Translations under genes and position numbers: made by a program
Shown: positions 1-56,134 of the stretch, one piece after another
Layout: the number at the start of each line of letters is the position of its first letter
Position numbering within the stretch: position 1 is the first letter of the stretch
Notes under the pieces: model-generated
What the model was told of the DNA's origin: nothing
Database searches by the model: none
What the model saw: the letters and a program-made list of their open reading frames with translations, nothing else
NCBI GenBank assembly: GCA_009692535.1
Contig: SHYZ01000004.1
Coordinates: forward strand, 1-56,134
Reading direction: 5' to 3'
DNA from: Myxococcales bacterium
GTDB taxonomy: Bacteria > Myxococcota_A > Polyangia > Haliangiales > SHYZ01
DNA length: 56,134 bases

Positions 1-129
1 GTAGAGCGTGCTCTGCGCGTGGTTCTGCGCCAGCACGGCCGGTGCCGCGAACAGCACGGCGAGCAGCGCCAGCAACGCGGTGATCGCGCGCGGAGTCGTC
101 TCGGATCGGAGCGTCATCGGGAGCCTCAT
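1..129 (-). CDS. N-terminal part of a secreted protein (runs off the window edge)
   Basis: Manual translation from ATG 129: MRLPMTLRSETTPRAITALLALLAVLFAAPAVLAQNHAQSTLY, open to position 1; signal-peptide-like h-region ending AVLA-Q. Not in the ORF track. Confidence 0.55.
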   Translation of the reverse strand, partial: MRLPMTLRSETTPRAITALLALLAVLFAAPAVLAQNHAQSTLY

Positions 130-292
130 GGACGGAGAACGATGCACGCGGCCTACGCGCGGTGTCGCCTCCGGTACGACCGGCGACGATCGTGGTGCGC
201 TGCCATGCAAGGGCTCTGCAGGGTGGGCATGCGGAACAGCGAAGCGGGGCACCATAGCCGGGGCGCGGGCCGCCGGGAGGATGGGGGCCGGC

Positions 293-1468
293 TCAGCTCG
301 CGAGCACCGCCTCGTAGAGCTCGCGGTAACGCTCGACCATCGTCGAGAGCGCGAACTCGCGCAGAGCCTTCGCCCGGTTGGCGGCGCCGATGGAAGCGCG
401 CCGCTCGCGGTCGGCGAGCGCCGCATCGAGCTGCCGCGCGAACGCCGCCGGATCGCGCCCCGCGACGATCCACGGCCCGTTCTCCGGCGCCACCATCGCC
501 GCCACATCACCGACCGCGGTCGCGACCGCTGCCAGTCCGCACCCCATCGCCTCGACCAGCGAGATCGGCATCTGCTCGGTGTGGGACGACAGTGCGAACA
601 GGTCGGCGGTGCGATAGGCGTCGCGCGGATCGGGCAGGTTGCCGGCGAATCGCACCCGCGATGCGATGCCGAGCTGCGCGGCGCGCTCGCGCAGGGGCGC
701 CTCCTCCGGTCCGTCGCCGCCGATGAGCAGCGCGGCACGGCGCAATGTCGCGAGCGCAGGCTCCCGCTCCGCGACCGCGAGCGCTTCGAGCAGGAGCTCG
801 AGCCCCTTCTCCTTCCGCAACCTCGCCACCGTCACGATCACCGGCGCGTCGATCGCGAGACCGAACCGCTCGCGCAAGATCGCGTGTGAGTCGCCTTGGC
901 CTCGCACGGCGCCTGCATCACTCGGCGCGAAGTGATCGAGATCGATGCCGTTCGGGATGCAAAGACGCCGCGCCTCCGGCACGCGCCACGAGTCGGCCGC
1001 GTGGCGCAGCAGCGTCTGCGACGGCACGACGACGCGCGTGACCCACGGCAGGACGAACCGGCGAAAGCGGACGCGGCGCGCGAGCTGACCGCCACTTTCG
1101 TCGGGGCCGAAGCCGTCCTCGGCGTGCAGCAACCGGCGAAAGCCGAACAGCCGCGCGCCCGGAATCGCCTCGATCGCGCCCCAGTTGTAGGTCAGCACCA
1201 GGTCGGGTCGCAGGCGCGCGATCAGCCGACCGAGGCGCCACGCGTAGGCGCCCAAGCGGCTCTTTCGCGGCGGATCGACGTAGGCGACCCGCGGGTGGCC
1301 TTCGAGCCGCTTGCCGCAGCTGAAGTTGCCGTCGAGCCCGACGATGGTGTGGCGGAACGTCGCCGGCAACGCGTGGATCAGCGTCGCCGTGCGCACCTGC
1401 GGACCGCCGGCGGCGAACGTGCTGAAGAGATGCAGCAGGTGGCGCGGCGTCGCCATCGCCCCGCTCAC
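293..1468 (-). CDS. GT4-family (GT-B) glycosyltransferase
   Basis: GG near the N-terminus, IPNGID, VARLRKEKG, and the E-x7-E motif (TEQMPISLVEAMGCG); GTGA overlap with the upstream gene. Confidence 0.9.
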   Translation of the reverse strand: MSGAMATPRHLLHLFSTFAAGGPQVRTATLIHALPATFRHTIVGLDGNFSCGKRLEGHPRVAYVDPPRKSRLGAYAWRLGRLIARLRPDLVLTYNWGAIEAIPGARLFGFRRLLHAEDGFGPDESGGQLARRVRFRRFVLPWVTRVVVPSQTLLRHAADSWRVPEARRLCIPNGIDLDHFAPSDAGAVRGQGDSHAILRERFGLAIDAPVIVTVARLRKEKGLELLLEALAVAEREPALATLRRAALLIGGDGPEEAPLRERAAQLGIASRVRFAGNLPDPRDAYRTADLFALSSHTEQMPISLVEAMGCGLAAVATAVGDVAAMVAPENGPWIVAGRDPAAFARQLDAALADRERRASIGAANRAKALREFALSTMVERYRELYEAVLAS

Positions 1469-3615
1469 GGCGCTCGCGCAGCGCGCGGTGGCGGCAGCGC
1501 GCGCGCCATGAACTGCGCGCGATCGGCGACCGGCTGCCAGCCGAGCTCCTGCTTCGGCCGCGAGTTATCGAAGCGCCGAGCCGCGGCGCGCGTGGCGAGG
1601 TCGGTCCAGCTCGGCGGCTGCGCGCCCGGCTTGCGGATCGCCTTCTTCACCGCGTACTTGAAGTACTCCTCAGCGAACCAGCTCCAAATGGCCTGCGGAT
1701 GGAAGACGAAGTCGCGGCCGAGTCGCTCGCGCAACTGCGCCACCCAATCGCGCGCGGTCAGGAGCACGTCGCCGACCAGGTTGTAGGAGCGCCCCGCCGC
1801 TGCCGGCAGCGTCGCCATCTTGATCAGCGCCTCGGCGACATCGTCGACCAACACGAACGGCAGCGGCAGCCGACCGCCGCCCCAACCGAAGACCTGGCTG
1901 TCCTTGGCCCAGAAGCCGACGCCCGAGTGCTGCGGCGCGCCGCTCGCGCCGACCACGAAGCCGGGCCGCGCGATGACGAGGTCGAGACCGAGCTCGGTCG
2001 CCGCCTGCAGCAACGCCGCCTCGGCCGCGATCTTCCCGCGCGCATAGAGGCTGCGCGTGTCGGGCGTGGGGTCGAGGGGCGTCGCTTCGGTCACGGGCGC
2101 TGCGTTGCTGTCGGAGAGGTCGTAGGCGGCGATCGAGCTGGTGTAGACCAACCGCGTGACTCCGGCTCGCTTGCACGCCGCCGCCACCGTCCGCGCGCCG
2201 CCCACCATCGTCCGCGCGAACTGCTCCCAGGTGTCGCCGCCACCGGTCGCGAGGTGGATCGCCGCGTGGCAGCGTGCGGCCGCACGTTCGAGCGCCGCGG
2301 CATCCGTCACGTCGCCGGCGAAAAGCGTGACGCCGGGATCGCGCAACGCATCGGGCACGAACGCCGGCTTGCGCACCAGCGCATGGACGCGCTTGCCGTC
2401 GCGCAGCAGCCGCGCGACGACGTGACTGCCGATGAAACCGTTGGCGCCCGTGACCAGGATCGCATCGCGCGGCGCGCCGGGGGCCGGCGTGGCGTAGTTC
2501 GCGGCCGGGACGATCGACGGCGTGACCGCCGCAACCGTCGACTCCGACTCTGGCACCGCGGCCGCAGCGAGTTCGCACGCCTCGACCACGTCGAGACCCT
2601 GCCGCGCGTTGCAGGGATAGCGCGCCCCGCCCCGCAAACTGGCATGGAACGCCGCGATCGCGTCGCGCATGCCGACGTAAAACGGGTCGCTCCGCCCCTT
2701 CAACTTGAGCGTCGAGAGCACGTAGTCGAGCGCATTGCTCCAACCCTGCCGCAGCAGCGAGCGGGCGTTCCACTGCGCGTTCTTCAACTGATCCCAGAAG
2801 TCGGGCCACGGCGTTTTCTGCAACTGCGTCACGTGGCCACGCAACAGATCGACGTGCAGCGAGCCGTCCGGACCGAGCAGCCGCAGGAAGCTCTCGGCGA
2901 AGTCGCGCCCGAACGACAGGAAGAGCGACGCCGTGCCGCGCTCGTGGGTCAGCGACAGCTGCCAGGTGTCGTAGAAGACGACGCCCGGCGCCAGTTCACG
3001 CCGCCCACCCGGCGCCGCGGTCACGCTGCGCACCGGCCCCAACAGATCCACGAGCTGCGAGAACGGGTGGGTTGCCTGCTCGAACACGATGTTGCGCGGC
3101 GCCCTAAACATGTAATGCGAGAAGTCGCGCGTCGTGAGCTGCCGCAACGGCACCGACAAGCAGGCGAACACATGGTCGAGCGGGCCGAGCTGCTGCTCGC
3201 CGAGTCGCCGTTTCGCCTCGGTGAACGCCGGATGGAACGTCGCGTTGTGGTTGACCGCGAGCGGGAGCTTCAGCGACTCGGCGAGCTGCAGCAGTCGCAG
3301 CGCGTCGGCACGCGAGGTCGCGATCGGCTTTTCGAGGAAGACGCCCACGCCGGCTTCAAGCAGCTCCGTCGCGACCTCGACGTGGCGTTGCGGCGGGACC
3401 AGCGCGTGGGCGATGTCAGGCTTGCCAGCCGCGACCAGCTCGGCGATCGAGCCGTGCACGCGCGTGACGCCGTGCTTGCGCGCCAACGCCTCCGCGCGCG
3501 CGCGGTCGAGGTCGACCAGCGCCACCACCTCGACACCCGGCAGCTTGGTCAGGATCTGCAGGTGGTAATCGGCGATGAAGCCGGCCCCCACCACCGCCAC
3601 CTTGGTCGTCGCCAT
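1465..3615 (-). CDS. Fusion of Gfo/Idh/MocA oxidoreductase and NAD-dependent epimerase/dehydratase (extended SDR)
   Basis: N-half VAVVGAGFIA and FLEKP; C-half ILVTGANGFIG, YTSS, YARGK (YxxxK). Start moved to ATG 3615 (MATTKVAVVG). Confidence 0.85.
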   Translation of the reverse strand: MATTKVAVVGAGFIADYHLQILTKLPGVEVVALVDLDRARAEALARKHGVTRVHGSIAELVAAGKPDIAHALVPPQRHVEVATELLEAGVGVFLEKPIATSRADALRLLQLAESLKLPLAVNHNATFHPAFTEAKRRLGEQQLGPLDHVFACLSVPLRQLTTRDFSHYMFRAPRNIVFEQATHPFSQLVDLLGPVRSVTAAPGGRRELAPGVVFYDTWQLSLTHERGTASLFLSFGRDFAESFLRLLGPDGSLHVDLLRGHVTQLQKTPWPDFWDQLKNAQWNARSLLRQGWSNALDYVLSTLKLKGRSDPFYVGMRDAIAAFHASLRGGARYPCNARQGLDVVEACELAAAAVPESESTVAAVTPSIVPAANYATPAPGAPRDAILVTGANGFIGSHVVARLLRDGKRVHALVRKPAFVPDALRDPGVTLFAGDVTDAAALERAAARCHAAIHLATGGGDTWEQFARTMVGGARTVAAACKRAGVTRLVYTSSIAAYDLSDSNAAPVTEATPLDPTPDTRSLYARGKIAAEAALLQAATELGLDLVIARPGFVVGASGAPQHSGVGFWAKDSQVFGWGGGRLPLPFVLVDDVAEALIKMATLPAAAGRSYNLVGDVLLTARDWVAQLRERLGRDFVFHPQAIWSWFAEEYFKYAVKKAIRKPGAQPPSWTDLATRAAARRFDNSRPKQELGWQPVADRAQFMARALPPPRAARAP

Positions 3616-3736
3616 CCGTTGAGGTTTCCGCCCGCCGTTCCATGGCCCAGCCGCGCGCAACACCCTTCGCTCGTCCAGACCCTTGCCTGGACGGTCACTC
3701 GAATCGTCGTTCACGCCACGATCTTGGTCAACCGGA

Positions 3737-5236
3737 TCACGATCCGCCGGCGCAGCAACTCCCCGCCGCCGCTCCACCCACCGCCGCCGCCGGCTTCGGC
3801 GCGCGCCGCGCCTCGGCCACGATCGCGCGCACCCGCTCCATCAGCGTCGGCCCGTGGTACGGGATGCCGTCCTTGATCGTCCATTCGATGCCGCCGGCGT
3901 GAACCGGCCGCCCGTCCACGTTGATGTCGGCACCGGTCGGATAGAGCAGCCGCAGGTTGTCGAGCGGGTTTCCGTTCACCAGCACGAGGTCGGCGAGATG
4001 GCCCGCCCGCACCCGCCCGAGCGTCGCGTCGACGCCGACGATGCGCGCGCCGCTCACCGTCGCCTGCGTGAACACTTCGAGCGGCGTGAAGCCCGCCTCC
4101 TCGTGCAGTTCGAGCTCGCGCAGGTAGCCGAAGCCATACATTTCATAGATGAAGCCGGCGTCCTCGCCGCAGGTCACGGTGCCGCCCAGATCGGCGAAGC
4201 GCTTCACCGCCGCCATCCAGATCCGGTAGTTCTCCCGCCAATACGCCTCGTCGGTCGCGCTCCAGCCGATGAAGTAGCTGCCGTGCGAGTCGAGGTTGGG
4301 CTCGAAGAACTTGGCGAGGCCGGGGTGGAGATGGTCGCGGAACCACGGCTGGTTCTGCGCCCGCGTCAAGTCGCGCGACGCTTCGTAGATCGCCAGCGTC
4401 GGATCCCACGCCAGCTTCGCGTCGACCATCGCCTGCAGCACTTGGTCGAGCTTCTCCGGGTCGGCCTCGCGCCAGAGACGGCCGGCGTAGCGGAAGCGGT
4501 CGACCTCGTTGCTGTAGGAAAAGTCAGGCGGGAAGTGCTGCAGGCCGAGCAGCGCCGCGTCCGGTACGCCGTACCAGTGCTCGATCGAGGTCATGCCGAG
4601 CCGCGCGCAGTCGAGGACGGTCGTCTCCTCGACGCCCATGTGGATCGTCGTCGGCAGGCCGAGGTTCTTCGCCTCGCCGACCACCGCGTCGAGCGCGTCG
4701 CGATCCATGCTGAAGAGCTTCAGTCCGTCGGCGCCGCGGCCCTTCAGCTCGCGCACCTTCGCGCGCAGTTCGTCGGGCTTGCCGTTGTTCAGGAACGGGT
4801 AGAGCCAGAAGCGCGGTGCCGCGATCGCACCGTCGCGGCTCTGCTGCCGCAGCTCGAGGCTCCGGTCGAACTCGCTGCCGACATCGCGTACTGAAGTGAT
4901 GCCGCACGCCAGCCAGAGATTGAACTGGTACTCGTTCTCGATCGCGATCCCGCCACGCTCCTCCTGGATGTGGCCGTGCAGGTTGAAGAACCCCGGCAGC
5001 AGGTACTTGCCCTTGCCGTCGATCACGGTCGCGAAGCGCTCGTCCGGCTTGGCGCGCTCGACCTGCTCGATCGTGTTGCCGCGCACCAGCACATCGGTCG
5101 GCCCCAGCGGCGGCGTCCCGTTGCCGCGAATCACCATGACATCGCGGATCAGCAGCGACTCGGCGCGCACGCCGTGGGTCGGCGGCGGCGGCGCCTGCGC
5201 AAGGAGGAGGTTCACGACAAACGGTGCGATCAGCAT
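3737..5236 (-). CDS. Secreted metal-dependent amidohydrolase
   Basis: IDGKGKYLLPGFFNLHGH (HxH), GITSVRDVG, IEH, GEDAG, G-x-ADLVLVNGNPL; hydrophobic N-terminus from ATG 5236. Confidence 0.85.
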   Translation of the reverse strand: MLIAPFVVNLLLAQAPPPPTHGVRAESLLIRDVMVIRGNGTPPLGPTDVLVRGNTIEQVERAKPDERFATVIDGKGKYLLPGFFNLHGHIQEERGGIAIENEYQFNLWLACGITSVRDVGSEFDRSLELRQQSRDGAIAAPRFWLYPFLNNGKPDELRAKVRELKGRGADGLKLFSMDRDALDAVVGEAKNLGLPTTIHMGVEETTVLDCARLGMTSIEHWYGVPDAALLGLQHFPPDFSYSNEVDRFRYAGRLWREADPEKLDQVLQAMVDAKLAWDPTLAIYEASRDLTRAQNQPWFRDHLHPGLAKFFEPNLDSHGSYFIGWSATDEAYWRENYRIWMAAVKRFADLGGTVTCGEDAGFIYEMYGFGYLRELELHEEAGFTPLEVFTQATVSGARIVGVDATLGRVRAGHLADLVLVNGNPLDNLRLLYPTGADINVDGRPVHAGGIEWTIKDGIPYHGPTLMERVRAIVAEARRAPKPAAAVGGAAAGSCCAGGS

Positions 5237-5316
5237 CGAGACGCTCCGCGACGAGTGGCGCGCGATTGTAGGCCGATCGTGCGCCGGAACTTCGCCGCCG
5301 CTCCACTCGCTCCCGA

Positions 5317-7371
5317 TCACTCCGGTTCGAGCAGCAACTCGAGGTCGGTCGCCTCGCCCGCGCGGATCGTGAACGACTGCTCAAGCGGTCGGAAGCCGGC
5401 ACCCTTGAAGCGGAGCCGATGGATGCCCGGCTCCAGCAGCGGTGCCGAGAGATAGGCAACGCCAGGCAGGAAGTCGTGTTCGCCGAGCTCGACCGTGCCG
5501 TCGTCGTGGAGGCGGTAGACGACGCCCAGTGGCGGAGGCGAAAGCAGCGCCGGCAAATGATCGAGATTCGCCCCCACGGAGGCATCGGTCGCCACATCGG
5601 GCGGCACGCGCAACGTGAATCGGAGCCGGCCGCCGGCACGCAGGCGCAATGAGACCGCCGTCGTCTGGTCGGCGTGCACCTCCGCCTCCACCGAGGCGGG
5701 GAACCAGAGGCTCGACTCGGGGAACGGGCCCGCCTGCGGCACACCGGCGAACACCTCGACTTGGTAACGGCCCGCTGGCAGCCCCTCGATCCGGTGCACC
5801 GACGCGAGCGGACGGCGATAGCAGTTCTCGACCATCCCGCCGAGCGGCGTGCGCAGCGTCACGGTCGCAGGAGCGAGCGCGACGCCCTGCTCGTCGGTGA
5901 TCGTCAGTTCGAGCGCACCGATCCGGTCGCCGATCGGCCGCAGCACGAGGCGCAGCTCCGCGTCCTCGTCCGCGTTCTCGTCATCGTCGCCAAAGGTGTA
6001 TTCGCCCTCCGCCGGCACGCAGCCCGCGAGCGTCGCCGTCACGGTGACGCGCTCGCCCGCGCGGGCGTCGACGGCGACGGTGCCATCGGCTTCGAGCCGC
6101 AGCGTTGCGATGCGCGCCAAAGTCTCGTAGCGAGCGCCGACATGGAACAGGCACTCGGCTTCTGGCAGCGGCGCACTCTCCTCGTCGACCACGAGGATGC
6201 GCAGACGATGGCGCTCGACGATCAGCTCCGCGCTCGTGTCGCCGAGCGGGAGGACAGGAGTGTCGCCGCGCTCGGTCGACCGCTCGAAGTACGTGGCGAA
6301 GCGGTAGCTCCCGGCGGCGAGCCCGTCGATGCGAAAGGAGCCGTCGCCCTGTGATGTCGCACAACCCCGTAGGCGTCCGTCACGCCGGTCTACCGAAGGC
6401 GCGTCCGCAAGCGCGCCGGATGTCGCACCCTCCGCCGCGACCGCGTCGACTAGGACTCCGGCGAGCGGCCGTCCGCGCCGATCGACGGTGCGCCCGCCGA
6501 CGAATCCGCGCCCGGCGAGGACAAGGTCGCCGAGTTCGACGTCGACCGACAGCGTGACGTCGATCACTGGCGAGAGCGCGATGCCGTGGCCTCCCGACGC
6601 GAAGACGCGCCACTACTGCGCGCTTTGGATCGGCAGCTCGAAAGCGCCATGCCGGTTGCTCCACGCCTCCCCCAAGCAGCGCAACTCGGGCGCGATCAAG
6701 CCGCGCACCATCGCCATCTCGACGGGCGCGCCGGCGGAATCGACGACACGGCCGCGGACGGCGGCGCCGACGACCAGCTCGAAGCGAAGCGTGCAAGCGC
6801 CGGTGGCCGCATCGAAGGTGCCGCTCAGCGTCTGCAAGCGGTGGCGCGGCGCATGGGCGGTGGCGACGACGGCGACGGTCGCGCGCGCGACGGCAGGCAC
6901 GGACTCGACGACTGACGCCATCACTTCGTGGTCGACGCCGCCATCGGCGTTCGTCGTCACGACCGCGAGCGGCGTCAAGCGTCCGCCGCGATCGAGCGAC
7001 AGATCGACGGTCACGCCCGCGATCGGGCCCGCGGCGTCAACCACTTCAACGCGCACGCGCCACTCGGGACTCGCCGCCGTCGACGCTGCAGGAGCGGGCG
7101 CTGATTCGAGATCGAGGACGCGTGACGCGCCCAGCGGCGGCAGCTCGCCGACTTCAACCAAAGCAGGTGCTGCCAACGCAGCAGACTCCGCCGCGGCGCC
7201 CTGCACCGATCCGCTGTTCGGTGCGGCGTCGCCCCGCTCCTCCCCTCGCATCCACTCGTAGCAAGCGAAGCGCCCGCCGCAGATCAGCAGCGTCAGGCCG
7301 ATCGCCAAGAACAACGCGACACCGTGGCTCGTGCCGCGTCGAGGCGGCACACTGTTGCCCGCCGCCGTCAC
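5317..7371 (-). pseudogene. Membrane-anchored carboxypeptidase-regulatory-like (Ig/transthyretin-like) repeat protein interrupted by one in-frame TAG at 6613-6615
   Basis: ORFs 6613..7497 and 5317..6567 share a frame and are separated only by TAG plus 15 sense codons; repeated GRVVD-x-G-x-P motifs on both sides. Likely GTG start at 7371 with GGAG upstream. Confidence 0.65.
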
Positions 7372-7384
7372 GCCCGCCGCTCCG

Positions 7385-9550
7385 TCACTGCTTCGCTGGC
7401 TTCGCGGGCTTCTCTGCTTCTGCGGTTCCATTCGCGCTCCCCACCGTCTTCTTCCAGAACGTGCTGCTCGCCGGCAGTGCCAGCAGCGTCGTTGCATCCT
7501 TCTCCTTCACGTCGACGAACAGCCCGAACCACTCGCCGGTCCGCACCAGTCCGTCGCCGCGTTCCTTCTTGGTGTAGCTGTCCTTGCCGCCGCCGAAGTC
7601 GAGCAGCGCGCCGATCGCCTGGAACGTGTGGTAGCTCGAATCGCCGCTGCCGCCTTGCGAGTCGGCGCCGCCGCCGCCGCCGTAGCGGTCGTTGCCGCCG
7701 CCATCGAGCAGGATTGCGACCGCGGAGTTGGCGGTGCCGCCGAGGGCGAGGCCGCCGACGTCGTATTGATCGTCGCCGGCGTCGTCGATCAGCCAGCCGA
7801 CTCCTTCGTCCCAGCCGGCGCCGCAATTCGCCGCACACTTCGTCTCGTAGCGATCGTTGCCGCCGGCATCCCAGCGCACACCCACCGCCTGATGCACGCC
7901 GAAGCCCTGGCTGTAGCGGTAGCCGTGGTTTTCGTCGTCGCCGCCGCCGTCATAGAGCAGGCCGAAGCCGAAGTAGTAGGCACCACCCATGCTGAAGTTG
8001 CCCGACTCGTAATAGTCGGTGCCGTTGCCGAGATCGGCGCACAGCGCGAGTCCGCCCGCCAACTGCTGCCCATCGCGGAAACCGAAGCTGTAGCCCTGCG
8101 ACGCACCATGGAAACTGCCCGGCCCCGAATCACCGTAGACGTCGGGCCAATGGCCGTTCGCGACGTAGCGATCGTCGCCGCCTCCGTCGATCAGCGCCGC
8201 GAAGCCGTTGCCGTTGCCGCCGCCCTGCGCGTAGGCCCACGCGCTGTAGCTGTCGTTGCCGGCGCGATCGATCAGCAGACCGATTCCCGCGAACGAGTAG
8301 CCCTGCACGTAATCGTGCGCGACATAGACATCGTCGCCTTCGAGGTCGATCAGCGCCGCAAAGCCCAACGCCGCGCTGCCCTGACCGAGCCGCCCGCTCG
8401 TGTAGTGGTCCTTGCCCTTCACGTCGATCGCCAGCGCGACGCCGCAGGTGGCGAACGCGGGACCGCTCGCTTCGCTGCTGCCCCAACGATCGTTGCCGGC
8501 GAGGTCGATCACCACGCTGACGCGCGGCGACTCGCCATCGACGACCGCCGCGCGCGCCCACGTGTCGTCGCCGCCCAGGTCGATCACCAGCGCCGCGGCG
8601 CCGCGGACGATCGTCTTGCCGGTGCCGAGCAGCACGACGCGCGACTCGTCGCGGACTCCCGCCGTTGCGATCACGTCGCCGCTGAAACCGTCGACCTTCG
8701 CCTGGGTGCGCGCCGTCTTCGCCAGGCGCCGGCCAAGCGTCGCCAGGAACGGCGGCAGCGTGAGCCGCGCCACCCGCTCGCTCACCGCCAGCAGCGCCAC
8801 GCGATCGAGCTTCCACGCCAACGCCTTCCACTTCTCGATCAGCGCGTTCTGCTCGACTGAAAGCTGCCCCTTCGGGTCATGCACGAGCGCGAACGCCGCG
8901 GCAAAGTCGACGAAGCTCGAACGCAGGAGCGCCCGATCGCCATCGCTCACCCCGGTCAGCAGCGCCGCGAGTGCGTCATGGCATCCGGCGACGTAGCTCG
9001 ACAGCAGATCGAGCAGCTCCTCGTCCACCACCGCGACCTCGACCGGCCGGCCCTCCGTCTTCGCGTCCGCCAATGGCGGAGCGATCTTGAGCCACAGCGC
9101 GTCGAGCTCCTGCAGCGCCGGTTCCAGCGGCTCCACCGGCACGACGTCGAGCCAGTTGCCAATCTCGCGGACGAAACCAGTCAGCGCAACGCCGCCCGAC
9201 TGCGACCCCAGCTTCGGCAGCGCCGCGGTCGCGCCATCGCGCAACTCGGCCGCCACCATCGGCGCATGCCACGGCTGCGACAGCGACTCCATCACCCGCT
9301 TGAGCCGCGTCTTTCCGAGCGAGATATCGTGCTTTGCGACCATCTGCGCGAGGTAGGGCGGCAGCGCCGCGAACTCCGCCCCGAAGCCGCGCGCTTCCGC
9401 GATCCGTTCGAGCAGCCGCCAAGTCGGCGATGAGCCGTCTTGCGCAGGAAGCGTCGCGGCCGACACCGGCGGAACGACCGCGGACCCGAGCAGCAGGCCG
9501 ACGCCGCACGCTGCCAACATCGCGCCATTCACCAATCGCAATCTGCCCAT
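7385..9550 (-). CDS. Secreted protein with about 12 C-terminal hhD-x-x-G-x-D-x-Y/W repeats (putative Ca-binding beta-solenoid)
   Basis: Signal-like N-terminus from ATG 9550 (MGRLRLVNGAMLAACGVGLLLG); repeats such as IDLGGDDTW, IDLEGDDVY, IDRAGNDSY, IDDAGDDQY. The ORF-track extension to 12169 is antisense to thiC. Confidence 0.75.
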   Translation of the reverse strand: MGRLRLVNGAMLAACGVGLLLGSAVVPPVSAATLPAQDGSSPTWRLLERIAEARGFGAEFAALPPYLAQMVAKHDISLGKTRLKRVMESLSQPWHAPMVAAELRDGATAALPKLGSQSGGVALTGFVREIGNWLDVVPVEPLEPALQELDALWLKIAPPLADAKTEGRPVEVAVVDEELLDLLSSYVAGCHDALAALLTGVSDGDRALLRSSFVDFAAAFALVHDPKGQLSVEQNALIEKWKALAWKLDRVALLAVSERVARLTLPPFLATLGRRLAKTARTQAKVDGFSGDVIATAGVRDESRVVLLGTGKTIVRGAAALVIDLGGDDTWARAAVVDGESPRVSVVIDLAGNDRWGSSEASGPAFATCGVALAIDVKGKDHYTSGRLGQGSAALGFAALIDLEGDDVYVAHDYVQGYSFAGIGLLIDRAGNDSYSAWAYAQGGGNGNGFAALIDGGGDDRYVANGHWPDVYGDSGPGSFHGASQGYSFGFRDGQQLAGGLALCADLGNGTDYYESGNFSMGGAYYFGFGLLYDGGGDDENHGYRYSQGFGVHQAVGVRWDAGGNDRYETKCAANCGAGWDEGVGWLIDDAGDDQYDVGGLALGGTANSAVAILLDGGGNDRYGGGGGADSQGGSGDSSYHTFQAIGALLDFGGGKDSYTKKERGDGLVRTGEWFGLFVDVKEKDATTLLALPASSTFWKKTVGSANGTAEAEKPAKPAKQ

Positions 9551-9652
9551 GCCGCGATGGTAGTCCGAGCCGCTCCGCCGCGATTCAACGCGTTGCCTCG
9601 CGCTCGCTAACCTTCCGCCCCTCGCGCACGCGATCCACGGGTCGTCGCGCGC

Positions 9653-11422
<1,770 letters not shown>

Positions 11423-11551
11423 TCGACGAACCGGTTGCCTGCCCCCGGTCGCCCGTCTATCTCGACCGGAGTGCCGGCGCGCCGCCCCGCCCGCGACCCA
11501 CCGCGCAAGTCCGCCCCCCTCCCGCGCCGATCGCGGGAACGGGGGGTGGGA

Positions 11552-13573
11552 ATGGCAAGGAGTCCTGTGCGCCGGTCGAGCCTGCCGTACCTGCTGGGTT
11601 GCTTCATCGTCGCGGGCGCGCTCGGCGCGCCGCTGCGCGGGCAATCGTCGTCGCCACGCAGCACCGCTCCTTCGGGCAACGCCACTTCCGACGAGCTTGG
11701 TCCCGACGACCGTGCTCCCGACGACGCTGTGGCGCGTCTGCAGGCGCTCGCGGCGATCCCCGACACCGAGGAGGCTGCGAGCGCGCGCGAACGCCTCGCA
11801 GAATTCGCGCTGGGTACGGACGCGGCGCGCGCCGAGGCCGCGGTCGAAGCGCTTGGCAGCTTCGGCCGCCATGCGGCCAGCGCACTCGAACAGGTGGTGG
11901 AGTCCGGCGCGACCCAAAGCGCGCGTCAGCGGGCGCTCGAACTGCGCCTCGCGCAGCGGCAGCCGGGCGACGGCGAGCGGTTCGCCGCGTTCGCGATCGC
12001 GGAGCTGCCGATGGCGTTGCGGCTGCTGGCGCTCGATGGCGTCGGCGACGATCCGGCGGCGTTGAAGACGATTTCGCCCCTGCTGCGCACGAGCGAGCCG
12101 CGGCTGCAGACTCGCGTGCTCCGATTGCTCGCCGCCGCCCACGATCCCGCCGCGATCGCCTTCGCGCACTCGACCCTCGCTCCCGATGCGCGCGCTCCGG
12201 TCACGCTCCAGGTCGCCGCCATCGACGTCCTGCGCGAAGAGCGCTCGCGTGCGGCGATCGAGCGCCTGATCGACGTCGCCGGCTTCGAGGCGGGCGAGGT
12301 GCGGCAGTTCGCGCAGAAGTCGCTGCTGGTGATCGAGCGCGGCTCAGTCCTGCTGACCGTGATCCCGATGCTGACGGAAGCCGCGCCGGTGTCGCGCGCG
12401 CTGGTCGCGATCGAGATCGTGCGGCACGTCGACCTCGCCGAGCTGCCCGAAGTGCAGGCGGCGCTGCGATCCACGCTCTCGCACGCGAGCGCCGAAGTGC
12501 GCGTCGCCGCGATCGAGGCGGTCGCGGCACTCGGCGACCGCGAGGCGCTGCCGAAGCTCGAGCGCGCCGCGCTCGACCCCGATCCGATGGTCGCCGCCAG
12601 CGCGATCCGTGGCGTCACGCTCCTGCGACGCGACGAACTGCCGTGGCGGCAGCGGTTGCTGCAGCTCGCACACTCCCGGCTGCCGGCGCAACGGCTCGCG
12701 GCCGTCGCGGCACTCGCCGACAGCGGTGTTCCCGCGGCGACCCCATTGCTCCTCGAACTCCTGTTGAACGAGTCCTGGGTGATGCGTGAACAGGCCGCAC
12801 GCGGCCTCGGCCAGATCCGCACGGCCGCCGCGATCGCGCCCTTGATCGAGCGCGTGGCGCAGGACCGGCGCCGAGTGCGGGTGGCCGCGGCGGCGGCGCT
12901 GCGCCGGATCACCGGCATGCCGTTCCAGGACAACGAGCGCGACTGGCGCCGCTGGTGGGCCGACCAACCGACGGACTTCGTGCCGCCGCCGCTCGAACAG
13001 GTCCTCGCGTTCGAGGAGCGTCTGGCCGCCAACCGCGTGCGTGGCACGACACGGTCGAGCTTCTACGGCGTCCCGGTCGAGAGCGAGCATCTCGCGCTGG
13101 TCGTCGACATCTCGGGGAGCATGGGGGGCCCGGGCGCAGAGGAGCGCACCAAGCTCGATGTGGCCAAGGACGAAGTGGCGCAGGTGGTCGCGAAGCTCGA
13201 GACCGGGGCGTGCTTGAACCTGCTCTTCTTCGCCGGCGAGGTGCGGCGATGGCGGCCGCGGCTGGCGAAGCTCGACCGCCGGGCGATCGCGGAGGCGACC
13301 GCGTTCGCGCGCAGCCAGCGGGCGAACGGCGCGACCAATCTTTTCGCTGCGCTCGCGCTGGCGCTCGAGGATCCCGAAGTCGACACCGTCTACGTGCTCT
13401 CCGATGGTGAGCCGACCGCGGGCAGATTTGTCCATCCGACGGAGTTGCGCGCCGCGATCCGCCACAAGAACTCCGGCGGCCGCGTCCTGATCCACGCCAT
13501 CTCGATCGGCGGCTCGAGCGCGCTCCTGCGCCACCTGGCAGAGGATTCGGGCGGCAACTACGTCGAGCGCTGA
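11552..13573 (+). CDS. Secreted HEAT-repeat protein with C-terminal vWA domain
   Basis: Signal-like N-terminus; HEAT-like repeats (EVRVAAIEAV, WVMREQAARGLG); MIDAS elements DISGS, GATN, LSDG. Confidence 0.85.
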   Translation: MARSPVRRSSLPYLLGCFIVAGALGAPLRGQSSSPRSTAPSGNATSDELGPDDRAPDDAVARLQALAAIPDTEEAASARERLAEFALGTDAARAEAAVEALGSFGRHAASALEQVVESGATQSARQRALELRLAQRQPGDGERFAAFAIAELPMALRLLALDGVGDDPAALKTISPLLRTSEPRLQTRVLRLLAAAHDPAAIAFAHSTLAPDARAPVTLQVAAIDVLREERSRAAIERLIDVAGFEAGEVRQFAQKSLLVIERGSVLLTVIPMLTEAAPVSRALVAIEIVRHVDLAELPEVQAALRSTLSHASAEVRVAAIEAVAALGDREALPKLERAALDPDPMVAASAIRGVTLLRRDELPWRQRLLQLAHSRLPAQRLAAVAALADSGVPAATPLLLELLLNESWVMREQAARGLGQIRTAAAIAPLIERVAQDRRRVRVAAAAALRRITGMPFQDNERDWRRWWADQPTDFVPPPLEQVLAFEERLAANRVRGTTRSSFYGVPVESEHLALVVDISGSMGGPGAEERTKLDVAKDEVAQVVAKLETGACLNLLFFAGEVRRWRPRLAKLDRRAIAEATAFARSQRANGATNLFAALALALEDPEVDTVYVLSDGEPTAGRFVHPTELRAAIRHKNSGGRVLIHAISIGGSSALLRHLAEDSGGNYVER

Positions 13574-13635
13574 GCGGTGCATCCCGTGAGCGGCGCGAAT
13601 TGAGCCCGACGGGCCCGCGCGCCGATGTCGCCGGC

Positions 13636-14721
13636 ATGGACCTTCCTCCTCGCGAGCTGGCGCGGCGATCCCGACTTGCATCGTGGCGGTCGCTGCTGCA
13701 CCCGGCGCTGATCGCGGCAGCGCTCGTGCTGCTCGCGACGGCGGCCATCGTCGACTGGCCGAAGAGCGATCCGCAGGCGCGCCGACAGCTGTCGTTGCGC
13801 GCGGCGGAACTCGAGGCGTGGTTGCGCCAGGAACTGCTGACGCCGATCGAGCGCAGCGAGTTCGCGGTGGCGGGCGGAGCGCCCGATTCGGCGCGGGCGT
13901 GGCGGGTGCTCTTCGCCGAAGTCGAGAAGCGCGCGGCGCAGTCGCTCGCCGATGGCGTGCAGCTGCCGGCGCTCGAGCGCGGCGGCGCGCTGGCGATCGA
14001 GCTCGATCTCGCCTGCGGTGCGCGTCACTTCACCGCGTTCGACTCGGTCGAGTCGCTGCTCGGGGACGAGTGGTTGCAGGATGCGCGCCTGCTGACGACG
14101 CTGCTCGATCGCGCGGTGGCCCCGCCGGACGGGACGCTCGCCGACTGGCTCGATGCCGCGGTGGTCTTCGCGGCCGACTTGCGCGCGACGGCGCTGCTCG
14201 AACCGGCGCTGCATGCGGCGCGGCTCGAGGAGGCGGTGCTGCGTCGCCTGGAGCGTCCAGGCGAACCGCTCGATGGCGCGGCGCTGCGCCGGGTGCGTGA
14301 TCACGCCGGCAGCGCGCGCGCGACGCTGCCGGCGGCCGCGCTGCTGGCGGAACGGGAGTCGCGGTTCGTGCAGGCGACGATCTGCATGCATGCCGACATC
14401 GCGCCGTTCCGATTGCCGCGCGAGCGGCAGCACGAGGGCGAGTCATGGCCGCTCATCCCGGCGGCAGCGGCGGTCGAGGAACTCGAGATCTACGACGAGC
14501 TGCTGGCAGGTCTCTTGGCGGAGCCGCAGGACCAGCGGGCGCGATCGAGCTTCGAGCGGTGGATCGAGAAGCTGACGAACGAGTCACCCCGAGCGACGGC
14601 ATTGCTCGCAGATGGCGGCCTGCTGCTGCCGGTGCGCGACGCCGCGAAACGGCTCGAGCGGATCGCGGCCGCGGCGGCGTTCGCAGCTCCCGGCGTTGAT
14701 CGCGCCGAAAGGCGGCAGTAG
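13636..14721 (+). CDS. Hypothetical protein with an N-terminal membrane anchor
   Basis: Fills the gap between co-oriented genes; hydrophobic segment ALIAAALVLLATAAIV; no recognised motif. Confidence 0.55.
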   Translation: MDLPPRELARRSRLASWRSLLHPALIAAALVLLATAAIVDWPKSDPQARRQLSLRAAELEAWLRQELLTPIERSEFAVAGGAPDSARAWRVLFAEVEKRAAQSLADGVQLPALERGGALAIELDLACGARHFTAFDSVESLLGDEWLQDARLLTTLLDRAVAPPDGTLADWLDAAVVFAADLRATALLEPALHAARLEEAVLRRLERPGEPLDGAALRRVRDHAGSARATLPAAALLAERESRFVQATICMHADIAPFRLPRERQHEGESWPLIPAAAAVEELEIYDELLAGLLAEPQDQRARSSFERWIEKLTNESPRATALLADGGLLLPVRDAAKRLERIAAAAAFAAPGVDRAERRQ

Positions 14722-14732
14722 CGTCCGGGGCG

Positions 14733-16397
14733 ATGAGCACCGCCACCACGATCGGGAGCGCCGTCGACGGCAGCTCCGCCGCGTTCCTGGCTCTGCGCGA
14801 AGCGATGGCGAAACGGGTCGCCGCGATCGCCGCCGATGAGCAGCGCCTGGCGCAAGGCGGTGGACCGAAGGCGATCGCCAAGCAGCACGAGAAGGGGCGG
14901 CTGACCGCGCGCGAGCGGATCGCGCGGCTGATCGACCCTGGGGCGGAGTTCTTCGAGCTCGCGGTGTTCGCCGCTTGGGGCATGTACGAGGAATGGGGAA
15001 CGCCGCCCGCGGCCGGAGTCGTGACCGGCATCGCTCGGGTGGCCGGGCGGCTGTTCATGGTCATCGCCAACGACGCCACGGTGAAAGCGGGCGCGTTCTT
15101 CCCGATGACCTGCAAGAAGGTCCTGCGCGCGCAGCGCATCGCGCTCGACAACCGGTTGCCGGTGATCTACCTGGTCGATTCAGCCGGCGTCTTCCTGCCG
15201 CTGCAGGAGGAGGTGTTTCCCGACGAGGACGACTTCGGCCGGGTCTTCCGCAACAACGCCGTGCTGTCGGCGCGCGGGACGCCGCAACTCGCCGCGATCA
15301 TGGGGATGTGCGTCGCGGGCGGCGCCTATCTGCCGGTGATGTGCGACACGCTGCTGATGACCGAGGGGTCGGGACTGTTCCTCGCCGGGCCATCGCTGGT
15401 GAAGGCGGCGATCGGGCAGCAGACGGGCGCGGAGGAGCTCGGCGGCGCGGCGATGCATGCCGAGATCTCGGGCACCGTCGACTTCAAGGAGAAGGACGAC
15501 GAAAGCTGCATCGCGCGGATCCGGTCGATCGTCGACAAGCTCGGCGCGCGGCCGGCGGCGCCGTTCGATCGGCGCGAGGCGCGCTCTCCGAAGTTCGACC
15601 CGGCCGAGCTGGCGGGGATCGTCTCGGTCGACGGGACGCGCGAGTACGACGTGCGCGAGGTGATCGCGCGGCTGGTCGATGCGAGCGAGTTCGACGAGTA
15701 CCGCAAGGAGTACGGGCCGACGCTGGTCTGCGGCTTCGCGCGGATCGGCGGCTTCGCGGTCGGGATTGTGGCGAACCAGAAACAGCACCAGCGGCGAGCC
15801 GGCCATCCGATCGAGTTCGGCGGCGTGATCTACAAGGAGTGCGCGGAGAAGGCGGCGCGCTTCATCCTCGATTGCGGGCAGAACCGGATCCCGCTGGTGT
15901 TCCTGCACGACGTGAACGGCTTCATGGTCGGGCGCGACGCGGAGCGCGGTGGGATCATCCGCGCCGGCGCGAAGCTGGTGAACGCGGTCAGCAACACGCC
16001 GGTGCCGAAGCTATCGGTGATCCTCGGCGGCAGCTTCGGCGCCGGCCACTACGCGATGTGCGGCAAGGCGTACGACCCGCGCTTCCTGTTCGTCTGGCCG
16101 AGCGCGCGCTACGCCGTGATGGGTGGCGCGCAGGCGGCCGCCACGCTGGTCGACGTGCGCGTGAGCCAGCTCGAAAAGGGCGGCAAGAAGCTGACCGACA
16201 GCGAGCGCGACGCCCTGCGCAAAGACACCGAAGCGCGTTACGCCACCGCGCTCGACCCCCGCTACGCCGCCGCCCGCCTCTGGTGCGACAAGATCCTCGA
16301 CCCCGCCAAAACCCGCGACGCCCTCATCACCGCGCTCGAGGTCGCCGCCCTCAACCCCGACGTCGCCGAACTGCGAACCGGCGTCTACCCGAGCTGA
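14733..16397 (+). CDS. Acyl-CoA carboxylase carboxyltransferase (methylcrotonyl-CoA carboxylase beta-like)
   Basis: GRLTARERI, ANDATVKAGA, YLVDSAG, CVAGGAY, GSFGAGHYAMCGKAYDPRF, YAAARLWCD. Confidence 0.92.
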   Translation: MSTATTIGSAVDGSSAAFLALREAMAKRVAAIAADEQRLAQGGGPKAIAKQHEKGRLTARERIARLIDPGAEFFELAVFAAWGMYEEWGTPPAAGVVTGIARVAGRLFMVIANDATVKAGAFFPMTCKKVLRAQRIALDNRLPVIYLVDSAGVFLPLQEEVFPDEDDFGRVFRNNAVLSARGTPQLAAIMGMCVAGGAYLPVMCDTLLMTEGSGLFLAGPSLVKAAIGQQTGAEELGGAAMHAEISGTVDFKEKDDESCIARIRSIVDKLGARPAAPFDRREARSPKFDPAELAGIVSVDGTREYDVREVIARLVDASEFDEYRKEYGPTLVCGFARIGGFAVGIVANQKQHQRRAGHPIEFGGVIYKECAEKAARFILDCGQNRIPLVFLHDVNGFMVGRDAERGGIIRAGAKLVNAVSNTPVPKLSVILGGSFGAGHYAMCGKAYDPRFLFVWPSARYAVMGGAQAAATLVDVRVSQLEKGGKKLTDSERDALRKDTEARYATALDPRYAAARLWCDKILDPAKTRDALITALEVAALNPDVAELRTGVYPS

Positions 16398-16441
16398 CCG
16401 CCACGTCCCCGGCATTCGCCGTTCGCCAGATCCGCACCTCC
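16398..16441 (+). repeat. Left inverted repeat of the Y1-transposase element
   Basis: CCGCCACGTCCCCGGCATTCGCCGTTCGCCAGATCCGCACCTCC matches the reverse complement of 17502-17547 with 4 mismatches and one 2-nt gap. Confidence 0.8.
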
Positions 16442-16496
16442 GAACTCGCGTGGTCACCGTCCTCTCCGCCGAGCGTCTCCAGCCCGGGGGGCGCTC

Positions 16497-17576
16497 ATGC
16501 CAGCGATTCAACGACGCGACGACCGCGGAAGCCTGCACCACTGCTATGGGCGGGGCGTGGCGAAGCGGACGGTGTTAGAGACCGACCTCGATCGGCGGTT
16601 TTTCCTGTCACGCTTGGCGAAGATCGTGCAACTCGGCCTGATCGAACTGCTCGCGTACTCGCTGTTGACCACGCACTTCCACCTGTTCTTGCGCAGCCTG
16701 CGCGGCGAGCTGTCGAAAGCGCTCGGGTGGCTTCTCCACCAGTACGTCTGCTACTTCAATCGAACGCGCGGGCGTGATGGCTCGCTGTTCAACGGCCGAT
16801 TCTGCTCGAAGCGGGTCGAGTCGACGGCGTACGAACGCGCGGTGCAGCTCTACATCGAGAACAACGCCGTCGACGCCGGCATCGTCGCCCGCGCCGCCGA
16901 CTACCCGTGGTGCAGCGCCCACGCCCGCGCGCGCGCCCGATCACCGCGCTGGCTTTCGGGCGGCGACGGACAGCTTTGGACGCCAATGGATGCGAGCGAG
17001 GAGATCGCGAATGCCCGCTGGCTCGTCGAGCAGCGGATGGTGCGCGGCCGCGGCGCGTCGGCCCCTGATCCGCTCTGCGAACTGCTCGACAAGCGCCGCG
17101 TCGACATCGTCGAGTGGCTGCGGCGACGGACCGCACTCGCCGACGGAACCGACATCGGAGTCCCGGTGGCCGCGCCGGGAGCTGTGGCGGTCGCGCTTCG
17201 CCGCCTCGGCTCCGCGGGCGATCCTGCGGCCGTCACCGGAGCTGGCATTGACCCGCATGCCGTCCACGTCGCGCTGCTGCGCACCCTCTGCGGACTGCGC
17301 TGGCCCGATATCGCTCGCGCGACCAACGTCGGGCGCACCGCCGCGCACCTTGCTGCCGACGTGTGCGCGCGTCGCATGCAGACCGATCCAGCGGTCGCCG
17401 CGCTGATCGGCTCGATCGCGGCGGAGGCGATCGAGCGCACGATTGGCGCCGCACGCGCACGGCGTTCCGGCGCGACGACTGGCGGCGCGGACGCGGAGGA
17501 GGGAGGTGTGCGGAACAGGCGAACGGCGAGTGCCGGGGACGAGGCGGCGATCGTCAGCGTCACCGGCGTTCGGTGA
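16497..17576 (+). mobile_element. Y1 (HUH) transposase, IS200/RAYT-like, with C-terminal HTH-like extension
   Basis: HHCYGRG, LLTTHFHLFL (HUH), YFNRTRGRDGSLFNGRF, YIENNAVDAG (catalytic Tyr), YPWCS; C-terminal LRWPDIARATNVGRTAAH. Confidence 0.85.
17502..17547 (-). repeat. Right inverted repeat of the Y1-transposase element
   Basis: GGAGGTGTGCGGAACAGGCGAACGGCGAGTGCCGGGGACGAGGCGG; inverse of 16398-16441. Confidence 0.8.
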
Positions 17577-18897
17577 TCTCGACCATCCGCTCCAGCGCGC
17601 GGCGGGCGTTCGCCACCACTTCGGCGCGCTCGTCAGCTGAAAGGCGTTCGCGGGCGCCGGTGGTTTCGTCGACGACGTCGCCGGCGATGACGCGGTTGGC
17701 GTCGGGCGCATGGCCTTTGCGCAACAGGTCGACGATGGCGACAAGGTGCGGGGGATCGTTGCGGGACATGGTGGCGCAGCCGCAGCCAATCGACTGGTAG
17801 GTCGGGTCGGGGATGTCGGCCAAGTGAACGACTTCAGCGCCGCGCGACCGCGCCAGCGCCCGCGCGTTCTTGACGAAGTGACCCTCGGTGGCGATGGCGA
17901 GCTTGTCGCCGGGCTTCGCGGCCTCGACCGCCGACCAGAGGTACCTGGTCGAGCCGGAACCGTCCGCCACCTGCACCACCGGCAACGGACTCTCCGGATG
18001 GACCAGCACCCGGTAGCCGCGCGCGCGCCAATAGTCGACCATCGCCGGCTTGAAGATCGTGTGCACGCCGCACGAACTGCCCCACCGGATCACTCGCGCC
18101 GCGTCCAGCCGCGCCCGCTCCTCCGCGCCCATCCGCGCGATCCGCATCTGCCCACCCGCCTCGCCGCCGCCCCACTGAAACTGCAGCTCCGGCGCGACGC
18201 CGCTCCACCAGCAGACGACTTCGGCGAGGTTCTGATCGGGCACGAACAGGACCTTCTTCTTCTGCGCGAGCGCCCACTGCAGCACCTTCTGCGCGTTTCC
18301 CGACGTGCAGACCGCGCCGCCAGTCGCGCCCGCCAACGCCTTCACCCGCCCCGACGTGTTCATGTACGCGATCACCATCAGCTCGTCGCCGTAGCGCGCG
18401 CGCAACTCCTCGACTGCGGGCGCCACCTGATGCTCCTTGGCGTACATCTCGAGCGTGCACCCGGCGCGCGGATTGGTGATCCATACCTGCTGGTGCGGAT
18501 GGGCGAGCGTCGCGATCGCATCGGCCATGAAGTGGACCGCGGACTCGACGATCAGCTCCGCCTGCGTGTTGCCGCGCGCCTGCAACGCCAGCTCGTAGCT
18601 GTCAGCGACGCGCCCGCCATACCGCTCGACCAACTTCACGATCTCGCCACCCATGTAGTAGTGCGCGAGCAGCAGCAGCCGCGGCCCAAACTCCTTCAAC
18701 GCCGGTTCGAGGTAGCGATCCATCCACGGCAGCACCGACTCGGGCGTGCGATCGGGCAGTGCCAGGTACTCCTCGGCGTACGGCTTGAACTCCTCCTGGT
18801 ACCAATCGAGCGGAAAATCGGTCTGGCAGATCGGCAGACCCGGCTCGATCTGGAGCCCGCTTGGACGGAACAGGTGCTCGACCGTGCGAGTGGACAT
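17560..18897 (-). CDS. nadA: Quinolinate synthase NadA
   Basis: LAHYY, ADSYELA, VHFMA, AGCTL, YMNTS, CTSGNA, PDQNL, CGVH, VHPE, GST, CATM (three Fe-S Cys). Start moved to ATG 18897. Confidence 0.9.
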   Translation of the reverse strand: MSTRTVEHLFRPSGLQIEPGLPICQTDFPLDWYQEEFKPYAEEYLALPDRTPESVLPWMDRYLEPALKEFGPRLLLLAHYYMGGEIVKLVERYGGRVADSYELALQARGNTQAELIVESAVHFMADAIATLAHPHQQVWITNPRAGCTLEMYAKEHQVAPAVEELRARYGDELMVIAYMNTSGRVKALAGATGGAVCTSGNAQKVLQWALAQKKKVLFVPDQNLAEVVCWWSGVAPELQFQWGGGEAGGQMRIARMGAEERARLDAARVIRWGSSCGVHTIFKPAMVDYWRARGYRVLVHPESPLPVVQVADGSGSTRYLWSAVEAAKPGDKLAIATEGHFVKNARALARSRGAEVVHLADIPDPTYQSIGCGCATMSRNDPPHLVAIVDLLRKGHAPDANRVIAGDVVDETTGARERLSADERAEVVANARRALERMVEITERR

Positions 18898-18925
18898 GCT
18901 GCACCGTTCTAGGGAAGCTCGCCGC

Positions 18926-19945
18926 ATGGACAAGCCGCGCGATCCGCAGCTCAATCCGAACCGGGTCGAGTCGCATTTCATCGAACTTGTGGAATGCCCG
19001 CGCGACGCGTTCCAGGGCTATCGCCGGCCGATTCCGACAGCGCGCAAGTCGGCCCATCTGGAAACGCTGGTGCGCGCCGGATTCCGGACCATCGACTTCG
19101 GTTCCTTCGTCTCGCCCAACGCGGTACCACAGATGGCCGACACCGAGGCCGTCTGGGCGGAACTGATGCGCGCGGGCTTGACGAGCAGGCGCGACCACTC
19201 ATCGGCCGCTGCACCAACGGCCGCTGCACCCATGGCCACGACCACCGCCGGATCAACCGCCGCGGCCGCTCCCGCCGCCGTCGACTGGATCGGCATCGTC
19301 GCCAACGAGCGCGGCCTCGAACGCCTGCTCGCACTGCCGGGCGTCACGACCGCCGGCTACCCCTTCTCCTGCTCTAAGACCTTCCAGCAGAAGAACACCG
19401 GCGCCTCGATCGAGCAGAGCTTCGACCGCCTCGACGCGCTGCTGTCGGCCACCCGCGCCGCCGGCCGCCGCCTGAACGTCTACCTCTCCATGGCCTTCGG
19501 CAATCCGTTCAACGATCCCTGGAGCCCCGACCTCGTCGCGCGGTTCGCCGAAAAGCTCCGCGCGCGCGGCGTCTCGAGCCTGCAACTCGCCGACACGGTC
19601 GGAACCGCAACCCCCGCGACCATCCGCGATCTCGTCACGAGCGTCGGCGCGACGATGCGGGACGCGCGCTTTGGCGTCCACCTCCACGCCCGCTCCGACG
19701 ACTTCGCGCAAAAGGTCGACGCCGCTCTCGACGCCGGCTGTCGCGCCTTCGACTCGGCGCTCGGTGGCGCCGGCGGCTGCCCGTTCGCCGGCGACGATTT
19801 GGTCGGCAACCTGCCGACCGAGGCGCTGATCGCACATCTTCGCGCGCGCGGCTTCGATCCCGCGATCGCTCCCGCGGCACTCCTCGCAGCCTCGGCATCC
19901 GCGGCCGCGGTGATCCACGACTTCGCCGGAGCTCCCGTCCCATGA
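18926..19945 (+). CDS. Hydroxymethylglutaryl-CoA lyase
   Basis: VECPRDAFQ, SFVSPNAVPQMAD, LADTVG, GVHLH, GGCPFA, GNLPTE. Confidence 0.92.
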   Translation: MDKPRDPQLNPNRVESHFIELVECPRDAFQGYRRPIPTARKSAHLETLVRAGFRTIDFGSFVSPNAVPQMADTEAVWAELMRAGLTSRRDHSSAAAPTAAAPMATTTAGSTAAAAPAAVDWIGIVANERGLERLLALPGVTTAGYPFSCSKTFQQKNTGASIEQSFDRLDALLSATRAAGRRLNVYLSMAFGNPFNDPWSPDLVARFAEKLRARGVSSLQLADTVGTATPATIRDLVTSVGATMRDARFGVHLHARSDDFAQKVDAALDAGCRAFDSALGGAGGCPFAGDDLVGNLPTEALIAHLRARGFDPAIAPAALLAASASAAAVIHDFAGAPVP

Positions 19946-20733
19946 GCGCGCCGCTGATCACCGTTCGCGACGTCGAAGATGTCCGCATCGTCACGCTCTC
20001 CCGCCCCGAGGTAAAGAACGCGCTCTCGGCGGACATGGTGAGCGCGCTGCTTGCCGCGCTCGACGCCGCCACCGCCGACCTTCGGCTGCGCGGCCTCGTG
20101 CTCGCTGGCGCTGGCGCCGACTTCTGCGCCGGCGCCGACCTCAAGTCGCTGCAGCAGCTCGCCACGCTCGGCTTCGAGGCCAACCGCGCTGACTCGCGCC
20201 ACCTTGCCGCGCTCTTCACTCGCATCCATCGCCATCGGCTGCCGATCGTCGCCGCCGTGCACGGCCACGCACTCGCCGGCGGGGCCGGCCTCGCCTGCGT
20301 CTGCGACCGCGTAGTCGCGGCCGACGACGCGAAGTTCGGCTTCACCGAGGCGCGCATCGGCTTCGTCGCGGCGATCGTGTCGCGCTTCCTGGTCGATCGC
20401 ACCGGCCCGCGCGTCGCGCGCGAGCTGCTCCTCACCGCCCGATTGGTGCAGGCCGGCGAGGCGCTCACCCTCGGCCTCGCCGACGAGGTCGCGCCCACCG
20501 CCGAGGTCGAGGCGCGCGCACTCGCCTGGCTCGCTTCGCTGCGCCGCTGCTCGAGTTCCTCGATTGCGCTGACCAAGACGCTGCTCGCCGACCTGCCCGG
20601 TACCGCCGCCGACGCCGCGCTCGACTGGGCTGCCGACCTGAACGCGCGCACGCGCGCCACCGACGACTGCCGCGAAGGCATCGCCTCGATGCTGGAGAAG
20701 CGCAAGCCGCGCTGGTGGCCGCCGACGTCGTGA
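19942..20733 (+). CDS. Enoyl-CoA hydratase (methylglutaconyl-CoA hydratase-like)
   Basis: LSRPEVKNAL, FCAGADL, ALAGGAGL, FGFTEARIG; ATGA overlap with the HMG-CoA lyase gene. Confidence 0.9.
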   Translation: MSAPLITVRDVEDVRIVTLSRPEVKNALSADMVSALLAALDAATADLRLRGLVLAGAGADFCAGADLKSLQQLATLGFEANRADSRHLAALFTRIHRHRLPIVAAVHGHALAGGAGLACVCDRVVAADDAKFGFTEARIGFVAAIVSRFLVDRTGPRVARELLLTARLVQAGEALTLGLADEVAPTAEVEARALAWLASLRRCSSSSIALTKTLLADLPGTAADAALDWAADLNARTRATDDCREGIASMLEKRKPRWWPPTS

Positions 20734-20740
20734 CCGTCGC

Positions 20741-22150
20741 GTGAGCGAGCAGCGGCGGATCGCGGCGGCGTGCGCGTTGCTGCTTGGCACGACAGCGGCG
20801 ATCGCCTGGCTGCCGCGCCTCGCGGTGCCAAACGTCGCCAGCTACCTCGCACTCGCCGCGGGTGCCGCCGCAGCGTTCCTGGCACTGGTCGGGTTCGCCG
20901 ATCGCAACGCCCGCCGAGGCGCCCCGCTCCGCAACTCGCCCTTCTCGCCACGCCGATTGCTGTGGGGAGCGCTCCTGCTGCGGATCGCCGTCGTCGCCGC
21001 GCCGCCGTGGCTTTCGGACGATCTCTGGCGCTACCTCTGGGAAGGCCAGGTTCAGCGTGCCGGCTTCTCTCCGTACGTGCACGCACCCGACGATCCGGCG
21101 CTGTCGGAGCTGCGCGACGACCTGCACTCCCGCGTCGCATTCGGTTCGATTCCGGCCGTCTATCCACCCGCCGCGCAACTGCTCTTCCGCGCAACGCCGC
21201 CCTCGCCGTACCTCTGGAAGGCGCTGATCGCCGCGATCGATCTGGCGTTCGTGGCCTGGATGGTGCACCGGCTCGGTCGCGGCTCCGCGCACCGCGCGCT
21301 GCTCTACGCCTGGAACCCGCTGGTGCTGCTCGAGGGCGCCGCAAGCGGCCACGTCGATGCGCTGGCGTGGATGGCGACGGTCGTCGCTCTCGATCGCTTC
21401 GCGTCGCAGCGCACGGCGAGCGCGGCACGCGCGGTCGCGACCGGCGCTCTGGCCGGCATCGCCGGGATGCTGAAGCCACAGGGCTTCGTGGCGCTGCTCG
21501 GACTCCTGCGCGCGCCACGCCTCGCGACGCTGCTCGGCGCCGTCGTCGCGATCGCGCTCCCGTGGCTGCCGTTCGCGAGCGACGGTCTGCGCCTGTTCGA
21601 CGGCCTCGCCCGCTACGCCCACGACTGGGAGATGAACGGCCTGTGCTACCCGCCGTGCGTCCGCTTGGCAGAGCACGTGAAGGCGTGGCTCGAAGCACTG
21701 CCCGACACGTTCTCACTCTGGCGAGTGCGCGAGATCGGCTACGAGATCGTGCCGAACCAGCTGGGGCGCAAGCTCTCGACGCTGCTCTTCCTCGGCGTGG
21801 TCGCACTGCTGCTGCGGCGCTGGCGCGGTCGCGTGCTGCCGCTCGCGTTCTTCGTGATCGCCGCGTTCCTCGCGACGACGCCTGCGGTGCATCCGTGGTA
21901 CGTCGCCTGGCTCGCGGCCTTCCTGCCGTTCCTGCCCAACGGCGCCGGCCGCTTCGCGCTGGCGCTCACCGTGACGACGCTCGCGGCGCACGCGATTCCG
22001 GTGGCGCGACTCGCTGACGGCGCGTGGAGCGAGCCGCCCTGGATCGCGCTCACCACCTGGCTGGCGCCCTGCGCCCTGTTCGCGTGGTCGAGCTGGCGCG
22101 GCGAGTTTGCGCCGCTCGAAGCCGCGGATCGGACGATCGGTCGATCGTGA
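20741..22150 (+). CDS. Polytopic GT-C glycosyltransferase (GT87/DUF2029-like)
   Basis: LSDDLWRYLWEG, VYPP, YAWNPLVLLE-x4-GHVD, VHPWY; many TM segments. Confidence 0.8.
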   Translation: MSEQRRIAAACALLLGTTAAIAWLPRLAVPNVASYLALAAGAAAAFLALVGFADRNARRGAPLRNSPFSPRRLLWGALLLRIAVVAAPPWLSDDLWRYLWEGQVQRAGFSPYVHAPDDPALSELRDDLHSRVAFGSIPAVYPPAAQLLFRATPPSPYLWKALIAAIDLAFVAWMVHRLGRGSAHRALLYAWNPLVLLEGAASGHVDALAWMATVVALDRFASQRTASAARAVATGALAGIAGMLKPQGFVALLGLLRAPRLATLLGAVVAIALPWLPFASDGLRLFDGLARYAHDWEMNGLCYPPCVRLAEHVKAWLEALPDTFSLWRVREIGYEIVPNQLGRKLSTLLFLGVVALLLRRWRGRVLPLAFFVIAAFLATTPAVHPWYVAWLAAFLPFLPNGAGRFALALTVTTLAAHAIPVARLADGAWSEPPWIALTTWLAPCALFAWSSWRGEFAPLEAADRTIGRS

Positions 22151-22174
22151 CCCACGGCTCCGAGCGAAGACGCG

Positions 22175-23179
22175 TCAGCTCTTCATGATCGTGTCGAGCA
22201 ACTGCTGCGCCTGCGGCGGGATCTCCTGGCCGGTCTCCTTCACCTTGCCGGCGTACTTCTTCGCCGCCTCGGGATTCTTCAGGAACCGGTGGTTGAAGAA
22301 CGCGCCGTTCATGTAGAGCTGGAACGCGACGCTCATGTCCTTCAGCGGACCGAACGCATCGAGCTCGTCGATCTTCTTCGTGAACGGCGGGATCTTGTCG
22401 GGACCGTCGATCGACGACATCTCCGCCAGCACCACGCGCTCGAGCAGGCCGTGCTCATTCGTCGGATCGAGTGCGCGCGCCGCCGCCGTCGTCGCGTCGT
22501 CGAGCTGGCCCGCCTTCAACAACGCGTTCACGGCCTTCAGCTTGCGACCGGCCTTGTTCTCGGGGTCCGCCGCCAACGCGAGACGGACGATGGCGGCGAG
22601 CTTCAGCCCGAACGGCGAATCCTCCGGCAACGTCTCGAGCCTGACGATCGCGCCATCTAGAAGTGCGTCCTTCGCCGCGCCTTCCGCCGCCAGGACCGCC
22701 TTCTCGAGCTCCACGACCTCGGCGAGCGCCGCCTTGCCGGTCGCGCGCAACTCCCCCAGGTGCTTCACGTAGGCGTCGGGGCCGCCGGCCGCGTAGCCGG
22801 TCCGGCCGAAGACATCACCGTCGGCCGTCATCAGCAGGATGGTCGGGAAGCCGCGGATCGCGTACTTCGCCTGCAGCTCCTGGTTGCGTGCCATGTTCGG
22901 CACCTTGGCCACGATCTCCTCGGCGTGCGGGAAGTCGAGCGCGCAGAGGACGTACTGCTCGTTCGCCGCCTTCAGGAACTCGTCGTGGGCGAAGACCTCT
23001 TCGTGCAGCTTGATGCACCAGCCGCACCAGTCGGAACCGGTGAAGTCGACCAGCAGGTCCTTCCCAGCTTCCTTGGCAGCCTTCGCCGCCACGTCCCAAT
23101 CGGCGTTCCAGGCGGACTCACCCTCGGTTCCCGGCGCGGCCGCAAGCGCGGCCGCGGACAGCAGCAATTGGTTCAACAT
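22175..23179 (-). CDS. Secreted thioredoxin-fold protein
   Basis: FTGSDWCGWCIKL (CxxC), GFPTILL; ATG 23179 with AAGGA upstream and a signal-like N-terminus. Confidence 0.88.
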   Translation of the reverse strand: MLNQLLLSAAALAAAPGTEGESAWNADWDVAAKAAKEAGKDLLVDFTGSDWCGWCIKLHEEVFAHDEFLKAANEQYVLCALDFPHAEEIVAKVPNMARNQELQAKYAIRGFPTILLMTADGDVFGRTGYAAGGPDAYVKHLGELRATGKAALAEVVELEKAVLAAEGAAKDALLDGAIVRLETLPEDSPFGLKLAAIVRLALAADPENKAGRKLKAVNALLKAGQLDDATTAAARALDPTNEHGLLERVVLAEMSSIDGPDKIPPFTKKIDELDAFGPLKDMSVAFQLYMNGAFFNHRFLKNPEAAKKYAGKVKETGQEIPPQAQQLLDTIMKS

Positions 23180-23323
23180 CCGACGCGATTCCTTCGATGC
23201 GCCGGAGCGAGCGCTTCCCTGGGATTCCGGCACCTACCGGATCAGGCCCTGGAGAGTCGGCGACACGCGGCGATCGTGCGGCGACTGCGGAGCGTGAGAT
23301 TTCGGATACGACGCGGCGCGAAC

Positions 23324-24553
23324 TTAGTGACGCTGCTCCTTGGTGCCGGCACGCTCCTGCGCCAGCTCGCCGGCCACGACCGTGGCCAGCCGCTGGTACT
23401 GCTCGCGTCGGTTGTAGAGCTGCGCCGAGATGCGGAGCAGCCGCCGGGGAGGCGCCGGCCACAGGGGCAGCGGCAGCTCGATCTGGTGGCGCTCGAACAG
23501 GCGCAGTTGGAGCGGATCAAGGCCAAGCGGAGCGGCGCCGGGCTCCGGCTGGTCGGGCAGGACGATCGCCGCCAACGACCCCACCATCGATTCGGGGCAC
23601 GGTTCGGGCTGCGGCACCGCTTCCAGCAAGAGCCGCCGCCCCTCCAGCACCAGCGCGTGGTTGCGCCGCCGGATCTCGTCGAAGCCGCCCGGCACGAGAC
23701 CGGCCAGGAATTGCAGCGCCAGCGGGATCACCAGCCACGGTGTCGGATCGAAGGTGCCGGGCCAGTCGAATTCGAGCAGGAAGCGCGAGCGATCGGTGCG
23801 GCGGCTGTTGGCGCCGTGGCTGATCGCGAGCGGACGGATCGCCGCCTGCCGATCGCGGCGCACCCACAGCAGCGCCGAGCCCTTCGGCGTGCAAAGCCAC
23901 TTGTGGCAGTTGCCGGTGTAGTAGGCCGCGCCGAGCTGTTCCAAATCGAGCGCCACCTGCCCCGGTCCGTGCGCGCCATCGACCAGCGTGTCGACGCCGC
24001 GCGCCGCAAGTTCCCGCACGATCTGCTCGATCGGGAAGAGCAGGCCGGTCGGGCTCTGGATGTGGTCGACGAGCGCGAGGCGGGTGCGCGGAGTGACCTG
24101 CGCCAGGATCCGCTCGAGCACGATGTCGGGCGACGCGAGCGGGAACGGGACCTTGGCGACGACGACCGTCGCGCCGCACTGGCGGGCCACGAAATCGAGC
24201 GCGTTCCGGCTCGCGTTGTACTCCTGGTCGGTGGTCAAGAGCTCGTCGCCGGGTGCAAACGTGAGGCTGCGCAGGACGCTGTTCACGCCGGCGGTTGCGT
24301 TCGGGACGAGGGCAATGTCCTCGGGGCGGGCGCCGAGAAACGTTCCGAGCGCGCCGCGCGCCGCGTCGAGGTGGCGTTCGATCTCGCGATGGAGGAACAG
24401 GACTGGCTCGCGTTCGAGGCGGCGCTGCCATTCGTGCTGCGCCGCGAGGATCGGCGCCGGGCAGGCACCGAAGGAGCCGTGGTTCAGATAGGCGATGGCC
24501 GGATCGAGCGACCAATGGCGGGCGAGATCGACGGCAGGCAGCACGGGGATCAC
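23324..24553 (-). CDS. Class V PLP-dependent enzyme (isopenicillin N epimerase / C-S lyase-like)
   Basis: YLNHGSFGACP, NATAG, VDGAHGPG, GNCHKWL (PLP Lys); AGGAG RBS. Confidence 0.88.
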   Translation of the reverse strand: MIPVLPAVDLARHWSLDPAIAYLNHGSFGACPAPILAAQHEWQRRLEREPVLFLHREIERHLDAARGALGTFLGARPEDIALVPNATAGVNSVLRSLTFAPGDELLTTDQEYNASRNALDFVARQCGATVVVAKVPFPLASPDIVLERILAQVTPRTRLALVDHIQSPTGLLFPIEQIVRELAARGVDTLVDGAHGPGQVALDLEQLGAAYYTGNCHKWLCTPKGSALLWVRRDRQAAIRPLAISHGANSRRTDRSRFLLEFDWPGTFDPTPWLVIPLALQFLAGLVPGGFDEIRRRNHALVLEGRRLLLEAVPQPEPCPESMVGSLAAIVLPDQPEPGAAPLGLDPLQLRLFERHQIELPLPLWPAPPRRLLRISAQLYNRREQYQRLATVVAGELAQERAGTKEQRH

Positions 24554-24572
24554 GGGAACTCCTGGCGCGGTG

Positions 24573-24751
24573 AGCCCGGGTGATTCATGAGCCCCGTAGC
24601 GAGGCGACGGGATGTCGGTGCAGGACGAGAATGGAAATCGCGGCTCCGACGATGCGGGTCAAAAGACCCGCTGAGCAAGGAACGCGGTTTTCCGACGACG
24701 TCATGCGCCGACAGACCAAGCCGAAGTAGGGGTTCATGAATCATCCGGGCT
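24573..24751 (+). mobile_element. MITE-like palindromic element, copy 1 (179 bp)
   Basis: 23-bp terminal inverted repeats AGCCCGGGTGATTCATGAGCCCC / GGGGTTCATGAATCATCCGGGCT (21/23); internal hairpin GCGGGTC-AAAA-GACCCGC; second copy at 26624. Confidence 0.8.
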
Positions 24752-24815
24752 AGAACGTCCGCGCCGCTCGCGCGGTGCGGACGCAGAAGCGTAGCACGAG
24801 ACGCGCGCGCCTCAG

Positions 24816-26615
24816 GTGGAGCCGACCACGGTCTCGCGCGCGAAGCACCGACTCGTGATGGCGTCGCTGCTGCTGCTCGCGGCGTGGCTGCGGCTGCGCG
24901 CGATCGACTTCGGCCTGCCCTACCCGTTCGCCGCCATCGACGAGCACATCGTGACCGACCACGCGATCGGCTTCACGACCGGCGACCTGAATCCGCATTA
25001 CTTCGCCTACCCGTCCGGCTGCTTCCTGCTCCACTCGATCGCCTATCTGGGCGCGTTCCTGTTCGGGCCGCACGAGTCGCTGGCGGAGTTCCGCGATGCG
25101 TTCTGGGTCGCGCCGCAATCGTTGCTCCTGCTGAGCCGCTGGCTGACCGCGCTGCTGGCGATCGCGACGGTGTGGGCGGTCTCGCGTCTCGCCGCCGAGC
25201 TCGCGCGCACCGCCGGCTTTTGCGCGGCGCGCCGGCCCGCGGCGTGGTTCGCGGCGGCGGCGCTCGCGAGCTCGCACCTGCACGCGGCCAACTCGCGCTG
25301 GACCACAGTCGACGTGCCGATGCTGCTGGCCGCGACGATCGGCCTCGTGCTGGCGCTGCGCCATCTGCGGCGCGGCGGTCGCGGCACTGCGGCCGGCGCT
25401 GCCATCGCGATCGGGCTGGCAGCGTCGTGCAAGTACTACGGCGCGCTCTTCGCAATCGGGGTCGGTGTTGCCGTGGCCTGGCGCGCGTGGGTCGACAGCG
25501 CCACGGCAATTTCGTCGAGCGCGCTTCAAGGCAGACGCCATCGCGCACGACTCGTCGCGGTCGCGTTGGCGCGAGCAGCCGGCTGGACGATCGTGGCGTT
25601 CGTGGCGACGTCGCCCTTCGTCGTGCTCGACTTCGCGGCGTTTGAAAACGACTTCGCCGAACTCTCGAGACACATGGAGGGCGGCCACTTCGGCCACGAT
25701 CCGACCCGTTCCGGCGCCGCGGTCTACGCCGCGCACCTGGTCGGGCCGTGGATCGGCGCGTGGCTGGTCGTGCCGGCGGCGTTGGGAGCTTTGCTCGCCG
25801 CCACGCGCCGTGGCGCACGGATCGCGCTGCTGGTGATCGTGCTGCCGGCCGCCGTTCACTTCATGGTGATCGCCCGCTTCAAGGCGCAGCCGGTCGACTA
25901 TCTGCTCGGGCTCCTGCCGGCGTTGGTCGCGGTCGCGGGGCTGTTCGCGGCAGCGCTCGTCCGCCGAGTCGCCACCTCACGTGCCCCGCGCACCGCCTTC
26001 GCGGCGCTCGCCCTGCTGGCCGCCCCACTCGCGTTCGGCGTGCAGCATGCCCTTGATTTCACGAGCTACGTCGCGCGCGAAGACAGCCGCGTCGCCGCGC
26101 GGCGCTGGATCGAGGAGCACCTTCCGCCGGGCACACTCGTCGCCGCCGACACCTGGCTCGACCTCGAACTGACCACGGCCTGCCTCGAGCAGATGCGCGA
26201 CGCGCGTGCGCGGGAGCTCCTGCAACCGCCTGGCGCACCCCCCGAGATCCCGAAACGCCGGGCGCGCGACGAACCACTCGCAGCGCTCGACGCAAAACTC
26301 GCCGCCGCGCGTCTGCGGCCAAGCGGACGCGGGTTCGACTTCGGCTTCCTTTCACCACAAGTCGAGATCGGGCTGCGTGACGAACTGTTCGCGGTCATCC
26401 GCGAAAACGGCGGGCGCTGGCTGATCCTCGACGGCAGCCGCGCCGCACGCGCGCAACGCACCGGCGGCGACCAACTCGACCTCGCCGCGTGGTACCGCCG
26501 CCACATGAGCGGCCCGATGGTGGTCGCGCGCTTCGATCCGGCGGGCGGCACGATCAGCGGCCCAGCGCTCGTTGTGCTCGACCTGCGCCTCGATCCGGCA
26601 CTCGCGCCGAAGTGA
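24816..26615 (+). CDS. ArnT/PMT (GT39-like) membrane glycosyltransferase
   Basis: LRLRAIDFGLP..DE, LNPHYFAYP, SCKYYG, SPF; multiple TM helices; soluble C-terminal domain starting DSRVAARRWI. Confidence 0.8.
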   Translation: MEPTTVSRAKHRLVMASLLLLAAWLRLRAIDFGLPYPFAAIDEHIVTDHAIGFTTGDLNPHYFAYPSGCFLLHSIAYLGAFLFGPHESLAEFRDAFWVAPQSLLLLSRWLTALLAIATVWAVSRLAAELARTAGFCAARRPAAWFAAAALASSHLHAANSRWTTVDVPMLLAATIGLVLALRHLRRGGRGTAAGAAIAIGLAASCKYYGALFAIGVGVAVAWRAWVDSATAISSSALQGRRHRARLVAVALARAAGWTIVAFVATSPFVVLDFAAFENDFAELSRHMEGGHFGHDPTRSGAAVYAAHLVGPWIGAWLVVPAALGALLAATRRGARIALLVIVLPAAVHFMVIARFKAQPVDYLLGLLPALVAVAGLFAAALVRRVATSRAPRTAFAALALLAAPLAFGVQHALDFTSYVAREDSRVAARRWIEEHLPPGTLVAADTWLDLELTTACLEQMRDARARELLQPPGAPPEIPKRRARDEPLAALDAKLAAARLRPSGRGFDFGFLSPQVEIGLRDELFAVIRENGGRWLILDGSRAARAQRTGGDQLDLAAWYRRHMSGPMVVARFDPAGGTISGPALVVLDLRLDPALAPK

Positions 26616-26623
26616 CCGCCCCA

Positions 26624-26817
26624 AGCCCGGGTGATTCATGAGCCCCGTAGCGAGGCGACGGGATGTCGGTGCAGGACGCGGATGGAAATCGCGGCTCCGA
26701 CGATGCGGGTCAAAAGACCCGCTGAGGATGGAACGCGGTTTTCCGACGTTGCGAAGCACGTTCTAGTCATGCGCCGGCAGACCTAGCCGAAGTAGGGGCT
26801 CATGAATCGGCCGCGCT
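26624..26817 (+). mobile_element. MITE-like palindromic element, copy 2 (194 bp)
   Basis: Near-identical to 24573-24751 in the same orientation, with a net 15-nt internal insertion; TIRs 20/23. Confidence 0.8.
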
Positions 26818-26820
26818 AGA

Positions 26821-28359
26821 TCAGCCGCCGGTCGCGGTCGCCGGGTCGCGCGCCAAGAATCGACTGAGGCTCCGGCCCGACAAGAGCGAGGCGATGCCAA
26901 CGTAGAAGAAGCCGCCCGCAAAGAGCGACATGAACCCGACCACCATCCAGAGGCGCTCGGTCCAGCCGACCCAGATGATCGTGAGCATGTAGAAGCCGAA
27001 CGCGATCTCGACCCACGGCATGAGGCCCGCGAGGCTGGTGTAGCGGCGCTTCGCGGCCGGGAGCTTCGCGGCAACACCGGCTCTCTTCGCGGTCGCGGCG
27101 GCACCGTCGGTCACGTCGTACTTCGGGGTGCGCACGAACGGCGTCTCGTGGCCGCAGAGCGCCTCGATCACCGCCCGCGCGTTGTTGACCGCGAGCCCGA
27201 TTCCGAGCGCCAAGACGGCCGGCAGGAAGCGCAGCCCGCGCTTCCAGAACGGATCGACCTCGCGCTGCGCGGCGACGTAGAACGAGAGCACCGAGGCGGT
27301 CGCCAGCACGAACACCGACCAGTCGAAGAGCACGCTGCGCAGCCGATCGGGATCGGCCAGTCGCGCCTGCAGCGCCGGCAGCATCAGGACGCACATCGCC
27401 AGCATCAGCAGGTAGCTCAGGTTGGCAGTCAGGTGGAACGTCGCTTCGCTCTTCACCTTGAACGGCAGGTTGCTGCGCCAGACCGCCGGCAGGACCTTCA
27501 GCCCGGTCTGGATCGAGCCCTTGGCCCAGCGGTGTTGCTGCGCCTTGAACGCGGTCATCTCGACCGGCAGTTCTCCCGGCGCGGTGAAGTCGCGCAGGTA
27601 GACGAACTGCCACCCCTTCATCTGGGCGCGATACGAAAGGTCGAGATCCTCGGTGAGCGTGTCGTGCTGCCAGCCGCCGGCCGACTCGATGGCGCTCCTG
27701 CGCCAGACACCGCCGGTGCCGTTGAAGTTGAAGTGGCGGCCCGAGCGGTTCCGGGCGGTGTGCTCGATCACGAAGTGGCCGTCGAGCAGCATCGACTGCA
27801 GCCGCGTCAGCGTGCTGTAGTCGCGGTTCAGGTGGCCCCAGCGCACCTGCACCATCCCGATCTTCGGGTCGGTGAAGTAGTCGACGGTCTTCGCCAGCGT
27901 GTCTTGCAGCGGCAGGAAGTCGGCGTCGAAGATCGCGATGAACTCGCCCTTCGCGCGCTTCATACCGGCGGCGAGCGCGCCCGCCTTGAAGCCGGTCCGA
28001 TCGGTGCGGTGCAGGTAGACGATGTCGACACCGCGCGCGGCGATCTCATCGACCTTGCGGCGCGCGAGCTCCTGCGTCTCGTCGGTCGAGTCGTCCAGCA
28101 CCTGGATCTCGAACCGGTCGGCCGGCCACTCGATCCGCGCCACCGACTCGAGCAGCCGCTCGACGACGGTCGCCTCGTTGAAGAGTGGCAGCTGCACCGT
28201 GACCCGCGGCCGATCGGTGAAGCTTCCGGCCGGGACGGGGTTGTCGCGGCGGTGGCGGTAGTAGAGCCACATCAGCGCGTACCGGTGCAGCCCGTAGATC
28301 GAAAGCAACGCCAGCAAGGCGAAGTAGAGGATCAGGATCGTGTCGTGCCAGGACTTCAT
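26821..28359 (-). CDS. GT2 cellulose-synthase-like processive glycosyltransferase
   Basis: QLPLFNE, QVLDDSTD, GFKAGAL, IFDADF, TLTEDLDLS, QQHRW (D,D,D,QxxRW). Confidence 0.92.
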   Translation of the reverse strand: MKSWHDTILILYFALLALLSIYGLHRYALMWLYYRHRRDNPVPAGSFTDRPRVTVQLPLFNEATVVERLLESVARIEWPADRFEIQVLDDSTDETQELARRKVDEIAARGVDIVYLHRTDRTGFKAGALAAGMKRAKGEFIAIFDADFLPLQDTLAKTVDYFTDPKIGMVQVRWGHLNRDYSTLTRLQSMLLDGHFVIEHTARNRSGRHFNFNGTGGVWRRSAIESAGGWQHDTLTEDLDLSYRAQMKGWQFVYLRDFTAPGELPVEMTAFKAQQHRWAKGSIQTGLKVLPAVWRSNLPFKVKSEATFHLTANLSYLLMLAMCVLMLPALQARLADPDRLRSVLFDWSVFVLATASVLSFYVAAQREVDPFWKRGLRFLPAVLALGIGLAVNNARAVIEALCGHETPFVRTPKYDVTDGAAATAKRAGVAAKLPAAKRRYTSLAGLMPWVEIAFGFYMLTIIWVGWTERLWMVVGFMSLFAGGFFYVGIASLLSGRSLSRFLARDPATATGG

Positions 28360-28484
28360 GCCGTGGTGCTGAACCGCTCGCTTGACCCAATCGACGCCGC
28401 GTCACTCTGCGCCGTCAGATTCCGGGCCCATGGAAAACGCGGCATAGTAGCGCGCTCCCCTTTGACACCCAATCCACCCGCCCC

Positions 28485-32732
<4,248 letters not shown>

Positions 32733-32849
32733 CGATTCAGCTCGGCGCAAAACGGAAGTTTCGTCCGAACGGGGTTCCGCCACCCGCGCTTGTGCGCGCT
32801 CGCCGGCCGATACACGCGGCGGAGGCTGGCGGGAGGCGGACCGGAGCGC

Positions 32850-33911
32850 ATGGGTTGGGTCGCGACGTTGCTCGACCGAGTCGGCTGGCGCCCCCGAAGC
32901 GTCGACCGTGCCGTCATGCACCGACCCGCGCTGCGGGTGCCGATCGTCGAGCCGGTGGTCGCGCCGGCGGATGCCGGCGCCGATGCGGCGAAGCGCCAGC
33001 AGGAGCGCGAACGAGCCGATCTCGAGAAGTCGTTCCGCGCGGCCGTCGTCGACCGGATGTTCCAACGGGACGACCTCGACCTGCGGTTCGTCGAGGAGCT
33101 GGGGAGCTACCTCGGGAAGTCGCAGAACGAGTTCGCGCTGCCGCCGGCGGCTGCGTTCGACGTGGTGCGGATGATCGGCGACAGCGGCTACCTCGTGCGC
33201 AAGGTCGCCGCGGCAATCTCCTGCGACCCGACGCTCGCCGGCGCGGTGCTGTCGCTCGCAAACTCGCCGCTGCACAAGGGCGAGATCGGCGTCGACAGCG
33301 TGAATGGCGCCGTCGTGCGACTCGGCCAGCGCCACCTGCGGATGCTGCTGCTCGACATCGCGCTGCATTCGGCGAAGGTGCGCGGTCGCCCGTTCGAGGC
33401 GTTCTCCGCGGCGCTGTGGAAGCATTCGCTGCTCACGGCGAACTTGTCGCATCAGGTCGCGCAACTGGCGCGGATGGACCCGGACCAGGCCTACATGGCT
33501 GGCCTGTTCCACGACATCGGCAGCTTCGCCGTCATCGCCGCGGCCAGGCGCCTGGCGCAGCGACAAGAACGCAAGCTCTCGCCGCAGACGCTGCTGCAGT
33601 GCGTGCGCAGCTTCGGCTACGAAAAGAACGGCGCGATCGTCGCGCGCTGGCGCCTTCCCGACGCCGTGACGCGGGCCGTCACTCATCGCCGCGATCGCGC
33701 CGGCGCCGGCACTGCCGCCGGGCTCGCCGCCGTGATCCAACTGGCGAACGACCTGTCCCGGCCGCTCGGCGCCTGGGTCGAACCACGCGCGGTCGACTTG
33801 ACCCGCCATCCCGCAGTCGAACTGCTGCGGATCGACGTCGCACGACTGCCGGACACGAAGACGATGCTCGATCTGGCACAGAAAGTGGAGCGGGTAGGGC
33901 AGCTCGTCTGA
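32850..33911 (+). CDS. HDOD-domain signalling protein
   Basis: LPP, ISCDPTLAGAVLSLANSP, AVVRLG, LWKHS, AGLFHDIG, WRLP; GGAG RBS before ATG 32850. Confidence 0.88.
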   Translation: MGWVATLLDRVGWRPRSVDRAVMHRPALRVPIVEPVVAPADAGADAAKRQQERERADLEKSFRAAVVDRMFQRDDLDLRFVEELGSYLGKSQNEFALPPAAAFDVVRMIGDSGYLVRKVAAAISCDPTLAGAVLSLANSPLHKGEIGVDSVNGAVVRLGQRHLRMLLLDIALHSAKVRGRPFEAFSAALWKHSLLTANLSHQVAQLARMDPDQAYMAGLFHDIGSFAVIAAARRLAQRQERKLSPQTLLQCVRSFGYEKNGAIVARWRLPDAVTRAVTHRRDRAGAGTAAGLAAVIQLANDLSRPLGAWVEPRAVDLTRHPAVELLRIDVARLPDTKTMLDLAQKVERVGQLV

Positions 33912-33926
33912 CGCTAGCAGGAGGCC

Positions 33927-35750
33927 ATGGACGCACCCCAAAGCGTCGCCGCGATGTTCTTCGCGCAGGCGCGCCGGCACCACGACCGGCCGCTCCTGCA
34001 CGCGAAGCGCGAGGGCCATTGGAGCGCCGTGCGGTGGGACGAAGCGGCGCACGCGGTGGCGAACGTCGCCGCGCGACTGGTCGCGCGCGGCCTCGCGCCC
34101 GGCGCTCGCGTGGCGCTGCTGGCGGAGAACCGACCCGAGTGGTTGCTGGCGGACCTCGCTTGCCTCGCGGTCGGCCTGGTCGACGTGCCGCTCTATCCGA
34201 CGAGCCCGGCCGGCGACGTCGTCGCGTTGCTGCAGCGCAGCGGGGCCGAGGCGCTGTTCGTCTCCGACGCGGCGCAGTGGAGCAAGGTCGCGCCCGCACT
34301 GGCACAACTGCCGCGGCTCAAGCTGGTGATCCACTTCGGGCACGAGCCGCTCGCGGCCGTTGGCGAAGGTGTCGCGATCGTGCCGTTCCGCGAGTTTGCG
34401 CTCTCCGATCCGGTCGGTGGCGCACTCGATCATTCCGCCGCGCAAGCCGTAAAGCGGCGCCTCGCCGCAGTCCGCGAGGGTGACGTTGCGACGATTCTCT
34501 ACACGTCGGGCACGACCGGCGCGCCGAAGGGCGTGATGCTGTCGCACGGCAACCTGCTGTCGAACTGCGCCGCGCTGCTGAAACAGGTGCCGCTCGGACC
34601 CGACGATCGCACGCTCTCGTTCCTGCCGCTCTCCCACTGCTTCGAACGAACCGCGGGCCACTACCTCCTGCTGATGGCGGGCGGCTCGATCGCCTACGCC
34701 AGCGCCCCCGACAAGGTCGTGACTGAAGTTCGCGAGATGCCGCCGACGCTGATGCTGGGCGTGCCGCGCTTCTTCGAGAAGGTGCATGACCGCATCCTCG
34801 GCGCGATCGAACGTGCACCGCGTTACCGCCGCGCGCTGTTCCAGTTCGCGCTGCGCGTCGCCGACGAGATGGCGGCGCACACTGCCGCGAACCACGGCGT
34901 ACTGCCGCTCAAGCTGCGTTTCCGCCATGAGCTCGCGCAACGCCTGGTGTTCTCGCTGATCCGGCAGCGCCTTGGCGGCCGGCTGCGGCTGTTCGTGTCG
35001 GGCGGCGCGCCGCTCGACCCGGAGCTGGTTCGCTTCTTCGGACGCCTCGGCCTGCCGCTGATCGAGGGCTACGGCTTGACCGAGACCGCGCCGGTGGTCT
35101 CGGTCAACGTCCCCGACCGGATCAAGCCTGGCTCGGTCGGACGGCCTCTGCCGGACGTCGCGGTCACGATCGCGCCGGACGGCGAAATCCTCGTCCGCGG
35201 CCCGAACGTGATGAAGGGCTACTTCGAGGACGCCGCGGCGACAACTGCCGTGCTCGATCCCGACGGCACGCTGCACACCGGCGACATCGGCCATCTCGAC
35301 CAAGACGGCGACCTGTTCGTGACCGATCGCAAGAAGGAGCTGATCATCGGCAGCGGCGGCAAGAACGTCGCGCCGGCCCGCATCGAAGGGCTGCTCAAGC
35401 GCCATCGCATCATCGGCGACATCTGCCTCATCGGCGATCGCCGGCCCTACCTCGTCGCGCTCGTGGTCGCCGACGAGGCGGCATTGAAGACGGCGCTCCA
35501 GGAGAGCGGCGAAGCCTGGACCACGCGCGACGCGGTGATCGCGCAACCGGCGGTGCGCGCGCGCTTCGCCGCCGCGATCGAGCAGGTGAACGGCGAACTC
35601 GCCCCGCCCGAGCGCATCCGCCGCTTCCTGCTGGTGCCCGAACCGTTCTCGCCCGACAACCAGCAGTTGACGCCGACGTTGAAGGTCCGCCGCCGCGAAG
35701 TCGAAAGTCGGTGGCACGCCGAGATCGACGCCTTGTACGCGGCGCCGTGA
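33927..35750 (+). CDS. Long-chain fatty-acid-CoA ligase (AMP-binding)
   Basis: YTSGTTGAPKGV, FLPLSH, EGYGLTET, HTGDIG, DRKKE, TPTLKVRR; GGAGG RBS. Confidence 0.93.
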   Translation: MDAPQSVAAMFFAQARRHHDRPLLHAKREGHWSAVRWDEAAHAVANVAARLVARGLAPGARVALLAENRPEWLLADLACLAVGLVDVPLYPTSPAGDVVALLQRSGAEALFVSDAAQWSKVAPALAQLPRLKLVIHFGHEPLAAVGEGVAIVPFREFALSDPVGGALDHSAAQAVKRRLAAVREGDVATILYTSGTTGAPKGVMLSHGNLLSNCAALLKQVPLGPDDRTLSFLPLSHCFERTAGHYLLLMAGGSIAYASAPDKVVTEVREMPPTLMLGVPRFFEKVHDRILGAIERAPRYRRALFQFALRVADEMAAHTAANHGVLPLKLRFRHELAQRLVFSLIRQRLGGRLRLFVSGGAPLDPELVRFFGRLGLPLIEGYGLTETAPVVSVNVPDRIKPGSVGRPLPDVAVTIAPDGEILVRGPNVMKGYFEDAAATTAVLDPDGTLHTGDIGHLDQDGDLFVTDRKKELIIGSGGKNVAPARIEGLLKRHRIIGDICLIGDRRPYLVALVVADEAALKTALQESGEAWTTRDAVIAQPAVRARFAAAIEQVNGELAPPERIRRFLLVPEPFSPDNQQLTPTLKVRRREVESRWHAEIDALYAAP

Positions 35751-35800
35751 TGGCGCGCTCGCATCGCGACGGCGCGAGCGGTTGAATCGCGCGCCTCGCC

Positions 35801-37636
35801 ATGGCCGCCATCGTTCCTCAAACCCTGACTGCCCGCCTGTTCGCGGCGCTCGACCGCCACGCGCTGCGGCCGCTGCTCGTCACGCCGGCACGTGAAGGCG
35901 GCGCTGGCGCCGATCGCGTGCGCACTGCCGGCGAGGTGCGTGACGACGCGTCGCGATTCGCGGCCGCGCTCGTCGCGCTTGGCGTGCGCGCCGGCGAGCC
36001 GGTCCTGCTCTGGAGCGAGAATCGCGAACAGTGGCTTGTGGCAGCGCTCGCTCTCCTTCTGCTCGGCGCGCCGGCGGTCCCCCGCGGCGCCGAAGCGCCC
36101 GCCGACGAGATCGCCGGCATCGTCGGCCGCGTGCGCGCGCGCGTCGCCATCGTCGAGCGGCCCGAGTTGCTGCGCCGGCTCGCGGCCAGTGGCGATCGCC
36201 TCGAGCACGCGCTCTTGCTCACGGGCCGCGACGACGGCAGCGCGGGCGGAACGCGCGTGCACGGCTTCGAGGAGTGCCTCGCGCGTACGACTGCCGAGGA
36301 AGGCGCGACGTTGCGCCGCGCGCAGATCGGCCGACGCCGGCTGGACGAGGTCGCCGCGATCGTCTTCACGTCGGGGACCACCGGTCGGCCGAAGGGCGTG
36401 GTGCTGACCCAGGCGAACCTCGCCGCCAACCTTGCGCAGGTGCTCGCCGTCATCGACTACCTGCCGGCGGGCGCCAGCTGCGTCTCGATCCTGCCGGCCT
36501 GGCACATGTTCGAGCAGATGGTCGAGTACGCGCTGATCGAGCTCGGCGTGCAGATCGTCTACAGCGACCGGCGCCACTTCGCGAAGGACCTGGCGCGCGT
36601 GCGACCCGCCGTGCTCGGCGCGGTGCCGCGGCTGTGGATGGCGCTCGAGGAAGGAGTGCGCGCGAAGCTGAAGAACGCGCCGCCGAGAAGGCGTCGGCTG
36701 GTCGAGTGGGCGCTCGCGCGCGCGATCGCGCGGGAGCGGGCGCGTCGATTCGGCGGCAATGGTCCTGGCCTGCTCTCCGCCCCGCTCGATGCGCTGCTGC
36801 AACGTGTCGTGCTGCAGAAGATCGCGCGCACACTTGGAATCGAACGGCTTGCCGGCGGCCTGCCGATCAGCGGCGGCGGCTCGCTGCCGGAGCACGTCGA
36901 TCTCTTTTTCGCGGCACTGCGCGTGCCGCTCATGAACGGCTACGGACTGACCGAGACCTCGCCGGTGCTCACGCTGCGTCGACCGGGGCAGGCGCGCGGT
37001 GGCACGGCCGGCGCGCCGCTCGACAAAACGGAACTCTCGATCCGCGATGTGGAGAACGGCGCGTCGCTGCCGACCGGGCAGCGCGGCGTCATCTTCGCGC
37101 GCGGCCCGCAGGTGTTGACCCGCTACTTCGAGGACCCGATCGCGACCGCGGCGGTGCTCTCTCCCGACGGCTGGTTCAACACCGGCGACCTCGGCCACCT
37201 CGACGCCGACGGCGAGATCACAATCACCGGCCGCGCCAAGGACACGATCGTGCTCCTGTCGGGCGAGAACGTGGAGCCCGAGCCGATCGAGAATGCGCTC
37301 GCCGCCTCGCCGCTGATCGCGCAAGCCGTCGTCGTCGGGCAGGACCGGAAGTTCCTCGCGGCGCTGCTGCTGCCACGCACCGGCCACAGCTCACCGGAGC
37401 TGCCGCGCGCGGAGCTTGAAGCGTCGATCCGCCGCGAGATCGACACGCGCGTGAACGCCGCGGCGGGCTTCCGATCGAACGAACGGATCGCTCGATTTGC
37501 GCTGCTCGACGAACCGTTCACGGTCGAGAACGGGCTCTTGTCGCAGACGATGAAGGTGAAGCGCAACGTGGTGCAGGAGCGCTACAGCGCGACCATCGTC
37601 GCGCTCTACGCCGACAACGCCGCCGCGGAGGGTTGA
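35801..37636 (+). CDS. Second long-chain fatty-acid-CoA ligase
   Basis: FTSGTTGRPKGV, ILPAWH, NGYGLTET, NTGDLG, GRAKD, SQTMKVKR. Confidence 0.93.
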   Translation: MAAIVPQTLTARLFAALDRHALRPLLVTPAREGGAGADRVRTAGEVRDDASRFAAALVALGVRAGEPVLLWSENREQWLVAALALLLLGAPAVPRGAEAPADEIAGIVGRVRARVAIVERPELLRRLAASGDRLEHALLLTGRDDGSAGGTRVHGFEECLARTTAEEGATLRRAQIGRRRLDEVAAIVFTSGTTGRPKGVVLTQANLAANLAQVLAVIDYLPAGASCVSILPAWHMFEQMVEYALIELGVQIVYSDRRHFAKDLARVRPAVLGAVPRLWMALEEGVRAKLKNAPPRRRRLVEWALARAIARERARRFGGNGPGLLSAPLDALLQRVVLQKIARTLGIERLAGGLPISGGGSLPEHVDLFFAALRVPLMNGYGLTETSPVLTLRRPGQARGGTAGAPLDKTELSIRDVENGASLPTGQRGVIFARGPQVLTRYFEDPIATAAVLSPDGWFNTGDLGHLDADGEITITGRAKDTIVLLSGENVEPEPIENALAASPLIAQAVVVGQDRKFLAALLLPRTGHSSPELPRAELEASIRREIDTRVNAAAGFRSNERIARFALLDEPFTVENGLLSQTMKVKRNVVQERYSATIVALYADNAAAEG

Positions 37637-38295
37637 CCGCTCATCCGTTCCGGCAGCGCAGCCTCGATCCCCGCCATCACCTGATCGCGCAGTTCGCGGC
37701 GCGCCTCGCGCGGCGTCCGGTGGAAGGCGACCGCGCTCGGCTCGATCAAGCGCGAGTAGCGGATCTCGATCCGGGCTGGCTTCGGGAACCCGCCGTTCCG
37801 CGGAAGCGCGTCGAACGTGCCGACGATGGCGGCGGTGAGGACCGGCGCGTCGCCTTGCAGCAACAACGAAGCGACGCCGAGATGCCCCGCTTTCAGCCGA
37901 CCGTCGTCGCTGATCCCGCCTTCCGGGAAGATTCCGACCACGCCACCGTTTCGGAGCACGTCGAGCGCGCGACGCATCGCCTCGACGTTGATCGAGTTCT
38001 CTTCGACCCGGATGCAGCCGAAGACCCACATCCAGGGGCGATAGGCCCTGAGGTCATAGACGTCCGAGGTCACGAGGTAGGTCACCGGTCGGCGCAGCGC
38101 GAGACCGAGTGCGACCGGGTCAAGGTACGAGACGTGGTTGGACGCGAGCACGAGCGGGCCACGCGGGAAGGGCGATGGCCGTCCGACGATTCGCAGCCGG
38201 AACCAGAGCGCGAAGAGGACGCGCGCGAAGATCCAGAGCAGCGCGTAGAGCAGGAGACGGATCGCACTGTTTGGGGGCGCCGCGGGACGAGTCAT
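37606..38295 (-). CDS. Lysophospholipid acyltransferase (PlsC family)
   Basis: ASNHVSYLD (HxxxxD), IFPEG; ATG 38295 overlaps the upstream stop. Confidence 0.9.
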   Translation of the reverse strand: MTRPAAPPNSAIRLLLYALLWIFARVLFALWFRLRIVGRPSPFPRGPLVLASNHVSYLDPVALGLALRRPVTYLVTSDVYDLRAYRPWMWVFGCIRVEENSINVEAMRRALDVLRNGGVVGIFPEGGISDDGRLKAGHLGVASLLLQGDAPVLTAAIVGTFDALPRNGGFPKPARIEIRYSRLIEPSAVAFHRTPREARRELRDQVMAGIEAALPERMSGQPSAAALSA

Positions 38296-39356
38296 CTCAA
38301 CCTTGCCTTCTTCGCCCACTCCGAAGCCGGAAACTCGTCCTGGCAGCGGCGAAGCAGCAGTTTCGCGCTCTCCTGATCGTCCGCCCCCGGCCGCGCGGCG
38401 AGGCAAACGCCGGCCTGATAGAGCGCCTCCGCCAGCAATTCGCTCCCCGCAAGCTGGTCGCCGTAGTGGAAGACCGTGCGCAAGAACGGGAAGAGCGCAG
38501 CGTCGTAGTCGGCGGGCTTGCGCTGCTCCTTGGCCAAAAATGTCGCGCCGAGACCGTTGTAGGCGCCGGCGACGATCACAAGCTCGGAGGCCTCGCGCTC
38601 CTTGATGACATCCTCGAAGTAGATCCGCGCGCGATCCGGCTCGCCGCGTTGCAGCAGCAGGCAGCCAACGCGCAGACGCGCCATGTTGGCGATGTCCGGG
38701 TGGTCGATGGCGCTCGCCTGCAGTTGCAGATAGGCGGCGAGCGCCGCAGCCGGGTCGCGGCCGCCAGCGAACTCGTCGAGCTCGAGCAGACGGAGCGCAG
38801 CGAGCAACGGGTAGCGGTCGCCGAGTTTTCGCGAAGCGGCCGGGCTCGCCAGCTCCTGGTAGCTCTTCCTCGCTGCGGCGATGTTGCCGAGCGCACGCTC
38901 ACACGCGGCGATGCGCTCAAGGCAGTCGCCAAGGAAGCGTGTCGCGGGCACTTGCCGGAGAAGTTCCTGATATGCCGTGATCGCCTCGACGAATTGACCA
39001 CTGAGGCGGCGGCACTCGGCCACGCGGAAGAGCGCGTGCGGCTTCTCCCAGTTCTTCGCGGCCGCCGCCGCGGCGATGTAGGAGCCGGCGGCCTTGCTCT
39101 GATCACCGGCTTTCCACGCGGCGTCGCCCGCCGCAAACCACTTCGATCGCTTGCTGTAGCGCACGTCCCTGACGGTTCCGGCGGCGATCGTCTGCTCACC
39201 GGAAGCGCCCCGCTTCCTGAAGGTGAGCCCATCGCAGCTCTCCTGGATCACGGTGACACCCGCGATCACGTCGCCCCTCCACAGGACGATCTCGTCCACC
39301 GGAGCCGGTGCTCTCCACGCCGCCAGCAACAGCGGCAGAAGCAGCAGCAGCGTCAA
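38292..39356 (-). CDS. Exported TPR-repeat protein
   Basis: Signal-like leucine run; TPR-like helices (ALFRVAEC, AITAYQELL, EALYQAG, LLRRCQDEFPASEWA). Confidence 0.75.
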   Translation of the reverse strand: MTLLLLLPLLLAAWRAPAPVDEIVLWRGDVIAGVTVIQESCDGLTFRKRGASGEQTIAAGTVRDVRYSKRSKWFAAGDAAWKAGDQSKAAGSYIAAAAAAKNWEKPHALFRVAECRRLSGQFVEAITAYQELLRQVPATRFLGDCLERIAACERALGNIAAARKSYQELASPAASRKLGDRYPLLAALRLLELDEFAGGRDPAAALAAYLQLQASAIDHPDIANMARLRVGCLLLQRGEPDRARIYFEDVIKEREASELVIVAGAYNGLGATFLAKEQRKPADYDAALFPFLRTVFHYGDQLAGSELLAEALYQAGVCLAARPGADDQESAKLLLRRCQDEFPASEWAKKARLR

Positions 39357-40303
39357 AGCAGCGACTCGGGCAGATCGCCGTCAAGGTTTCCTTCCGTCAC
39401 GCTGCGTGCGGCGCCGTCGACTTCCTCGCGCACGTTCCAGCGTCCTTCGTTGCGGCCGCGCCGCACCGCGATCAACTCGGCGACGATCGACACGGCGATC
39501 TCATCAGCGGTGCGCGCGCCAAGTCGCAGCCCGACCGGCGTCCGGATGCGCTTCAGCCAGTCGCGATCGACGCCGACGGCGAGCAGTTGCTCGAACGTCA
39601 ACCGCGCCTTCGTCCCGCTGCCGATCATCCCGACGTACCGCGGAGTCGCGCCGCGACGCCACAGCTCGTGAAGGATCTGGCGATCGTCGGCGTGCGAACG
39701 CGTCATCACCAGCACGTAGGTTGCGCGATCGATCGGAACCGTGCGCGCGGCAGCATCGGGGTAATCGACCCGCGTCTCCGCCGCCATCGGGAAGCGCGCC
39801 TTGCTCGCGTAGTCGGGACGATCGTCGGTGATCAGCAGACGAAAACCAACTCGCGCAGCGAGAGTCGCGACGGCTTTGCTGACATGGCCACCACCGAAGA
39901 GCACGAGTGGCGGCGCGGTGATCGGTTCGAGGTAGACCTCGACGCTGCCACCGCAGATGAGCGCTCCATCGGCGGAGTCTTCGGCGGTGAGCGCCATCGC
40001 GACGCGACGCGGCCGCTCCTCCTCGATGACCCGCTGCGCCTGCCGCTTCACCTCTTCCTCGAGGCAGCCGCCGCCGACCGATCCGAGCGTCGTGCCGTCC
40101 GCGCGAACGAGGATCTTCATCGGCTCGCGCGCCGGCGCGGAGCCCTTGACCTCGATCACCGTTGCCAGCGCCGCCGCAACGCCCGCCTCGCGCAACCGCA
40201 CGATCTCGCGAAAAAGTCGGTCTTCGACGCTGTGCGCGGGCCCGTCGTCGAGTTGGTCGAGTGGGGTGACTTGGATTCGGGAGCGGGTCGGTTCGGGGGT
40301 CAT
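39353..40303 (-). CDS. XdhC/CoxI family molybdoenzyme accessory protein
   Basis: ATVIEVKGSAP, GSVGGGCLE, LICGG, FGGGHVS, DDRPDY, YVGMIGS, PVGL..EIAVSIVAE. Confidence 0.92.
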   Translation of the reverse strand: MTPEPTRSRIQVTPLDQLDDGPAHSVEDRLFREIVRLREAGVAAALATVIEVKGSAPAREPMKILVRADGTTLGSVGGGCLEEEVKRQAQRVIEEERPRRVAMALTAEDSADGALICGGSVEVYLEPITAPPLVLFGGGHVSKAVATLAARVGFRLLITDDRPDYASKARFPMAAETRVDYPDAAARTVPIDRATYVLVMTRSHADDRQILHELWRRGATPRYVGMIGSGTKARLTFEQLLAVGVDRDWLKRIRTPVGLRLGARTADEIAVSIVAELIAVRRGRNEGRWNVREEVDGAARSVTEGNLDGDLPESLL

Positions 40304-40358
40304 CGGGGCGGGAGCATAGAATGCTGCGCCAAGTTCTCCCGGTTGCGGGACGACATGA

Positions 40359-40403
40359 CCATCCAATATGGATGGTTGACAGCCATCCATTACCGGCCAC
40401 AAT
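40359..40403 (+). promoter_or_regulatory. Sigma70-type promoter (TTGACA 40376-40381; CACAAT 40398-40403) overlapped by three CCATCCA boxes (putative MocR/PdxR operator)
   Basis: CCATCCA 40359-65, TGGATGG 40369-75, CCATCCA 40383-89; perfect ATGGATGG/CCATCCAT inverted pair around the -35; 16-nt spacer. Confidence 0.7.
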
Positions 40404-40411
40404 CCCGCGCC

Positions 40412-41905
40412 ATGAACGGTGCCGACCTACCGCTCGACCGCGACAGCGACCTTCCGCTTCGGGACCAACTCGTCGCTGCGATCCGCGCCCGCATCGAGTC
40501 GGGCGAGTGGGCCAGCGGCACCCGCTTGCTGTCGAGTCGCGATCTCGCCAATCGGCTCGGTGTCAATCGCACGACGGTGGTGCTGAGTTACGACGAGCTC
40601 AGTCGGCTCGGTCTCATCGACTCGGCCGTCGGTCGCGGCAGCTTCGTTCGCGGCGCGGCCGCGATTCCGCGCGCCGCGGCGCCCGCGACGCCCGCGACCG
40701 GCGCCTTCACCTGGGATGGAGTGCTCGCGCGCAGCCGTCCGCTGCCGACGCTTCCGACCGACGTGGGCACGGTCGACAGCGTCGGCCTCGCGCGCGCCGT
40801 CGGCCATCCGATGCTCTTCCCGCTCGAGCGGATCAAGACCGCCGTCGATCGCGTCTTCGCCGAGCTCGGCCGTGACCTGCTCGCCTATCCCTCACCCGCC
40901 GGCTACGAGCCGCTGCGCGCTGCGCTGCGCACCCGACTCGCGCGCCACGGCGTCGCGGTCGATCGCAACGAGCTGATCATCGTCAATGGTTCGCAGCAGG
41001 GACTCGACCTCGTCGCGCGCCTGCTGCTGGCCGACGGCGGCACGGTGATCACGGCGCGGCCGAGCTTCTCCGGCGCGCTCGACGTCTTCCGCTGGTGGCG
41101 CGCGCAGCTGGTCGGCGTGCCGGTCGATGAAAACGGCTTCGACCTTGCCGCGCTCGATCGCGCGCTGGCGTCATCGCGCGCGCGCCTCGCCTACGTGATC
41201 CCGGATCGAGCGAATCCCACGGGCCTGACGATGTCGCCCGCCGCGCGCACCGCGTTCCTCGAACGGCTGCAAGCGGCGCGCGTGCCGGTGCTCGAAGACG
41301 ACTGGCTCGCCGAGTTGCGCGGCGTCGGTGAACCGGCGCCGATCAAGGCCGGTGATCGCCACGATCAAGTCCTCTACCTCGGCACCTTCTCGAAAGTCCT
41401 GGCGCCAGGACTGAGGCTCGGCTGGCTGCTGGTCCCGAAGGCGCTCTACAAGCCGATCCTGGCGTTGAAGAAGACCTCCGACCTCGCGACCAACTTCCCG
41501 GCGCAAGCCGTGCTGCACGAGCTGATCGAGAGCGGTTTCATCGACCAGCACGTGCGCGATCTGCGCGTGCAGCTCGAGCGGCGCCGCGCGCTGGTCGATG
41601 CCGCCATCGACCGCCACTTCCCGCGCGGCGCGCGACCGTGTCGCCCGCATTCGGGCATGGTCTGTTGGATCGAACTACCGCCCGGCAGTGAAGTCGCGCG
41701 CCTGGTCGAGGACGCGCGCCGCGCCGGCATCGAGATCTCGTCCGGCACGCCGTTCGACCCGGCGGGCCAGCCGATCGCAGCCTTCCGCCTCGCCTACGCC
41801 GCCGCCGATGAGGACGCGCTCGAACCCGCCATCGCTCGTCTCGGCAAGCTGCTCCATCACCACCTCCATGGCGCCGGCCAGCTCGCCGCGCCGCCGATGG
41901 TCTGA
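40412..41905 (+). CDS. pdxR: MocR/GabR-family PLP-dependent regulator (PdxR-like)
   Basis: GntR wHTH ([29 protein letters not shown]) plus aminotransferase domain ([28 protein letters not shown]). The symbol rests on adjacency to pdxST. Confidence 0.85.
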
Positions 41906-41921
41906 ACCAGAAGGAACTCCG

Positions 41922-42872
41922 ATGCAACGCAATCCGATGCAGGACAGCCCGAAGCAGCACGACGGCGCGCGCGGCGCCGACGACACGCCACTCCCCCATG
42001 GTCTCGACGAGGTGAAGATCGGCCTCGCGCGGATGCTGAAGGGCGGCGTGATCATGGATGTCACGACCGTCGAGCAGGCGAAGATCGCCGAGGATGCGGG
42101 CGCCTGCGCCGTGATGGCGCTCGAACGCGTGCCGTCCGACATCCGCAAGGAAGGCGGCGTGGCACGGATGGCGTCGATCGACATGATCGCGCGCATCCAG
42201 CAGGCGGTCACGATCCCGGTGATGGCGAAGGCGCGCATCGGCCACTTCGTCGAGGCGCAGGTCTTGGAAACGCTCGGCGTCGACTTCATCGACGAGAGCG
42301 AAGTGCTGACGCCGGCCGATCCTGAGAACCACATCGACAAGCGCGCATTCAAGGTGCCGTTCGTGTGCGGCGCGACCTGCCTCAACGAGGCGCTGCGGCG
42401 GATCGGCGAAGGCGCCGCGATGTTGCGGACCAAGGGCGAGGCCGGCACCGGCAACATCATCGAAGCCGTGCGCCACCTGCGCCTGATCCAGAAGACGATT
42501 CGCGAGCTGTCGGTCACGCCAACGGCCGAACTGATGCATCGCGCGAAGGAGCTGCAGGCGCCGTTCCATCTGGTCGAGTTCGTCGCGAAGCACGGCAAGC
42601 TACCGGTGCCGAACTTCGCCGCGGGCGGCATCGCGACGCCGGCCGATGCCGCGCTGGTGATGGCGCTCGGCGCCGAGGCCGTGTTCGTCGGCTCCGGCAT
42701 CTTCAAGTCGGACGATCCGGCGAAGACGGCTGCGGCGATCGTCAAGGCGACCGCGCAGTGGCGCGACCCGGCGGTCATCGCGCAGGCGTGCCGCGAGACC
42801 GGCAGCGCGATGCGCGGGCTCTCGATGGAGTCGATCCCGGAGGGCGAGCGGCTCGCGACGCGCGGTTGGTGA
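41922..42872 (+). CDS. pdxS: Pyridoxal 5'-phosphate synthase lyase subunit
   Basis: [62 protein letters not shown]. Confidence 0.97.
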
Positions 42873-42873
42873 C

Positions 42874-43482
42874 ATGCGCGGCATCGCTGGCGTCCTCTGC
42901 CTTCAGGGCTCGAGCGAGCCGCACCTCGCGCGGCTCGCTGAACTGTTCGCGGCCGGCGAGTTGGCGCAACCACCGCGCGAGGTGAGACAGCAGCGCGACC
43001 TTGACGGCCTCACCCACCTGATCCTGCCGGGCGGCGAATCGACCACGATCCGCCACCTGCTCGATCTGTTCGGAATGACCGACGATCTGCTCGCGCGCCA
43101 TCGCGATGGCCGGCTCTGCCTCTTCGGCACCTGCGCCGGCGCCATCCTGCTCGCTGCGGACGACGGCACGCGGCCGAAGCGCCTCGCGCTGCTCGACGCG
43201 ACGCTCGATCGCAATGCCTATGGCCGTCAGGTCGACTCGTTCAGCGAGGCGCTGACGCTCGAACTGCCCGAGGAGCACGGCGCCCCGACGTTCCACGGCG
43301 TCTTCATCCGCGCGCCGCGCTTCACGCGGATCGGGCCCGGCGTGCGAGTCGTGGCGCGGCGCGGCGCGGAACCGGTGCTGGTCGAGGCGCCGGGCCTGCT
43401 GGCCGGAACGTTCCACCCAGAGCTGACGCGCGATCTGCGGATCCATCGCCATTTCGTGGCTCTGAAGGTCGCGACCCACTGA
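42874..43482 (+). CDS. pdxT: PLP synthase glutaminase subunit
   Basis: GVLCLQG, LPGGESTT, GTCAGAILL, RNAYGRQVDSF, FIRAP, FHPELT. Confidence 0.96.
   Translation: MRGIAGVLCLQGSSEPHLARLAELFAAGELAQPPREVRQQRDLDGLTHLILPGGESTTIRHLLDLFGMTDDLLARHRDGRLCLFGTCAGAILLAADDGTRPKRLALLDATLDRNAYGRQVDSFSEALTLELPEEHGAPTFHGVFIRAPRFTRIGPGVRVVARRGAEPVLVEAPGLLAGTFHPELTRDLRIHRHFVALKVATH
43360..43394 (+). repeat. 35-bp direct repeat, copy 1 (inside pdxT)
   Basis: CGCGGCGCGGAACCGGTG-CTG-GTCGAGGCGCCGGG; 32/35 identical to 44776-44810. Confidence 0.75.
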
Positions 43483-43532
43483 CAACGGATTGAAGTTTCA
43501 ACTTTCAATCGGTCGAAGTTTCGCTCCGCGCC

Positions 43533-44754
43533 ATGTTCCGCCCCCGCGACCTCTCCGACGCCATCGAGCGCGCCTGCCGCAGCTTCCCCTGCGTGCTGGT
43601 CACGGGGCCGCGCCAGTCGGGCAAGTCGACCCTGCTGCGCCAGCGTTTCGGCGGCTCGCACGCATACGTCTCGCTCGACCAGCCCGACGCGCGCGAGCGG
43701 GCGCGGCGCGACCCGTCCGGCTTCTTCCGCCGCCATCCCGCGCCACTGATCCTCGACGAAGTCCAGCACGTCCCGGAACTGCTCTCCTACGTCAAGGCGA
43801 TGGTGGACGAGAACCGCCGGCCGGGCCAGTTCCTGTTGTCGGGCTCGCAGTCGTTCGCGCTGATGCAGGGCATCAAAGAGTCGCTGGCGGGCCGCGTCGC
43901 GGTGCTGACGCTGCTGCCGCTGTCGGCGGGAGAGATCGCCGGGCGCGTCCGCGACGCCCGCGACCGCGAGCCGATCCCGGCGCGCTGGATCGCCGGGCAG
44001 GGCGAGCTCCCGAAGCGGATCGCGCTGGCGCGCTGGTTGATGCGCGGCGGCTACCCTGAGCGCTGGTTCGCGCGCGGCGTCGATCAGGAGCTGTGGGCGG
44101 CGAGCTACGTGCAGACCTACCTCGAACGCGACGTGCGTTCCTTGATCGGCGTGCGCGACCTGAACGCGTTCGCCACCTTCCTGCGCCTCGTGGCGGCGCG
44201 CACCGGCCAGATCCTGAACCTCTCCGATCTCGCGCGCGACGCCGGCATCACCCATCCGACCGCCCGCCCGCCAATGGATCTCGGTCCTCGAGGCGAGCCA
44301 CCAGGTCCTGCTACTGCGCCCCCACTACGCCAACCTCGGCAAGCGGCTGATCAAGGCGCCGAAGATCTACTGGCTCGACACCGGCATCGCCGCCCATCTG
44401 GTCGGCCTCGACGAGCGCACCGTGACCACCCACGCGATGGCCGGCGCGCTGTTCGAGACCGCCGTCGTCGCCGAGATCCTGAAGGCGCACCACCATCGCG
44501 GCCGCGAGCCGCGCCTCTGGTACTTCCGCTCGCGCGACGGCTGGGAGGTCGACGTAGTGATGGAGCGCGGCGGCAAGTTGCACGCGATCGAGATCAAGCT
44601 CACCGCGACGCCGCGCCCACTCCACGCCGAGCCGCTCGAACGCTTCCGCCGCGCGACCAAGACCACGGCCGTCCCCGGCTTCGTGATCTGCGACGTCCAC
44701 CAACCCGAGCCGCTCGCGCCCGGCGTCACGGCGATGCCGTGGGGTCTGCTGTAG
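43533..44754 (+). pseudogene. AAA_14 + DUF4143 ATPase with C-terminal PD-(D/E)xK-like motif, frameshifted at (CCGC)3, 44260-44271
   Basis: GPRQSGKST, ILDEVQ, LSGSQ, GGYP, YLERD; continues in another frame with QWISVLEAS..KRLIKAPKIYWLDTG..GALFET..EVDVV..AIEIK. Removing one CCGC gives a 405-aa ORF. Confidence 0.85.
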
Positions 44755-44775
44755 CACCGACGGCTCCCGCATCGT

Positions 44776-44810
44776 CGCGGCGCGGAACCGGTGGCAGTCG
44801 AGGCGCCGGG
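44776..44810 (+). repeat. 35-bp direct repeat, copy 2 (pdxT-like relic downstream of the ATPase)
   Basis: CGCGGCGCGGAACCGGTG-GCA-GTCGAGGCGCCGGG; differs from copy 1 by one codon (Leu vs Ala). Confidence 0.75.
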
Positions 44811-44845
44811 TGTGGGTAGCGTTCGCGGTCGTTCTGGAGAACACC

Positions 44846-45730
44846 TTGAGTTCCGTCGCATGTTCGTTCGGCCTCGTGCTTCTGTCGCATTGTGCACCGC
44901 CCTCGGACTCGATCCAGGGCGCGCCGGTCGCTGCTCCCGCCTCTGGCGAGCGTGGCGCGTCGGCGGCAGCACCGGCGGTCGCTCCGTTCGACCACTCCGA
45001 CTGGGACACGATCCTGAAGCAGCACGGCAATGGCGACCGCGTCGACTACGCCGCGTTGAAGGCCGACCGCGCTCCGCTCGACGCTTACCTCGACCGCGTC
45101 GCGAAACTGCCGGCCGAGGCGCTGGCGAAGCTCCCGCGCGCGGACCAGATGGCGTTCTGGATCAACGCCTACAACGCGCTCACGCTGCAGACCATCGTCG
45201 ACCACTATCCGATCGCGGCGTCGGGCCTTTCGGCGCTGCGCTTCCCGAACAGCTCGATCCGCCAGCTCGACGACCCGTGGGGCAGCAAGCACACCATCGC
45301 CGGCGCACAACGCTCGCTCGATGACATCGAGCACAAGATCCTGCGCGCCGAATGGAAGGACGCCCGCATCCACGCCGCCGTCAACTGTGCGAGCGTCGGC
45401 TGCCCGCCGTTGCGCCTGGAGGCCTTCACCGGCGAGCAACTCGAAACGCAGCTCGACGAGCAGATGCGGCAGTTCGTCGCCGACCCGCTCCGCAACAAGA
45501 TCGACCCGGCGCAGAAGAAGATCGAACTCTCGCCGATCTTCGACTGGTTCGGCGAAGACTTCGGCACCAAGGCCGGCGGCAAGGGCAGCACGAAGGAGAG
45601 CGAGCGCGCGCTGCTCGCCTGGCTCGAGAAGTACGGCAAGCCTGAGTGGAAGGAGTTCCTCGCGAGCTTCGACCCCGACGACGTCGACTTCCTCGATTAC
45701 GACTGGACGCTGAACGAAGTCGTCCGCTGA
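44846..45730 (+). CDS. DUF547 domain exported protein
   Basis: FDHSDW, VDYAALK, AFWINAYNALT, LDDIEH, DARIHAAVNCASVGCPPL, YDWTLN; TTG 44846 with GGAG chosen as start (GTG 44810 is possible). Confidence 0.88.
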   Translation: MSSVACSFGLVLLSHCAPPSDSIQGAPVAAPASGERGASAAAPAVAPFDHSDWDTILKQHGNGDRVDYAALKADRAPLDAYLDRVAKLPAEALAKLPRADQMAFWINAYNALTLQTIVDHYPIAASGLSALRFPNSSIRQLDDPWGSKHTIAGAQRSLDDIEHKILRAEWKDARIHAAVNCASVGCPPLRLEAFTGEQLETQLDEQMRQFVADPLRNKIDPAQKKIELSPIFDWFGEDFGTKAGGKGSTKESERALLAWLEKYGKPEWKEFLASFDPDDVDFLDYDWTLNEVVR

Positions 45731-45780
45731 ACGATGGCAGGCGCGCTATCCTTCCGCCCCGCCTTGGGGGGGATCGTCGC

Positions 45781-48700
45781 ATGCCTGCCGACCCAATGAA
45801 TCCGCCGGCGGACGCGCCGCCGCCTGATCGCGCCGCTGGCGATGCGCGCGCGCTCGAACTCTTCGCGGTGTGGCTCGGCCGCCACAATGACGAAGTCGAC
45901 GACGCGAGCTTCGAGCGGATCTGCCGCGACCACGCCGAGATCGCCGCGGAGCTGCGCCGGCTGAAGCGCACGCTGGAACAGGTGGCGGCGGCACTGCCGC
46001 GCGAGGAGTCACCCGACGGCGTCGCTGATCGCCTGGCCGCGCAGTTCGGCGACGAGGTCGATCCGCGGATCTCGCTCGACGGCACCGACGAGCGCGCGCA
46101 CGCTGGCGCGAGCCGCGGCGCGGTCCATCCGCCGCCCACCTCGACCTGGTCGCGGCTGGTCGAGCGCATCCGCGGCCGCACGGCGCCGAGCACTCGCTAC
46201 ACGGTCGGCGAGGTGCTCGGCAAGGGCGGGATGGGCGTGGTCTATTCGATCTGGGACGCCGACCTGCGCCGCCGCCTGGCGATGAAGGTGATCCGCCGCA
46301 GCGGCGAACGCGAGGCGCCGCCGCCACGTCTTGGCGCGACGCCGTCGCCGGCAGCCGTCGCCACTGCGCAAGCGCCGATCGATCTGGTGAGCCTCGGCCG
46401 CTTCATCGAAGAGGCGCAGATCACCGGGCAACTGAACCACCCCGGCATCGTGCCGATCCACGAACTCGGCCTCGACGCCGACGGCCGCGTCTACTTCACG
46501 ATGCGCCTGGTGAAGGGCTCGACCTTCGCGCAGGTGATCGAGTGGGCGGCGACCGGCGAGCAGGGCTTCAACCCGACGCGCGCGCTCTCCGTGCTGGTCG
46601 CGGTGTGCGACGCGCTCGCCTACGCGCACGCGAAAGGCGTGGTCCATCGCGATCTGAAGCCGGCCAACGTGATGGTCGGCCACTTCGGCGAGACCTATGT
46701 CATGGACTGGGGCCTCGCCCGCGTGCGCGGCCAGAAGGACCGCCACGATCTGCGCTTGAAGGTCACCGACACCACGCGCTTCAAAACCGAGCGTGACGAG
46801 CCGGCCTCCTCGCGCGATGACGCGCAGCTGATGACGATGGACGGCGCCATCGTCGGCACGCCGGCCTACATGCCGCCCGAGCAGGCGTTCGGCAAGACCG
46901 AGCTGATCGACGCGCGCGCCGATGTCTACGCGGTGGGCGCGATGCTCTACCACCTGCTGACGCGGCGCATGCCCTACGTCGAGCCCGGCGCGCGCATGTC
47001 GCCGCGGATGATCCTCCTGGCGGTGCAGCATGGCCCGCCGAAGCCGCTGCACGAGATCGATGCCACGGTGCCGGCCGAGCTCGCCGCCATCTGCGAACGC
47101 GCCATGGCCCGCGAACTCGGCAAACGCTACGCGAGCACGCAGTCGCTGGCTGGCGAACTGCGCGCCTATCTCGAACACCGCGTCGTCGCCGCCTACGAGA
47201 CCGGCGCCGTCGCCGAGCTGAAGAAGTGGATCGAGCGCAACCAGGCGCTGGCCGCGTCGCTGGTGGCGGTGGTGGTGCTGGCGATCGGTGGGCTGAGCTG
47301 GAACGCATGGACGAGCCATCGGCATAACGAGGCAATCGCGACGAAGAATCGCGATCTCACCACGGCCAACGCGATTGCCGAGCAGAACGCGTCGGACGCG
47401 CGCGAGCAGGCGACCCGCGCCGACGCCGCCAAGCGCGAGGCGGAGGCGAATCTCGCCGACGTGCTGCGATTGGGCGACATCAAGCGGGTGCGCGATCTCG
47501 AGGCGCGCGCCAAGGAGCTGTGGCCGGCACGGCCGGAACTTGTGCCGGAGATCGAGGGGTGGATCGCGGACGCGAAGGAGGTCGTGAGCCGGCTCGATGC
47601 GCACCGAGTGTCGCTGGCGACGCTGCGGGAGAGGGCGCTGCCGGCGGACGCGCCGGAGGAGACGACCAGCGTCACGGCGCAGCGGCGGGAAGCCGAGCAG
47701 CGGCAGCGGCGCGAGGATCTAAAGCGGCTCGACGCGTTCCTCGCGAAGCGCGCGGAAGCGCTGGCAGCAGCCGATCAGGCGGAGAGTGCGGCGGCCGACG
47801 CCGAGACGAACGCCGAGAAGAAGGAAGCTCTCGGCGCCGCGCTGGCGGGATTGGCGATACAGCGCGCGGCCGTAGCGGAGGAACTGCGGGGCGGCAGCGG
47901 TGGTCGTGGCACCGACGCAGGCGCCGAAGCGGGCGCCTCTGCGTCCGCCGATCGCGTCTGGCGATTTGCCGCCGACGCCACCAGGCCGCAGTGGCGCCAC
48001 GATCAGCTTGCGGAGCTGGTCGCCGCGATCGAGGCGCTGCAGGCTGGGATCGAGGCTCCCGCGGAAGTGGTCGCCTCATGGAATCCGTCCGCCACCGAAG
48101 CGGCGCCGCCCGCTGCCTTCGTGCCGGCGGCCGCGACGATTGCCGCGCTGCAGCGGCGCATCGACCACGCGGCGTGGGTCGAGCAGGTGTCGCTGGATGA
48201 GGCGCTCGACGCCTGGCAGGAAGCGATCACGCGCATCGCCACGAACCCGAAGTACGCCGTCTTCGCCGATCGCCCGTTCAAGGAGCAGATCGGACTGGTG
48301 CCGATCGGCCCCGATCCCGACTCCGGGCTCGAGGAGTTCTGGCACGTCGGGACGGGCGCGCGGCCAAAGCACGATGCGACGAGCGGTCACGTCGTGATGC
48401 GCGACGCGACCGGCGTCGTTTTCATCCTGCTGCCGGGGGGCACCTTCACCATGGGCTCCCGCGATCCCGACGCCGACCACGCGGTCGGCACCCCGAACGT
48501 CAATCCCGTGTTGCGGAGCGACGAGCAACCTCCCCACGCCGTGTCGCTGGCGCCGTTCTTCGTCTCGAAGTTTGAGCTGACGCAGGCGCAATGGCTGCGG
48601 GTCGCCGGCAGCAATCCAAGCTGGTTCCAGGAGCAGGACGGGATCGGCAGGGCCTATCCGGCGACTTCACCCGTTGAGCAGGTGTGGTGGGACGTCGCGC

Positions 48701-49212
48701 ACGATCAGTGCGCCGCACTGGAACTGCGGCTGCCGACCGAGGCGCAGTGGGAGTACGCCGCGCGTGCGGGCACGACCTCGGTCTATTGGTGCGGCGATGA
48801 TCCGGCGGAGATCGATCACCGCAAGGCGGGCAACATCTTCGATCAGAAGGCTATTTCCGTCGGCTACTCGGTGCCGAAGACAGGTTCGACGGAAGCTTGG
48901 GACGATGGCTTCAGTGATGTCGCGCCAGTCGGGACGTTTACGGCGAATCCGTTCGGTCTTCACGACGTGATCGGCAACGTTTGGGAGTGGTGCGAGGACG
49001 AATACGCCGGCGACTACGAGAGCGCCCCCGCACGTCCCGGAGACGGAGAGCGATCGCTTCCCGTGCAGGCTGGCACCCGCCACCGCGTCTTCCGCGGCGG
49101 CGGCTGGCTCAACGGGGCCGTGTACGCGCGTTCGGCGAGCCGCTACCGGGGCGATCCCTCGGACCGCATCAACAGCCTCGGCGTCCGTCCCGCCAGGGTC
49201 ATCACTTGGTGA
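45781..49212 (+). CDS. DGR target: Ser/Thr protein kinase - TM helix - coiled coil - FGE-sulfatase/C-type lectin domain carrying the VR
   Basis: Kinase: GEVLGKGGMGVVY, LAMK, HRDLKPAN, DWG, GTPAYMPPEQ. TM: ALAASLVAVVVLAIGGLSW. FGE: FTMGS, RLPTEAQWEYAARAG, NPFGLHDVIGNVWEWCED, RVFRGGGW, GVRPAR. Start moved to ATG 45781. Confidence 0.93.
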   Translation: MPADPMNPPADAPPPDRAAGDARALELFAVWLGRHNDEVDDASFERICRDHAEIAAELRRLKRTLEQVAAALPREESPDGVADRLAAQFGDEVDPRISLDGTDERAHAGASRGAVHPPPTSTWSRLVERIRGRTAPSTRYTVGEVLGKGGMGVVYSIWDADLRRRLAMKVIRRSGEREAPPPRLGATPSPAAVATAQAPIDLVSLGRFIEEAQITGQLNHPGIVPIHELGLDADGRVYFTMRLVKGSTFAQVIEWAATGEQGFNPTRALSVLVAVCDALAYAHAKGVVHRDLKPANVMVGHFGETYVMDWGLARVRGQKDRHDLRLKVTDTTRFKTERDEPASSRDDAQLMTMDGAIVGTPAYMPPEQAFGKTELIDARADVYAVGAMLYHLLTRRMPYVEPGARMSPRMILLAVQHGPPKPLHEIDATVPAELAAICERAMARELGKRYASTQSLAGELRAYLEHRVVAAYETGAVAELKKWIERNQALAASLVAVVVLAIGGLSWNAWTSHRHNEAIATKNRDLTTANAIAEQNASDAREQATRADAAKREAEANLADVLRLGDIKRVRDLEARAKELWPARPELVPEIEGWIADAKEVVSRLDAHRVSLATLRERALPADAPEETTSVTAQRREAEQRQRREDLKRLDAFLAKRAEALAAADQAESAAADAETNAEKKEALGAALAGLAIQRAAVAEELRGGSGGRGTDAGAEAGASASADRVWRFAADATRPQWRHDQLAELVAAIEALQAGIEAPAEVVASWNPSATEAAPPAAFVPAAATIAALQRRIDHAAWVEQVSLDEALDAWQEAITRIATNPKYAVFADRPFKEQIGLVPIGPDPDSGLEEFWHVGTGARPKHDATSGHVVMRDATGVVFILLPGGTFTMGSRDPDADHAVGTPNVNPVLRSDEQPPHAVSLAPFFVSKFELTQAQWLRVAGSNPSWFQEQDGIGRAYPATSPVEQVWWDVAHDQCAALELRLPTEAQWEYAARAGTTSVYWCGDDPAEIDHRKAGNIFDQKAISVGYSVPKTGSTEAWDDGFSDVAPVGTFTANPFGLHDVIGNVWEWCEDEYAGDYESAPARPGDGERSLPVQAGTRHRVFRGGGWLNGAVYARSASRYRGDPSDRINSLGVRPARVITW
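49076..49198 (+). repeat. DGR variable repeat (VR)
   Basis: 123 nt, ungapped match to the TR at 51548-51670; 15 mismatches, all opposite TR adenines; encodes the last residues of the FGE domain. Confidence 0.96.
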
Positions 49213-49487
49213 CTCTTACGACTTCACCGACCGCATTGGCGATCACCGTGAAGCATCGCTGAGGTCCGCGGTCCGCAGGCCAAGCGCAGCGTGGCCGAAG
49301 GACGGCGGACCGGCCGGGAGCAAGGCGGTGAACCTGGCGCGGAATCGGGAATGACGAGTCCGCATTGCGCGCAATGAGCGGCCGCACGGATTGACATCAA
49401 ACGTGCGATGCGGATGCTGCCCCGATTTTTTTCGATGGCGGTTCGGCAAAGGGTGGGTACTGGGCGGTCTCCTTATGGAGACTCGCG

Positions 49488-50126
49488 ATGCGCGTCAGAC
49501 TGCTCACGTTCCGCTATTCCGCGACACTCGGCGGCTTCGATGACACGCCGCTGGTCGAACTGCTGCGCGACAAGGAACTGATCTCCTTCCGCGAGCACTT
49601 CTTCGCGGTGAACGAAGTTCCGCACCTGACCTGCGTCGTTACGTGGCAGGAGGCGCTGGTGCCGACGCATCGGATCGGCTCGGGAGCAGCCGTTGGCGCC
49701 GTGCCGTCAGCCGCCGCATCCGGCAGAACGGAAACGGCCGCGCGAGCGCGATTCGAGCCAACCCCGCAAGGTCACCCCGCCGCCGAACTCGACGAGCCGC
49801 AGCGCCTGCTCTTCAATTCGCTCCGCGAGTGGCGCGCCACCACCGCGCGCGCCGAAGGCGTGCCACCGTTCCTGGTGTTCACCAACCGCCAACTCGCCTG
49901 GATCGCCACCCAGCGCCCGGAGTCGGCCAACTCGCTCGCCAATGGCCACGGCATCGGCCCGTCGAAGACGCGCCGCTATGCCGAGGCCGTGCTGCGCGTG
50001 CTGCATGGGCCACGGCCGGTGGCGGCGCCTGAACCGGGGGTGGAGTTCGATGCACCGGCTCGAGCCGGGCCGGTCCCTCCCGCCGACTTGATCGTGGCGG
50101 TCCTCACCGCGGCACCGCAACCGTGA
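49488..50126 (+). CDS. HRDC-domain protein (DGR accessory)
   Basis: LFNSLREWRATTARAEGVPPFLVFTNRQLAWIA..GIGPSKTRRYAEAVL is an HRDC signature; GGAG RBS. Confidence 0.88.
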   Translation: MRVRLLTFRYSATLGGFDDTPLVELLRDKELISFREHFFAVNEVPHLTCVVTWQEALVPTHRIGSGAAVGAVPSAAASGRTETAARARFEPTPQGHPAAELDEPQRLLFNSLREWRATTARAEGVPPFLVFTNRQLAWIATQRPESANSLANGHGIGPSKTRRYAEAVLRVLHGPRPVAAPEPGVEFDAPARAGPVPPADLIVAVLTAAPQP

Positions 50127-50518
50127 GCGCCATCCCGATCGATCGCCCGGCTCCGTCAACCGCCGGCCCGGAACTCCTGGTGCTGGCGCAATGGGAGGAG
50201 TTCACGGGTTGGCTTCTCGCCCACACCGGCCGCTGGCCGAAGTCGGTCCGCTTCACGCTGGCGCAGCGCGTCGAGGAGCACGCGCTCGACATCACCGAGA
50301 TGCTGGTCGAGTCGCGCTACGTACCGGCTGCACGCGCGGCGCACTTGCGTGAAGTGAACCTCCGGCTCGAGCGGATGCGCCACCTGCTGCGCCTCGCGCT
50401 CGCCACCCACGCCACCTCGAATTGCGGCTTCGAGTCCGTCATGCGCGGCATCGACGAATGCGGTCGGATGGTCCACGGCTGGCGCGAGGCGTTGAAGCCG
50501 AGGAGCACAGAGCGATGA
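50123..50518 (+). CDS. avd: Accessory variability determinant Avd (four-helix bundle)
   Basis: 131 aa, helical; WPKSVRFTLAQRVE..LERMRHLLRLA..DECGRMVHGW resembles the Avd consensus; GTGA overlap with the HRDC gene and ATGA overlap with the RT gene. Confidence 0.88.
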   Translation: MSAIPIDRPAPSTAGPELLVLAQWEEFTGWLLAHTGRWPKSVRFTLAQRVEEHALDITEMLVESRYVPAARAAHLREVNLRLERMRHLLRLALATHATSNCGFESVMRGIDECGRMVHGWREALKPRSTER

Positions 50519-51528
50519 AGCGCGTCGGCAACCTGTGGCCGCTGGTCACCGATTTCGGAAACCTCCGCCGCGCCGCGTTCCGCGCCGCCGCCAGCAAGCG
50601 CGACCAGCGCGGAGTCGCGGGCTTCCTCGAACGGCTCGAGCCGGAGCTCTTCGCGCTGCAGCGCAAGCTGGTCGACGCCACGTGGCGCCCCGCCCCCACC
50701 CACTCCTTCACGATCCGCGATCCGAAGACGCGCGTCATCACGGTGGCGCCGTTCTGCGACCGCGTCGTCCACCACGCGCTGATCGATCCGCTCGAGCCGC
50801 TGCTCGACCGACGTCTCTGCTTCGAGAGCTTCTCCTGCCGGCGCGGCAAGGGGACGCACAAGGCGCTCAATCACGCGCAGCGGATGCTGCGGCGGCATGC
50901 ATGGTTCCTGAAGCTCGACGTGAAGGCGTTCTTCCCGTCGCTGTCACACGCCGTGGTGATGGCGACGCTGGCGCGCATCGTGAAGGATCCAGAGGTTCTG
51001 CGGTTGGTGGAGCGGATCCTCGCGGCGCACGGAACGGGCGAAGGCGGCGCGCGCGGCGTGCCGATCGGCAACCTCACCAGCCAGTGGTTCGCGAATCTCG
51101 TGCTCGGCCGGCTCGATCACCAGGTGAAGCAGGAACTGCGGATCCCCGGCTACGTGCGCTACATGGACGACTTCGTGCTGTTCGCCGAGGACAAGGCGAC
51201 TCTGCAGGCCGCGCACGGTTGGATCGAGCGGTGGCTCGGCGAGGAGCTCTCCCTGCGGTTGAAGCCGACGGCGACCCAATTGGCGCCGGCGAGCGAGGGA
51301 TTGCCGTTCCTCGGAATCCACCTGTGGCGCGGGACGCGCCGCCTGCGACCCGCGAACCGGCGCCGCACGGTGGCGCGGCTCGCGACGCGCGGGCGGCAGT
51401 TCGCCGCCGGTCGGATCGAGGAGCCGGCCTACCTCGACAGCGCTCGCTCGATCTTCGCCCACTTGCACGGCACCGGATGCCGTGCCTTCGCGCGGCAGCT
51501 CGCAGAAAGGAGTTGTGAGCCCATGTGA
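50515..51528 (+). CDS. DGR reverse transcriptase
   Basis: 337 aa from ATG 50515 (AGGAG RBS); DPKTRVI, DRVVHHAL, KGTHKA, LKLDVKAFFPS, GVPIGNLTSQWFAN (DGR-type SQ motif), YVRYMDDFVLF, FLG; no maturase or endonuclease domain. Confidence 0.95.
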   Translation: MKRVGNLWPLVTDFGNLRRAAFRAAASKRDQRGVAGFLERLEPELFALQRKLVDATWRPAPTHSFTIRDPKTRVITVAPFCDRVVHHALIDPLEPLLDRRLCFESFSCRRGKGTHKALNHAQRMLRRHAWFLKLDVKAFFPSLSHAVVMATLARIVKDPEVLRLVERILAAHGTGEGGARGVPIGNLTSQWFANLVLGRLDHQVKQELRIPGYVRYMDDFVLFAEDKATLQAAHGWIERWLGEELSLRLKPTATQLAPASEGLPFLGIHLWRGTRRLRPANRRRTVARLATRGRQFAAGRIEEPAYLDSARSIFAHLHGTGCRAFARQLAERSCEPM

Positions 51529-51547
51529 TGGGGACCGGCCACTGGCT

Positions 51548-51670
51548 CCCGCAACCGCGTCAACCGCGGCGGCGGCTGGAACAACGAGGCCGTGAACGCG
51601 CGTTCGACGAACCGCAACCGGAACGATCCCTCGAACCGCAACAACAACCTCGGCGTCCGTCCCGCCAGGG
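51548..51670 (+). repeat. DGR template repeat (TR)
   Basis: Begins 19 nt after the RT stop; 12 AAC codons in the VR frame and 28 adenines, of which 15 are substituted in the VR. Confidence 0.96.
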
Positions 51671-51880
51671 CGTCGATCCGCCCGATCGCGATGGTCACTT
51701 GGCCAAAGGCCCCGGACCGCCGCGCCGCGCAAGTGATGCCCAGGCTGGTCTCCTGCGCTTCGATCGGGTGGACGGCTCGCGGTAGCGAGCCGCAGCCCGA
51801 TCGCGGCCGAAGAGTCATGCGCCGCCGGCCGTGGTAGCCGAGGAGACTCGGCGAAGCGGCTGGCGACGCCTCTTTTCGAG
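51671..51880 (+). ncRNA. Putative structured 3' spacer of the DGR RNA
   Basis: Hairpins CGATCGGG..CGGCTCGC-GGTA-GCGAGCCG..CCCGATCG (51761-51803) and GCCGAG-GAGA-CTCGGC (51837-51852) within a longer stem. Confidence 0.5.
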
Positions 51881-51989
51881 TTCGACTCGACCGACGTGGC
51901 TCCGCGAGTCGGCGGTCTCCCACTCCTCGCAAGCGCAATGGAGGACGGTGCACGCCGGGCCCGTTTCCAAGATCTTCAATCGCCGACGA

Positions 51990-52700
51990 CTACTTCCCCA
52001 GCTTCCTCGCCAGCAGTCGCACGACATGCGTCTTCGGGCCGAGGTTCCAGTCGCTCTCGAAGCGGCCGTCCTCGTAGGCGAGCACGCGCCAGTCGGCGAA
52101 GGTTTGCAGCAGCTCGCCCGGCTTGAACAGCGTCTCCTTTGGCGGGCCGCCGCCGTCGTGCTCGCTGCCCTGGCCCTCGATCACGATCACGCCGCCCTGC
52201 TTCACGGCCGCCTTCAGTCGGTCGACGATCGAGAGCGCGGGGTTGAAGTAGATCACGCTCAGCAGGTCCCACTGCGCGGTGCCGTAGTCGAAGGCGTAGA
52301 GGTCGGCCTCCCGGCAATCGAGGGTGAGCGACTTCGCCGCAGCGCTCGCGCGCGCCTTGTCGAGCCCGACCTTGCTGATGTCGACAGCCGTGGTCTTCCA
52401 GCCGCCGGCCGCCAGCAGCAGTGCGTTGCGTCCATCGCCGGCAGCGAGGTCGACCGCCGTGCCGGGCGCGAGCCACTTCTCGTCGGCGAGGCGACGGAGC
52501 GAGCGAGCGAGAAAGTCGTTCGGTTCGGTGCGGTAGCGCGGCTTGGCGGTGCTAAAGACCTTGTCCCACTTCTCCGGATCGCTGACGCCGCCACCCTGCG
52601 GCTGCGACGGCGAGCGCCACGCGATCGCGAGGCCGGCAACAACCGCGACGGCGAGCAGCAACGCCGCTGCGGCAGCTCGTTCAAGAGCGGATTTCCTCAT
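51990..52700 (-). CDS. Class I SAM-dependent methyltransferase with N-terminal hydrophobic anchor
   Basis: VDLAAGDGRNALLLA, AVDISKVGL, ADL, GGVIVIE; GGAG RBS before ATG 52700. Confidence 0.88.
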   Translation of the reverse strand: MRKSALERAAAAALLLAVAVVAGLAIAWRSPSQPQGGGVSDPEKWDKVFSTAKPRYRTEPNDFLARSLRRLADEKWLAPGTAVDLAAGDGRNALLLAAGGWKTTAVDISKVGLDKARASAAAKSLTLDCREADLYAFDYGTAQWDLLSVIYFNPALSIVDRLKAAVKQGGVIVIEGQGSEHDGGGPPKETLFKPGELLQTFADWRVLAYEDGRFESDWNLGPKTHVVRLLARKLGK

Positions 52701-52912
52701 GCGTCGATCTCCCTCGCGCTTCATTTCGTCGCCTGACCCGTCGACGGTCGATGCGGCGCACGATCGTGCCAGAAAACTCTGCGACTGCACGCGCGCGATT
52801 CGCGTTTGCCTGACGCTTCACCCAGCACACCGCCGAACTAGGCGCGCAAGGGAGAGGGCGGCAGGGCGGCACGACCGGCCTGCAAGACGACGCGCCAACA
52901 CGAGATCACACC

Positions 52913-53788
52913 TTGATTCACGCTGCTGCCGCCCTGCTCCTTTCTTGGCTGAACTGCGTCGGCGAACCCGAAGCGCCGGCAGCTGACTTGATGGTCGCCG
53001 CGGCGACCCGTCCGATCTTGGTCGAGGCGGCGCCACTGCTCGGCGGCGACCGCCCGCTCAAGGCGAGCGGGCTCGCGCCAGCGAAGCGCTGCGCCCCGTG
53101 GGTCCTGATCGCGTCCGCGAGCGACGCCCCGCCCGATCGCTACCGGCAGTGGACCGAGGCTCTGGCGCACTGCGGATTCGCGACGCTGGTCGTCGAGCGG
53201 CAGCAGGACGAGGCGTGGTGGCGCTACGCCAAGGCGATCGAAGACGCGGCGACGCTGCTCCGCGCCGGAGCCGCGACGCCGGACCACCCGTTGTTCGAGG
53301 CGATCGATCCGCACCGATTGCTGGTCCTCGCCGACGGTGACGGGACGACCGCGGCGGCGCGGGCGGCGGCGACCATCGTCGATCTCGACGGACTGTTGCT
53401 GCTCGACCCCAACGATGCCGGCGCAGCACTGCCATGGCTCGCCCGCATCGAGGCGCCCGTCGCGACTGTGGCGAGCGGCTTCGAGCGCGAAGAGCACGCG
53501 AACACCTGGTTCCGCGCCGGCCGCGGTGGAACGAGTCGCCGTTGGTTGGTGCAATTCCAAGGCGAGCAGGGGCTGCCTCCGGACCACGGAAAGGAACGGC
53601 CGCGACTCGAACAGGAAGTGCGCGACGTCTGTGTCGCCTTCGTCGAATGCACGCTGCCGACTGCGACGGCTACAGCGACGAGCACGCGGACGCTGACCTT
53701 CGCGGAACGCGCGGGTCGCGGCACGATCGATCGCACGATCAAATCCACCGACGACGCGGCGCGCATCGCGCTCGCGCAATCGCGCTGA
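52913..53788 (+). CDS. Exported hypothetical protein, possibly a degenerate alpha/beta hydrolase
   Basis: Signal-like start; YRQWTEALAHCGFATL, IDPHRLLVLADGDG and LLLLDP recall chlorophyllase-like folds but there is no GxSxG. Confidence 0.5.
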   Translation: MIHAAAALLLSWLNCVGEPEAPAADLMVAAATRPILVEAAPLLGGDRPLKASGLAPAKRCAPWVLIASASDAPPDRYRQWTEALAHCGFATLVVERQQDEAWWRYAKAIEDAATLLRAGAATPDHPLFEAIDPHRLLVLADGDGTTAAARAAATIVDLDGLLLLDPNDAGAALPWLARIEAPVATVASGFEREEHANTWFRAGRGGTSRRWLVQFQGEQGLPPDHGKERPRLEQEVRDVCVAFVECTLPTATATATSTRTLTFAERAGRGTIDRTIKSTDDAARIALAQSR

Positions 53789-53902
53789 CGCGCCGCTGAC
53801 ACCGCGCCGGAAGGCGCCCTCGGCGTCAGCGCTCGAGCTTCGCGGAACGCGCGTTCGCAAGCGTCGTAACCGTGGCTTCCCCAACTCTCACGAGGGAAGC
53901 CC

Positions 53903-54514
53903 ATGCCGACGAATCGTCTCCGCGCGTGGTTGCCGCTGATCGTCGCCGCGATTCCGCTGGTCGCTTGGAGCGCGCAACAAGTCGCGCCGAAGGTGACGCA
54001 GCGCCCGTTCGCCGAGCTCAGCACGCGCGGCAGCACGCGCATCTTCTATTGGGGTGGCAACAGCTCGGGCGGGCAGCTCGAGATCCACTACGGCCAGCCG
54101 CCGTGGAAGGCGGAGTACGACGCCGCGATCCCGACCTTGTCGGGCCAGCGTTGGCGGCTCGGCCAGAACTTCTGGACCACGCTCGACACCAACATCGACC
54201 TCGAGCTGGCCGACGTCGAGATCCTGGCGGGTTGCTACTACCTCGCGCTCGAACGCAATGCAGATGGGTCGTTCGTGCTCTGGGTGCTCGATCCGGTCGA
54301 GATCCGTGACGCCCACCTCGACGCTTTCTTGGTCAAGCAGACCACGGGCGGCATCGCGATCCCGCTCGCGTACAAGAGTTCGCCGGTGCTCGCCGACAAG
54401 CTGCAGATCCGGCTCGACGTCGAGCCCAACGTGAAGGACCGAGGCAAGTTCGTCCTCCACTTCGGGTCGCACGAGCTTTCGGCATCCCTCACGATGGCGC
54501 CGGCCCGCGACTGA
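53903..54514 (+). CDS. DUF2911-like exported protein
   Basis: Signal peptide; LEIHYGQP, WRLGQNFWTTL, ILAGCYYL pattern. Confidence 0.7.
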   Translation: MPTNRLRAWLPLIVAAIPLVAWSAQQVAPKVTQRPFAELSTRGSTRIFYWGGNSSGGQLEIHYGQPPWKAEYDAAIPTLSGQRWRLGQNFWTTLDTNIDLELADVEILAGCYYLALERNADGSFVLWVLDPVEIRDAHLDAFLVKQTTGGIAIPLAYKSSPVLADKLQIRLDVEPNVKDRGKFVLHFGSHELSASLTMAPARD

Positions 54515-54729
54515 CCGCGGATCGACCACTCCGCAGCACTCCGCACAGCGATCTCTCGCTCCGCAGCGCCAACGCACAGCGCCTCGAACGGGCGGCTCTG
54601 GCGCACGGTACGATGCGCCGCGCCCGCCGGATCGACGCGCAAAGTGCATCGATCAAGCGTCGGCGCGCCGCCGAATGGCGGTTCCCACTGTCCCATTGCA
54701 AACAGTTCCATTGCGAGAGGAAGAAGCCG

Positions 54730-55491
54730 ATGGTTGCAACCGAAGTCGCGTTGCGTTCGCGCGGCAGCGCGCTGAAGGCCGTGCTCGTGCTGGTGGTGGC
54801 GGCGGGCGCTGCCTATGCCTTGTTTCCGGGCGTCCGCGCCATCTTCGACCAGCAGCTCGACAAGGTGGGCGGCTGGAACGACGAGGCGCGCCGCCACGAT
54901 CCAGTCGGCTTCATCGACTACTCGATCGGCAAGCTCAACGAGAACGTCGCCCAGTTCGGCATGGTGAAGGTCGACCTCGCGGTTGCCAAGACGAAGATGC
55001 AGAAGATCCGCGACGACAGCCAATCGAAGGTCACCTTCGCGAGCAAGGAGCTCGAGACTTTCAAGGCGGCCTACAAGGACGCGGCGGGCGGGAAGGGCTG
55101 GCCAGTGACGCTCGCGGGGAGGACCTACGACGAGGCACAGCTCAAGCAACAGGTGAACGTGTTCCTCACGCAGCGGACGAGCTACGAGATGTCCGCGAAG
55201 CAGGCTGCTGACGGCGCCGCCTCGGCCGGCAAGCGCGAAATGGACGTCCTGGCGCGCGTCACAGAGAGCAAGGCGAAGCTCGAGCTGCTGAAGACGCAAC
55301 GGGAGTTGGTGAAGGTCGCCAAGCTCACCGCCGAAACTGAAGCGCTGCTCGCCGAAGTGAACGAAGTGCTCCTGCAGAATGAGGAAGCCACCGCGGCGAA
55401 CCCGGTGCTCACGGTGGAAGAGATGATGAAGCAGAAAGAGTCGAGCTCTGGCGCGTCGAACGCCAACGTCGACGCCTTCCTCAACGGATGA
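54730..55491 (+). CDS. Membrane-anchored coiled-coil protein (PspA/IM30-like topology, tentative)
   Basis: N-terminal TM (AVLVLVVAAGAAYALF), long heptad helices, C-terminal VDAFLNG; purine-rich RBS. Confidence 0.75.
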   Translation: MVATEVALRSRGSALKAVLVLVVAAGAAYALFPGVRAIFDQQLDKVGGWNDEARRHDPVGFIDYSIGKLNENVAQFGMVKVDLAVAKTKMQKIRDDSQSKVTFASKELETFKAAYKDAAGGKGWPVTLAGRTYDEAQLKQQVNVFLTQRTSYEMSAKQAADGAASAGKREMDVLARVTESKAKLELLKTQRELVKVAKLTAETEALLAEVNEVLLQNEEATAANPVLTVEEMMKQKESSSGASNANVDAFLNG

Positions 55492-56134
55492 GCCGACTGC
55501 GCCCGCTCACGGCGTTCCGGCTGTCCACGCTGCGCCACTCGCTTGCGGCGTGCGTGCTCGCCTCGCTTGTGGTGGCCGTCATCGGTGGCTGCGGCGACGA
55601 GTCGGGCCGAGCGCCTGCGGGAAGAGCACCGGTGAAGCCGGTGATGGCGCCACCGAAGACCAACTGGACCAGCGACGAGATGGCGGCCGACCCGGAGGGC
55701 TACCTCCAGTGGGCCGACCAGAACCTCGCCGCGCAGATCGAGACGCGGCGCCAGCGCATTGCGACGGTCACGCAACGTGTCGGCGAGCTTGAAGCAAGGC
55801 GCACCGGGTTCGGCACCAATCTCGACGACGTGCGCAACATCGAGAAGCGGCTCGCCGACGCTTTGCGCAAGGCCGAGGAAGAGGATCGCCTCCCCGTCCG
55901 CATGGGCGGCAGGACGTTCGAGCGCGACAAGGCCAAGGCGATCCTCGTCGAGCTCAACCGCCTGCTCGGGGAGCGCAGCCCGCTGCAGCAAACGTACGAA
56001 GACGGCCTCGCGCGCCTGCGCCAGGTCGAGGCGGGGCTCGCTGCCGACATGACGCGCCTCACCGCGCTGCGCGACAAGCTCGCGATCGACTTGGAACAGG
56101 TGCGCGTGAGCCACGGCGTGGCCGAGCTCGAGCA
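55488..56134 (+). CDS. Coiled-coil lipoprotein, paralog of the preceding gene (runs off the window edge)
   Basis: Manual translation from ATG 55488 (ATGA overlap): lipobox-like VIGG-C, WTSDEMAADPEGYL, LPVRMGGRTFERDKAK. Not in the ORF track because it has no stop in the window. Confidence 0.75.
   Translation, partial: MSRLRPLTAFRLSTLRHSLAACVLASLVVAVIGGCGDESGRAPAGRAPVKPVMAPPKTNWTSDEMAADPEGYLQWADQNLAAQIETRRQRIATVTQRVGELEARRTGFGTNLDDVRNIEKRLADALRKAEEEDRLPVRMGGRTFERDKAKAILVELNRLLGERSPLQQTYEDGLARLRQVEAGLAADMTRLTALRDKLAIDLEQVRVSHGVAELE

Follow-up and report, generated by a model that had tools for sequence, protein, structure and literature searches.

The diversity-generating retroelement (DGR) of Bordetella phage BPP-1, arranged as mtd-avd-TR-brt, is phage-borne and diversifies a tail fibre, a C-lectin-fold protein with the variable repeat (VR) at its C-terminus. 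Transfer from the template repeat (TR) to the VR is adenine-specific and involves Avd and a reverse transcriptase (RT) with conserved template- and dNTP-contact residues. Immediately 3′ of the TR, the RNA forms a stem-loop; a long-range duplex joins the sequences on either side of the TR, and a further hairpin has adenosines after it. To our knowledge, the Treponema denticola cassette lacks avd. Its target, TvpA, is a lipoprotein with an FGE-type C-lectin domain, and an HRDC-domain accessory gene adjoins the RT, between TR and RT, in the description of this cassette as Architecture C (Wu et al. 2018, PMC5758913). Targets that combine an N-terminal Hanks-type kinase with a diversified C-terminal C-lectin domain are described as class b12 in the same survey and also from cyanobacteria, whose variable proteins are mostly predicted to be cytosolic (Vallota-Eastman et al. 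2020, PMC7517822). In addition, C-lectin VR domains occur on signalling modules, a protein kinase included, in the putative antigen sensors of multicellular bacteria; according to Dore et al. (2024, PMC10907252), some of these sensors are predicted to be periplasmic, and the targets belong to STAND-NTPase or ternary conflict systems.

Here, we describe a locus in 56,134 nt of DNA from a Myxococcales bacterium (contig SHYZ01000004.1; hereafter, the window) that is very probably a complete chromosomal DGR diversifying a receptor-type Ser/Thr kinase. In our analysis the host, represented by a freshwater metagenome-assembled genome, is read as a planctomycete, probably of the Phycisphaerales. All of its features lie on the forward strand, in the order target, HRDC accessory, avd, RT and TR. 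None of the four reading frames is interrupted, and 4-nt overlaps couple the last three genes. A first-pass annotation, made from the letters alone, had called a complete, apparently functional DGR, and the adenine-specific TR/VR pair, DGR-type RT, Avd and C-lectin gene with a 3′ VR documented below bear this out. Earlier publications cover kinases as DGR targets, accessories with an HRDC domain and the gene order avd-RT-TR, and the element is a further example of a known system.

Although the locus shares with BPP-1 each of the protein, repeat and RNA features given above, it differs in being chromosomal, in its order (with the TR after the RT), in having an extra HRDC accessory, and in its target, a receptor kinase instead of a tail fibre. 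It resembles the T. denticola DGR in its FGE-type variable protein and in the HRDC gene, but has both HRDC and Avd, a TR that is 3′ of the RT, and a kinase on the target. Most cyanobacterial variable proteins are predicted to be cytosolic, whereas the present target has a predicted transmembrane helix between kinase and sensor. A Pfam scan found no STAND-NTPase or ternary conflict neighbors at the locus, which is flanked by DUF547, an ATPase of the AAA_14 family and a methyltransferase. The chromosomal surroundings also include queA, ligA, nadA, a pdxT-type gene and an acyl-CoA ligase. The flanking ORFs searched (26 against Pfam, seven against PHROGs) gave housekeeping or unknown families and no phage family of known function, in agreement with the first-pass view that the element is chromosomal.

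The TR (51548–51670) lies 20 nt 3′ of the RT stop, and the gap from the end of the VR (49076–49198) to the target stop codon is 14 nt. On realignment, the two repeats match without gaps over 123 nt, with 15 differences (A>G, seven; A>T, six; A>C, two), all 15 on TR adenines and none at any other base, exactly as first reported; the codon changes named at that time (from AAC, GAG and ACG) were all found as well. Adenines make up 28 of the 123 nt of the TR, and the chance of 15 of 15 differences falling on them under random placement is (28/123)^15, or ~2e-10. Ungapped homology begins a little earlier, at 49070 (VR) and 51542 (TR), and this 6-nt 5′ extension includes one non-A difference (T in the TR, A in the VR, at 49075). 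Read in the target frame, the TR comprises exactly 12 AAC codons plus GAG, ACG, GAT and AGG. The AAC codons contain 24 of the 28 template adenines, which are thus at codon positions 1 and 2. The earlier figure of 15^12 (about 1e14) variants holds on recomputation (1.3e14), and the four single-A codons (4 × 4 × 4 × 3) raise it to ~2.5e16 proteins, with a stop codon impossible.

The RT gene (50515–51528; 337 aa from MKRVGNLW, a start codon inferred by alignment to the BPP-1 enzyme, bRT, and relatives) encodes YVRYMDDF and PIGNLTSQ, and so retains the YMDD and GNLTSQ motifs noted previously; its IGNLTSQ corresponds to IGSLTSQ of bRT. The top PDB match is bRT itself (8ub7, 3.4e-41; the leading group II RT reaches 4.1e-23), the PHROG RT match is at 3.1e-96, and the group II intron model scores 136 bits, below its cut-off of 300. 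Residues K29, F66, R74, I76, I181, G182 and Q187 of bRT are reported to contact template or dNTP (10.1101/2023.10.23.563531), and pairwise alignment places identical residues at all seven positions in the window RT. The first-pass annotation had proposed an RT phylogeny as a check. In a tree of 89 RTs, restricted to two classes (82 DGR-like and seven from group II introns), the DGR-like RTs are separated from the group II intron RTs at SH-aLRT 100. The window RT is sister to that of locus L013, its closest relative (SH-aLRT 100; 85% identity over the matched stretch), and the pair falls inside a mostly planctomycete clade of 15 (SH-aLRT 100), 11 of which have adenine-biased TR/VR pairs.

Upstream of the RT, avd (50123–50518) overlaps the end of the HRDC gene by 4 nt. 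The call of an adjacent avd stands, in that the product (pI 8.85) passes the Pfam bAvd model (42.6 bits, cut-off 40) and matches the PHROG “Avd protein of DGR” (1e-14), although it falls under the cut-off of 80 for NCBIfam DivGenRetAVD (70.6 bits). The HRDC accessory gene (49488–50126), between target and avd, was absent from the first-pass annotation. Its product comprises a conserved 55-residue N-terminal domain, a linker and an HRDC domain (Pfam HRDC, 6.7e-18). In the AF2 model (pLDDT 82.8), the HRDC domain matches that of RecQ (1wud, TMt 0.84), and a structure search with the model found no match for the N-terminal domain. Of the related loci, 64 extend at least 1100 nt 5′ of the RT; a homolog of the accessory lies in that upstream region in 43 of them, and 40 keep the HRDC-Avd-RT order. 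The position of the TR 3′ of the RT, also not recorded at first pass, is shared by 48 of 52 related loci with a detected TR/VR pair.

A structured non-coding RNA (51668–51817) lies 3′ of the TR, as identified using RNAalifold and a covariance model (R1). It comprises a closing helix (51670-51675/51734-51739), inner helices (51680-81/51729-30 and 51687-90/51721-24), a conserved CCAG (51740-51743), a 3′ hairpin (51757-63/51801-07) and a conserved GAAGAG (51809-14). R1 matches 40 of 81 sources, once each and at the TR 3′ end; 90.6% of cells are paired, vs 33–45% when slid, and compensatory changes occur in 19 of 19 pairs. The window keeps these scaffold pairs intact. Across the TR, the strand at 51530–51540 (GGGGACCGGCC) pairs with 51743–51753 in an 11-bp long-range duplex. 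Related loci keep an equivalent duplex with different sequences (mean −21.6 kcal/mol for cognate vs −14.3 kcal/mol for non-cognate partners), the cognate partner ranking first in 16 of 32. The same RNA elements have been predicted in 207 out of 278 DGRs with an Avd (10.1101/2023.10.23.563531). For DGRs whose TR comes after the RT, the relatives yield a covariation model of the scaffold that is well supported and that fits the parts observed by cryo-EM of BPP-1.

The 23-nt GC-rich terminus of the VR (49176–49198) is IMH-like and identical to the end of the TR, so that, unlike BPP-1, the window has no IMH/IMH* difference inside the repeat. Given identical ends, any discrimination between VR and TR must sit downstream, as reported for some DGRs (Wu et al. 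2018, PMC5758913). BPP-1 has a GC-rich hairpin after the VR, but we found none here: DNA folds of 49185–49240 and of two relatives were no better than shuffles (z-scores −0.16, −0.02 and +0.98). A GC-rich inverted repeat follows the VR in 127 of 372 DGRs as surveyed by Wu et al. (2018, PMC5758913), and is thus not a defining feature. Instead, directly 3′ of the target stop codon is a tandem 8-nt direct repeat (CTCTTACG/ACTTCACC; 49213–49228), a candidate target-site marker that is not present on the TR side. In related DGRs, 28 of 60 windows of 70 nt taken downstream of the VR contain two T[TC]AC units spaced 7–9 nt from each other; control windows do so in 111 of 16102 cases, and shuffled sequences average 0.67 of 60. 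Other planctomycetes have the repeat as ACTTCACCACTTCACC, and low-GC phyla have it as CTTTTACCCTTTTACC. We tentatively suggest, while thinking it rather doubtful, that in the widespread HRDC-bearing lineage the tandem repeat, in place of a hairpin, marks the retrohoming target and that the HRDC protein, via its conserved N-terminal domain or its HRDC domain, reads the repeat and so tells VR from TR. The identical ends, missing hairpin and conserved repeat point to such a rule of target recognition, which is testable, for the lineage. If true, a protein and a DNA word would together specify where the DGR writes.

The target gene (45781–49212) encodes 1143 aa with Pfam Pkinase and FGE-sulfatase matches. 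The frame is open from 45646; with 45730 as the end of the DUF547 ORF upstream, we infer a start at the ATG at 45781. From its N-terminus, the protein is laid out as an N-terminal region, a Ser/Thr kinase, one transmembrane helix, a linker of ~350 residues and a C-terminal FGE-type C-lectin domain; neither the kinase nor the transmembrane part was in the first-pass annotation. The kinase domain is of predicted Hanks-type Ser/Thr identity (46198–47142; PF00069, ORF residues 185–499, 1.3e-30, 107 bits) with all hallmark motifs present (GKGGMG, AMK, HRD as HRDLKPAN, DWG and PPE). Only one stretch exceeds 1.6 in a 19-residue Kyte-Doolittle window (peak 2.22), giving a single predicted transmembrane helix at residues 489–510 of the protein (47245–47310). 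As this lies between kinase and sensor, the variable domain would be outside the cytoplasm, with the kinase predicted to be within it. The C-lectin-fold domain (48421–49197; FGE-sulfatase, 1.6e-42), with the VR at its end, has TvpA as its top PDB sequence match (2y3c, 5.9e-20). Its AF2 model (pLDDT 85, pTM 0.86) is matched by Foldseek to the FGE 5nyy (TM 0.69) and to 2y3c (TM 0.65). The titles of the matched FGE entries name C336S and C341S mutants.

A second allele of the VR was recovered by comparing assembled contigs from two runs of the same study, X1 and X2; the window may itself derive from X1, which does not count as independent evidence. One X2 contig (record 11; 49071–50085) has 18 differences from the window, all in its first 105 bases. 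All 14 of the differences listed are at TR-adenine sites, and the other four of the 18 are near the contig end, at positions not listed. Among those listed, 10 codons are changed, all in frame and with no stops, and no difference is listed from 49176 to the contig end at 50085. Another X2 contig (record 12; 50065–52200) has one difference, at 51781, which is outside the TR; the TR is unchanged in the spanning contigs of both runs. The only other difference listed in the X2 contigs of the locus is 48900 G>A. This pattern, with changes at TR-adenine sites against a constant TR, indicates recent rewriting of the VR. Moreover, at least 14 adenine-site differences in 123 nt, vs two listed in the other ~4.3 kb, indicate that this happened after the lineages had nearly stopped diverging. 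The first-pass annotation had inferred recent activity from the absence of non-A drift, and the second allele backs this independently. It had also proposed looking for polymorphism confined to TR-A positions, and at the contig level that pattern is found between the two samples. Given that contigs, not reads, were compared, these are two alleles in two samples as opposed to ongoing variation in one population.

It is important to consider whether the second allele could be an assembly chimera, the foreign part being the VR or TR of a related DGR that a different organism in that water carries. The X2 assembly does break at the VR (records 9 and 11), and short pieces of other organisms in the same runs match 51552–51661 over 66–68 nt with 9–10 differences each, showing that the samples do contain related repeats. 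However, a foreign repeat would differ at non-adenines too, as those pieces do at 51588, 51627 and 51631, whereas every listed difference in record 11 is on a TR-adenine site and the sequence from 49176 onward has none listed; we give a chimera very little credence. Somewhat less improbable, although still unlikely in our judgment, is that the DGR is no longer active and that the second allele, like the VR/TR differences, is old, inherited by two co-existing strains. Contigs rather than reads were compared, and the differences at 48900 and 51781 mean that the alleles could belong to near-identical strains fixed some time ago. Non-adenine TR/VR differences, of which sister element L013 has several, show that elements of this lineage can decay, and a search of 45300–52100 found no sigma-70-like promoter. 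Against this, the four genes are open with their overlaps, the RT active-site and template-contact residues are intact, as are the pairs of the RNA scaffold, no non-A difference occurs in the 123 nt of the window VR, and the two alleles differ far more in the VR than elsewhere.

A different objection concerns the target, whose C-terminal domain could be a formylglycine-generating or sulfoxide-synthase-type enzyme fused to a kinase, with the TR/VR pair serving something other than binding diversity. Homolog database names read “SUMF1/EgtB/PvdO family nonheme iron enzyme,” and the best structural matches are solved FGEs. FGE catalysis requires two cysteines in the C-terminal segment, and the lack of any cysteine downstream of WEWCEDEY, the entire VR included, may tell against such catalysis. 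Also, the top sequence match among solved structures is a DGR variable protein, and among close homologs the AAC-templated positions vary while scaffold residues (R..RGGGW...ARSA.R...P..R...LG.RPAR) are conserved. An enzyme is thus highly improbable, and we favor a diversified C-lectin sensor.

Overall, we envisage that RNA from just 5′ of the TR to ~150 nt past it would fold into the conserved scaffold, made up of a composite stem-loop closing on the last TR bases, the 51530–51540/51743–51753 duplex, and the hairpin followed by adenosines. By analogy with phage BPP-1, cDNA synthesis may be primed in cis near the CCAG (51740–51743). RT with Avd would copy the TR to cDNA, misincorporating opposite the 28 template adenines, and the mutagenized cDNA would take the place of the VR in the 3′ part of the target gene. 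The product would be a receptor-type Ser/Thr kinase with a cytoplasmic kinase, transmembrane helix, linker and external C-lectin domain, the VR forming its ligand-binding tip. With a diversified external tip on one kinase, the population would gain up to ~1e16 sensor versions. A receptor kinase with a DGR-rewritten, predicted outer sensor and two natural alleles lends support to the view that DGRs serve bacteria in broadening what their signalling receptors sense, and not just what phage tail fibres bind.

The DNA holds a real and complete diversity-generating retroelement (DGR) that has been recently active. Its cassette lies on the forward strand and opens with the target gene (45781–49212), which carries the variable repeat (VR) near its 3′ end. 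Then come the genes for an HRDC-domain protein of 212 residues (49488–50126), Avd (50123–50518) and the reverse transcriptase (RT; 50515–51528), joined by successive 4-nt overlaps, and the template repeat (TR; 51548–51670), which begins 20 nt past the RT stop. The first-pass annotation had placed the VR at 49076–49198 and aligned it with the TR without gaps. Both positions are exact, and all 15 differences do fall on adenines of the downstream copy, as it claimed (seven A>G, six A>T and two A>C). The TR has 28 adenines among its 123 bases, and by our own arithmetic random placement would put all 15 differences on A with p ~2e-10. The homology in fact starts six bases earlier (49070/51542), and those bases contain one non-adenine difference. 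Read in the frame that the target ORF uses at its 3′ end, the TR comprises 12 AAC codons plus GAG, ACG, GAT and AGG. In the VR, ten of these AAC codons have changed, and every codon substitution named in the annotation is found there. Its estimate of 15^12 variants also holds (1.3e14), rising to ~2.5e16 proteins if the four single-A codons are included, and arithmetically no stop is among the reachable codons.

A scan of all 235 contigs of the assembly with the TR (adenines free, at most eight other substitutions) returned only the known VR and the TR itself, and tblastn gave no further RT or Avd in the genome (the assembly is 80% complete, so remote targets may exist). A TR-like 20-mer at 54868–54887 was rejected as a chance match, the ORF around it (54613–55491) being unrelated to the C-lectin domain of the target (BLASTP E 1.4). 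On the TR side, ~24 nt past the homology end, 51694–51704 reads GTCACTTGG and resembles the VR-side sequence TCATCACTTGG at 49199–49209; in protein, the target C-terminus VITW corresponds to MVTW in the TR frame. This likeness may be due to chance, or it may be what is left of the duplication from which the TR arose, with the RNA stem interrupting it.

Evidence of activity comes from four public freshwater runs (X1–X4), in all of which the locus is present as assembled contigs. Those of X1 match the window exactly, and this run may be its source. In X2, another sample from the same study, one contig (record 11) spans 49071–50085 and differs at 18 positions, of which 14 are listed (49108, 49109, 49115, 49123, 49135, 49138, 49139, 49144, 49145, 49150, 49151, 49162, 49168 and 49175) and four, unlisted, lie no more than ~37 nt from the contig end. 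All 14 listed differences are on TR-adenine sites (chance ~1e-9, by arithmetic); they alter ten codons, in frame and stop-free. A second X2 contig (record 12) spans 50065–52200, including the entire TR, and differs from the window at one position, 51781; elsewhere in the locus 48900 G>A is the only other listed difference in X2. Between two near-identical lineages, therefore, the VR has been rewritten at template-adenine sites and the TR has stayed constant, which shows recent activity and supports what the first-pass annotation had proposed from the repeat pair. This evidence consists of two alleles in two samples at the contig level, and contigs hide minor variants. Contigs of X3 and X4 are identical to the window over parts of the locus, 49123–49269 being uncovered in both, and the exact 42-nt VR flank had no match in JGI metagenome contigs. 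The run table also includes rows at 51588–51631, which stem from pieces of 66–68 nt with 9–10 differences, within otherwise unmatched contigs; considered as TR variants, these are read instead as repeats from other organisms.

Among solved structures, the best match to the RT is that of the Bordetella phage DGR (bRT; 8ub7, 3.4e-41), ahead of the top group II intron RT at 4.1e-23, and the NCBIfam group II intron model gives 136 bits against a cut-off of 300. Residues K29, F66, R74, I76, I181, G182 and Q187 of bRT, described in the available text as template or incoming-nucleotide contacts (10.1101/2023.10.23.563531), are identical in the window RT when it is aligned to 8ub7. Related loci were sought in one genome per species, and the best 80 of 574 relatives (L013–L092) were retained. 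The RT tree (89 sequences) combined the window RT and these 80 with L002, whose genome belongs to the same family as the window, and, as outgroup, with seven RTs of related genomes scoring above the group II intron cut-off. Three rows were excluded: L005 and L011, both fragments, and L012, an RT of unclear class. The search was quick and gave SH-aLRT as its only support measure; it covered DGR-like and group II RTs and no other RT classes. The window RT is sister to that of L013, a Phycisphaerales MAG (SH-aLRT 100), within a mostly planctomycete clade of 15 rows (SH-aLRT 100), and SH-aLRT 100 likewise supports the separation of all 82 DGR-like rows from the group II rows. Screening the best 80 loci for repeat pairs of 50 nt or more with five or more mismatches, at least 80% of them on A of one copy, gave adenine-biased pairs in 52 loci, 11 of which lie within the 15-row clade. 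The placement relative to the DGR clade suggested in the first-pass annotation thus upholds the DGR call within the RT classes of this tree, in that the window RT groups with loci bearing adenine-biased pairs and apart from the group II RTs.

Because 40 relatives' genomes gave no close orthologue (the RT of the closest match is 45% identical), L013 was used for the comparison of VRs across genomes. It holds the sister DGR (1050–1230 and 3330–3580), with a TR 91% identical to that of the window, and its VR also shows several non-adenine differences from its own TR; this DGR may be decaying, or its sequence may be a mosaic from co-assembly.

The sequence 3′ of the TR is conserved among related loci. 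RNAalifold predicted 19 pairs from 16 loci, 17 of them with compensatory changes. A covariance model trained on 16 sequences and searched in 81 sources (the window plus the best 80 of 574 relatives) matched 40 of them, once each, on the RT strand at the TR 3′ end, and 24 of the 40 matches lie outside the training set. In an alignment that is fitted to the model, and hence biased toward the structure, standard pairs occupy 90.6% of cells compared with 32.6–44.9% when partners are slid by 1–3 columns, all 19 pairs are changed on both sides, and none of 500 shuffles reached the observed covariation score. An Rfam scan of 45000–53000 (E up to 1) returned no family, and so none for the post-TR RNA. 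The closing helix (51670–51675/51734–51739; by eye two more G-C pairs, to 51668/51741) surrounds two inner helices and is followed by a conserved CCAG (51740–51743), a variable segment (51743–51753) that forms an 11-bp duplex with 51530–51540 just upstream of the TR, a hairpin (51757–63/51801–07) and a conserved GAAGAG (51809–14). Across 32 loci, the upstream/downstream duplex averages −21.6 kcal/mol with the cognate partner versus −14.3 kcal/mol with the regions of other loci; in 16 of these loci the cognate partner is the best-ranked one, and in 26 it is within the top three.

[quoted passage not shown] By this likeness, cDNA synthesis would be primed at or near A51742, and copying would begin at ~51666–51667, a few bases inside the end of the TR/VR homology. 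For BPP-1, retrohoming has been reconstituted in E. coli (PMC12875486).

The last 23 nt of the VR and TR are GC-rich and identical, so the repeat itself cannot separate recipient from donor. A DNA hairpin 3′ of the VR folds no better than shuffled sequence. One base past the target stop codon is a tandem 8-nt direct repeat (49213–49228), which takes the form ACTTCACCACTTCACC in related high-GC genomes and CTTTTACCCTTTTACC in low-GC genomes. Two T[TC]AC units 7–9 nt apart occur in 28 of 60 70-nt windows downstream of VRs, compared with 111 of 16102 windows tiled across these loci as controls and with an average of 0.67 (at most 5) over 200 shuffles, an enrichment somewhat flattered by a definition picked after viewing the sequences. 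The repeat is also found at several second targets and is a candidate target marker. It is not essential, given that two diversified VRs (L021 at 478, L034 at 12278) do not have it. Among 52 loci, 24 have both the repeat and an HRDC gene, 14 HRDC only, two the repeat only and 12 neither; with only four to five independent contrasts on the tree, this co-occurrence is inseparable from shared ancestry. Pairing of the repeat with the post-TR RNA was considered and rejected: by eye, only GGTA/TACC is common, and there is no covariation between high-GC and low-GC loci. The repeat is undescribed in the available text of the literature searched, including PMC5758913, PMC4891356 and 10.1101/2024.11.15.621889 (supplements were outside the search, and it may be in print).

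In the window and in loci of several phyla (L016–L018, L020–L022, L024, L027–L029, L035, L037–L040, L042, L047, L049, L051, L061, L065, L075 and L081), the stop codon after the VR is followed by a tandem direct repeat of 7–9 nt, of the CTTCACC or CTTTTACC type. Other RT subclades have other tandem words (L070 CTGTCCT, L074 TTCTGA, L085 ATCTGA); by eye, L072, L086 and L087 have hairpin-like inverted repeats in their place.

In the target, Pfam identifies a protein kinase domain together with an FGE-sulfatase domain at the C-terminus, and the kinase motifs are kept (glycine loop, catalytic lysine, HRD, DWG as a variant of DFG, and PPE). Residues 489–510 of 1143 form the sole stretch with a Kyte-Doolittle 19-residue mean >1.6, and there is no signal sequence N-terminal to the kinase; from hydropathy alone, we infer a receptor-kinase topology in which the kinase would be inside and the last ~630 residues outside. 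Cyanobacterial kinase–C-lectin DGR targets, in contrast, are mostly predicted to be cytosolic in the available text (PMC7517822), and such targets are reported in Thiohalocapsa too (available text of PMC10907252). The C-terminal 288 residues were modelled with AF2 from 52 related-locus sequences (pLDDT 85, pTM 0.86), and the model matches FGE (5nyy, TM 0.69) as well as TvpA, a variable protein of Treponema (2y3c, TM 0.65), the latter being the best solved match by sequence. The segment past WEWCEDEY, where the catalytic cysteines of an FGE would be expected, contains no cysteine, so a catalytic FGE role is unlikely. A similar C-lectin domain occurs in 2073 proteins (E ≤1e-5) among 5653 candidates of 628–2001 residues; among the matches listed, 97 of 120 have both Pkinase and FGE-sulfatase domains, and many are named as planctomycete. 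In the closest homologues (61–67% identical in this domain), scaffold residues are conserved and AAC-templated positions differ. The genome encodes one more kinase-plus-FGE-domain gene (contig C9, 19886–21691), three further FGE-domain matches (C111, C176, C223) and, by tblastn, 33 further kinase-domain matches on 30 other contigs, none with a VR that fits this TR.

The Avd protein passes the Pfam bAvd cut-off (42.6 against 40), falls under that of NCBIfam DivGenRetAVD (70.6 against 80), and matches the PHROG “Avd protein of DGR” at 1e-14. The model of the HRDC accessory (pLDDT 82.8, pTM 0.48) is confident for two domains: a C-terminal HRDC domain (TMt 0.84 to that of E. coli RecQ, 1wud) and an N-terminal beta-alpha-beta-beta domain of 55 residues, for which Foldseek found no significant PDB match; a protein search with the N-terminal 60 residues gave no usable match. 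A predicted complex with the RT, run without controls, scored 0.30 against a mark of 0.32 and favors neither side. In a planctomycete DGR (L019:6088–6606), the HRDC homologue has an in-frame stop, although both VRs of that locus carry 20 differences apiece, on adenines only. A G-rich block (49440–49475; consensus GGGGAGGG..GGCGGGTACCGGG), 10–40 nt ahead of the HRDC gene start, is conserved in planctomycete relatives (aligned in L013, L017, L018, L022, L024 and L019) and could be a leader, a ribosome-binding region or a G-quadruplex-forming run. Across 45300–52100, a promoter/terminator scan found no promoter-like site, and terminator-like sites occurred at the shuffle rate.

Of the best 80 of 574 relatives, 64 have at least 1100 nt before the RT; an HRDC homologue is present in 43 of them and Avd in 51, and the 40 with both all show the order HRDC–Avd–RT. 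Where a repeat pair was detected (52 loci), the TR is downstream of the RT in 48. The window's layout is thus the norm for its RT lineage, which includes Planctomycetota, Bdellovibrionota, Bacteroidota, Bacillota and others. The available text of Wu et al. (2018; PMC5758913) counts 14 DGRs with an HRDC accessory among 372, roughly half of the 14 having avd as well, and already lists the avd–RT–TR order (architecture B2) and a kinase-bearing FGE-type target class (b12).

The element is chromosomal, as the first-pass annotation had proposed. The window is an entire contig of a 3.63-Mb assembly, its flanks include housekeeping genes (queA, NAD-dependent DNA ligase, nadA, an SNO/pdxT-type amidotransferase, acyl-CoA ligases and glycosyltransferases), and GC content is uniform (0.66–0.73). 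Among the flanking ORFs tried, the sole PHROG match was a family of unknown function, on a methyltransferase. The closest relatives of both RT and target are planctomycete, the sister locus being that in the Phycisphaerales MAG. Next to the target on its upstream side, and in the same orientation, are an AAA_14/DUF4143 ATPase (43533–44819) and a DUF547 protein (44810–45730), the ORF of the latter overlapping the long open frame of the target; related loci showed no link of either to the DGR.

HRDC accessories, the avd–RT–TR order and kinase–C-lectin targets are each already in print. Of moderate interest are the putative receptor-kinase topology of the target, the natural second VR allele, the RNA covariation model for DGRs in which the TR follows the RT, and the post-VR tandem repeat as a candidate target marker.

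Follow-up and report, generated by a model that had tools for sequence, protein, structure and literature searches.

Organisation of the locus

The window (the whole stretch of DNA analysed, 56,134 nucleotides) contains one DGR with one target. The DGR is complete, with HRDC, Avd, reverse transcriptase (RT) and TR, and the order of the elements is target-HRDC-avd-RT-TR; the target gene and all parts of the DGR lie on the + strand. The target gene (45781..49212) is translated into 1143 residues with zero internal stops, and its product is a predicted Ser/Thr kinase of the single-pass receptor type whose C-terminal domain is of the formylglycine-generating enzyme/C-type-lectin type (FGE/CLec). 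An identical protein of 1143 aa is present in the protein collection (P0002), so other gene callers picked the same start, and a start at the alternative GTG (45646) would run the frame into the end of the DUF547 gene upstream (last position 45730). The target is neighboured by this gene and by a convergent methyltransferase; no FHA protein, PP2C phosphatase or substrate partner was identified near it. The locus comes from the MAG of an uncultured freshwater planctomycete.

From the N-terminus onwards, the protein consists of a Ser/Thr kinase that resembles PknB, a single hydrophobic helix, a helical ectodomain of ~330 aa and the FGE/CLec domain. Pfam matches the first and the last of these (Pkinase, aa 140-454, E 1e-30; FGE-sulfatase, aa 881-1139, E 1.4e-42), and the AlphaFold2 model of the 1143-aa protein has a mean pLDDT of 84.3. 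There is no Pfam match in aa 1-135, where the model contains an N-terminal helical domain (aa 17-71; 45829..45993) made of helices at aa 17-34, 41-50 and 52-71, with a pLDDT that reaches 95 per 10-residue block. The matches of this domain in an Atlas search were unnamed Planctomycetota clusters only.

The VR (49070..49198; aa 1097-1140) forms a 129-nt repeat with the TR (51542..51670), and 16 of its codons contain TR adenines. The TR itself has 28 adenines in its 129 nt; 12 AAC codons and four other A-containing codons allow ~2.5e16 possible protein variants. The two copies differ at 16 positions, all of them codon positions 1 or 2, and 15 of these are TR adenines, i.e., a mismatch rate of 54% at adenine sites and of 1% elsewhere. 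The sole non-adenine mismatch is at 49075, where the TR has a T. In the search for an IMH element and its hairpin 3' of the VR, the VR and the TR proved to share the same GC-rich 3' end. Further 3' (~49263-49312), a GC-rich hairpin does not stand out from shuffled sequence (z -1.47), and it recurs in L016, a locus that lacks the cassette.

The HRDC-domain accessory gene (49488..50126) was identified by Pfam HRDC (E 6.7e-18), and the gene order is the same in another DGR locus, L026. The avd accessory gene (50123..50518) scores 42.6 bits with Pfam bAvd (cut-off 40) and 70.6 bits with NCBIfam DivGenRetAVD, which is under the cut-off of 80. The RT gene (50422..51528; Pfam RVT_1, E 1.3e-20) has an uncertain start, with an ATG at 50515 that overlaps the avd stop. 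Its product is 85% identical to the RT of L026 and carries the motifs IGNLTSQ (aa 215) and YMDD (aa 247), IGxxxSQ being a mark of DGR RTs. No DGR-RT-specific NCBIfam model matched it, and the best model was that of group II RTs, below its cut-off. A conserved non-coding stretch lies past the TR (51671..51882) and is possibly part of the DGR RNA; the segment 51530-51882 aligns to L026 with 84.5% nucleotide identity.

The variable domain and its stalk

The C-terminal domain is an FGE-type C-type lectin (aa 839-1143; 48295..49209) that ends in the VR, as the initial annotation of this DNA had claimed, the VR being located within the FGE-sulfatase domain. Its best sequence match in the PDB is TvpA (2y3c; E 4.4e-20). 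Foldseek aligned it to FGEs with TM-scores of 0.66-0.72 (target-normalised). Catalytic FGEs have two copper-binding cysteines. In the alignment with a solved FGE, LCHESYC faces LNGAVYA, so that N1111 and A1116 replace the cysteines, and N1111 is itself a DGR-variable codon. With both catalytic cysteines lost, the domain is non-catalytic and serves for binding, not as an enzyme.

Most variable codons (13 of 16) fall on alignment columns with an entropy of 3.2-3.9 bits among 97 homologues, and they alternate with an invariant scaffold (R1105, G1106, G1107, R1117, R1121, G1134 and R1136). The alignment with TvpA and this variability within the family predict that the variable residues are at the surface.

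The domain was initially described as standing on a long coiled-coil stalk. This description needs qualifying: the stalk (aa 523-829; 47347..48267) is a helical ectodomain of ~330 aa that has long helices at aa 523-579, 632-670 and 674-706, with pLDDT mostly 80-98. It also contains conserved Trp-containing motifs, and in an alignment of 18 homologues conserved motifs lie on both sides of a length-variable central part. Structure searches with the stalk returned generic helical hairpins and coiled coils only (Z <= 9.9), and Pfam returned no match.

Distribution of the family and of the cassette

Of 7998 candidates that were scored, 3453 proteins are full-length homologues with the same domain order (E<=0.001), and the best 120 of these 3453 all carry Pkinase and FGE-sulfatase. 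Homologues with 38-75% identity cover 88-99% of the 1143-aa protein, the nearest non-identical one (P0003/L016) being 73-75% identical. Several are named in NCBI as 'bifunctional serine/threonine-protein kinase/formylglycine-generating enzyme family protein'. Proteins with this kinase-TM-FGE architecture are very frequent among Planctomycetota. The capture of such genes by DGRs is rare: an intact cassette was found beside a family member in one of 79 genome loci and in none of 80 metagenome loci.

The L016 locus is collinear with the window on both sides of the cassette (35046-49321 and 51991-56134), and only ~63 nt separate the two flanks there. Relative to this locus, the whole cassette is a presence/absence segment (49322..51990), and no RT was found in the genome of L016 with the RT query used. 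This comparison suggests that a chromosomal kinase gene was either captured by a DGR cassette or stripped of one.

Planctomycetota DGR loci were also sampled more generally (n=40): 27 of them have an HRDC homologue, and the RT homologues adjoin A-biased repeat pairs in 33. Among the VR-bearing FGE ORFs of the Planctomycetota sample, 27 of 30 lack a kinase, and many consist of an N-terminal hydrophobic segment and the FGE domain only. Such proteins favour a reading in which the CLec domain of our target is an extracytoplasmic module for binding or anchoring (to varying surfaces of the envelope, of polysaccharides or of particles), the state of its ligand does not control the kinase, and the kinase is constitutive or follows other cues. 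It also agrees with the account given in bioRxiv 10.1101/2020.04.01.020958, where most cellular DGR targets are interpreted as proteins that are anchored in the membrane and bind extracellular substrates. However, the kinase, the juxtamembrane motif, the TM helix and the FGE domain occur together in all of the 120 best homologues, and the catalytic residues are invariant. Non-cooperating halves that are nevertheless kept together, with invariant catalysis, are hard to explain, which makes this reading unlikely.

Predicted membrane helix and topology

A single transmembrane (TM) helix had been proposed at 47245-47301, preceded by the basic residues KKWIERN, and both were recovered, the helix as a prediction from hydropathy. 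The Kyte-Doolittle 19-residue mean has one peak, of 2.22, at aa 489-507 (47245..47301), and KKWIERN is at aa 481-487, where W483, R486 and N487 make up a conserved juxtamembrane motif. The hydrophobic peak is confined to aa 484-512, and the runner-up windows reach 1.42 (aa 270) and 1.37 (aa 871). There is no N-terminal signal sequence and no hydrophobic window before aa 270. The structural model has a helix at aa 488-509, with a low pLDDT (about 40-60). A hydrophobic segment is found at the same place, ~200 aa past the HRD motif, in 120/120 homologues.

The charges that flank the helix had been used to orient it, and this argument depends on the scale at which it is made. The TM segment of the 1143-aa protein sits in a 27-residue uncharged span with three K/R on the kinase side and three on the sensor side, so that these charges do not decide the matter when this protein is taken by itself. 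The argument does stand for the family: Lys and Arg are more numerous on the kinase side in 74 of the 120 homologues, equal in 33 and fewer in 13, and the net charge is +3.0 vs +0.6 across the TM segment, with a median uncharged span of 24 residues. The architecture originally proposed, with the kinase inside, one membrane helix and the variable lectin outside, is supported by the invariant catalytic residues and PknB-like fold of the kinase, the one conserved helix, the charge bias of the family, the alignment of the VR with TvpA and the restriction of the listed VR differences between samples to TR adenines. The orientation itself has the bias of the family in its favour, while the charges of this protein are even. 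We infer that the kinase is cytoplasmic and that the stalk and the CLec domain are extracytoplasmic. If the envelope is diderm, as it is in planctomycetes, 'outside' is most likely the periplasm.

The protein could alternatively be cytosolic, with a hydrophobic stretch that does not span the membrane and a CLec domain acting as an internal autoinhibitory or substrate-selecting module, as proposed for the cyanobacterial kinase-CLec variable proteins, which are mostly predicted to be cytosolic (PMC7517822). The three other kinase-CLec DGR targets found in Planctomycetota (L136, L161 and L152) indeed all lack a hydrophobic segment, with maximal Kyte-Doolittle means of 1.28, 1.09 and 1.19. The target described here differs from them by a window mean of 2.22 within its uncharged span, and the conserved position of the segment and the positive-inside bias of the family also point to a membrane protein; we regard a cytosolic location as very unlikely.

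The kinase domain

The Hanks-type kinase domain (aa 140-465; 46198..47175) is PknB-like in sequence and fold and has DWG instead of DFG. Its top sequence match among solved structures is PknB of M. tuberculosis (E 1.5e-34, all motifs aligned), which is also its best fold match (Foldseek TM-score 0.85-0.88, target-normalised). The catalytic motifs named in the initial annotation are all present: GKGGMG (aa 147-152), LAMK with K169, HRDLKPAN (aa 289-296), DWG (aa 309-311) and PPE (aa 365-367). A family alignment of 98 sequences has the invariant positions G149, K169, E211, H289, R290, D291, K293, N296, D309, W310, G311, T352, E367, D381 and R449. The Hanks set (Gly loop, Lys, alphaC Glu, HRD..N, DFG Asp, APE and subdomain XI Arg) is therein complete and invariant, with the change of F to W, and T352 aligns with the activation-loop Thr of PknB. 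The kinase is predicted from these residues to be catalytically competent.

A pseudokinase scaffold might be suspected from the DWG motif and from two insertions, one of ~30 aa between beta3 and alphaC and another in the activation loop, but DWG is the norm of the family (118 of 120 homologues) and the Gly loop, K169, E211, HRDLKPAN, the DWG Asp, T352, PPE, D381 and R449 are all invariant in it, so we consider this highly improbable. The statement in the initial annotation that cyanobacterial kinase-CLec targets are often pseudokinases finds no echo in the main text of the paper that describes them (PMC7517822), where the word 'pseudokinase' does not occur and Hanks motifs I-IX are reported.

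Diversification between samples

We compared samples with each other using Logan contigs rather than raw reads; run X2 and the sample that is the probable source belong to one study. The X2 contig that covers 49071-50085 has 18 differences; 14 of them are listed, and 14/14 are at TR adenines, within 68 nt. The rest of 48000-52200 that is covered by X2 contigs (~3 kb) has only two differences (48900 and 51781). At the VR, the assembly of X2 is interrupted and neither X3 nor X4 gives any cover. Listed differences that are restricted to adenines, next to near-identical flanks, are the signature of the DGR mechanism and not of drift. On the basis of this comparison, the DGR is active or recently active.

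Some cassettes beside the kinase-TM-FGE family do decay, since in L182 and L183 the family member is followed closely by remnants of RT and HRDC genes, and L203 has another RT fragment. L026 also has eight of 23 VR/TR substitutions off adenines and a 9-nt insertion in the VR. We nevertheless give hardly any credence to the DGR described here being a decaying passenger, with VR differences that reflect ordinary strain divergence without ongoing mutagenic retrohoming: its four cassette parts are all intact, and the differences from X2 are concentrated as just described.

A proposed mechanism

The reading that we favour, and that we hold to be probable, is that an HRDC-type DGR diversifies the extracytoplasmic sensor of a single-pass, PknB-like receptor kinase in which the binding of a ligand leads to phosphorylation. 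The DGR, directly downstream of the kinase gene, would rewrite as many as 16 codons, which lie in the final beta-strands and loops of the CLec domain. A ligand at the variable surface would change the oligomeric state or the conformation of the protein, as in PknB-type receptor kinases, and this change would result in the phosphorylation of the activation loop (T352). The activated kinase would then phosphorylate its substrates. The signalling chassis would in this way stay the same while the specificity of its sensor differs from one cell lineage to another.

A further reading follows the analogy with an adaptive immune receptor that the initial annotation had drawn, with phage or kin among the ligands, and is that of a somatically diversified kinase resembling an antigen receptor. 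Each clone would expose its own periplasmic CLec paratope on a conserved, PknB-like chassis, the binding of non-self (a peptide, a foreign glycan or a protein of a phage) would be turned into phosphorylation, and the population would possess in advance a repertoire that could reach about 1e16 receptors. We regard this as tentative and, on balance, doubtful. If it were true, the thousands of paralogues without a DGR, variable at the same positions, would represent its germline-encoded counterpart.

Under the favoured reading of a diversified receptor kinase, the sample-specific VR alleles and the cassette-less gene at the same place in a related genome make it a testable question whether sensor hypervariation feeds a phosphorylation pathway. 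The locus also ties the action of DGRs to the receptor kinases of planctomycetes, a very large family that is unstudied and in which the same positions vary among paralogues.

Comparison with known systems

The receptor kinases of the PknB, PrkC and StkP type share the layout of the target, in which a Hanks kinase in the cytoplasm is linked through a juxtamembrane segment and a single TM helix to an extracytoplasmic sensor. They differ from it in that their sensor is made of PASTA repeats, whereas the target has a CLec domain that is hypervariable and stands on a helical stalk, and DWG in place of DFG. Its score with NCBIfam PknB_PASTA_kin (189.6 bits) is under the cut-off of 450, and it is therefore not a member of that family.

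TvpA of Treponema denticola (2y3c) is a DGR variable protein, and the VR described here aligns to its VR-bearing C-terminus. TvpA is a lipoprotein and is not known to have a kinase or a signalling part that spans the membrane. The Treponema element is the representative of the HRDC-containing DGR architecture in Wu et al. (PMC5758913).

The putative antigen sensors of multicellular bacteria described by Dore et al. 2024 (PMC10907252) also have CLec VRs fused to signalling or conflict domains, including Pkinase in one class of loci, and both cytoplasmic and periplasmic locations are predicted for them in that paper. As described there, these loci are within STAND NTPase or MoxR-vWA conflict systems and there are many targets per genome, whereas here there is one DGR with one target and no conflict-system neighbours at the target locus.

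The initial annotation had mentioned kinase-CLec DGR targets of cyanobacteria, and these are indeed described by Vallota-Eastman et al. 2020 (PMC7517822): they too have a C-terminal CLec domain of the FGE type on a Hanks-type kinase, and a role in signalling is proposed for them. A function of DGR-diversified kinases in signal transduction has already been suggested in print (PMC3575424; PMC7517822). The cyanobacterial targets are presented in the latter paper as mostly cytosolic, whereas in the target analysed here a conserved membrane helix and ~330 aa of helical ectodomain separate the kinase from the CLec domain. It also comes from another phylum, has a kinase of another subfamily (DWG) and is served by a cassette of the HRDC type. 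Kinase-CLec DGR targets have appeared in print, surveys included, since 2012, mostly as cytosolic proteins, and the membrane-bound version is a rare variant of them. Kinase-fused DGR targets have earlier been regarded chiefly as cytosolic regulators. This locus offers a clean, minimal case in which a predicted-competent kinase and a hypervariable domain lie on opposite sides of a predicted membrane helix.

The DGR and its target gene

We read this locus as an active HRDC-type diversity-generating retroelement (DGR). On this reading its target is a single-pass receptor kinase that resembles PknB, is catalytically competent and belongs to a very large planctomycete family, and the part that it diversifies is the FGE/CLec sensor, which would be extracytoplasmic and non-catalytic. 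The target gene (45781-49212, + strand) translates without a stop into 1143 residues, and a public collection holds an identical protein of equal length (P0002). The sequence-level claims made for this gene in the initial annotation are confirmed and the finding is real: all the motifs it named occur in the translation, i.e., GKGGMG (aa 147-152), LAMK (K169), HRDLKPAN (aa 289-296), DWG (aa 309-311), PPE (aa 365-367) and KKWIERN (aa 481-487). Pfam places a Pkinase domain at aa 140-454 (E 1.1e-30) and an FGE-sulfatase domain at aa 881-1139 (E 1.4e-42).

The DGR at this locus is genuine, and none of its parts is missing. The target is followed by an HRDC gene (49488-50126), by avd (50123-50518) and by the gene for a reverse transcriptase (RT) with IGNLTSQ and YMDD motifs (50422-51528). 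The template repeat (TR; 129 nt, 51542-51670) stands 3' of the RT gene and matches the variable repeat (VR; 49070-49198), the last 129 nt of the target gene. The two repeats differ at 16 positions, 15 of them TR adenines and all at codon position 1 or 2. The 28 adenines of TR are spread over 16 codons, 12 of which are AAC, so that adenine mutagenesis could yield about 2.5e16 protein variants and no stop codon. No second VR was found in the metagenome-assembled genome (MAG) of the window (3.63 Mb, 235 contigs, 80% complete); one further TR-like match, C176, has 51 mismatches, 16 at adenines, and is an ordinary FGE paralogue.

A hairpin or terminator 3' of VR was rejected, the fold being no better than that of shuffled sequences (z -1.47). 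A GC-rich inverted repeat without a T-run is present 50-100 nt past the target stop codon (49263-49312); since it is kept in a related locus that lacks the cassette (L016), it belongs to the 3' region of the kinase gene and not to the DGR.

The kinase domain

The best solved-structure sequence match to the kinase half is PknB of M. tuberculosis (E 1.5e-34). The alignment pairs the Gly loop, K169, the alphaC Glu (E211), HRD..N, the Asp of DWG, the GT..Y..PE segment, D381 and the subdomain XI Arg, and it places T352 on the first Thr of the PknB activation-loop TQT, which we take to be a phospho-site. An AlphaFold2 model of the target built on 98 sequences (mean pLDDT 84.3) matches PknB structures with TM-scores of 0.85-0.88, normalised to the target. 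The catalytic residues aligned to PknB, as well as W310, are invariant in the 98-sequence alignment, and in 118 of 120 homologues the first match to DxG reads DWG. Judged from the sequence, this residue pattern is that of a working kinase under purifying selection and not of a pseudokinase.

Ahead of the kinase, aa 17-71 (45829-45993) are confidently modelled as a three-helix domain. It matches no Pfam family, and its Atlas neighbours are solely unnamed proteins and clusters of Planctomycetota; these neighbours are short, which suggests that the domain also occurs as a stand-alone protein.

Membrane topology and stalk

The proposed transmembrane segment (47245-47301) was borne out as the single strongly hydrophobic stretch of the protein, with a Kyte-Doolittle 19-residue mean peaking at 2.22 (aa 489-507). 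In the AlphaFold2 model, a juxtamembrane helix (aa 476-486) and a helix spanning aa 488-509 are followed by a helical region (aa 523-829), whose long helices occupy aa 523-579, 632-670 and 674-706, and then by the FGE domain. Folded alone, the helical region reaches a pLDDT of 82; aligned with 18 homologues, it has conserved ends and an indel-rich centre. The earlier description of this part as a coiled-coil stalk is fair, and nothing more specific is supported: among 48,161 chains it matched only generic helical hairpins (Z at most 9.9), under the level that is meaningful for helical models.

The target has three Lys/Arg residues on each side of the membrane helix, which is uninformative for its orientation when the protein is taken alone. 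Among 120 homologues, the kinase side carries more of these residues than the other side in 74, as many in 33 and fewer in 13; the net charge of the family is +3.0 on the kinase side vs +0.6 on the other, with a median uncharged span of 24 residues. We adopted an N-in/C-out orientation because the kinase depends on ATP and the target has no signal sequence at its N-terminus. If the planctomycete envelope is diderm, as we assume, the sensor would be exposed to the periplasm rather than to the medium.

The sensor domain

The best solved-structure sequence match of aa 861-1143 is TvpA, the DGR variable protein of Treponema denticola (2y3c, E 4.4e-20), followed by PvdO and true FGEs, and the VR segment of the target aligns with the C-terminal segment of TvpA. 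The catalytic LCHESYC of a solved FGE aligns with LNGAVYA in the target, which misses both cysteines; this makes the NCBI-style name of its relatives, "bifunctional kinase/FGE", misleading for this protein. One of the two lost cysteine positions, N1111, is itself a DGR-variable codon. Of the 16 positions that the DGR can vary, 13 rank with the most variable columns in a comparison of 97 homologues (entropy 3.2-3.9 bits), and the scaffold residues between them (R1105, G1106, G1107, R1117, R1121, G1134 and R1136) show no or almost no variation.

Variation of VR between samples

The window stretch is present in four freshwater metagenome runs, in every case as assembled contigs, which cannot show heterogeneity within a sample. 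One run (X2) is a different sample from the study in which the window probably originated and is not independent of that study. Its contigs are identical to the window over 48000-48775 and differ once over 50065-52200; over 49071-50085 there are 18 differences. The 14 of these that are listed with positions (49108-49175) all fall at TR-adenine positions and alter 10 codons, from aa 1110 to aa 1132. The X2 assembly breaks inside VR. Two further runs (X3 and X4) have zero cover over 49128-49268, a gap that would fit a failed assembly at a variable site and that we do not count as evidence. We conclude that the DGR is active, or was until very recently.

Related loci with and without the cassette

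L016, which lies on a contig of 544 kb, encodes the closest full-length homologue of the target (73-75% identical). Collinearity between the window and this locus extends over 35046-49321 and 51991-56134 (67-82% nucleotide identity), and about 63 nt stand there in place of the 2.67-kb cassette (49322-51990). The RT query from the window found no RT in the 5.8-Mb genome of L016. The VR-equivalent of L016 differs from the window TR at 64% of TR-adenine sites and 13% of other sites, a pattern consistent with diversification in the past as well as with a rapidly evolving binding surface.

An intact cassette was found at L026, in a Phycisphaerales MAG, with an RT 85% identical to that of the window and a target cut by the contig end. 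Compared with its own TR, the L026 VR (about 1040-1200) carries a tandem duplication of 9 nt, and 8 of the 23 substitutions between the two lie away from TR adenines; variants may have been merged into a chimeric assembly, or the pair may be older and drifting. PdxS identities to the window (77% for the L016 genome and 83%, from a partial match, for that of L026) rank neither as nearer; the cassette may have been gained in the window or lost in L016.

Other features of the neighbourhood were noted. A convergent SAM-dependent methyltransferase gene (51990-52790, - strand) ends at the exact point where collinearity with L016 resumes; the + strand ORF overlapping it (51831-52736) is probably spurious. 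An AAA_14/DUF4143 ATPase gene (43533-44819, + strand), between pdxT and a DUF547 gene, is missing from the otherwise collinear L016 and thus adds another presence/absence difference near the DGR locus. The pdxS (SOR/SNZ) and pdxT (SNO) pair for pyridoxal-phosphate synthesis lies at 41598-43482 (+ strand), the pdxS ORF having an N-terminal extension of about 135 aa ahead of its Pfam match. A TPP riboswitch (9651-9750, + strand) is the sole Rfam family at gathering score in the window (59.4 vs 54.3 bits). DUF547 was ruled out as a conserved gene partner, as only the orthologous L016, and no locus among the other 78, has it next to the family gene.

A large family with few cassettes

A word-based search returned 3453 relatives of the target at E<=0.001 among 7998 scored candidates. 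The best 120 of them all have both Pkinase and FGE-sulfatase domains and a hydrophobic segment about 200 residues past HRD. Named relatives and the 79 best genome loci belong to Planctomycetota (Phycisphaerales, Planctomycetaceae) or to unnamed MAGs. Genomes often encode several paralogues; the MAG of the window has a single copy.

Counted in the sequence adjoining the family genes, which leaves room for remote TRs elsewhere in those genomes, an intact RT/Avd/HRDC cassette occurs at one of the 79 genome loci (L026) and at none of 80 metagenome loci. The FGE C-terminus was found in 45 of the genome loci, 33 of these with at least 3 kb of downstream sequence, and in 33 of the metagenome loci (21 with at least 3 kb). 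Three metagenome contigs carry RT gene fragments 3' of family genes (L182, 9888-10106; L183, 3564-4024; L203, 10225-10401), of 60-70 aa and 47-61% identical, joined in L183 by an HRDC gene fragment. No adenine-biased repeat pair was found near them, and they look like decayed DGR cassettes.

Comparison with other DGRs

Of 401 sampled Planctomycetota genomes, 62, that of the window among them, have an RT match at E<=1e-25. We fetched 40 of the listed places (L127-L166), giving preference to high scores and to longer contigs. An adenine-biased repeat pair is present in 33, 30 have VR inside an ORF with an FGE profile, and 27 have an HRDC homologue with the RT, usually in the order target-HRDC-avd-RT-TR. 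Wu et al. 2018 (PMC5758913) found HRDC genes in 14 of 372 DGRs, with the Treponema element representing this architecture; among Planctomycetota DGRs the HRDC architecture thus seems to be the norm.

Three of the 30 FGE targets contain a kinase, of the DWG type (L136 and L161) or the DFG type (L152), and all three lack a stalk profile and a hydrophobic segment (hydropathy means of at most 1.28, 1.09 and 1.19, respectively). The targets of L136 (about 9424-11960, - strand) and L161 (about 140-2920, + strand) are kinase-CLec proteins of the same DWG subfamily as the window, with kinases 37-42% identical; having neither hydrophobic segment nor stalk, they are predicted to be the cytosolic counterpart of the receptor. 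The remaining kinase-linked DGR targets of the phylum thus belong to the cytosolic kind; among the Planctomycetota loci examined, only the window and L026 showed the membrane-receptor kind.

Kinase-linked targets have precedents. Schillinger and Zingler 2012 (PMC3575424) describe FGE-like DGR targets bearing kinases and speculate on a signalling role; Wu et al. list one target composition with a kinase domain; and Vallota-Eastman et al. (PMC7517822) is a further source in print. A 2024 MAG survey (PMC11661182) has targets annotated Pkn1 and PknD with CLec domains, and Dore et al. 2024 (PMC10907252) recognise a Pkinase-bearing class and discuss cytoplasmic and periplasmic sensors. No publication was found that joins "diversity-generating retroelement" with "receptor kinase", although supplementary tables of DGR surveys may list the architecture; publications on FGE-sulfatase, kinase and Planctomycetes, judged by titles and the start of abstracts, did not deal with the kinase-TM-FGE family. 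Kinase-CLec fusions are already known as DGR targets; what is new here is the membrane-receptor topology, the family and the lineage.
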